Positions 1-64,000 of a stretch of 64,000 bases of DNA are shown here, one piece after another (position 1 is the stretch's first letter; every line of letters starts with the position of its first letter). A program made the position numbers and the translations under genes. Under the pieces are notes generated by a model, which did no database searches, had not been told where the DNA came from, and was given only the letters and a program-made list of their open reading frames with translations. This stretch comes from Magallana gigas (Eukaryota): NCBI RefSeq assembly GCF_963853765.1, contig NC_088859.1:47740001-47804000 (forward strand). Direction: 5' to 3'.

Positions 1-468
1 AGACTCGGTCCTCGGAACAAGGAAAAACCACGCGACATCATCGTTCGTTTTGTTAGATATCGAGACAAAGCCGTGGTTTATGCTAACAAAACCAACCTTA
101 AAGGGTTCAACACAAACTCCAATAACAGTTACAGAATCTTCATCAATGAAGCCCTTACGAAGAAGCGATCTATCATTTACGCCAGCGCCAGGCAGGCTGT
201 TCGCACCGGAAGTGCCAAGGGATGCTGGACTATCGACGGGAAGATTTTCGTTAAACGTAATGACGATAAACGGGTTTTGATCAGGACACAGGAAGACTTG
301 GACACTCTTGTCTCTCGTGCAGCAACGATGCAGGACGCGTACTGTGAATCTGACATTGAGGAAGCTACCGAATCTACCAATCAAACGCGCCGTAGCTCGT
401 ATTCTGACGTGGTGAAGAGTTTTCCTACACAAGATGACCGATCGAATGACTGCTTAAATCCTAAATAA
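1..468 (+). CDS. LINE ORF1 C-terminal part (L1-ORF1-like RRM/CTD)
   Basis: Frame 1 is open from base 1: RLGPRNKEKPRDIIVRF...IFINEALTKKRSIIY...CWTIDGKIFVK, a typical LINE ORF1 C-terminus. Confidence 0.8.
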   Translation, partial: RLGPRNKEKPRDIIVRFVRYRDKAVVYANKTNLKGFNTNSNNSYRIFINEALTKKRSIIYASARQAVRTGSAKGCWTIDGKIFVKRNDDKRVLIRTQEDLDTLVSRAATMQDAYCESDIEEATESTNQTRRSSYSDVVKSFPTQDDRSNDCLNPK

Positions 469-1126
469 ACTAAATGTGTCTCAGATATGTGAACTTAACA
501 AATTTGTGTCTTCTACACCTATCTGTGTGATTCTACGATCGATAACTCACTTCACTAATTGCGGAACTGTGAACTAAGTGTATATATTTTTGTTTACACT
601 ATGTTGCATTACGTTATTCTCATAGTCATGCTATATTTAGCATTGTACTGGTCAGTAGGAACCGTCCAGTACACTTTTTGTTTTCTCCTTTCTGAGGAGC
701 AATCAATCACTCCAGTCTTTTGTACATTTATTTTTGGTGTTATTGATTTTTCATTACACCATCTGTTTTATATAACTCATATTTTTTTCATTTTTTTTCA
801 TATTTACTACAGTCTAACGCAATACGTTTATGCGTTATTTAACTACCTTTGTATATTGTTATTTACCTTTTGTTTTGTCATTGTGCACATACATTTTTTA
901 TGCTATTACTTTCACCCCTACGTTTTGTTTATCTCTTTTGTTGAACAATATTTTGTCAATTGTCATATTGAGGTATCGTCATTTTCATTTGAATACCTTC
1001 ATTCAGCTGTAAGTTTACTACTAGTGGTGTATCTTCCGGTTTTTGGTCTTATTCATTACCCATATACGACACATTATACAGATTGCAGCCATCATTTCCC
1101 CCCTATTGTTATCAAACAGTTAATCA

Positions 1127-4100
1127 TTGACAATGGGTAATTCATTAGAACAATACCGTGCTGCAATCGGTAACTTCTATTTTTCATGCAGATGTGTATG
1201 CAGAAGTGTTCTGGTCAATTTTTTTGGTTTCTCATTTTTTTCTAAGATCTTTATGTTTCGAAGTATTTGTCTTTTTGCATTAGCTATGAAACACTTAAGC
1301 CGTCACATTGTCGTTTATAATTTCTATCTACAATTTTTCATGTTTCTTTTACTTCTCTGCGGTGATATTGAAGTCAACCCGGGACCTATTATGACCAATG
1401 TCCTTGACATTTTACATTTGAACATTCGCAGTATTAGAAACAAAGTCGCGAATCTTAATACTATAGTGCATGATTTTGATATACTTTGTTTTACCGAAAC
1501 ACATCTAGATCGTAATGTTACTAACGAAAGCTTAATGTTAGATGGATTTAACACTATTTATCGCAAGGACAGAAATTGTTTTGGGGGAGGGATAATGATA
1601 TATTTATCAGATTTATTACGAGCAATAAGGCGTCCTGAATTCGAAACAACATGTAATGAAAGCATATGGATAGAAATTGAAAGCCATACCTGTAGTTATT
1701 TTCTATGTTGCGTGTATCGACCCCCAAATTCCGACGGAAATTTTTGGACCAGTCTTTCTTGGAGCATTGAAAAGGTCGGGGAAATCACAGACAATATCAT
1801 TATAATAGGCGATCTAAATGTTGATTTGTTAAGTATTCCACAAACTCATGTAATTCACGATATTATGTCCAACGGAAACTTTGTTAACAATATCAATGAA
1901 CCCACTCGTGTCACAAACACTTCGAGCACACTCATTGACCTAGTTTTGTCAACACCGGCTGTAAAGGTACACGAGTCCGGCGTACTTAACATAGACTCGT
2001 CCGTTAGCGACCACAAGGCTATTTATATTTCCTTCTCCATCGACATTGAACTGAATCGTGCATACGAGCGTAATATTTGGGTATATAAAGATGCAGATTT
2101 TGAAAAATTAAACTCTCTAATTTCCAACTGCGATTGGGATATTACAATTAACAGCGCTCCAAATATTGATGCGGCAGTTGCACAGTTTACTTCAACATTT
2201 ATGGCATATGTTAGTGAATGTGTACCCGAAAAAACTATAACCATACGCCCCCGCGATAAACCGTGGTACGACTCGATGCTTCGTAAAACTATGAGAATTA
2301 GGGACCGCTTACGAAACAAAGCTTTAAGAACCAATAATGATGCCGACTGGACAAAATTCCGACACGTTCGCAATAAAGTAAATAATATGAAAAAACACGC
2401 TATAACTAATTATTATGATAATATTGAATCTGCATTGCATGATAGTAGTAGGAATGGTAAAATATATTGGAAGTTGATGAAAGATTTATTCAAAGTTAAA
2501 GCAACAACTGAAATACCCCCATTGCAATTCTTTGAAAATGGACAACCTACATTAGCCTTTTCAGATATTGAAAAAACAGAAACTTTGAACAAATATTTTT
2601 CATCAATTTCAAATATTGAATCTGCGAATCGTTCATTACCAAATTTATACTATATGTGTAATAATTTTTTTTCAGATATTCACATAGAGGTTCAAGAAGT
2701 TTTTGACATTATATCAATCTTGCCCGTTAATAAGGCTATTGGCCCTGATAATATTAGTCATAGAATGTTGAAATATACAAAATTTTCCATTTCAAAACCT
2801 TTATGTATGCTTTTTAACAAATCACTTGTTGAAAATTCATTTCCAAATTATTGGAAAATAGCTCATGTTCTACCGCTCTTTAAGAAAGATGATCCATCTG
2901 TTACAAGTAACTACAGACCGGTATCCCTGCTAAGCTGTGTCAGCAAAATTATGGAAAGGATAATTTTTAAGCACGTTTATAATTTCTTTCACGAAAATAA
3001 TTTATTCTATAAATACCAGGCAGGTTTTTTGCCTGGCCATTCCACGGTATTCCAACTATTAGAAACATATCATAGCATTGTCAAAAGTATAGAAGATGGG
3101 AAAATGTGTTGCATGATTTTTTGTGATTTGTCTAAAGCTTTTGACAGGGTGTGGCACGAAGCCCTAATTTTTAAACTTCAAACTTATGGTATAAGTGGGC
3201 ATCTTTTACAATGGTTTAAAAGTTACTTAAGTGATAGAACACAAAGGGTAATGTACAAAAACAAGTTATCATCAACGTTATGTATCAATGCTGGTGTTCC
3301 ACAAGGGTCAGTATTAGGACCACTTTTATTTCTTATTTACATTAATGATGTAGCAACGAATATGTTATCATTTTGTAGACTTTATGCTGATGATAATTCA
3401 TTACAGCATTGTGATTTATATACTAAAAACATTGAAATTGTATTGAACCATGATCTGAAAATTCTCAGCGATTGGTCTGACAAGTGGTTATTGAAATTTA
3501 ATCCGTCTAAAACAAAAGCTGTTTTTTTCACTAAGAAACATGTAGAAGAATTTCCTAAGTTATTTTTTCAAGGGTGTCAACTGGACTATGTTTCAACCCA
3601 CAGACATCTTGGTTTACTTTTTTCTAATGATTTAAGTTGGTCTCAATATATTAATAATATAGTAAACAGTGCATACAAAAAATTAGGACTTTTGAAAAAA
3701 CTTAAGTTTACTCTAGGTAGAACTAATTTATCAAAAATGTATATCACGTTTATTAGACCAGTTCTTGAATATGCTTCTGTAGTATGGGACGGTTGCAATA
3801 TGTTTGACATGGAGAGATTAGAAAAAGTTCAATTAAGTGCTGCAAGGATTGTTACTGGTTTACCCATTTTAGCATCTACAGATTCTCTCTACACAGAAAC
3901 TGGCTGGGAATCTCTGGTCAGTCGACGAAATAAGGCTAAATTAATAACCATGTTTAAAATTCATACAAATCAAGTACCTGAGTACTTGAGCAATATTATT
4001 CCTCCCGTAACAAAAAATGTCTCAAAATATCACACAAGAAATAGCGAAAATTATAGTGTTCCAATCAGCAGATTAGAACTTTACAAAAAATCTTTTGTAC

Positions 4101-4546
4101 CTGACACCATTCGGAAATGGAATTCTCTCAAATTAGAAGTTAGGGAAGCAACGTCTCTCAACATATTCAAGAAAAACATTACTGAAAGTATTCCTCAACC
4201 TCCAAAATATTTTTCATTTGGTAAACGCACTATTAATATTTTACATACCAAGTTGAGACACAACTGTATTTTGAATTATGATCTGTATAGAAGAAACATT
4301 ATTGAATCATCCAATTGTATTTGTGGTCAAAAGGAGGATATTTATCACTTTTTCTTTGTATGCAAGAATTATGTAAATGCAAGAAACAATCTTTTTGAAT
4401 TACTTTTTAATAGGCTTGATGAAACAATTTTAATTAACTCACATTTGCTTCTTTGGGGTAGTGACAATTTGTCTTACAATACAAACTGCTTTATTTTTTC
4501 AGCAGTTCAAAAGTTCATTAATGAGTCTGGAAGATTTAATAATTAA
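1127..4546 (+). CDS. LINE ORF2: 2A peptide + apurinic endonuclease + reverse transcriptase
   Basis: APE motifs HLNIRS, FTETHL, GDLN, TLIDL, SDH. RT motifs KAIGPD, YRPVSLL, DLSKAFDRV, GVPQGSVLGP, YADD. C-terminal CICG..ED..HFFFVC. 1139 aa without stops. Confidence 0.97.
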   Translation: MTMGNSLEQYRAAIGNFYFSCRCVCRSVLVNFFGFSFFSKIFMFRSICLFALAMKHLSRHIVVYNFYLQFFMFLLLLCGDIEVNPGPIMTNVLDILHLNIRSIRNKVANLNTIVHDFDILCFTETHLDRNVTNESLMLDGFNTIYRKDRNCFGGGIMIYLSDLLRAIRRPEFETTCNESIWIEIESHTCSYFLCCVYRPPNSDGNFWTSLSWSIEKVGEITDNIIIIGDLNVDLLSIPQTHVIHDIMSNGNFVNNINEPTRVTNTSSTLIDLVLSTPAVKVHESGVLNIDSSVSDHKAIYISFSIDIELNRAYERNIWVYKDADFEKLNSLISNCDWDITINSAPNIDAAVAQFTSTFMAYVSECVPEKTITIRPRDKPWYDSMLRKTMRIRDRLRNKALRTNNDADWTKFRHVRNKVNNMKKHAITNYYDNIESALHDSSRNGKIYWKLMKDLFKVKATTEIPPLQFFENGQPTLAFSDIEKTETLNKYFSSISNIESANRSLPNLYYMCNNFFSDIHIEVQEVFDIISILPVNKAIGPDNISHRMLKYTKFSISKPLCMLFNKSLVENSFPNYWKIAHVLPLFKKDDPSVTSNYRPVSLLSCVSKIMERIIFKHVYNFFHENNLFYKYQAGFLPGHSTVFQLLETYHSIVKSIEDGKMCCMIFCDLSKAFDRVWHEALIFKLQTYGISGHLLQWFKSYLSDRTQRVMYKNKLSSTLCINAGVPQGSVLGPLLFLIYINDVATNMLSFCRLYADDNSLQHCDLYTKNIEIVLNHDLKILSDWSDKWLLKFNPSKTKAVFFTKKHVEEFPKLFFQGCQLDYVSTHRHLGLLFSNDLSWSQYINNIVNSAYKKLGLLKKLKFTLGRTNLSKMYITFIRPVLEYASVVWDGCNMFDMERLEKVQLSAARIVTGLPILASTDSLYTETGWESLVSRRNKAKLITMFKIHTNQVPEYLSNIIPPVTKNVSKYHTRNSENYSVPISRLELYKKSFVPDTIRKWNSLKLEVREATSLNIFKKNITESIPQPPKYFSFGKRTINILHTKLRHNCILNYDLYRRNIIESSNCICGQKEDIYHFFFVCKNYVNARNNLFELLFNRLDETILINSHLLLWGSDNLSYNTNCFIFSAVQKFINESGRFNN
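1343..1387 (+). other. 2A-like ribosomal skipping (StopGo) sequence LLLLCGDIEVNPG/P
   Basis: Exact D(V/I)ExNPGP match with a hydrophobic upstream helix, just before the APE domain. Confidence 0.85.
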
Positions 4547-5450
4547 ATTCCTTTTTGCTTTTGCTTTCTATACTGTACATTAACGTTATCTACTATATAT
4601 TTGCAATTACTTTGTAAATGTATGTCCATGAATTTAATTATTATAAAGTCAATAACTATAAGTAACATGTAATATTACATGTACTATGACAATTGTATAT
4701 ATTGTATGTATTATCATTAGGAGAGGAACTTGTAAGTTGTAAGAACTTGTTTCCGATCCTTTTGTGTTACTTACACAATAAAATATGTTCAAATCAAAGA
4801 GTTTTTGCAAATGTTTCAAATTTACAACACTCTTTAACATATCTACAGCTTTATGCTTGCGGTATCAGGTTCAAATTCAATGAATAAACAAGAGTCATTC
4901 TTTATTTGCTCAATATATAATCATATTGTGGCAATATGAACAACATATTACATAAGTAAAATGATATTTATAGACATTTGGCATAATACAATATCAGATA
5001 ATTATGAAATAGAGAAACAGGATAACATGCGTAACAAAAAACAATTTATGAAATAATGTTGCTGTTTTTAAAAGCTAAATATAGATATATCCCAAGATTA
5101 CACAAATCTTTATAATTTTGGACACTTAATTTTATTAATTTATAAACAGATGATTTTTCCCAGTTATATTTCTTAATTTATTTTAATCGTATTTCTTTTT
5201 ACGGAGGACACTTTAAGACAAAAGATTGCTGTTGCACTTTATGGTCGAAGTTTCAAAGGGTTCATCTTTTAAATGCATCCATCTTCCGGGCTATACTAAA
5301 TAAATGTTTTGGAGGAGCAGTCAAAGCTTGGACTGGAAAATACTGTTTGACGATCTTTATCTTAGGATATATTAAGTGCAATAATAGATTAAATACATAA
5401 ATCTTGTATTTTCTATCAGTCCAAACTAATGTAAAGTGTAATTAATATAC

Positions 5451-5452
<2 letters not shown>

Positions 5453-5500
<48 letters not shown>

Positions 5501-5518
5501 GACAGAAAGAGAGAGAGA
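5453..5518 (+). repeat. (GA)n microsatellite
   Basis: Direct reading. Confidence 0.97.
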
Positions 5519-6025
5519 ATAAGTAAGATTATTTTCAAATGGGTTATAATATTGGAAGTGATATTGATTTTCATCATGGATGGACAGTGCATTCATTTGA
5601 CTTTTAAAGGTGCATGTCTGTCTCCTATTCTATTGTGACATATTGCGAAGGGAAGGGGATTGAGGTGTTTAGCACTTCTTATAACAATAGATTGTTTTGA
5701 TACTTAGATTATCCTGGGGGCATAGTGTGTTGTTGACACATTTCTTATTGAAGTGCAGACTAATTGGAGTAAAGTGTTTAAATGATTAAAAACTCTTAAT
5801 AACAACACTCTTAAAAATGTTATGAAATTGTGCTGTTATCTTTAGTAATATAAACAATTCAAAAATGAGTTTTAAAAAACCTTTTTTAATAAAACATGTA
5901 CAATTAAAACATTTTTTCTTAATTAGAATTATTTCTTTCTTCTTTAAAAATAAATTAAATCAAATTTAATTTCAACTATTCATTTATTCATCACATTTTT
6001 TAAAGTGAACATGCATAAATATGCA

Positions 6026-6204
6026 TAGTAATGCAAAGTAATGCCATGTAATGCCAGCATTACACTAGATTTTGGAAAGTAATGCATTACATTAGCATTA
6101 CTTGTAATGCTAATTTTGAGGCATTACACATTACTAGCAGTACTTTGAAAACATGTAATGCATTGCAATGCATTACCATTACATTTAGCATTACCCCAAG
6201 CCTG
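6026..6204. mobile_element. Terminus of a non-autonomous DNA transposon with GTAATGC/GCATTAC subterminal repeats (hAT-like)
   Basis: Multiple GTAATG(C) motifs in both orientations, ending ...CCCCAAGCCTG (CAGGCTTGGGG on the minus strand). Other end not identified. Confidence 0.45.
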
Positions 6205-7297
6205 CTTACAATCATATATGGTAAATGTTCAGATAATTATTTAATATTTAATTAGTATCCCCTGTCTTTTATACACATAATATCAATAATATTCTTTAAA
6301 TTTGTAATATCATATTCTTATGCCCATAGATAATTTCTTCTTGACTTTGTATGTTTGAAAGGGTTAACATAGGCTTATCTGTTATCCAATCCATTCAATA
6401 ATTTGAACATTCCGTTCAATAAAACACGTTTAAATTAACAATGTAGGTGCCTGTGATAGGAAAGTCAACCATCTACTCCAACGCTGTTGTATAATGTTGT
6501 ACAAAATTCAAAAAATGTAATTAACCTATTTATTGACGAAAACAATTACTGTTAGTAAATTTATTTTAAATATTTGTGATCAAAGCAATTTAGAAACAAT
6601 TAAAGCAAAATTATTTTATTGTCATCCTGTACAAAAATTAAGTTGCTAACTTGTTACAGATTCCATGAAGCAGAATTGTTTATGCCTAGAAAAATTAGCG
6701 ATTTGATGATATTTAGTTACATCAGAAGTTATCCTATAACGGAACAAATATAACACTAAAAAATATCGGCTTCCAAGATATATAGTTACTACAGCATTGT
6801 TCACGAAAGAGTTCATGTTAACGTATCATCATTTTGTAAACTGTTATTTGCTTTATGGGCGTGAATACAACATTTTAACAAACTGAGTGGGTGCAAATAA
6901 ACACAAAATTCTCAACATGATATACTGTTAATTTTGTATTTTCACCCGCAGAAAATATACAATGAACAATAGCAAAGTTTAAATTTATTGGGTGAATGTA
7001 AAACCAAAATTAAACAATATGACGTACTGTAATTTTTAAATTATTTCTATGTGTACACTTCTCCAGTGAATTTAAAAAAAGAAGTTTTTTCTGAATTGAA
7101 TAGTTTAACGTGTAACCATGTATACAAATATTTTTTTAAAAACATATATTTTTTAAAAATATATAGATATCACACAAAACAGCAATTATATGCGTAAAGC
7201 AGAATAAATATGTAAAAACTGATAATTTTTAATTAAATAAACTCAAGTTATAAACATTGATTCGTTAATTTGTGCTTCTTTGCTGTTGAATTTTGAA

Positions 7298-7443
7298 CCG
7301 GTTTCATGATCAAAATTCCACGTTGCGGGTCAATTTTCAACGGATTGGGGTCTTTATTCAACAACTTTGGTCTCAATATTCAACGTGGAAAAATGAACCC
7401 CGGGTCAATTTTCAACCCGGGTCAAAATTCTTCGTTACACCGG
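7298..7443. mobile_element. Short MITE with GGGTCAATTTTCAAC internal repeats and CCGGT(G)T termini
   Basis: Starts CCGGTTTC, ends TTACACCGG. Internal repeats of GGTCAA(A/T)TTTTCAAC(G). Confidence 0.55.
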
Positions 7444-7453
7444 TCAGAATAGA

Positions 7454-7533
7454 CATTTCCGCTAGCCAAGGGTTTACAATCCACTCTGCTCCTCTGGACA
7501 GATTGGATTGTAAACCAGTCGCTAGCGAAGATG
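7454..7533. mobile_element. 80-bp fold-back MITE (CATCTTCGCTAGC family) with 9-bp TSD
   Basis: Termini CATTTCCGCTAGC...GCTAGCGAAGATG. Flanks CAGAATAGA (7445-7453) and CAGAAAAGA (7534-7542). Same termini as the element at 16942-22826. Confidence 0.8.
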
Positions 7534-7600
7534 CAGAAAAGATTGCGCACATAGTCTTTGTTTTTGATTTAATGACGCTACTGACGCTCCATAATCAGGA

Positions 7601-7614
7601 GTGAAACGAAAGTA
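7601..7614 (+). promoter_or_regulatory. IRF/ISRE-like motif upstream of the Ro60-like start
   Basis: GTGAAACGAAAGT, about 62 bp before ATG 7676; two GAAA cores with 1-nt spacing. Motif match only. Confidence 0.3.
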
Positions 7615-7675
7615 CTAGTACCCAAACTGAACGAAGTCGTAAACCTGACAATCTAACCTGACTGCAAATGTTAAC

Positions 7676-7800
7676 ATGGAAGGTCTGTCTAATATAGATG
7701 CATGGAAGTACTGTCTTAGAAAGTATTTATGTTTGGGGACATTTGAAGGATTGCTGATCTCAAATAACACCAGCATTGACCTGGAAAAATGTATCGACAG
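7676..7800 (+). CDS. RO60: Ro60-like gene, coding exon 1 (missed by the ORF track)
   Basis: MEGLSNIDAWKYCLRKYLCLGTFEG...DLEKCID aligns with the Ro60 N-terminus (RLHRFLCFGSEGG). Ends AG|GTGAG; 125 nt (phase 2) matches exon 2. Confidence 0.82.
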
Positions 7801-8578
7801 GTGAGAATTACGTACCTTAACCTACAGTAGGCTACAGGAAGTCAATGTCCATTTAATTAAATGTACTCATTAATTCATAAGTTATTTATATAAATATAGA
7901 GATTAGTTAAACAAACTTCAATTCCTTCCCTTTTGCTGATTTAAATTTTAAAAAAAACCAATCGGATCCATGTCAATATTTTGAACAATGTTCGACAACT
8001 CTCTTCAAAATACCGGTGGTCTAAAAATTGAGTAGTTCATCAAACTAAATTGCATTCTCATTCTCGATTTTTTTTTTTGGTTATTTGTTGGGTGTGATCA
8101 AATATGATCATTTTTAAAAATTGTCTCTCTAATATTTTATTTATTAAAAAAATTCTGGCGGTTGACAAAAGAGTCAAGTTACAAGTGAGATATGCGCGGC
8201 AAAAATATAGATGTCAGATTCCGAAGACTCGTGCCATTAATTTTGTTTGTTAATACATGTGTAAATACTTTGAGAAAAGCTTCATTTATACATTTTTAGT
8301 GATAGCTATTGTATCAAGAACATGATGCATGCTTTGTGAATGCTACAGCCGCATTAACGTGGTAATTATTGTTGATCAATGAACAACTCAGCTGTTGGAT
8401 TCTGAAATATATATTTCGATGTACATACAGAATTTTGTGGTCTGTAACAACAACTATTTCAGAAGTGAATATAATAAAATCCACACACATACAGCTATGA
8501 TTCTCGCATTAAATGTTTTAAGATATTTGAATAAAACTAGTTTCGGAATTTAGCGCCAATCATGCGCGCTTAAGTGAC

Positions 8579-8671
8579 TGTTATTTTGTAAGTAATGATG
8601 TGTGAGGGGTTCTACCAGTTATAGTCTATAACTGGTAGAACCCCTCACACATCATTACTTACAAAATAACA
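8579..8671. repeat. Perfect 93-bp palindrome (46-bp arms, 1-nt spacer) in the Ro60-like intron
   Basis: TGTTATTTTG...GTTATAG-T-CTATAAC...CAAAATAACA; arms are exact reverse complements. Confidence 0.95.
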
Positions 8672-9087
8672 ACCAATCATATAACTCTCGCATGACCCAA
8701 AAACCTTTGATCTTTTTGACAATGAGTGTCAAACGTTGTCAATTCCAGTGATCTGTAATTCCCTATGTCTTATAGATGATGATGAGACTGGTGATGATTT
8801 ATGAATTAGTACATTAAATTGCAATATATATTATTATTATAAATATTCTATGAATAATTCACCCTGTGACATTTTATATTTTTTGAAGTTTTGTGACTTC
8901 TGACATTGAAAAATGGCCAAGCAAGCAATAAAAATATTAGTTAACCATTCTTAAAATTAAAGATCTAAAGATAGATTTTCACAATTCTAAGCTATAATTT
9001 TGTCCATACCTCAGTAAACAGTAAACAAAGTAATCTCAACTTTATCAAAAAGGGTTGAAATGCATATCTGAAGTTTTCATTTTTCAG

Positions 9088-10609
9088 CCTGATAGTTGAA
9101 AAGCGTGGCTGCGAAGTTGTAGAGATCCTCCAAAAGTTTCGCAGGGAGAACCGCACCCCGAAACGTGACGCCATCTTATTTGCCCTGGCAACTTGTTGCA
9201 GATGCTGCCACCTTAAAACTAAGAAAAAGGCGTACAAGGCTCTACCCGACATCTGTCAAAACCCCGCCGATCTTTTCCAGTTCCTTAGCTTCTACAGATC
9301 TCTAGGTGTGGGGAGTGGATGGGGACGGGCACACCGCCGGGCTGTCGCAGAATGGTACCTCGGCTACGAGAAGCAAGATGGCCAGAAAAAAGAGGAAGAC
9401 GAAATGAAAAAGATGGTGTACCACTTTTTTAAATATAAGTCACGTCATGGATGGAGTCACAAGGATGTTTTTCGTCTTTGTCATTTCAAAAAAGAAAATC
9501 TGGATAAAAAAGTGATGGTGAAGTATATGGTTTTGGTCTTTACAAGTCCCAAAAATGGCCGTGCTCGTGGTAAGGAGTGGTTAAATGAAGTGAAAGAGTC
9601 AACTCCGGTAGAAAATCACAGGAAGTTTGATGAATTGAAAAATTTAGTTGAAGAGTACAGTAAAGCACAAAAAAGCAAATCAATGACTGTTATAATTGAT
9701 TTGATTGATAAATACGACATACCAAGAGAGGTGGTTCCTAGTGAAATGCTGAACTACAAGAACGTCTGGAAGGCTCTTCTGCGCCAAATGCCTTTCACTG
9801 CGCTCATCAGGAATCTCGGAAAAATGTCAAACCTTGGTGTTTTTGAGAGAGGAAGTTTCGAGGAGAACTTAACCATTCAAAAATTAACAAACCCTGAAAG
9901 CATTCAGAATTCTAAAGTGCACCCATTTACTTTGTTGGTGGCGTTAACTCAATACAGGAAAGGTCGAGGTGAGCTTGGATCCTTGATTTGGGCTGTGAAC
10001 CCGTATATAAGCCAGGCCCTAGAAGATGCCTTTTATTTGTCCTTTGAGTCCGTCAGTACTGTAGAAGAGAAAAGTTACCTGATCGCCGTTGACCTCAATG
10101 GTGCAATGAATGCTCCAGTGATAGGATCGCCAACGATATCGGCACTTGATGCGGCTGCTGCTCTCGCCATGGCAACCGTCAGGTGTGGTGACCAGTGTAG
10201 CGTGGTGGCGTTCTCTAGTAAGGAGGGGACTCCTCTACAGGGCGTGGATGTGGGGGAGACGGACTCCCTACCGGACGTGCTCGAGAAGTTCGCCGTAATC
10301 AGTCCAGGGAAAGTAGATTGTTCACGTCTACTAAAGGAAGCCACGGAAGCCAAAAATGGCGGAAGTAGTGTTCTGCCCGAAACATCGTTTGATGTTTTTA
10401 TCGTTTACACAGGTTTTAAGACTGATTTTTCCAAGGACGCTGCTGATTTGTTACATGAGTATGACAAAAGTTCTCGCTTCGTTCTGTGTAGTTTGAGTAA
10501 TAGTTTGTTTCAAACGTCATTAAATCCGAAATTGCTTGAAATCGCTGGCTTTGATTCCCATACACCAAACATTATTAACGAATTTGTACGAGGGAGTTTT
10601 GAATGTTAA
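9088..10609 (+). CDS. RO60: Ro60-like gene, coding exon 2 (TROVE + vWA domains); spliced protein 548 aa
   Basis: Acceptor TTTTCAG| at 9087. LIVEKRGCEVVE, WGRAHRRAVAEWY, KYKSRHGWSHKDVFRLCH, REVVP, MPFTALIRNLGKMS, VHPF, YRKGRG, LEDAFY are Ro60 signatures. Divergent paralog likely. Confidence 0.93.
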
Positions 10610-12349
10610 CAAGCATAAAACACTGAACGAATATGAACATTATTTTGAATATAATGAACTTATTACTTTCACTTCATTGTTGTTATAGAAACTATGTATA
10701 TAGTGTATAAATCTGATTAAAATTAGCTGCCCCGATACGCTTTCGCTCTCAGAACAGATTATTTTCACCAGATTTAATAGTGTCTGATTTGTATATATAT
10801 CTTTGAATGTTCACATGTACATGTATCAAAAACTTGCGACATACACTGTAGCCTATATACTTGAAAATTGATGGCATTACTCTGAGTGCGAATGTTGTTT
10901 TGAAACGCTATCAATTTAATTACTAGTAATGCAATATATCATACACGTTTTATAATTATATCAGCAGATTTACTGGATGCGAGTTGAAATATTACTGATT
11001 AATAAAATGGACAAATCAACTTTTATTAATTTGATCAATAAAGTTAAATTGTAAAACAAAACCCAACATTCGAACAATGTAATAAGATATTGGCCTTTGC
11101 ATGTCTTCGATAAGGTAATTGTTTAAGGTATAATTGTAGCAACATCTTTTAACCTTTTGTTAAATCTTGGATTCAATTTCTTATTTAGTTCAATTGTTCA
11201 TTGCAGATGTATTAGTTTAGTTTATTTGTGTCATTTTGTTTGACTCGGTGATTTTTATTTTCATCGGAAAGTTGTTTGCATTCTGAGCATTGTACACTGT
11301 CTAATGACATCTTGCCCAGAGACATGAGAATAATATAAATTTATAAAATAAAATTTAAAAAAAATGCAGGAAGTTGAACGGAAAAAAGCGCAGAACAAAC
11401 TCAAGTCTGTATCTTCAAATTAAATGCAGGAAAGACAATGATGAGTTTGACTCCGAGTCCGTTTCGGACGATACAAATGATGAGTTAAAATCTTTGTCGT
11501 AAATGTATGCATTTGTCTTGAAAATGGCGGAAAAAATTGTTCTATTTTGGGGGAAAATCAACTTTTAAAAATGTATTGCTTTTCATAAAAACAAAAGTCC
11601 CCGTTATATTCGAACTCTTGACCTGCGGTTTAGTAGTCCGAAGTTTTACCCACTTCGCTACAGAAATAGACACCGAACTTTGCTGGCATAAACAGTTTCA
11701 CAACGAGTCGAAATCGCCATATTGTGACGTAATGTCATAAAAAGTAAAAGTGACGGGGTGTCGAGGATAATTAACATCTGGACTCATCTGAACAGGAAGG
11801 TCAAAAAACAAGTTGTCTAAATCAAAAAAATCTCAGGCGCTCGTATGCAAGGCTGATGTGCCAAAGCTTCAACGATTAGATTCACTCAACTTTATCGGCG
11901 ATTCTCACCTTTATATCACTTCACCTCTCTATCTCAAAATCATAAAACATAAAATTTGTAAATAAAGAAGTATATCGATCATTTTCTAAATATATTTACT
12001 TTTGATAATGACAATAACGTGTATACTGTAGATACAAAAGCAATCATAATGTTGTATTTTACGTGGTTGCGAATTATTAAATGCTTGTGAATAGACAACA
12101 TAAAATACGTTAGGAGAACAGTATTTTTAATAAGCACATATTCAACAGAATTAATCTAAATTGTAGTGAATCATGTGTATAAAGTATTAAAACAATGCAA
12201 TGAAAAAATAGCCAGTACCTCTCCTATTCACAATTCCCATAACTCGCTATTTCATCTTTTTCCTTAAAACTCTATACAATTTACATTTTTAAACAATGCA
12301 TGTTTCAGCATTTATGAGGCTACTCATAGATTTTCTCAACAATGAAAAA

Positions 12350-12780
12350 TTGTTACGTTAAAAAACACGACTTCCCATGGCGAGTGATACCTCTGCTCTG
12401 GTGTGAATATTCAAAAATACACTAACAAGTCAACATTTAACAGGAAGTTGACATCGAATTTGTTTAAAGATAAATCCCACCATATGGCATGCCTAAACAA
12501 AGAGTTGTTAAAATTTCAAGCATCTGCGATTAATAGTTGCTTTGATAAATCTTTAACGAAAAGTTTGAAAATTTAGGCAAAAAATAAACAAAGTCGTCAT
12601 TTAAGAGGAAATTGACGTTTTACTGGTACTAAAATGAAATCTCACCAAATGACATACCTATACAAAGAGTGTATTAAGATTTCAAGCATCTGTGATTTAT
12701 AGTTGCTGAAAAAATACGACAGACATTTGTTACGGACAGACACACAGACAGACAAACAAACATTCACAGTGAAACAGGAT
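12350..12780. mobile_element. Pearl/HINE-like non-autonomous element with tandem core repeats and an ACAG microsatellite
   Basis: Two related cores (AAATCxCACCA...TTTCAAGCATCTG.GATT.ATAGTTGCT) followed by CGGACAGACACACAGACAGAC. Boundaries approximate. Confidence 0.45.
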
Positions 12781-14316
12781 ATTTTACTCTCATTATAACC
12801 ACAAGTAAAAGCAATTAAGAAATTATTTTATAATTATGTTGACAATAAAACAAAATCATGTGATAAATCCATTACTACTTCGGAAAAATCTCAACTCTCT
12901 AAACACAATTAAATAATTATTTACTGGGAGGCTTTCTGGTTGGTAGCACAGGGTTCTTGTTTCGCCATCATCTACGGAGTTCATCGAATTGCTCATAAAA
13001 GACTGAAAAAAAAAATATCCTTAATTTGTTTGGACTTGAGAACTGTAGTTGTCTATATGATTCATTGATTGCTCTTTTAACAAAAGTTCCAATATCTTTC
13101 GAAAAAAAAACAACTTTCAAAATTCACAACTAAAGCTATCGGGCCCTGAACTCTAGTCATTTTTAATTTTTTGTAAAGAAAATAGTTAAGTTCTTCAGCA
13201 CTAGTTATCTTTCCTTCTAAAGCATTTGACTCTTCGTTGCTAATTTTGGAAGTCAATTTTTGATAATTGTCTAATTAAATTATTTTTATTATAATAATGT
13301 AAACATTTATGTATATTTTTATTAAATCTAAACAAAGAGAGATAGCTTTGAATTTTGGGATAAAAAAGCTCATTTCATAATAGAAACTGGCGAAAAACGG
13401 ACTTTTAACCCCCCCCCCCCCCGGTGAAACAAAAATTCCTTTTGAGGGGTTTTATATATTGTTATTTAGCGTATTTATACCAAAGGGGTTGTTGTTTCAC
13501 GGGGGGGGGGGGGGGGGGGGGGCATTTATCTACAGATCAAACTACATAAAAAGTATATTTTGCTATTTTTCTTTGTAACGTTTCAAAAATTAATAAATAC
13601 GATTTTAATGATTTTTTTAGGCCCCCGTAAGCAAAAGTTTTGTTTAAAAATTAACGATTTGACTACAAATTCTATTTGATATGAATTAATTAGGATTTGA
13701 TCATAAAATGTAAGCGGGTGTTAGCGTTCCCAGTTCTTTCTTCCTTCCGTTTTAACTCTGAATACTGCCATATTAGGTTTAGATTTCTATCATTACGCTC
13801 ATCGCTTAACCATCCCTATATCTTTTCATGCTTCGCCCCATTCAGGTATTTTATTGACCGAACACGTTACATTGGAACGGAAAGATTTGTAGAAACGCGA
13901 ATTTAAAAAAATCGACTGCACCGATATAAATATCAAATGAAAGATGAAACGAAGCAGACTTTAAATCAAGGCACGACATGAAAAACCTTAAACAATGGTC
14001 GAGGAGTTTTTACATATATGTGCCTTGATTTTTGTTTGCTTTGCCGTAACTTTCTCGACCGGTATACAGGTATGTATGTACCCCTGTAGCAGTTGAGTAG
14101 CGATAGAAAATAAAATGGCAACCAAATGCTTTCATGTATAGAACTTAAATGTTCGTATATAGAACTTAAATATTCATATATAGAACTTGCTTATGTATAA
14201 AAGAATATTGTCAAATAATTATTTTATAATTGAACGGTTTTCCGGGTGGCCGGCTTCGTCTCAGGCTAATTCCGGTTTACGTACAGTTATGTGTGGGTAT
14301 CGTCTGATTTCCTCTC

Positions 14317-14665
14317 CTAAACATTGGCATTAAATTTGGATTTTTGTTTTGGTTCTGCAAAAACCACACTAAGATAAGAATCTTTTCTATTATGTACAGA
14401 CTCCTGTGAGTTTGTTGTATCTCCGGATCTAAGAGCTACCGATGGGATGGAGCAGTCGGGCTTATCTGGCTTTTTCTCAATATGATACATTCGAGGTGGA
14501 AGCGGTGGTGGTTGATTGTGGATTTCTTCTGTAAGCGTGCAGTCTTGAGAAGAAAAGAAATCGAATTCGCCCCAACATTCATAATCATCATCGCTGCTAA
14601 TACATGTATCCTCATGCACATCACAATGAATGCTGATAATTTGCATAGGAAGAGTTTTGCCAGTT
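14317..14665 (-). CDS. Probable last coding exon of the tandem-pseudokinase gene (Tyr/Pro docking tail)
   Basis: Acceptor TTTTTCCAG|, phase 2. Encodes TGKTLPMQ...DDDYEC...PPPLPPR...DSYLSVV...stop. Linkage to the kinase exons 17 kb away is inferred. Confidence 0.55.
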
Positions 14666-14778
14666 CTGGAAAAATAACGTTAATGTAAACATATTGCATC
14701 GCTCTAGAGTTTATTCTACAACTGCATAATAATTGTCTTTTAAAATAAATCCCACAAACGAATTCTAACATAGCATAC

Positions 14779-14848
14779 TCTCGCTCGACTGTAAATTCGG
14801 GAAACCTCCGGCAAACAGAGACAGACCATTCTGGTAAAAGGTTCATAA
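14779..14848 (-). CDS. Probable penultimate exon (kinase subdomain XI-like or linker)
   Basis: TTTTTTGCAAG| acceptor and |GTATGC donor. A 113-nt intron joins it in frame to the last exon. Reads MNLLPEWSVSVCRRFPEFTVER. Confidence 0.4.
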
Positions 14849-17418
14849 CTTGCAAAAAACGTGTATTAAAAGTAAGAAAAGTGTAAAGAAAAACGACCTG
14901 AGATGTACAATGAAAATAATTACAGTATCACGACATAAAAATATCAACTTTGTGGGTCCGTTTCATTTAGATTTTTTTCATAGATGTTTTTTAAGGACGT
15001 GCTTTATCTTCTCTCACATTAATTGCATTACCCGCAATTGTTGAAAAGTTTCTTGCGGAGATTTATAATGAAAAAATGAATTCTAAATTATCAGGCTTTC
15101 ATGCATATATGCATAAAGCTCGGAATACCACATTAGTGTATTAACATCAACCTGATGCATGTAATTAAGTTAAAGGGGCGTTGCAATGGGGAAAGAATAA
15201 TTTTTCATATTATGAAACCGTTTAAATCCCGAAATCACAATTCCTTATTTAAATTGATGTTTGATTTTTATATTGTTACTGCATTTGTTAACTTGACCAG
15301 TCCCAGTCAGATTGAAATATCGTACGAAATAAAAAAAATTAAAATTGATTGTCTACGTAACCGAGGTGTCTACTATACCGCTCAACCTGACCGTTGCTGG
15401 AGGGTTTACACAGGGCGTAAGCGACTTATGAATCTGCAGAAGGGTACATATCTTTCGGAACAACTCACTTTCAAAATTTCGCCCCGTATTTACTATATTC
15501 ATTATTAACAAATAACAACAACACATATATACCTTGCATACAGCTAGCCGTGTACGCTGGACGCCATACAAATTTTATTAAACATTTACTACAGGTACAT
15601 GTGTTAATTTTATGTGATATGTAATATACAACTTTGTATTTTTATATAACACCTTTCAACATTGATAATTAAACTCATACAAATAAACAATGACATTTTT
15701 TTATATCACCAACAATGACCTTCCTTCTATGAAAATACATCATAGCCAGCCAGGAAAAACCTAGAAATAAAAAACGATGCAGAATCGTGAAAAAATTCTA
15801 GGAAACATGTATCCGTTGCCAATGCTAAATGATGCAAGAAGGGTGTGACGGACCTCACATAACACATATAATTTTTTAATTATTATATTCCCTAAATAAT
15901 AACGGGTAAAACAACTTCTTGACAAAAAATATTTTAAAAAATTTGGTCTATCGATCACAAGCGACGGCTAGAAAGTGATTTACTCTAGTAATTCATAATA
16001 CGTTCATAACAATTCCTTGCCGCTCATTGGTCAATACTGGACCATAACAATTTGTAAAACATGACTACCGTGAATACAACATTTTCCCGCTATACTGACG
16101 AAACGCGGGAAAATACAATGATCCTTAATAATTTTGAAAGGGTACCAAAACCAGACAAAGAATTCCATGATTGCAGCCCGAGCTGTTACTTCAGCCGTTT
16201 GTGAGGGGAGTGGCACACTCTCATCCTACTTTGTGAAACTGTCCACCATCATAAAAATGTACTCATTCTCCGCCTCTGTGCGGCCGTCCATCTGGTGAGA
16301 GTTGAGTTTTAGGAATCCCTGTCTGCGTGTTCTCCTCTGAGAACAGGGATGCAAGAGAGACACACCATCTATCTTACTAAAAAAAAATCCTGCTATCGAT
16401 CACGTGCACGTCGGCAGTAGTGACAACCACCACACGACTGAGCTTAAGTGCAACTGTCAGGCCCAAGGTCCCACACGGCTGAATTACGCCTCGAGAGAGA
16501 ATTAACGTCCGCAATAGGATGCTTTTTGCCCGGCTGATGAATGTCATACTGACTGAGTTCCTCAAACTACCGTGCTGTTTGCCCCTCTGGATGACGAAAG
16601 TTAATTAACCAGTTCAAACTAAGATGGTCTGTGCGCACGGTAAACTTCTGACCAAGGAGAAAATGTCGGAACTGACGGGTAAACCTGACGACCACGCGCA
16701 ACTCCTTACGAGTTCTACAATATCGACGCTGTTCTGCAGAAAACTTGCATACCCGATGGTTCGCTCTCACCCATGCTGAACTTGACACAACTCCCCGCCA
16801 ATGGCGAAGTCTGAGGCGTCAGTATCCAGAATGAAGTGCCCCTCCTGGGTCAAAATGGCCAATACTGGGGGCTAGTAAGACGTGATATTAGGTCTCGAAA
16901 TGCTTTTTCTTGTTCACTTTCCCACCAGAAGGCAGTCTTGCCATCTTCGCTAGCCAAGGGTTTTCGGTCCACTTTGCTCCCCATAAACCCTTGGCGGATT
17001 TCATTACGATAACTCGGTGACAAGCTCCGTTTTATGATTGGCTGCAGCTGCGAGTAGCTGATCCAATCGCAGTGCTTGTAAATATAAATTTTAAAAGAAA
17101 ACACATGTGTGATCTTTGGTAAAACATTCGGTGCTTTTAACAAGTTGAGGCACAAGTTCTCGAGTACAGTGCCTCCCCAACGATGGTCTAACCAGATCGC
17201 TTTAAAAACCTATATATTTTACTGGGATTTTACATAGTTCTGCAAACTTGTCAAGGCTCGCGTGAATGCATGGGAAGTAAACATGGCGAATGTAGAAGTT
17301 ACCTATCCTGTTATATATTCGTTCCTGCTTATGGTTATTGCTTTTAAAGGTTCAATGAGCTCTGTTTTATTTTATTTTTTTGGTACGCATTATTCACGAC
17401 AAAGATAACGGGCTATTT

Positions 17419-17828
17419 CTCTCTGGCTAATAATATGAGCTTCCGCCAATTTGACTTTGTCATTGTGGTCTATGTCATACTTTTAAAATAGTCGACGTAG
17501 ACCATTGTATGCATGATTCATTGATTGACATTGAAACTATTATCGTTTACACATATTGAACATTCATTGGGTTACATAATTCAGTGCTATATATATGATC
17601 ATTTTCAGTGTAAACATTAATTAATTATTTTGAGTAAAAAATTTACTATTGTTTCATTAATATGTTGTTGTCCACTCATCTTTGTGTATGACTGAACCAT
17701 TGTATATTTTGTACAATGTTCAATTTAAGATGATGAATAATTAAAGCCATGACAATAAAAACTTGCCAACCTACTTGTTTGTTTTTTCTGTTCAGTAGAG
17801 ATAACCCACTTTTAAAAAATGACCATGG
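17419..17828 (+). repeat. 410-bp direct repeat, copy 1
   Basis: Identical by eye to 24238-24647. Confidence 0.93.
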
Positions 17829-17879
17829 GCTATAAATCTTAGTGCTTTATTAAAGGGGAAAGCTTTAGATGTTTATGCG

Positions 17880-20435
17880 TTGATGCCCAAAACTGATGCC
17901 TTTGACTACAATACCCTAAAGACAGCATTACTCAGACGCTTTGAATTGACAGATGACGGTTTTAAAAAGAAATTTCAATCATGTAGGCCAGATCCTAGTG
18001 AAACATTTTCCCAGTTCGCTGTTCGGTTGAGTAGTTATCTTGATAGGTGGATTGAAATGGCAAAGGTTTCCAAATCATTTGAAGACTTGTATGATCTTAT
18101 GTTACGCGATCAATTTTTACATGTGTGTAGTCAAGATTTGAAACTATTTTTAAAGGAAAGATTACCTGAGAATTTGACAAGAATGGCAAACTTGGCTGAT
18201 CAGTATAAAGATGCTCGTGACCTGAATGCACTCCAAGCTACGGGTAAGGGTAAGATGCCTTTAGCAAGAAAAGTTGATCAGGTGAAGAAAACAGATGTAG
18301 GTGAGAACAAGCATGTACCTAATGATAAGAAAAGGTTCATTCCAAAGACAGAGCGTAAGTGTTACAAATGTCATAGGTACGGACACATTGCACCAGAATG
18401 TAAGTCTAGAACATCGTTTAATAACGTTTCTAATGCAGTGCAAGACGTTGGATCCTCAGAGCAAAAGGTTTGTTTTGTTAGCACAATGCCTACTGATTCT
18501 ATTGTAGATTCCAGAGTCTCTTCTTCTCTAATGACAATGTCATCATCTTGTCAGAAGAACTCGTCTTTTAACATGCCTTTATCTGCAGGGTATGTTAACA
18601 ATGTTCCTGTGACGGTACTAAGAGATACTGGGTGTAGTGGTATTGTTGTTAAAATGAGCAAGATACAGGAGGAAAACCTTATAGTTGGTAAGAAACAGAC
18701 TTGTATTTTAGCAGATGGATCTAAGGTATCTGTCCCGATTGCCGATGTGTCAATCGATACGCCATTTCTGAAAGGTCAGTATGAGGTATGGTGTATGGAG
18801 AATCCATATCCTCAACTTAGGGTTCCAGACATGATTACTGAAGATATCAATCCGATGACAATTAGGGATGCGCAGGAGCATGATCATTCTTTGAAAAAAG
18901 TACGTGAAAATGTAGAGAACAATCTCTCTCAGGTTAAGAAAAATGGTAAAGTGAGTTGGTTTAAGAAAAACGACCTTATGTTTAGACAGTATAGTACTCA
19001 TGTGGGAGATAGGGAAAAGACTTATTCTCAATTAGTTGTTCCCGATAAATTCCGAAACCAGGTGATGAAACTTGCACATGATTCATTGCTAGCAGGTCAT
19101 TTAGGAACACAGCGTACTTTAGCGAGAGTAACGTCAGAATTCTGGTGGCCAGGAATCCAGAGTGATGTGCGAAGATTTTGCCAGTCTTGTGACATTTGTC
19201 AGCGCACAGTTCACAAAGGTAAGATTAAGAAAGTACCTCTTGAACGAATGCCACTCATAGACGAACCGTTTCAGAGAGTTGCTGTTGACCTGGTGGGCCC
19301 TCTTTCTCCAATCACAGACAAAGGTAATCGCTACATTCTCACTTTAGTGGATTATGCTACTCGCTATCCTGAAGCCATCGCACTTCCCAGCATCGAAACA
19401 GAGAGAATTGCAGAGGCTCTATTTGAAATGTTCTCGAGAATTGGTATACCTCGTGAAATGTTGACAGATATGGGAGCTCAGTTTACTTCCGCATTAATGT
19501 CAGAGGTAAGTCGCCTTATTTCTCTTAGTCAGCGGACAACAACCCCGTATCATCCTAGCTGTAATGGGTTGGTGGAACGATTCAACGGGACCTTAAAGCA
19601 GATGTTGAAGCGACTCTGTTCCGAGAAACCAAAAGATTGGGACAAGTACCTAAGTGCTGTGCTGTTTGCCTACCGAGAAGTGCCACAGGAGAGTCTTGGA
19701 TTCTCACCCTTTGAGTTGGTATATGGTAGATCAGTTCGTGGACCTATTTCCATATTGAAGGAGTTGTGGACAAACGACACACCAGATCCCAACGTCAAGA
19801 CAACCTACCAATATGTCTTAGATCTCAAGGACAGACTCCAGTCTATGGCTGAACTTGCGAAAGAGAGTCTGGAAAAGTCGTCTACCAGATACAAGAAACA
19901 CTATGACAGGAAAACTAGAACTAGAAGTCTAAAGGTAGGAGATAAAGCTCTTGTTCTTTTACCGACTGACAATAACAAATTATTGCTTCAGTGGAAAGGA
20001 CCTTTTGTAGTCACAAAGAAAGTCAACAGAGTTGATTATCAGTTAGATATGCAAGGTAAGACAAAGACCTTTCATATAAATCTTTTGAAAAAGTACATTG
20101 AGAGACCAATTTCAGATGTTGCGTCAGTGACGGAAGATACAGGTGTTCTTGGTTTAGTGAACGCAGCAGTAGTTGATTGCGTAGATGATGAGGACCAAGA
20201 TGGACATTTAGATGAGTACCCTCAATCACAGGTTAGTGTAAGCACAGTAAACATTAACCCATCATTGTCATTAGAGAGCAAGGACAGATTGATGAAGTTG
20301 CTTTTTAAGTTTGATGATGTTTTTCAAGACAGTCCTGGTATCACAAGTGTACTTGAACATGAAATTAGAACGGCAAGTGCCAAACCGATTCATGTCAAAA
20401 TCGTCAGATACTATATTCAATGGAGGAAACAGTAA
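17880..20435 (+). CDS. Gypsy B polyprotein part: gag (CCHC knuckle), protease, integrase, start of RT
   Basis: CYKCHRYGHIAPEC; LRDTGCSG; HDSLLAGHLG..CQSCDIC; DLVGP / TDMG / VERFN (DDE); WKGPF. The frame extends upstream to WAINLSALLKGKAL at 17826. Confidence 0.9.
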   Translation: MMPKTDAFDYNTLKTALLRRFELTDDGFKKKFQSCRPDPSETFSQFAVRLSSYLDRWIEMAKVSKSFEDLYDLMLRDQFLHVCSQDLKLFLKERLPENLTRMANLADQYKDARDLNALQATGKGKMPLARKVDQVKKTDVGENKHVPNDKKRFIPKTERKCYKCHRYGHIAPECKSRTSFNNVSNAVQDVGSSEQKVCFVSTMPTDSIVDSRVSSSLMTMSSSCQKNSSFNMPLSAGYVNNVPVTVLRDTGCSGIVVKMSKIQEENLIVGKKQTCILADGSKVSVPIADVSIDTPFLKGQYEVWCMENPYPQLRVPDMITEDINPMTIRDAQEHDHSLKKVRENVENNLSQVKKNGKVSWFKKNDLMFRQYSTHVGDREKTYSQLVVPDKFRNQVMKLAHDSLLAGHLGTQRTLARVTSEFWWPGIQSDVRRFCQSCDICQRTVHKGKIKKVPLERMPLIDEPFQRVAVDLVGPLSPITDKGNRYILTLVDYATRYPEAIALPSIETERIAEALFEMFSRIGIPREMLTDMGAQFTSALMSEVSRLISLSQRTTTPYHPSCNGLVERFNGTLKQMLKRLCSEKPKDWDKYLSAVLFAYREVPQESLGFSPFELVYGRSVRGPISILKELWTNDTPDPNVKTTYQYVLDLKDRLQSMAELAKESLEKSSTRYKKHYDRKTRTRSLKVGDKALVLLPTDNNKLLLQWKGPFVVTKKVNRVDYQLDMQGKTKTFHINLLKKYIERPISDVASVTEDTGVLGLVNAAVVDCVDDEDQDGHLDEYPQSQVSVSTVNINPSLSLESKDRLMKLLFKFDDVFQDSPGITSVLEHEIRTASAKPIHVKIVRYYIQWRKQ

Positions 20436-21354
20436 ACAAAGAGGTGGGTGACATGTTGAAGATTAACATTATTGAATCTTCTGACTCCCCGTATTGTTCA
20501 CCAGTAGTTATCGTGCCCAAGAAAGATGGAACAAACAGGTTCTGTATAGATTTTCGCCTGTTAAATAATCAGACCATATTTGATTCAGAGCCAATGCCAT
20601 ATGCTGATGAAATGTTTTCCAAACTTGCAGGACATAAATTCTTTTCAAAAATTGATCTATCAAAAGGGTACTGGCAGGTTAAGTTAACAGATGATTCAAA
20701 ACCAAAAACAGCCTTTAGAACAGGTAAGGGTTTGTTTCAGTTCAGGGTCATGCCCTTTGGGTTAGTTACGGCTCCGGCCACATTTTCAAGATTAATGCAG
20801 AAAGTCTTGCATGGAATGGAGAATTTGTGCAAAATTTTGCTCAAATCGCGTCACCATTGACTGACTTGACCAAAAAAGGTTTACCCACTAAGTTGAAATG
20901 GGAAGATGCTCACAATTTAGCATTTCAGACGTTAAAAGCTTCACTTACTAAGTGTCCCATATTGAAACTTCCTGATATTAAGGAGACTTTCATTCTACAG
21001 ACGGACGCTTCAGACAGAGGTCTAGGTGCAGTTCTTTTACAAGAAGAACTTGGTCAGAAACTCCCCATTGCTTATGCTAGTAGAAAGCTAAGAGAGAGTG
21101 AGTGCAAGTGTGCAACTGTTGAGAAAGAGTGCTTGGCAGTTGTATGGGCAATTCAGAAATTCCAGAAGTATTTGTATGGACATGAGTTCATTTTAGAGAC
21201 AGATCATAGCCCACTTGTGTACTTAAATAAGGCTAAGGTCACTAACCCTAGACTTATGCGCTGGGCGCTTAGTTTGCAACCTTACAGGTTTACTATACAT
21301 GCAATTAAAGGTAAAGACAATGTGGGTGCAGACTACCTAAGTCGTTTGATGTAA
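20420..21354 (+). pseudogene. Gypsy B RT (YxDD region deleted) and RNase H
   Basis: KIDLSKGYWQV and FRVMPFGL, then a jump at about 20828 directly to NFAQIASPLTDL with no DD motif. RNase H: LQTDAS, KECLAVVW, ETDH, ADYLSR. Confidence 0.88.
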
Positions 21355-21428
21355 ATATGTTTACTTTCAGTATTTTAAATTTTAATGGGGTTTCCAGTAC
21401 TTCGTACTTCTCTAAAAAGGAAGGTAAA

Positions 21429-22474
21429 TGTCACATTAAAATTCATCATTGTATATATTTAGTTTCGTATTTTAACTTAACCACATATCCCGTGGTGAGC
21501 CCCTTAGTGTTTTAGTCATACGTATTTGTAAATACCCATATTGAACCTCAGTTCACCGGGCCTTAAACCCGCCAGTCCGTGCAGTATCAGTTTGGACGCG
21601 GCAGTCCAGAGGGAAGGACGTTCTTATACTTCTCTCGTGCATACCATCCAGTCACTATGTATTTTGTTAATTGAAATAGCTGTGTGCTAACTCTGAAGTG
21701 AACCTAGTACTGGCTTTTTCTGAGGTGAGGTTTATTAATTGTCAATTTTATCGTCATTTCGTTCATTACTGTTCTAAAACACCCAGTCATGGTATTTCAA
21801 TCGTTTTTAGGCTTATTTGTTACGTTTGAATTTAAATGTCTATGTTTAGATACACGTGTTTGAATCTATTATAAGTATGGCGGACTATTATGGTCATATT
21901 CCTTTTGTAGTCATGAGTAGTATTATGCAACACTGCATTTAAGTAATTATGAGTTAGTATTTTGTGAGTGTAAAAGCTAACATGCTTTATAGTAAGTCTT
22001 CTTTAAGACTGTGTATCAGTATTTTGTGTGTAATAAGCGTCTAAGCTAAGTGTGTCATTCATGACCGTATAGCCTGTAAGTAAAGTATGGTGCATATTGG
22101 TGTAAAAGCCACAGTTACTTTTGTCGTGTACTTAATGTGTTTGTGTACTATGTTGGCGCAGGTTCCTTGTTCCATCTATTGTGTAAACCACTTTCATCGA
22201 TGGTGGCCGAATATTGGTGACGTCTTGTGTGGCCAGTAGAGAATATTGTCCCTTGGAGGACCTCACCAGTCCATTCTTGTCAAGACCAAGTGGCAATAGA
22301 CAACAGTGGAGGACCTTACCAGTTCCCATACTAGGACATACTAGGACAATTACTTTCAATGTGTATCAATTCAAACTATATTAAATATGTAAAAAACAAT
22401 GTAAAAATATTGTCTTAGTCTTTGTCTTACAGTAAATATAAATTTTAGTTAATTCCGCTCGAAATTCTGTGACA
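21429..22474 (+). repeat. 3' LTR of Gypsy B (about 1046 bp)
   Basis: TGTCACA...TGTGACA terminal inverted repeats, preceded by a PPT. Confidence 0.75.
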
Positions 22475-34205: not shown

Positions 34206-34997
34206 CTATGATACCACTAATTATACCACCATCCGATAAATCAGAAGGTCTTGCGGCCATCTCAAAGTTTTTTAGTTTTACAAAATAGCCGTCATCTGAC
34301 ACTGTACAACCGTAGGAAGCCGTGGTGATATCTCTGAGCAGACATTCTTGTCTGTGGACGTATATAACAGCCTTCACCGCCTGTATTATTATCCTGATCA
34401 GATCAACGATTGGAATTATCTTTCTTTTTTCTCTTGCCTCCAGGAGGCGCCTCTGTAAGTTGTCTCCAGGAAGTCTCTCTTTGATGTAAAATTTTGGAAG
34501 CGACTGACTAAAGGCTAGGAGCCTTGTCACATTTGATTGAAAGTGTTTGGATTCTATCTCTTTCAAAACCTCAAGCTCATTTTCTAAGTTTTCTTTTATA
34601 TATTTGGTTTTAATATCTGAAAGGTTTGCCGCTGAGGTGTTATCATGCATATTAACATCCTTTGATTCAAACTGGAATGTTTCGTAAAAGCAAGTAATCG
34701 ATGCGTTTACATCGCAAATTGTACATTGTTTGCGTTTTAATGTGCTTTTTGATTGCAAATTTGTTAGGTCTAAAAAAAGACCACATTTCTCTAGAAGACC
34801 TTGTAAATGAGTGTCCGTTACCGACACTGTACCATATACACCTTTTTTCCTCGCTATGGCTCTGTATCTGGTCCGAATACTTTCGTTGTGGTGGAAAAAT
34901 AGGCTATGTGAAAAAGCGAGCCCCTCGGAGTGAAAAGTGTCACTCTTAAATATAGAAAACAACTCGTCTTCACATCGGTAATGTACATCTTGTTTCA
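34206..34997 (-). CDS. Exon: end of the N-terminal region + kinase 1 subdomains I-VII
   Basis: ELEVLKEI, NVTRLLAF, PGDNL, YVHRQECLLRDITTAS, VKLKNFEMA; TATTACAG| and |GTAAGA; phase 1-1. Confidence 0.92.
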
Positions 34998-35355
34998 CTG
35001 TAATAAAATGGTTAAGTTATAAATCCCGGGTACTAACTCTCTCTCTCTNNNNNNNNNNNNNNNNNNNNNNNNNNNNNNNNNNNNNNNNNNNNNNNNNNNN
35101 NNNNNNNNNNNNNNNNNNNNNNNNNNNNNNNNNNNNNNNNNNNNNNNNNNNNNNNNNNNNNNNNNNNNNNNNNNNNCCAAATTAAATAAATTTATTTAAT
35201 TTGGACTGTCACATTCTGTNNNNNNNNNNNNNNNNNNNNNNNNNNNNNNNNNNNNNNNNNNNNNNNNNNNNNNNNNNNNNNNNNNNNNNNNNNNNNNNNN
35301 NNNNNNNNNNNNNNNNNNNNNNNNNNNNNNNNNNNNNNNNNNNNNNNNNNNNNNN

Positions 35356-38300
35356 ACACTAGGCATCTTTTAAGTGTCGGATCTCATATATAGATACTAA
35401 GCCAGTAAACTGAAAATATAAAGCACTAAAAATGACTAACGACACAAACAATAGAAATTGTCAAATTTTCGGGACAACCAGTCCCTTCTTCAGGACCACA
35501 AAATAAATTACATGAGTACAAAACAAAGAAAACAAAATCTAAAGCTACTACTTAACTACTTAAAAATCTATAAAAAAAGAACAGCTACATTATAAACATT
35601 TGTTCACATTCTTAAAGAAGGTGTTGCTACTTTCACCGATCGCTATAAAGTAACCAATCGACTGCCAACTTCACGTCTGATTAAGTTAATTAGCTAATTA
35701 AAATTGGAGTCCGAGTTAATAAATGAAAATTTGAACCCCCGTTGTTAACTCGTACGGCACTTATGATATAGACTCGAATTTTTGATTAAAAAGAGATAAA
35801 ATTAAAGGAAAATAAATAAATAAAATTAAGAAAAAAATGATTTACAAATAAAAGGTAGTAAAGAAACTAATAAATGAATGGAAGAGGCGCAGTTGACAGA
35901 TTTTATGAAATTACTATGTGGGTGTCAGGTGATGTATGGCTATGAGACGTTCATTTTAGTGAAGTCCATTTGTTTGTTCATGCCATCAGGTCTGAATGAT
36001 TTGAGCCTGTGCATCCAGAACTTTTCCTTGCTCTTCCTCTCCGCGTCTGTCCAATGAGGATTATGGTCAATAACCAATACTGTCATGTCTTCCCATTTGT
36101 GGCCACTTGTATTGAAATGTTCTCCGACGGGCTCCTTGACTTTTTTGGTCTTTATGGTAGAGCGATGGTTGTTGATCCTTCTGCGGAGGTCATCTGTTTC
36201 ACCAACGTATTGCTTAGAGCAGACTTTGCAACTGATGAGATAGATGCAGTTGTCTGTGCGGCAAGAAGTGTTGCCAAATATCTTGTAGGTGCGACCCGTG
36301 ATGGGGCTTTTAAAACTGTCCGCGTTGGTGCTGTGTTTGCACAACGGGCATCTGGTATCGGAACATGTTTTAAAACCACCATTTGGCAACGGGTTGTCCA
36401 ATCTTGCCCTCACTACCATGTCCTTTAAGTTCCTCGGGCGTTTAAACGCAGCCATTGGTGGATCCTTGAAAAGACCAGCCATTCTTTCGTTAGTGTAAAG
36501 AATGGGCAGATTATTTCTAAGGATGCTGTTGAGGTTCTTAAGGGCGGGGTGATATGTAGTGACAAGTAGAACTGTTTTTTCTTTGTATTGTAAAAGGGTT
36601 TTCCTGTCATTTGTAGTAATCTCATCAATTGCAGATTGAACTGTGTGGGCTTTATAGCCTCGATTACACAGATGGGATTTTAATATTCTGCTCTGTTCTT
36701 CAAAGATTTCATTAGAAGAACTGATTCGGGTTGTTAATCCTTTAGGAATTCCTCTAAAAGTATGGGGAGGGTGGCAACTCGATGGCTTGAGGTAGAGGTG
36801 AGAATCAGTGGGTTTGGTATGGAGACTGAATTTTATTCCACCATCTTCCAAGATGGATGTAGTATCCAAAAATACATTTTTGGAACTAGATTAGTCCACT
36901 GTGAATTAAATCGAATTGTGGAAGGAGTTGGCAAAGGTGATGAAGTCATTTAGGCAGTCTCGGTTTTCGACCCATTTCATCTCAATATCATCAATGAACC
37001 GCAACCAGCTCAAAGGTTTGAAAGGAGCTCTGAGAAGATGGTTGCGTTCCAATCTTCCCATAAATATATTGGCGTAAGAGGGAGCCATTTTGGTGCCCAT
37101 AGCTGTACCACTTATTTGTATGTAATGTTCGCCATTAAACATGAAATTGTTTAGCTTGAGAACATGTTCAAGGAGCTTAAGTAGAGATTCGGTTGACGGC
37201 TGCTGAATCGTTCTACTGTCCCATACCTCCCTGCAGGCCTCGATACCTTCATCGTGAGGAATATTCGTGTACAAGGACGTGACGTCCATTGTAACGAGAA
37301 GAGTATGGTCTGGCAGGCCAGAGGAAGGTGTCTTATTCAGGTAATCTGTAGTGTCCTTGAGGTATGATGGCACATCTTCTACGTGTGGACGGAGATGTAA
37401 ATCTATCAATTCAGATATTTTCTCCGTGGGGTGGCCGATGGCACTGACTATAGGGCGCCCAGGCATTCCTTCCTTGTAGATTTTTGGAAGCAGATAAAAT
37501 TCACTCGGTCTACAGTTGGTTGGGCGAAGCGTTTCATAAACATTAACACAAATCTCATCATTTTCATACATTTTGTCCAGGGTGTTAGTGATGAGAGCTG
37601 AAAACTCTTCGGTTGGATCAGAGTCTAGTTTCTTGTAGAAACGATCGTCTGTCAGTTGTCTGTTCGCTTCAGCTAAATACGCTTGGCTTGTTTGTCTAGG
37701 ACAACCCCTGTGGATCCTTTGTCTGCTTTCTTTATGACTATGTCGTCCCTGTTTTTCAACCTTTGTAGAGCAGATCTTTCTTCTTTCGTCAGATTGTCAG
37801 GGACGATTTTTTGGTTGGTCAGGAGCTTCTCAATGTCTGACTCAACGGCATCAATGTAAGACTCAAGTGCTCCACATTTGCCCGGTGCCGGTTCCCAAGT
37901 ACTTTTGGGTCGGTACAACTTATGTTCCTCTAAGTTGTGCAAGGGTGGAGGAGGTTCGTCTGTGTGATCATTGCTGGAGTCTTTTCGCGAGAAGTGTTCC
38001 TTTAATCTTAGCCTTCGGCAAAAATGCTCTGGTGTCCTCTCTAACCTTTTTCTCATCGACCTCATGCGGTGTTGGACAGAAATTGAGACCTTTAGATAGA
38101 AGCGATGTCTCAACGTCTGTGAGAGGAACCTTAGATGTATTCAGAACTGGGCAGGTGTTGGTATCGGCCAAGGACTCGTCTTCACTTGTTTGCTTCTTGT
38201 GCTTGAAGCGTCTAGAGTGCCGTTTTTTTAGCAGAAGGACGAGATGACAACATATTAGACCTAGTTCTGATTGTTGCTGGAACACCGTCTCGAAGGAACT

Positions 38301-38760
38301 TCCTGTTTTGGGTATTGTTGAGGTCATTAGATAGGGTTGTATTGAATGTTGTAATAATTCTTTTTGCTTCAACAAAATCTGCATGGGAAGTGGATTTATT
38401 AAGAGAAGACCCCAGTGAAACTACATCTTTCTCCAGTTGACGAAGTCTGTGGTTATCCCACGACAGACAGACAGACATTAATTCGTTGGAGCATCTTCTT
38501 AATATGAAGTCCCAGCGTTTTTTGGAAGTTTTTAGAAACTAACCCTAAGTTGGGAGTGACATTTATCTGGAAGCCTTTTGGTATAATGTCACAGTTGATA
38601 TACGTTTCTAAATTTGATATTCTGTGTTTGGTTTTGATACATTTCTTATTTTGTTTTTTCAGAAGTTTAAAGGTGTTGTTTTGTTTAAAAGCCATGAAAA
38701 TAAATTTAATTTCAATAAAAACTAAAAAGCCGAAAGATGTTTAATTTTTAAGACAAAGGT
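35356..38760 (-). mobile_element. Penelope-like element (RT + GIY-YIG, Neptune-like), near full length, frameshifted
   Basis: N-terminal CDIIPKG; [15 protein letters not shown]; [10 protein letters not shown]; RPIVS; [10 protein letters not shown]; [10 protein letters not shown]; RFIDD; CSDTRCPLC; [17 protein letters not shown]. Confidence 0.92.
35458..35497 (-). ncRNA. Minimal type I hammerhead ribozyme motif
   Basis: On minus: GUC-CUGAAGA-A-GGGAC(UGGUU)GUCCC-GAAA-AUU-U-GAC. Core boxes, stem II, palindromic AAUU stem III and a 3-bp stem I. Confidence 0.7.
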
Positions 38761-40148
38761 TATCCAAAATAAATGTTCTCAAGCTGAACAATTTCATGTT
38801 TAATGGCGAACATTACATACAAATAAGTGGTACAGCTATGGGCACCAAAATGGCTCCCTCTTACGCCAATATATTTACGGGAAGATTGGAACGCAACCAT
38901 CTTCTCAGAGCTCCTTTCAAACCTTTGAGCTGGTTGCGGTTCATTGATGATATTGAGATGAAATGGGTCGAAAACCGAGACTACCTAAATGACTTCATCA
39001 CATTTGCCAACTCCTTCCACAATTCGATTTAATTCACAGTGGACATATCTAGTTCCAAAAATGTATTTTTGGATACTACATCCACCTTGAAAGATGGTGA
39101 AATAAAATTCAGTCTCCATACCAAACCCACTGATTCTCATCTTTACCTCAAGCCATCGAGTTGCCACCCTCCCCATACTTTTAGAGGAATTCCTAAAGGA
39201 TTAACAACCCGAATCAGTTCTTCTAATGAAATCTTTGAAGAACAGAGCAGAATATTAAAATCCCATCTGTGTAATCGAGGCTATAAAGCCCACACAGTTC
39301 AATCTGCAATTGATGAGATTACTACAAATGACAGGAAAACCCTTTTACAATACAAAGAAAAAACAGACAAAAGCAGGGTTCTACTTGTCACTACATATCA
39401 CCCCGCCCTTAAGAACCTCAACAGCATCCTTAGAAATAATCTGCCCATTCTTTACACTAACGAAAGAATGGCTGGTCTTTTCAAGGATCCACCAATGGCT
39501 GTGTTTTAACGCCCGAGGAACTTAAAGGACATGGTAGTGAGGGCAAGATTGGACAACCCGTTGCCAAATGGTGGTTTTAAAACATGTTCCGATACCAGAT
39601 GCCTGTTGTGCAAACACAGCACCAACGCGGACAGTTTTAAAAGCCCCATCACGGGTCGCACCTACAAGATATTTGACAACACTTCTTGCCGCACAGACAA
39701 CTGCATCTATCTCATCAGTTGCAAAGTCTGCTCTAAACAATACATTGGTGAAACGGTTGACCTCCACAGAAGGATCAACGACCACCGCTCTAACATAAAG
39801 ACCAAGAAAGTCAAGGAGCCCGTCAGAGAACATTTTGATACAAGTGGTCACAAATGGGAAGACATGACAGTATTGGTTTTTAACCATAATCCTCATTGGA
39901 CAGACGCGGAGAGGAAAAGCAAGGAAAAATTCTGGATGCACAGACTCAAATCATTCAGACCTGATGGCATGAACAAACAAATGGACTTCGCTAAAATGAA
40001 CGTCTCATAGCCATACATCACCTGACACCCACATAGTAATTTCATCAAATCTGTCAACTGCGCCACTTTCGGTTATTAGTTTCCTTTACTACCTTTCATT
40101 TGTAAATCACTCTTTTTTTTTTATAATTTCTTAATTTTAATTTTAAAA

Positions 40149-40888
40149 AAGAAGATGGGTGGATAAGGCGTGTAAAATGCCCATACGCAGTCGGACAGGC
40201 TACTGAAAAATTAAAGTATCAATAAATCTGATGGGTTTTTTAAAAAATCATTTAAAACAATATATATTTAGCAAATCATTGATTTCTATCCTTAAGGTAT
40301 GTTCAATACTTGGAATATGTTGACTCAAACAGGCGTATAAGTATCAAAACCTACAAATGCTATCATTTTTTAGAACTTCAAGGGATTTTCTTTTATAGAG
40401 TGGGTCTGTGCTCCATATTTTTCTCATAGTCTAATTAAGGTCTATTGGAAAACAATCCGATTTCAATCAACAAAAACGTGGAGAGATGACCTACTATACT
40501 AAAAAAATATCATTTTGTATCCCAACAATTGAACGTTTTGAAAAAAAACACATGTCCGGTAGTTCGTGGCCTTAGTCACACATAATATTTAAAAAGCCCA
40601 CTTTGTTGTGTCTGAAATGGCTCAGTGGTTAGAGTACCTGGCATAAGCTAACCTTATATATCTAGGGTTTTTATGTTACGGGTTCGATACCACCAAAATT
40701 TTCGACATAATTTGTTTTCTTATTTTTTGTTAAATATATTAAAAACTGACTATAGTTAGAGATTTTGCTTTTGCAAAGTTGTATTATAATATCTTTGAAT
40801 AGATTTAATTGGGGAAAAATAAATTCAAAATTGTATTTCACTACTAAACCGAATGGGCATTTGCGCCATCTTATTCCTCCATCTTCTT
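40149..40888. mobile_element. MITE inserted in the 3' region of the plus-strand Penelope copy; contains a tRNA-like segment
   Basis: Inverted termini AAGAAGATGG...AAATGCCCAT / ATGGGCATTT...CCATCTTCTT; absent from the minus copy; A/B-box-like sequence at about 40618-40695. Confidence 0.7.
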
Positions 40889-41198
40889 TATTTAAATCTC
40901 TTTTTCATAAAAAATTCGAGTCTAAATCATAGGTGGCGTACGAGTTAACAACAGGGGTTCAAATTTTCATTTATTAACTCGGACGTCAATTTAATTAGCT
41001 AATTAACTTAATCAGGCGTGAAGTTGGCAGTCGATTGATTACTTAGAGCGATCGGCGGAAGTATCAAAACCTTCTTTAAGAATGTGATCGAAAGATGTTT
41101 ATAATGTAGCTGTTCTTTTATATAGTTTCTTAAGTAGTTTAGTAGTAGCTTTAAATTTTGTTTTCTTTGTTTTTTACGCATGCAATTTATTTTTTTTT

Positions 41199-41238
41199 GG
41201 TCCTGAAGAAGGGACTGGTTGTCCCGAAAATTTGACAA
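41199..41238 (+). ncRNA. Minimal type I hammerhead ribozyme motif (second copy)
   Basis: GGTC-CTGAAGA-A-GGGAC-TGGTT-GTCCC-GAAA-ATT-T-GAC. Confidence 0.7.
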
Positions 41239-41354
41239 TTTCTATTCTTGTCGTAAGCAATTTTTAGTGCTTTTTATATTCAGTTTACTGGCTTAGTATC
41301 TATAAATTAGATCCGACACTTAAAAATGCCTAGTGTTGTTGATTCTATTCCGTG

Positions 41355-41357
<3 letters not shown>

Positions 41358-41425
<68 letters not shown>
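41358..41425 (+). repeat. (TA)n microsatellite
   Basis: Direct reading; about 20 bp from the Penelope end. Confidence 0.97.
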
Positions 41426-41428
<3 letters not shown>

Positions 41429-41790
41429 TTCACTATGGGCAGGTATATGTCAATTTGAAAGTTATTGCAATGTTTGTTCTTATTATATATGTGTGTATCT
41501 ATGCAATNNNNNNNNNNNNNNNNNNNNNNNNNNNNNNNNNNNNNNNNNNNNNNNNNNNNNNNNNNNNNNNNNNNNNNNNNNNNNNNNNNNNNNNNNNNNN
41601 NNNNNNNNNNNNNNNNNNNNNNNNNNNNNNNNNNNNNNNNNNNNNNNNNNTATAACGTAAACCTTAATATGCAATCTGAAATTTATACATCGATCAAGTT
41701 AATAAAAAAGATTGATAGAGTGCATGTAGAATTGCATTTGTCAGATAAATTAATGTTTACAATCACACCTTTATTTTAGATAAAACTTAC

Positions 41791-41947
41791 CATCAGGGTG
41801 CTCTTGCTGTAGTGTACGGATCACGAACTGCCCAAGCAGGCGATTAAACCACTTTACCAATCCTTCGTCATTTGATCCATTCATAAACGAAGACAACCCC
41901 ACTAGTTTCTGTACGCCGGCGATCAACTTCGATTGCTGTCTCAGTAT
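41791..41947 (-). CDS. Tandem-pseudokinase gene exon (missed by the ORF track)
   Basis: TATAATAG| and |GTAAGT; ILRQQSKLIAGVQKLVG...QQEHPD; phase 0-1 exactly bridges exons 47824-48467 and 34206-34997. Confidence 0.8.
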
Positions 41948-42702
41948 CTATTATAATATCAATACAATATGTTTAAAAATTAGTCTTACGTATAACACAT
42001 TACCGTCAAAACCTTGTATTATCATGTAAAGATTTATGAATGCTATAGTAATTTGATTTCGTACTGTGTCTAGAAATTAAGAGGGTGATAAAAGTTAAAA
42101 TGATAAAAGAGTTTTTGGCCTTTTTCAATGGAGAAAAACAATGTTTAAAAACTAAATTACTAACAGTGAAATATGTAGATAATTATTTGGAAAAATTAAA
42201 CCAGGTATGGGGTAATAGTAATTTGTAATGGTTACTGAGTGTAATAAATTACGAAGGATGTCATTCAAAGTAATGTGCAATTTACCAAATTTTTAATTAC
42301 ATGTAATTGTTATTTAAAAACAACGAACGTAATTAAATTTGTGCAGATATATCGCGTACCTAAAGGAATGATTGTTACGAACATCGAATTCTCAACATTA
42401 CGTCACAATCACTAAAACTCAATAAAACATCGCTAATGAATATATAGCTGTTCAACGTCATCAATACTCACTATAATGTTGCATGTAGTAGGCGACCTGT
42501 CTATTATTTAACATGCTGAAATAAGCTTTTCAAAATTATTAAGCATGCACAAATTTTGTTGGGGGATGTAAAAGTTTGTAGTGAGTCTATACTTAAGCTC
42601 CTGATATTTACAAGCATATACATAGATTATTTAACAGAGTTTGAGCCAGTGAACAAATTATTTACATTCTGTTCCGCGTCAATACTCGTATCGAAAAAAA
42701 TA

Positions 42703-44239
42703 TTCTCTCCCAAAAAAGAAACGCAACATTTAGTATCATTTTTGCAAAAGAAATTTTTGCATATAAAATAACTAAAAGCAAGTTTTGTAATGAAATGCTT
42801 AGGTTTCCATATTACCAGGGATGAATTTAAAATGCAAAATCTGATGTGCGATCAACCGTAACTGTTGCGAAATCAAAAATAGGAACATTGTTTGATTGGT
42901 GTTTCAAGAAAGTGGAAAGCGCTTTGCATGCCTAAATTTTTGTTAATTTTTATGTGTGATGTGTGTTAACAAAATAAGACTAACGCATGAATTAAATGTT
43001 TGGCCTTGTTAGCTGTAGGACGATGTTTACGTTTGCCTAGATTAGACATTGTTTCGCGCATGATCGCAATAGGGCGTCTCGAAGCTGGGGAGTCACAATA
43101 CGTTGTTGCTCAGCATTATAATGTTCACAGGAGTACAATCTCTCGTCTTTGGCAGAGATATTTACAGGCTGGGACGTCAAATGATAGGCCACGAACTGGT
43201 CGTCCGCGTATTACAACTGCGCAACAGGATCGCTATTTACGTATTCTCCATCTACGCAACAGGTCAGTTACAGCAACACAGACTGCTTCAAGAATACCTG
43301 GCATTCGCAGAATAACCGCACAAACAGTGCACAATCGCCTGCGAGAAGTTTGACTGCGAGCCAGACGACACTATTTTGGTCCTATCTTGGGGAGACAACA
43401 TCGGCGTGCATGGGTCGGATGGTGCAACACAGTTAGAAACTGGACTCTAAGGAATTGGAGAAGAATCTGGTTCAGTGGTGAAAGCAGATTTATGCTACCG
43501 CACCGAGATGGCAGAGTGCGTGTTTACAGGCGAAAATATGAACGTTTTGCAAACAACTGTGTGGTAGAAGTTGACAAATTCGGTGGGGGCAGTGTTATGA
43601 TGTGGGGCGCTATTTCTTACAATCAATGGATGCCACTGGTTCTTGTTCCTGGCAATTTAACGGCGCAAAGGTATCGCGACGAGATCCTCCAGCCTCACCT
43701 TCTTCCAGTCATCAACACGCAGAGAGAGGTTTTTCAGCACGACAACGCCAGACCGCACACAGCACGTGGTGCTGCTGTCGACTTTCTTGCTGACCACAAC
43801 GTCACTGTGTTACACTGGCCATCAAGATCCCCGTATTTGAATCCCATTGAACACCTCTGGGATCAGTTGGATAAACGTGTGCGCATGCGTCAACCAGCCC
43901 CGCAAACTCTTCTGCAATTACAGCAGGCACTACACGAGGAATGGCAAAGAATACCCTAGGTCCAAATTCAACGTTTGATTAAATCAATGCGGAGACGAGT
44001 TACAACAGTTTTGCAAGCAAACGGTGGCCACACAAGACACTGATGTAATTGTGCAAATAAACATTCGTTAAACCTTTTGTTTTGAATTTTGTTTTTTTAA
44101 TGATTACAACTAACACAACGACTATCATTAAGAAAATTATTGAACTGTTCACGCAATGTATGAAGTATTTTAAATTTATTTTTCTATCTGACAAAAACTT
44201 GTAAAATAATACATGTTGCGTTTCTTTTTTGGAAGAGTA
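42703..44239 (+). mobile_element. Tc1-family transposon, inactive
   Basis: About 27-bp TIRs (..CTC(T/C)CCAAAAAAGAAACGCAACAT) and TA TSDs at 42701-42702 and 44240-44241. Confidence 0.9.
43033..44043 (+). pseudogene. Tc1 transposase pseudogene
   Basis: HTH and GRPRIT; FSGESRF (first catalytic D changed to G), QHDNARPH, LNPIEHLW. In-frame stops at 43351 and 43957; probable start is TTG; ends NGGHTRH*. Confidence 0.9.
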
Positions 44240-46671
44240 TATAATAAAACCGTCCCTGTGCTTAAGTTTTGAAGTATTTTATTGCAAAAAATGTATATAA
44301 AACTCTAATAATTCTTTGCTTTCATAAATCAACTTCGAATTGATGTACAAAGCCTTTCTTAGACTTTGCGCAGTACTTTTTATGAACAATTGACGAAAAA
44401 TAACGTCATATTGCAATTTGATGAGATGGTCATTATTTAAATGATATTAATTCAAATTTATCATTTAAGTATCATATTTCAATTGTAATAGAAAATCTAT
44501 CGCAGATTTTTTTAAAATTATTTTTTCTCTTACAAGAAAGCTTTTCTCCATCATGTTCAATTAAAAAAGAAAAGCAATACACACAATTTTTGTATTGGTC
44601 CCTACTAAATAAAAATCTAATTCGATTTTCATGTTATTTTTTGATTGATTTTGATATATCCTTAGTAACTCTAACTCATGTAAAATGTTCATAAAAATCT
44701 CTATTGTAGAAGTGAATTGGGTCCGCCGTCTTTAATTACAGTTAAACTTTGGTATCTCGAACTTGGTGGGACTGAGTAAACACTTCAAGATATCCGAGGG
44801 TTCGAGATATCGAAGTTGATGAAAGTTTGTCTTTAATGTTTCTAGACACGCAAATGCACATATTTTTTCTTTACATTTATACACACATGTATATAGTCAT
44901 GTTTCCAAAAAAAAGACATGCGATTCAAATTACTTGTCAGTTACTTTCAATTACACACTAGTGTACAGAGAAATAAGAAAGCTGTCAACTATCCATTGTC
45001 CCCCACACTTCCAAGTACATACATGTACATGTAAGGTAGTATAATACAAAAGATACAAGATCAAGTTAAGAGTAGTTAGGTTGGCTCTATACACCCACAG
45101 TTTTTTTCCCAATTTTCAATAGAAGACCACAAAACATATACTTATCAAGTATAAAAATGATGATAGTGATACTATATATAGGTTTTTAAAAAGAATTTTT
45201 AAACGTTTTTTCGTGTGTTTGTAAAATATAATTTAAAAAGTTAACTATTAACAAATTGAAAGAACTTTTGGCCATATGATGGATATGTCATTCAGACACA
45301 TACATAAAAAATATAACACTTCTTCATAACATTCAAAAATGTTATTATTGCAATTTTTTTTATATCTTACTGTGTTGACAAATCATCTAAAAAAGCTGCT
45401 TGATGTTGAAAATGTATCTTAATAAATGGGACTTTAAAACATTGAATGAAAATCATTGCAAATAACCACCAAAACAAAAATTCAAAATTTTATTTGGTAT
45501 GAAAGTTCCTCAGGTAAGAGTTATCGTTCCTAAGTCCCAAGGCCCAAACACCTTGGGGACTTTTCAATTTCTGAGTTGAAGAAAATTAAATATTGTATTG
45601 GAATGATAAATACATAAATATTTCATTATTGGTCTATATAAGTAAATATATGCGCTTAATGCAAAACTCAGTCAAAATAAATAAAGGGGAAAATTAACTT
45701 GTAGGATTTCATGCATCCCAATCTGAGAGAAATTCAAAGCCACCCTCCCATCCCCTTTAGGTGGTATGGAACATCTGTGGATTTAAATGTGGATTAAAGT
45801 ACATTATAGTTGAAATAATTTTATCGGTTTAGAATTTTCTTTTACAATATTTAACCAAAAAATACGTTTTAGAAAACTTTGGAAAGGTAAACATTTTAAA
45901 ATCCCCAGCTGGATTCGAACTCATGACTTACACAGGTCCGTAGTGGACCCTCTGACACACTGCGCCACGCTGAAAGATAACACTGATGGGAAAGAATCTA
46001 TTTATAAAATTATAGTTGATATTCTTTTTTATTTCGATAAATAATACGATACATAAAAGTGTCCCATTCTACCTTACATGTAAATAATGAATTTTCCAAT
46101 TATCAAATTAAATCTATTTAACCATTTTTTTTTCAAAAGAGCGGTCACCATACAATTCGCCTCAGTTGAAATCAGCCAGTACCGGAAATACATGCTTCCA
46201 GATTTACTTTTTTGCTTACTGCGTCATCAAAAAGTGGTGTATAGAGCCACCTTAATGATCCTCGACAACTTGTGACTTCTACTTTTTATGACAGTACGTC
46301 ACAAGTGGCGATTTTAACGCATTGTGAAACAGTTTATATCGCCAAAATTTGGTGTCTAACTCTGTGGCGCAATGGGTCTAGATTCGACCTACCGATCCGC
46401 AGGTCTTGAGTTCGAATACTGTAGGACTTTTATTTTCCTGAATAGCAGTAAAATTTTAAAGGTTCAATCTTTTTCCCCAAAATTTATTTTTTTTCTGTCA
46501 TTTTCAATATGCATTTCCATATCATTAAATAATTTAGAAGAACGAGCTTGTATGCAGAACATTTTTTCAAGAGTGTGGTAGACCCTTAAATGGATTTAAC
46601 TAAAAACATTTTTTAACCATATACATGTATACATGCATCTTTGGGTAGCTCTCCTATGCAGTTACTCGGAC

Positions 46672-46687
46672 AAACCGAAAGTGAAAC
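46672..46687 (+). promoter_or_regulatory. Canonical IRF-E/ISRE-like motif in an intron of the kinase gene
   Basis: AAACCGAAAGTGAAAC (AANNGAAA and GAAANNGAAA). Motif match only. Confidence 0.35.
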
Positions 46688-46893
46688 AGTGTTTGGACCT
46701 GAGCACAAATCAACACACCGCTGACAACATACAGTTTTAATCGATAAATTCGATGAAATGAGTTCTTTAGCATTTATTTTTCAAAGAAACTTATTTATAG
46801 ATACCTTTAAAAAGTCAGAGTTTAAATGGTACGGATAATTAAGATATTTTTTGAAGTCGTACATTTTATGTATTCCTACGCCAGAGTTCAATA

Positions 46894-47007
46894 TATTCTC
46901 GTTCAACCAGACGCTCGGCTGTCTCCGTAAATATCCGACAAGCAGATAGTCTCTCTTGCTTGTCGGAGATTAACCGATACAGCTGAGCGTCTGGTTGAAC
47001 AAGACTA
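46894..47007. mobile_element. Nested fold-back MITE with about 9-bp TSD
   Basis: TCTCGTTCAACCAGACGCTCGGCTGT...ACAGCTGAGCGTCTGGTTGAACAAGA; inner CCGACAAGCA/TGCTTGTCGG hairpin; GAGTTCAAT on both flanks. Confidence 0.8.
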
Positions 47008-47823
47008 GAGTTCAATTTTGCTTGGGTCCATACACTTTCTCATAACTATTTTGATTACTGATACCTAGTTTGATGAATAATTTTTTGGTTTTTTTTACAC
47101 GATATGATTCATATTGGGTTTTCACGAAATTGCTGTGAAAGAATTCATATTATAAAAAATATGCGTAATTCAAATACATATAGGAAACTACTTGCCACGC
47201 AAAATAACATATCATTGATTTTAAAATAAATAATAATCGATAAAATCAACTTCCGTCAGTACTTCATGACTTTGATTAATATAAACATTTTCAATGATTC
47301 TCTACCAAATAATAAATTTCCCAAATTTATGAATATCGATGTATCAAATATTTATAAATTTGTTAGGAACCAAGTATTTTGATGGTATGCTCGATATCAG
47401 GTGTGAATGGTGCTTTGATAAGAATTATAGTCTGCTCTCTACCCATGATTTACCTGTATTTTCCAATGAGTTTATAAAGAATTTAGCGGATATGATATAA
47501 TTCAAACATTGTACGTGTAGGTGTAAGTTAAGGAATATGAATATTCGACGGTTAATGAACGTACATTAAATGCAACTGTGAACATGTAGGTGTTAAAGAC
47601 CAATCATTGGTAATTTTTTTGACAAAATTTGTACATATCAATAAATTCAATAAATGTATTTTCTCAAATGTTAATTTAATTAGTTACATTTGCAAAGTAA
47701 TTTGTAATTTGATTAATAACATGTGGAAATCCGTGTACTGGTAATTTAATTAAATACTTTTGAATGTAAATGACCCCATCCCTGAATTAAACTTATATTT
47801 TAGAAAGTGTTCTTCATATTTAC

Positions 47824-48467
47824 CAAATTCCCCGTATGAAAAAGAGCAGCAAGTCCTTCGATGTAGATATTTCCATCCTCCCTACTGAATTCTGGAAGAA
47901 AATCGTCCACATCTTCTCCTAACAATAAACTGTCATCCAAGTCTACATTTTCTAGACCAAATATACATTGTGCTGTTTTTACAAATACTTCAACATCTGG
48001 GTCATTTCTTTCTAACATTCGTTTACTTTTTGATTGTATTATATCCATTACACGCCGAATTCGTGGAATCCAAACGTCAAGTGCTTGGATTGCATTTAAA
48101 TAAATAAAACAATTAAACATAATTCCGAGTTGAATCAAATGTTGGAACACTGGGAGAGATTTCTTGGTTTCTGCAATGGCAGTATATAGCTGGACCGTGC
48201 CGGTCTCATACAAATTGAACAGGTCTTTCCTTGAAAACCGTCTGTGATCAATAAATAAAACCATCTCTGTTGTTTCTTGAATACAAAGATTTCTAACATG
48301 TCTATTTTTACAGGAAAAAAGAGTTAAAACTTCAGTAATCTTATTGTCTAATTTAAGACTTGGAAGCAGTTGAACAGTTATGAACTTCTTCAAATCCAGC
48401 TGATCACCCATCGGAAAAGAGTCAATTTCCTCGCTAATCTTTGCAACAGACATACCTCCATAGTTAC
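47824..48467 (-). CDS. Tandem-pseudokinase gene exon: helical N-terminal region, domain unassigned
   Basis: 644-nt open frame; TTTCACAG| and |GTAAAT; phase 1-0 consistent with its neighbours. Confidence 0.78.
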
Positions 48468-49508
48468 CTGTGAAATATCGATACATTATTAATACACAAA
48501 ATTAGAATTTTTTTTGAACGTCAACAACTTTACGCATGTAAAAAGTTTCTTGAACATTTAACAAAGAAACGTTTACATTTCAGTTTCGAACATATCAATT
48601 CCTGAAAAAAATAAAAAAGTGATATATTAAATGCCGTTTCATATACAACTAAAATTAATTATTTTTCTACTTCTTCATTTTACGTCAATCAACCGCCTCA
48701 ACATACGTAATGTTTAACCATGACGTCACATGGCGTAAGAACACACAGTGGAATATCAAAAATTTATTCCATGAGTGATATCCACCGTATATTGAGATAA
48801 ACATGTGAAATCAAGCCAATTCTCTCTTCAACGATTGCAGTAGAGAAACTTTTACCTCACTACATAACAATTATGTCTGGTACTTGGTCAAACCATTTAA
48901 ACAATATAAGATTCTACGAGAAAAAAATTTAAATCTTAACTAAAAGTGTTCTTGGCTATTCTGATAATTTCTCATATGCATCTATGGTACTCTAAATTTA
49001 TATTAAACACAGATCGCTATCATCAGCACAGCTCCGATGGACACAGATTGCCGTTATAAAATTCTTTATAATTTTTTGGGGGTTTCAAAATTATTGTAGG
49101 GATGAGCGCAGTCTCTGTATCTTAATATGTGCATAAAACTAATTAAAGTATGTTTGTTTCCTATTANNNNNNNNNNNNNNNNNNNNNNNNNNNNNNNNNN
49201 NNNNNNNNNNNNNNNNNNNNNNNNNNNNNNNNNNNNNNNNNNNNNNNNNNNNNNNNNNNNNNNNNNNNNNNNNNNNNNNNNNNNNNNNNNNNNNNNNNNN
49301 NNNNNNNNNNACAAAATAAAGATAATGAACCAAAAATGCATGATTTAGTTTGATAATCGGTTTAAGGTTTGTATTTTTTTTTTCAATTTTCATTATTTCT
49401 AACTCTAGATCTGCTAGATACATGTTAAAGATGAAAAGACTCTCAACTGCCTTTGTTATATCGGGCAGGATATTACTGCTTTGTTTGTCTAGACATAGTT
49501 TTGTTCGT

Positions 49509-49729
49509 TTGTGTATATCTAATTAGAGTCTATTGTTTGTCCAACTTAAGAAAACCCCTGGAACTAACACAGAATATACAAGATATACACAACAGTTGTG
49601 TCGTGTGCCCAGGTGCATGTTTGTGTATATCTAATTAAAGTCTATTGTTTGTCCAACTTAAGAAAACCTCTGGAACTAACACAGAATATACAAGATATAC
49701 ACAACATGTGTGTCGTGTGCCCAGGTGCA
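49509..49729 (+). repeat. Two-copy tandem duplication, 112-bp period
   Basis: TTGTGTATATCTAATT...CCCAGGTGCA occurs twice. Confidence 0.9.
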
Positions 49730-50766
49730 CGTCAGGGTTTCTTAAGGCGTTGAATCTTAGTATGTACGAGTATACGATAAGTCTAGTGAATAAAAGTTAA
49801 TTTACATTTGTAATTCATTTTCAAATATTATTTCCTAGCTCTGGGTTTCAAATATGTTACGTCTACAAATTAACGATACATGTATGTAAGAGTAAAATCT
49901 TGAGGCTAATTAATTAATGTACCGGTGATCATAAATAGGGGTTGATTATTTAAATATATGTATAAGGGTAAATATGTCAAATATACCCGGCCTGGCACAT
50001 CATACAATTGTATGTACAAGTCATTTGCAATTGCCACATGCAGTAAATACGTCACCGGTAATTGGTAATTTTGTTTGTTATAGAATTGATAGTTTAAAAA
50101 TCATGTACATACAATTACATGTAAATATTTAAACATATTGGAACGGCGCCGCGATCATGAAAACCGGGAAATTGCGGGAAATTGAACAAATACCCTATTA
50201 GTATCAATGCATTTAATAAAAGAAATGATTTCATTTTCTTTCTTACATTTTTATAGCTATAAATTAGATGAACGTATATCTACTCGGTTTAAATTTATTA
50301 ACTAAGAAAGCCTACTATAGTGAACCTAACGGTTTCCATTTAGGTATAATATATTTTTGTTCACTGAAGACCAAGTTCCGTATTTCATTCTAAATACATG
50401 CATGCATGTAATTTATAAATTAGATATAATTGATTGTTACAAACTGAATGGTTTGTCAAATCTTTTCAAGTAATTACATTCAATACAGTGATTCAATATC
50501 CACTGATATATAGGATATAAAAACACTCATATATATGTAAGTTGCCGTGGCGCAGAGGAAGTGTGGTGAAGCAGCGGTTTGCTAATGGACAGGTGAGCAA
50601 GGTGTATTTTGACTGTTCGAATACAACCAACAGCGTCTATTGTTTATAGTGAACCAATTAACTTTGTCTTCCACGAGAAGACTCTATGTATATACATTTG
50701 TTTGTTTTGCTTATTTTGTATATATTGTGCTGAAAAAAGACAGTGTAAATAGTAAATCAAGTGTGA

Positions 50767-51873
50767 ATGGCTGCCACGTCAGGTGGTCGCCATTTTGGCG
50801 GATCAAAGAATTTGTTTGCCGGCAGAAAATACTGTCGAGAAAACACTCTATTCGTAAATGTCAAGGACAATTCCTTTGTCAAAGCTGAGAAAATCATCAC
50901 ATTTATTCACGAGACCTGTGGAATTGGTAGTTTATTAGCATGTGTACCGAAATCTGGGAATCTGTACGAAATAACATTAGACGGAAAAGCCCCCATACAG
51001 TACCTCCTTGAAGGGATAAAAATAGGTGACAACACTTTCGAGTGTAATGAAGTTGTACCAAGCTCGTTAGTGGTTAGTTTTATGCACCTCCCTGCATACA
51101 TCGATGACAATGAAATCGAAGCAACGTTAAAATCAATGGGTGTTGAACTATTGTCACCAATCAACAGAAGGTTTTATCCAGGTACTACGATAGCCGACGG
51201 CACACGATATGCAAAAGTCAGACTACCAGAACATATGACCTCGTTTCCTTACACATTAAAGTTTCAAAAAGATTACTATCGATGTATTCACAACGGACAA
51301 TTAAAAGTGTGTTCGCTGTGTTATTCTAGTGAACACCTTTTTAGGGCATGTCCAGAATTCCGATGCTTTAAGTGCAAAGAACAAGGACACTATGCAAGGG
51401 CATGTAAATCTACCAGATGTAAACAGTGTGAGGAATGGGAACACAGATGTTCGTGCAGGGTGAGTGAACACGGAGACGAAGGCGAAATCGATGAATGGGA
51501 CCATGAGGTGAATAACGAGGATGACATGGATGTACACAGTGTCGGTGACGAGGAGGCACCAGAAGGGGACCAGGAAACCGGTGATCAAGAGATCGGTGAC
51601 CAAGAAAAATCGCACACAGAAGAACAAAATATAGAAGAAAAAGACGCGGAGGAGACCGAAACTAGTGATCAAAACGGAAAAAGTGATAATGATAAAACGA
51701 ACGAAACAAAATCCGAGAAAATACCACCTGATGTTATAGATTCCGAAATACGCGAAAGTGAAAAAGAATCATCAACCGTGGAATCAGACCTCGACACGGA
51801 AGTTACCGTTAAAAACACAAAGAAGAGAAAAGGTAAAGAGAAAAACAAAGGAAAAGCAAAGAAGAACAAATAA
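50767..51873 (+). CDS. Tx1 ORF1 (gag-like, CCHC zinc knuckles, acidic and Lys-rich tail)
   Basis: CSLCYSSEHLFRAC and CFKCKEQGHYARAC; ADGTR motif; same layout as Tx1/L1 ORF1. Confidence 0.93.
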   Translation: MAATSGGRHFGGSKNLFAGRKYCRENTLFVNVKDNSFVKAEKIITFIHETCGIGSLLACVPKSGNLYEITLDGKAPIQYLLEGIKIGDNTFECNEVVPSSLVVSFMHLPAYIDDNEIEATLKSMGVELLSPINRRFYPGTTIADGTRYAKVRLPEHMTSFPYTLKFQKDYYRCIHNGQLKVCSLCYSSEHLFRACPEFRCFKCKEQGHYARACKSTRCKQCEEWEHRCSCRVSEHGDEGEIDEWDHEVNNEDDMDVHSVGDEEAPEGDQETGDQEIGDQEKSHTEEQNIEEKDAEETETSDQNGKSDNDKTNETKSEKIPPDVIDSEIRESEKESSTVESDLDTEVTVKNTKKRKGKEKNKGKAKKNK

Positions 51874-51874
51874 A

Positions 51875-54800
51875 ATGAAAGGAATACTAAGTACTTACTT
51901 TATTTTCACAATGGTTTTTATAACCTCGTGGAATTGTAACGGTTTGTGCAATGTTGATAAAATGAAAATGGTATTTAATTTATTTGAAGATAGAAACTAT
52001 GACATTGTAGCTTTACAGGAAACCCACTGGAAAGACAATTTTATTGAAAATTATAAACATATATGGAACGGTGATATATATTATGATAGCACAAACGTGT
52101 CATCTAAAGGTGTAGCATTTTTAGTGAAGAATAGTATCAAAACAAAAGTTGAAAATATAAATGGGTTTGATGGTAGATATGTACATATAACATACAAAGA
52201 AAATGACACCAAATATGACATTATAAATGTATATGCACCAAATGATGTAAAAGAAAGAGCATTGTTTTTTAAAAATATTATTGAAATAATGCCACGTTCT
52301 ACAAGTTTAATTATTATGGGAGATTTTAACAATACTCTCGCAGACATAGATAGAAATGGAAAAACTGTACATAAGTATGATCATAGTTACAAAGCGTTGA
52401 TAGATATGATGACTGAACATAATTTGGTTGATGTTTGGAGACAAAGAAATGAAAAGAAAAAAGTTTTTTCAAGAAAAGTTGTAAGAGGAGATATGATTGT
52501 ACAAAGTAGAATTGATTTTTTCTTGATCACAAGAATTTTATGTGCCTATGTTAGAAATATTTTTTATGTAGAAACAACAATGAGTGATCACTCTATGGTT
52601 GTTATGAATTTTAATACAGATGTGTCTGAAAGAGGTCCAGGTGTTTGGATACATAACAATTTACTTTTACATGATGAATATTACGTAAACAAAGTTCAAG
52701 AACTCATTGAAAATGAAAAACAATGTATATTATTTGAGCAATCAATTTTGGTGTGGTGGGATAATTTAAAGTACAAAATCAAAAAATTTTCAAGAAATTA
52801 TAGTCAGAATAGGGCAAGAGAAAGAAATAAAGAATATTATAGAATTCAAAACAGTTTACAAAGATTGTCAGAAAGAATAGCTGATGGTGAAAGTATAAAC
52901 ATTGAAAATTTTGAAAAGCTTAAAACAGATCTTAGTGAATTTGAAAATGAAAAATGTAGAGGAGCTATACTAAGATCTAAAGCACAATGGGCTAATGAAT
53001 CGGATAAGTGTACGAAATATTTTTTGAATTTAGAAAAGAGTAGAAAAGAGTCGAATACTATAAAAGAGTTGGTGGATGAGAATGGTGGAGTTACAGAAAA
53101 TGCAGATTCTATATTAAATCTGCAGTATGACTTTTATTCTAAATTATATTCATGTGTAACAATTGATTATGATAGTAAAAACCGGTTGTTATCATTGATT
53201 AATACAAAGATTGATGACAATGATGCCGCATCATGTGATAAATGTATAGATGTTAATGAAATACAACAAGCTGTGAAAGAAATGGCCAGCAATAAAAGTC
53301 CTGGTCCTGATGGGCTGACTGTTGAATTTTATAGAAAATTTTTACCCCATTTAAAAAACATATTGTACAGACTATTTTTAGAAATTGAAAATCAAGAAAC
53401 ATTGTCACATTCTATGAAGATGGGTGTCATTACATTATTATACAAGAAAAAAGGTGATAAGAGATTGTTAAAAAACTGGCGACCAATTAGTCTTTTAAAT
53501 GTTGATTATAAAATAATAGCAAGAATAATGTCAAATAGACTCAAACATGTGTTACCTAATGTAATTTCTAATGATCAAACATGTTGTATTGTTGGAAAAG
53601 ATATAGCTGATACTTTAGTAAGTATTAGAGATATAATAGAAATGGTTGAAATGGATCAAGTGGAAGGTTATATTGTAAAAATTGATCAAGAGAAAGCGTT
53701 TGATAGAGTAAGTCATGAATATTTACTAGATGTGTTACAAGCATATGGTTTTGGAGATTATTTTAGAAAATGGGTAAAAATATTTTATACAGATATTTAT
53801 AGCAGTGTAAAAAGCAATGGACATTTAACAAAATATTTTCCAATTAGAAACTCTGTTAGACAAGGTTGTCCAATATCTGCATTGTTGTATGTGTTATGTT
53901 CAGAACCTTTAAGTTGTGCAATTAAATGTAACCAATTTATTAAAGGAATAGATATTCCTATGTGTGATAAAACTGCATTAGTTTTTCAGCATGCAGATGA
54001 TACAACGATAACAGTGTCTGATAAAAAATCTATTTTTCAAATATTGAATGTTTTTGAATTATATGGAAAAGCATCTGGTGCCAAAATTAATGTACAAAAA
54101 TCTGAAATTATGTGTATTGGAACAGGGCAATTGTTATCAAATGATAAACAACTTATCAATATTACAGAAACAAATGTCATGAAAATTCTTGGAGTTTATT
54201 TTGGTAAAAACTTTTTAGAATGTGAAAATTTGAATTGGAGAAGCAAAGTTCAAAATATCAAACAAGTTCTTAATTTGTGGAGACAAAGATTGTTAACAAT
54301 ACATGGAAGAGTTAGTGTTATAAATACATTATTTATGTCTAAACTATGGTATTCATTGTCTGTAATTTGTATTCCATTTTGGGCTAGAACTACAATTCAG
54401 AAAGAATGTATTAATTTTTTATGGAATTATGGTACACACTTAGTGTCATATAAGACAATTGTCGGAGAAAAAGAAAATGGTGGTTTAAAAATGGATGATA
54501 TCTATTTGAAAATGCTTTCTTTTCGACTAAAATTTTTAGCAAAATATTTTTGCACAAGAAAAGAGTTTGTATGGAAATACACTTTTAGTTATTTTTTATC
54601 AAGAATTTGTGATTTGAAAGGAGGGGTTGAAATGTTTCTTCTACAGTTGAACAAAAAAGATTTACAATGTTTACCTTGTTTTTATAAAGAAATGTTTAGT
54701 GCTTGGTATGCTGTGAAGGACAATATTGAATACAATGAACGTTTAAATGATGTGTTTAATTACTGTTTGTTTTTTAATCCAAAAATTGTCAATCAAAACA

Positions 54801-55774
54801 AGACATTGTTATGGAAACATTTTATAAAAGCGGGGATCACACATATCAGAGACATTTCTTATGAAGTGATACCTGGATTTTTACCTGCATCTTTTATTGT
54901 AGAAATGATACATGAATGTGATTCTGAAGTTAATGCAAAACATATCAAAGAAGATTATAAAACATTATTATCTATTATTCCAGAAGAATGGAAAAGTGTT
55001 GTTCAAAACAATGATTATAGGAAAGAAGTATGGTTACCTACTTTTTTACTTTGTGTTGAAAATACTAATTATGTTTTTTCTTCATGCACTGTAAAAGTCT
55101 TTTATAGATTGTTGATTCAAAAATTGTTTAATCCTCCAAAGTCAAATGAATATTGGTTAGAAAAACTTAGAACAAACGATACAAAGATGCTTGATAATAG
55201 ATGGATTGTACTTAAAGAAAGTGGAAAGCCTCCTGATGTTGTGGAGCTTGATTTTAAAGTTTTTCATAATGCAATTTTTACGTATGAGAAATTGTACAAA
55301 ATTGGTAAATCAGATTCCAACAGATGTCCACTGTGTTTATCAGAAAGTGAAGATTTACTTCACATGTTTGTAAAATGCAAAGAAATACAAGATTTTAAAA
55401 GTAATTTTATGATATTCCATTTAGAGTCATTATTGAAAGATTGTGAAAATAGTGTATACAATGTCTTAGATATCGATGAGATATTCATCACTGCTTTTCC
55501 AAATGTTATGAAAAATGTTAACACTTTTTTTGTTAATTTTTTTCTGTCCATATGTAGATTCACAATTTATAGAAGGAGACAGCTTATGATGTTGCAAAAT
55601 AACAAAACTGTGCATTTGACAAGTTTCTGCAAATATTTGCTAAGACATTATATCTATTACAACTATTATTATATGTGTATTGTGAACAACAACAGAAAAG
55701 TATTTTTTAAAAAGTTTTTGAAAAACAATCCACTGCTGAAAGAAACAGAAGGAGTATTATTGTTCATTTTTTAA
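51875..55774 (+). CDS. Tx1 ORF2 (APE + RT + C-terminal zinc finger), 1299 aa from the first ATG
   Basis: SWNCNGL, LQETH, NVYAP, GDFN, SRIDFF, SDH; KSPGPDG, NWRPISLLNVDYKI, DQEKAFDRV, VRQGCPIS, HADD; CPLC..EDLLHMFVKC. TAA-A-ATG junction with ORF1. Confidence 0.97.
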   Translation: MKGILSTYFIFTMVFITSWNCNGLCNVDKMKMVFNLFEDRNYDIVALQETHWKDNFIENYKHIWNGDIYYDSTNVSSKGVAFLVKNSIKTKVENINGFDGRYVHITYKENDTKYDIINVYAPNDVKERALFFKNIIEIMPRSTSLIIMGDFNNTLADIDRNGKTVHKYDHSYKALIDMMTEHNLVDVWRQRNEKKKVFSRKVVRGDMIVQSRIDFFLITRILCAYVRNIFYVETTMSDHSMVVMNFNTDVSERGPGVWIHNNLLLHDEYYVNKVQELIENEKQCILFEQSILVWWDNLKYKIKKFSRNYSQNRARERNKEYYRIQNSLQRLSERIADGESINIENFEKLKTDLSEFENEKCRGAILRSKAQWANESDKCTKYFLNLEKSRKESNTIKELVDENGGVTENADSILNLQYDFYSKLYSCVTIDYDSKNRLLSLINTKIDDNDAASCDKCIDVNEIQQAVKEMASNKSPGPDGLTVEFYRKFLPHLKNILYRLFLEIENQETLSHSMKMGVITLLYKKKGDKRLLKNWRPISLLNVDYKIIARIMSNRLKHVLPNVISNDQTCCIVGKDIADTLVSIRDIIEMVEMDQVEGYIVKIDQEKAFDRVSHEYLLDVLQAYGFGDYFRKWVKIFYTDIYSSVKSNGHLTKYFPIRNSVRQGCPISALLYVLCSEPLSCAIKCNQFIKGIDIPMCDKTALVFQHADDTTITVSDKKSIFQILNVFELYGKASGAKINVQKSEIMCIGTGQLLSNDKQLINITETNVMKILGVYFGKNFLECENLNWRSKVQNIKQVLNLWRQRLLTIHGRVSVINTLFMSKLWYSLSVICIPFWARTTIQKECINFLWNYGTHLVSYKTIVGEKENGGLKMDDIYLKMLSFRLKFLAKYFCTRKEFVWKYTFSYFLSRICDLKGGVEMFLLQLNKKDLQCLPCFYKEMFSAWYAVKDNIEYNERLNDVFNYCLFFNPKIVNQNKTLLWKHFIKAGITHIRDISYEVIPGFLPASFIVEMIHECDSEVNAKHIKEDYKTLLSIIPEEWKSVVQNNDYRKEVWLPTFLLCVENTNYVFSSCTVKVFYRLLIQKLFNPPKSNEYWLEKLRTNDTKMLDNRWIVLKESGKPPDVVELDFKVFHNAIFTYEKLYKIGKSDSNRCPLCLSESEDLLHMFVKCKEIQDFKSNFMIFHLESLLKDCENSVYNVLDIDEIFITAFPNVMKNVNTFFVNFFLSICRFTIYRRRQLMMLQNNKTVHLTSFCKYLLRHYIYYNYYYMCIVNNNRKVFFKKFLKNNPLLKETEGVLLFIF

Positions 55775-56091
55775 CGAGTTTTTATTGTAAACTGTCAAAC
55801 TATATATAATGCTGTGATAATAATGATGATTGTTGATGTGTAATTTGTATGATTGATCAATAAAAGATAAAAAAAAAAAAAGTGTGGTGAAGCAAAGATA
55901 AAAAAAAAAAAGTGTGGTGATGCTAGTAAACTAAGGGTCCCGGGTTCAATTCTCGCCGTGGCAGGTTTTTTTTTGTGTTTTTTTTTTCATTTTTCTTTCT
56001 AGAACAAAAACCGTTTTAATACCTTTTCTTTCATAAAGTTAATACATTTTGTTGGAAATTAAGCACAATATTGAATTAAATTTTTTTTAAT

Positions 56092-56336
56092 GGCTTAAAG
56101 GTGGCTTAAAGGTAGCTTAAAGGTGGCTTAAAGAAGTTTGGACATTAAGGACCTATAAGTTGTCCTTAAAGGTGGCTTAAAGGTGGCTTAAAGATAGTCT
56201 TTAAGCTGCCTTTAAGCCATCTTTACGCTTTCTTTAAGCCACCTTTAAGCAACACAAATAGCTTAAAGGTGGCTTAAAGATCGTCTTTAAGCTACCTTTA
56301 AACACCTTTAAGCTATCTTTAAGGAGGACTTAAAGA
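56092..56336. repeat. Bidirectional array of 11-bp TTAAAGGTGGC units
   Basis: Units occur as GCTTAAAGGTG and as the reverse complement CACCTTTAAGC. Confidence 0.85.
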
Positions 56337-56896
56337 TGGTCATTCATCCTGTGATTTATTTAAAAATGCAATTTTCCCATAGACTTCAATGTTAACTTCA
56401 AGATGGGATAAATTTGTTAATATTCAATATTTTTGTTAAAATTTTAAAGATGAATCTTTATCGTTAAATAAACTCCTTAAAACCACACTAAGGTTTTAGC
56501 AATCAAAACTGCAATCTATTAGATATTAAACATGATAGTGATGGATGCATTACCTTAACATAATGTTCCGAATTCGAAATATGTATATGTCTTTTACTAT
56601 TTAGAGCCGCGACGCCTCGTATGTCCTGTGCATGACCCTGTGCATACATGTTTACTTTTATTATCTTTATCAAATTCTATTGACAATGCTGTTATTTTAA
56701 ACCACGTGATGCAAATAAAGTTCAAGTCGGTATGCTATAAATTCCGTAAAAATAACACGCAATCACGAGCTTCATTCTAACTTTTAGTACATGCATAATT
56801 TTATCCTTTTATTGAACTAGACTTAAAATAAGAAATAATAAAGATGAGAAAATTTAGCTATAATATCGTTTTAATTGGTCGAATCCATACCCATAC

Positions 56897-57232
56897 CTTG
56901 AGGAGAGAAGAAAGACCTGCTGATCATAGGATTGTGGTTTTCTTTTTTGTAAGGAAAAAATTCAAGAGCATCCATGAATGTATCTTCTAAACACAGGTCA
57001 TTTTTGAGTTTATTATGAATAGTTACACCAGTTGTGTACCCATACTCATCTTCATCAAGATTTTCCATTCGTCTACTAGAATATGCGTGTTGTATTGGAA
57101 GATCGTTAATAGAATCTTTGCTGAAAACCGCCCTGGTGGCTACGTAAATCGGGTGTTCCGTAGGAATAACTGTTTCCGGTATATCCGGTATTTCTGAGTA
57201 GATGTGATTTTCGTCACTAAAGGGAGTACCAT
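56897..57232 (-). CDS. Tandem-pseudokinase gene, 5' exon with Tyr motifs (HIYSEIP, DEYGY)
   Basis: TTGTACAG| and CAAG|GTATGG; 336 nt, phase 1-1, open throughout (the ORF track shows only its 3' part). Confidence 0.72.
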
Positions 57233-58578
57233 CTGTACAACAGGTTTAGTATAAAGTTAGTAAGTTCTGGAAATAATAATTTTTTTAAAAATATTTTCAT
57301 GTTATAAAAGAAATATGCTATTGATAGATAATATAGTGTCATGAGTCAGGCTTTTAAGTCTGTTACCTGATACTTATTTCATTTTTGAATAGTTCATATA
57401 AATTTCACGTAATTTGTTTTTTCTTACGTTAATTTCACTTAAGTGCTCTTTTTATTTGGAAATTTTCGAAAAATAAACAATTAAGTTACGTGAGGCATTA
57501 TTGCTTGTGCAACAACTACTTGCTTATTATGTTTTTGAGTTTTTGTTTTTAGAGAATAAATATCCAGACAAGATATTAGGTGTATCATTTTCTTTTTTAT
57601 TCTTTGGTGTCTCTTTCAAAACGTTTTTCACAATTGATTCCAGACGAGTTTTAACGGCTTGTTAGTTGTTAGGAAATTAATTAAAATGCGTGAAGCATGC
57701 CTTGAATTTAATGTTTTTCTTTTATATCTTAATATTTCCGTTGTCATAGGAAATGGCGGAAAGAAAAACTTTTCTGAGGCACAGGTCAACTTTTAGATAA
57801 AAAAAGAAGTATTTAAATTGTTTTCAGTGGTCAAAATTTACATTTTTCAGTACATGTACCTTTGTCTGTCATAACGCAAATAATCAAATATGAAACATAA
57901 TGTTTAAATCATTTCATTTATGACGCACATAACGTATTGTTGGGATGCAAGCGGGGTTTGCTTAATTATACGAAATGAAAATAACGTAAAAATGTACATA
58001 ATTTTATATTTAATCGCACAATATTTCAAAAGTATTTAAAGCAATATGAGCTGCAATTTTCACGTTGAAATTTTGTTTTACGAAAAGGTTCTAAAATGAA
58101 AAAAAATCATGGTTTTAAATATCTGTAAGCTGTATTTTTGTGAGAAAAGCCATTAAGAAGCCTTTATTGGAGCAAAACTGAATTATTGTTGTCCTGTACA
58201 AAAATTGCTTCAAAAATTCCTTATAAGAGAAATCTTTCTTCTGACAAAAATAAATGAATTTTTCAAACTTTTCTCACCATAAAAGTTTAAGTTACATGCA
58301 GACTTATCAAACTAGCAGGTTTCTGCAGCAAAATATTTTTTTTGAAAATACAGCTCATATTGCTTCAGTAAATATCATTTATATCATCAATGTCCTAATG
58401 CTCAAATCTCACCCATTTTGCAGCAATATTTATCCAAGTTCTTTATATGTCCCGTTCTGTTCCTATGGCTCTAGAAATACCAGGTTTATTATTATAAGAA
58501 AAGATGTGGAAATATAGTCCTTATTGGCTGTTCTATAACTTCTCATTTGTCAAAAGCACGTATGATTTTACACTATAC

Positions 58579-64000: not shown

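What the first reader, a model, noticed from the sequence alone, without database searches (positions are those of the whole stretch)
7676..10609. Divergent Ro60 paralog: Y-RNA-binding helix kept, MIDAS site almost completely lost
Seen: KYKSRHGWSHKDVFRLCH keeps the residues equivalent to vertebrate K170/R174/D181/R184/H187 (numbering from recall). The vWA MIDAS DxSxS...T...D reads DLNGA (10091-10105)...V (10313)...G (10412), so four of five ligands are replaced while the frame is intact. The N-terminus is shortened and degenerate, and there is a charged insertion (EKQDGQKKEEDE). Established: the Ro60 MIDAS binds a divalent cation. Inference: a metal-independent Ro60 with altered partners or RNA clients, possibly an immune RNA-surveillance paralog. 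I do not recall this state being described.
Basis: partly seen in the sequence, partly recalled or inferred. Interest (0 to 1): 0.75.

Follow-up and report, generated by a model that had tools for sequence, protein, structure and literature searches.

The report
Oyster Ro60 paralog lacking metal site
The Pacific oyster keeps and expresses an extra copy of the RNA quality-control protein Ro60 whose RNA-binding ring is intact but whose otherwise highly conserved metal-binding site and N-terminal clasp are gone, so it is a natural test of what that site is for.

Summary
Window 7676-7800 plus 9088-10609 (+) is a two-exon, 548-aa gene, 100% identical to Magallana gigas XP_011439001.3 "RNA-binding protein Ro60". 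The five MIDAS ligands read D-N-A-V-G. In 101 of 127 Ro60 homologs surveyed they read D-S-S-T-D. The Y-RNA and cavity residues (K170, R174, D181, R184, H187 equivalents) are kept. The N-terminal two-strand hairpin is deleted.

It is not the oyster's only Ro60. A canonical copy with an intact MIDAS lies about 168 kb away, and five more two-exon paralogs exist; three of those five are also MIDAS-degenerate.

The window gene has a syntenic Crassostrea virginica ortholog (D-N-S-V-S) and sits on a long stem branch. Its dN/dS is about 0.2 in both domains. It is spliced and found in poly(A) RNA. Its AlphaFold model is confident (pLDDT 91) and superposes on human Ro60.

So this is a maintained paralog, present in Crassostrea and Magallana. 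It most likely still binds RNA on the ring, but it has lost MIDAS-dependent coupling.

TROVE-family expansion in bivalves is published. MIDAS loss was mentioned in none of the papers I searched. The scan had not noted this before.

The parts
7676..7800 (+). Exon 1 coding part (residues 1-41 plus two bases of codon 42). Short, degenerate N-terminus that lacks the two-strand hairpin of canonical Ro60.
   Evidence: ATG at 7676 and donor AG|gtgaga at 7800/7801. Spliced joint seen in RNA. Alignment shows the hairpin motif is missing.
7801..9087 (+). Single intron (1287 nt, GT..AG).
   Evidence: Joint 7797->9085 (cut +3) in contigs of two RNA studies and in poly(A) raw reads; intron depth is 0 in the raw-read runs.
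9088..10609 (+). Exon 2 coding part (residues 42-548 plus stop): TROVE HEAT-repeat ring and Ro60-type vWA domain.
   Evidence: Acceptor ttttcag|C at 9087/9088. 100% identical to XP_011439001.3. Pfam TROVE 1.7e-29 and vWA_Ro60 4.9e-24.
9368..9403 (+). Acidic/charged insertion EKQDGQKKEEDE (residues 136-147) in the loop preceding the Y-RNA-binding helix. It is longer and also acidic in the C. virginica ortholog.
   Evidence: Model pLDDT is 74-78 here.
9431..9484 (+). Y-RNA-binding / cavity helix-hairpin KYKSRHGWSHKDVFRLCH. Equivalents of K170, R174, W177, H179, D181, R184, L185 and H187 are all kept; N175 is H.
9809..9823 (+). Invariant RNLGK loop of the ring (R283-K287 equivalents), retained.
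10076..10588 (+). Ro60-type vWA domain (residues 372-542), remodelled. 28 of about 52 positions conserved in canonical Ro60 are replaced.
   Evidence: Pfam PF25045, 85.6 bits. Conservation table. dN/dS 0.17-0.27 within the clade.
10091..10105 (+). Former MIDAS loop 1: D-L-N-G-A instead of D-x-S-x-S.
   Evidence: Same motif in all 28 Magallana cluster members read.
10313..10315 (+). V451 in place of the MIDAS threonine (T445 in human numbering).
10412..10414 (+). G484 in place of the MIDAS aspartate (D469 in human numbering).
10496..10528 (+). SNSLFQTSLNP replaces the conserved F-T-I-A-D-P-x-D edge segment. In the model it is a loop rather than a strand.
   Evidence: Canonical model has strand E540-541 here; the window model has none.

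Best explanation
This is a selectively maintained, transcribed paralog of the oyster Ro60 gene, found in Crassostrea and Magallana. It keeps the HEAT-repeat RNA-binding ring, including the Y-RNA helix, the RNLGK loop and the cavity histidine. Its vWA cap has been rebuilt: the metal-ion site (MIDAS) is destroyed, with hydroxyl/carboxylate ligands replaced by N, A, V and G. The N-terminal two-strand hairpin that clasps the vWA sheet, and the edge strand it probably pairs with, are gone. Shown here: the gene structure, the residue states, orthology and synteny with C. virginica, purifying selection, splicing and poly(A) RNA, and a confident Ro60-like predicted fold. Inferred: the protein still binds structured or misfolded RNA on or through its ring as Ro60 does, but cannot make any contact that needs the MIDAS metal. 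It is therefore either an RNA-binding ring uncoupled from the canonical partner(s), or one whose remodelled and now-conserved vWA face binds something new without metal.
For: Identity and gene model. Family: Pfam TROVE + vWA_Ro60; PDB 1yvp 3e-53. MIDAS reads D-N-A-V-G against D-S-S-T-D in 101/127 homologs, while K-R-D-R-H is kept. Of 127 positions at least 85% conserved in canonical Ro60, 13 of about 73 are changed in the ring and 28 of about 52 in the vWA. A canonical copy and other paralogs exist in the same genome. Clade with C. virginica has 100/100 support and a stem of 1.06 substitutions per site. Collinear upstream genes in both species. dN/dS is 0.18-0.28 overall, and about the same in the ring and the vWA. 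For the canonical copy, dN is 0.10 and omega about 0.06 over a deeper split. The GT..AG joint appears in contigs of two RNA studies and in poly(A) reads, with strand-consistent mates and an empty intron. A spliced 1965-nt transcript contig exists in a second species. AF2 pLDDT is 91.2 and pTM 0.89; TM to human Ro60 9nen is 0.81/0.88. The hairpin strands are present in the canonical oyster model and absent here. In Xenopus Ro60 the N-terminus forms two extra strands with the vWFA domain, and even a phage Ro60 keeps the Ca site (PMC12135203).
Against: No RNA-binding, metal-binding or partner data exist for this protein. N175 (a Y-RNA contact) is H, and an acidic 12-residue loop sits beside the RNA helix, so RNA specificity may have changed. 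No Y RNA gene could be found in the oyster (inconclusive). The role of the MIDAS in any Ro60 is itself unknown (PMC12135203), so 'uncoupling' has no named partner. dN/dS of 0.2 is three to four times that of the canonical copy, so constraint is relaxed.
Confidence: 0.6

Rival explanations
1. Immune RNA-surveillance paralog: a fast-evolving Ro60 copy recruited to sense or sequester viral or retroelement RNA.
For: The lineage is fast-evolving and lineage-specific, with a long stem. The TROVE family is among bivalve-expanded families listed beside immune families (PMC8382680, PMC8059625). MIDAS degeneration recurs in oyster paralogs, which suggests diversification.
Against: No expression data under infection could be obtained. 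No paper in the library links oyster Ro60 to immunity. Pairwise dN/dS shows purifying selection, not positive selection. The neighbours in the window are retroelements, not immune genes.
Confidence: 0.15
2. Competitor or decoy: it binds the same Y-like or misfolded RNAs as canonical Ro60 but cannot engage MIDAS-dependent partners, and so buffers or antagonises the canonical pathway.
For: The RNA-contact residues are retained while the MIDAS and clasp are lost. The canonical copy is present in the same genome.
Against: The vWA remains under the same constraint as the ring, which a mere loss-of-function cap would not require beyond folding. There are no co-expression data.
Confidence: 0.15
3. 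Decaying duplicate on its way to being a pseudogene; the MIDAS loss is simply erosion.
For: dN is higher than in the canonical copy. 44 of 127 conserved positions are changed. The region is TE-rich.
Against: The reading frame is intact in M. gigas, in a second Magallana-like species and in C. virginica, and in all 42 cluster members read. dN/dS is about 0.2. The mRNA is spliced and polyadenylated. The predicted fold is confident.
Confidence: 0.03

Closest known systems
Vertebrate Ro60 (RO60/TROVE2; Xenopus 1YVP/1YVR/2I91, human 9NEN)
   Same: Same two-domain architecture (TROVE HEAT ring + vWA). 30-32% identity, phmmer E 3e-53, predicted fold TM 0.81/0.88 to 9nen. Y-RNA helix residues K170, R174, W177, D181, R184, L185 and H187 are conserved, as are the RNLGK loop, H320-P321, Y331 and W343.
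   Different: MIDAS has 1 of 5 ligands left. The N-terminal hairpin (human ~5-27) is deleted and the FTIADPxD edge motif replaced. There are an acidic 12-aa insertion before the RNA helix and a 14-aa insertion in the vWA. It is a paralog, not the ortholog.
Canonical oyster Ro60 (M. gigas C7:47,917,971-47,919,4xx, minus strand; P0007; orthologs in O. edulis P0005 and Saccostrea P0006)
   Same: Same chromosome (about 168 kb away), same two-exon structure with one large terminal exon, 43% identity.
   Different: The canonical copy has DVSGS/T/D, the N-terminal hairpin (model strands 37-39 and 45-48), short branches and omega about 0.06. The AU test rejects the window clade being sister to it alone (p = 0.0002).
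Other MIDAS-degenerate oyster Ro60 paralogs (M. gigas C7:19.82-19.83 Mb copies and the C5:32.10 Mb copy; Saccostrea P0060, P0102, P0116)
   Same: Fast-evolving oyster paralogs with two or more MIDAS ligands replaced and K-R-x-R-H largely kept.
   Different: The substitution patterns differ (CNSLD, CSPTD, NRS-D, DTDSN, EGSTN) and map as separate events on the tree. The Saccostrea ones keep the N-terminal hairpin motif and the xDPxD motif, so only the window clade shows the double loss.
Bacterial Rsr (Deinococcus 2NVO) and Thermus phage Ro60 (9L5Y)
   Same: Ring plus vWA fold. Foldseek E 5e-25 and 6e-10.
   Different: The phage protein still coordinates Ca2+ with D, S, T and D of its vWFA (PMC12135203); the window protein cannot. 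The phage closes its ring with a C-terminal helix rather than an N-terminal hairpin.
MIDAS-less vWA domains in general (for example von Willebrand factor A1/A3, Ku70/80); recalled from memory, not tested here
   Same: A precedent that a vWA fold can bind partners without a metal site.
   Different: Those families are unrelated to Ro60. In Ro60 the site is otherwise nearly universal.

Membership tests
Ro60 / TROVE-vWA family (homology) | TROVE domain above Pfam gathering score | tested here: met
   PF05731, 103.7 bits against a cut-off of 23 on the 433-aa ORF alone. The own-genome scan matches profile positions 43-350.
Ro60 / TROVE-vWA family (homology) | Ro60-type vWA domain following the ring | tested here: met
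   PF25045, 85.6 bits against a cut-off of 27.7, covering profile positions 2-165 of 165.
Ro60 / TROVE-vWA family (homology) | Closed HEAT-repeat ring capped by vWA (fold) | tested here: met
   The AF2 model has pLDDT 91.2 and pTM 0.89. Foldseek gives TM 0.81/0.88 to 9nen and E 2e-28 to 1yvp. This is a prediction, not an experiment.
Ro60 / TROVE-vWA family (homology) | Conserved RNA-contact residues (K170, R174, W177, D181, R184, L185, H187; R283-K287; H320-P321) | tested here: met
   All are identical in the window protein and its orthologs. N175 is H.
Canonical Ro60 (functional type) | MIDAS D-x-S-x-S...T...D | tested here: not met
   The ligands read D-N-A-V-G. So I file it as a divergent paralog of the family, not as a canonical Ro60.
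Canonical Ro60 (functional type) | N-terminal two-strand hairpin joining the vWA sheet | tested here: not met
   The motif is absent from the alignment. The window model has no N-terminal strands, whereas the canonical oyster model has E37-39 and E45-48. The hairpin's role in Xenopus is stated in PMC12135203.
Canonical Ro60 (functional type) | One-to-one orthology with animal RO60 | tested here: not met
   The tree places the C7:47.918 Mb copy with the O. edulis and Saccostrea canonical proteins. The window gene is on a separate long branch (AU test).
Canonical Ro60 (functional type) | Binds Y RNA and misfolded RNA | not testable with these tools
   No Y RNA was found by Rfam in the window or the genome. 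The genome search scored only 51 of 89,367 candidates and its controls were blank.
TEP1 / vault TROVE proteins | TROVE followed by NACHT and WD40 in a very long protein | tested here: not met
   The protein is 548 aa and has only TROVE and vWA_Ro60. A separate multi-exon TROVE locus with only weak Ro60 similarity lies on C8:3.32 Mb.

The most novel reading that the evidence does not exclude
The window gene would be a natural MIDAS-null, clasp-less Ro60 that has become a metal-independent RNA-binding module with its own RNA clients or partners, for example retroelement or viral RNA. It would be one arm of a repeated, adaptive diversification of Ro60 in oysters. Comparing it with the canonical copy in the same cell would then reveal what the Ro60 MIDAS does, a question that a 2025 paper (PMC12135203) still calls unclear.
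Probability: 0.15. Interest if true: 0.7.

Novelty: new variant of a known kind. Interest (0 to 1): 0.42.

Why it matters
Ro60 is a major human autoantigen and a conserved RNA quality-control ring. Its vWA metal site is conserved from phage to human, yet its role is still described as unclear (PMC12135203). Oysters carry, side by side, a canonical Ro60 and several maintained paralogs in which that site has been dismantled. In this one, the N-terminal clasp is gone too. That gives a natural separation-of-function series for asking what the MIDAS and the clasp contribute to RNA binding, ring opening or partner recruitment. It also adds detail to a bivalve gene-family expansion so far reported only as a count. 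On its own it is an annotated gene with a modest twist, not a new kind of system.

Tried and rejected
- Rfam scan of the whole window at gathering threshold: no RNA family, so no Y RNA beside the gene.
- Rfam Y_RNA over the whole genome: no match. Only 51 of 89,367 candidates were scored and the controls were blank, so this is uninformative.
- Literature searches all found nothing on oyster Ro60. The term sets were Ro60 + oyster; TROVE2 + Crassostrea; Ro ribonucleoprotein + Crassostrea; XP_011439001; Ro60 + Y RNA + mollusc; and 60 kDa SS-A + bivalve terms.
- Stein et al. 2005 (PMC1769319) is not held. The residue roles therefore come from secondary citations and from the alignment to 1yvp.
- The look-up of P0008, to obtain a second canonical CDS, found nothing on record. 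I used O. edulis instead.
- Exon 1 of the paralogs at C7:19.823, C7:19.830 and C5:32.10 was not found within the 1.5-kb flanks held. Their N-termini are therefore unknown.
- AU test of 'all fast oyster paralogs form one clade': p = 0.051, unresolved.
- Pseudogene reading: rejected (see rivals).
- Recent local duplicate of the neighbouring canonical gene: rejected by the AU test, p = 0.0002.
- Earlier notes of this scan: nothing on Ro60, TROVE or this MIDAS.
- The claim of absence from Ostrea and Saccostrea therefore rests on the word search only.
Full report
**What is there.** The window is G000:C7:47,740,001-47,804,000 of a 564-Mb genome. A 433-aa ORF at 9308-10609 sits inside a 516-codon open frame. 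That frame is the terminal exon of a two-exon gene.
- Exon 1 runs from the ATG at 7676 to the donor AG|gtgaga at 7800/7801.
- Exon 2 runs from the acceptor ttttcag|C at 9087/9088 to the stop at 10607-10609.
- The 548-aa product is 100% identical over exon 2 to XP_011439001.3, 'RNA-binding protein Ro60 [Magallana gigas]'. The organism is therefore the Pacific oyster, and the gene is already annotated.
- Pfam gives TROVE (1.7e-29) and vWA_Ro60 (4.9e-24).
- The best solved relatives are Xenopus Ro60 1yvp (3e-53), human Ro60 9nen and Deinococcus Rsr.

**The observation.**
- KYKSRHGWSHKDVFRLCH (9431-9484) carries the equivalents of K170, R174, D181, R184 and H187.
- The MIDAS ligands are D377-L-N379-G-A381 (10091-10105), V451 (10313) and G484 (10412). 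Vertebrate Ro60 has DVSAS, T445 and D469 at those positions.
- I aligned 121 database homologs plus the six other copies of this genome. The five ligands read D-S-S-T-D in 101 of these 127 sequences.
- S378, S380, T445 and D469 are invariant in the 99 canonical database proteins among them.
- The charged insertion (residues 136-147) lies in the loop just before the RNA helix.
- The N-terminus lacks the equivalents of human residues ~5-27, and GSEGGTYY has become GTFEGLLI.

**Not the only Ro60.** Own-genome scans with both Pfam models find seven copies that share the 'one big terminal exon' structure:
- a canonical copy at C7:47.918 Mb on the minus strand, about 168 kb from the window gene, with DVSGS/T/D;
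- four tandem copies at C7:19.81-19.84 Mb, two with the first four ligands intact (DGSGS, DVSGS) and two degenerate (CMNGS, CISDP);
- the window gene;
- a very divergent copy at C5:32.10 Mb (NIRHS).

Multi-exon TROVE or vWA_Ro60 fragments on C8 and C2 are more distant relatives. So four of the seven paralogs have lost the site. Pinctada, Mytilus, unionids, a chiton, Lingula and annelids all have D-S-S-T-D.

**Evolution.**
- A 40-sequence maximum-likelihood tree puts all these oyster copies, except the divergent C5:32.10 Mb copy, in one clade after the split from Pinctada (98/96). The C5 copy falls outside it.
- The canonical M. gigas copy groups with the O. edulis and Saccostrea proteins on short branches.
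- The window gene groups at 100/100 with a 91%-identical protein from a second Magallana-like oyster (P0002) and with C. virginica XP_022319301.2 (60% identity). This clade sits on a stem of 1.06 substitutions per site.
- The C. virginica gene has the same two exons and the same short N-terminus. Its MIDAS reads D-N-S-V-S, so S378N and T445V are shared and old, while the other two losses came later.
- The two upstream genes in C. virginica, a SAC3/GANP gene and a 250-aa gene, are collinear with M. gigas sequence at window -23.2 to -21.7 kb and -11.5 to -7.6 kb. The two Ro60 genes are therefore positional orthologs.
- An AU test rejects the window clade being sister to the neighbouring canonical gene alone (p = 0.0002). 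It is not a recent local duplicate.
- Whether all the fast oyster paralogs form one old lineage is unresolved (p = 0.051).
- Scoring 'two or more ligands replaced' on the tree needs five changes.
- No closer relative appeared from the annotated O. edulis or Saccostrea proteomes in the word search.

**Selection.**
- Pairwise dN/dS is 0.18-0.28 for M. gigas against the second species (dS about 0.2). It is 0.19-0.23 against C. virginica, where dS of about 1.2-1.6 is near saturation.
- The ring (residues 42-362) and the vWA (363-548) give the same values.
- The canonical copy compared with O. edulis, a deeper split, has dN 0.10 and omega about 0.06. The paralog has dN 0.29 against C. virginica.
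- The paralog is therefore under purifying but relaxed constraint. Its rebuilt vWA is now conserved in its new form.
- All 28 Magallana and 14 C. virginica cluster members read carry their species' MIDAS-less motifs.

**Where the changes fall.** Of 127 positions at least 85% conserved in canonical Ro60, 44 differ in this clade.
- In the ring, 13 of about 73 differ. None is among K170, Y171, R174, W177, H179, D181, R184, L185, H187, R283-K287, H320-P321, Y331, G339 or W343.
- In the vWA, 28 of about 52 differ. These include otherwise invariant residues: E407G, T445V, P450L, D469G, E471K, R487D and the A-D-P-x-D segment.
- The Saccostrea MIDAS-degenerate paralogs keep both the N-terminal hairpin motif and the xDPxD segment. 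The combined loss is peculiar to this clade.

**Expression.** I laid reads on 7300-11200 (3,901 letters).
- Contigs from two RNA studies carry the exact 7800|9088 GT..AG joint.
- Three poly(A) raw reads from two runs, sampled at about 1 in 100, also cross it.
- All exon reads have the first mate on the minus strand, as expected for + strand RNA in a stranded library.
- The intron has zero depth in the raw-read runs.
- A 1965-nt Logan contig from a second species carries the complete spliced ORF.
- Many 1.7-2.1 kb contigs in the protein's cluster carry the complete 548-aa ORF.

The gene is therefore transcribed, spliced and polyadenylated. Levels and conditions are not known.

**Structure.**
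- AlphaFold2 with an 86-sequence alignment gives pLDDT 91.2 and pTM 0.89.
- Foldseek returns only Ro60 structures at the top, with TM 0.81/0.88 to human apo Ro60 9nen.
- A parallel model of the canonical oyster protein (pLDDT 90.9) has N-terminal strands at 37-39 and 45-48 and a short strand at the F-T-I-A segment (540-541).
- The window model has neither. It shows a lower-confidence loop where that segment was.
[quoted passage not shown] It also states that the role of the MIDAS in Ro60 'remains unclear', and that a Thermus phage Ro60 still coordinates Ca2+ with D, S, T and D.
- That the hairpin and its presumed pairing edge were lost together is my inference from the two models.

**Mechanism.**
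- Shown: a conserved RNA-contact surface, a destroyed metal site, a lost clasp, an intact predicted fold, purifying selection and an mRNA.
- From general vWA knowledge (recalled, not tested here): the serine and threonine hydroxyls are direct metal ligands. A site reading N/A/V/G should therefore not hold a cation.
- Inferred: the protein still binds RNA on or through the ring but cannot make MIDAS-dependent contacts. Because the vWA is as constrained as the ring, the rebuilt face is probably used, either for ring closure or for a new metal-independent contact, rather than simply decaying.
- Possible tuning of RNA specificity: the acidic loop beside the RNA helix and the N175H change. This is speculation.
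- The decoy and immune readings remain open. The pseudogene reading is essentially excluded.

**What is known.**
- Two comparative papers list the TROVE orthogroup among families enriched in bivalves: PMC8382680 (OG498, mean 9.2 genes in bivalves against 1.9) and PMC8059625 (OG0000280).
- None of the papers I searched mentions oyster Ro60 paralogs, their MIDAS state or their N-termini.
- A docking and QCM study proposes that the human Ro60 MIDAS region affects Ro52 binding (PMC11231564).

I therefore rate this as a new variant of a known kind. It is a real and tidy natural separation-of-function allele series in an already annotated gene family, of moderate interest.

Noticed in passing
G000:C7:19,816,000-19,838,400 (loci L002, L003, L005, L006): Four tandem Ro60 paralogs on the minus strand. 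Two have the DxSxS loop and final D intact (DGSGS, DVSGS) and two have the first aspartate replaced by cysteine (CMNGS, CISDP). All four have W177F. The copy that equals P0010 (645 aa) carries an internal partial duplication of the vWA alpha1-beta2 segment.
   Followed up: partly
G000:C5:32,099,900-32,101,300 (L007): Very divergent Ro60 paralog with an end branch of 2.49 substitutions per site. Its MIDAS reads NIRHS, D181 and R184 are both K, and it has an acidic C-terminal tail. It groups with two unnamed ENA proteins (P0082, P0097) that have SGDQD.
   Followed up: partly
G000:C7:47,916,800-47,919,500 (L001/L011): Canonical Ro60 copy. A UniRef model (A0A8W8MJR2, 1424 aa, 'PARP12') fuses it with a PARP gene, which suggests a PARP neighbour. 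A small extra vWA_Ro60 fragment (29 bits) lies about 1 kb downstream.
   Followed up: no
window 7300-7500: Very high RNA contig and read depth (300-800) with many loose ends on both strands, just upstream of the Ro60 paralog's start. It behaves like a dispersed, transcribed repeat rather than part of the gene.
   Followed up: no
window 559-4546, 17880-21354, 35940-37571 (minus strand), 50767-55774, 62240-63142: The window is dominated by retroelements: two LINE-type ORF2s (endonuclease + RT), a Gypsy-like integrase/RNase H, a Penelope-like GIY-YIG + RT, and a zf-RVT fragment. In M. gigas the spacer between the Ro60 paralog and its upstream neighbour is about 15 kb, against about 1.6 kb in C. 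virginica. The LINE at 1127-4546 lies within it.
   Followed up: partly
window 34195-34998 (minus strand): A 266-aa ORF with a weak, sub-threshold protein-kinase match (E 3e-5). It may be an exon of a kinase gene or a fragment.
   Followed up: no
window 8388-8861: One RNA run (X12) has low-depth contigs (5-13) inside the intron, one of them with a 51-nt skip. This could be unspliced pre-mRNA, DNA carry-over or an intronic repeat.
   Followed up: no
G000:C2:18,028,352-18,032,148 and G000:C8:3,324,373-3,327,542: Multi-exon loci with vWA_Ro60-like (C2) and TROVE-like (C8) exons that are only distantly similar to Ro60. They may be TEP1/vault-type or another TROVE gene.
   Followed up: partly
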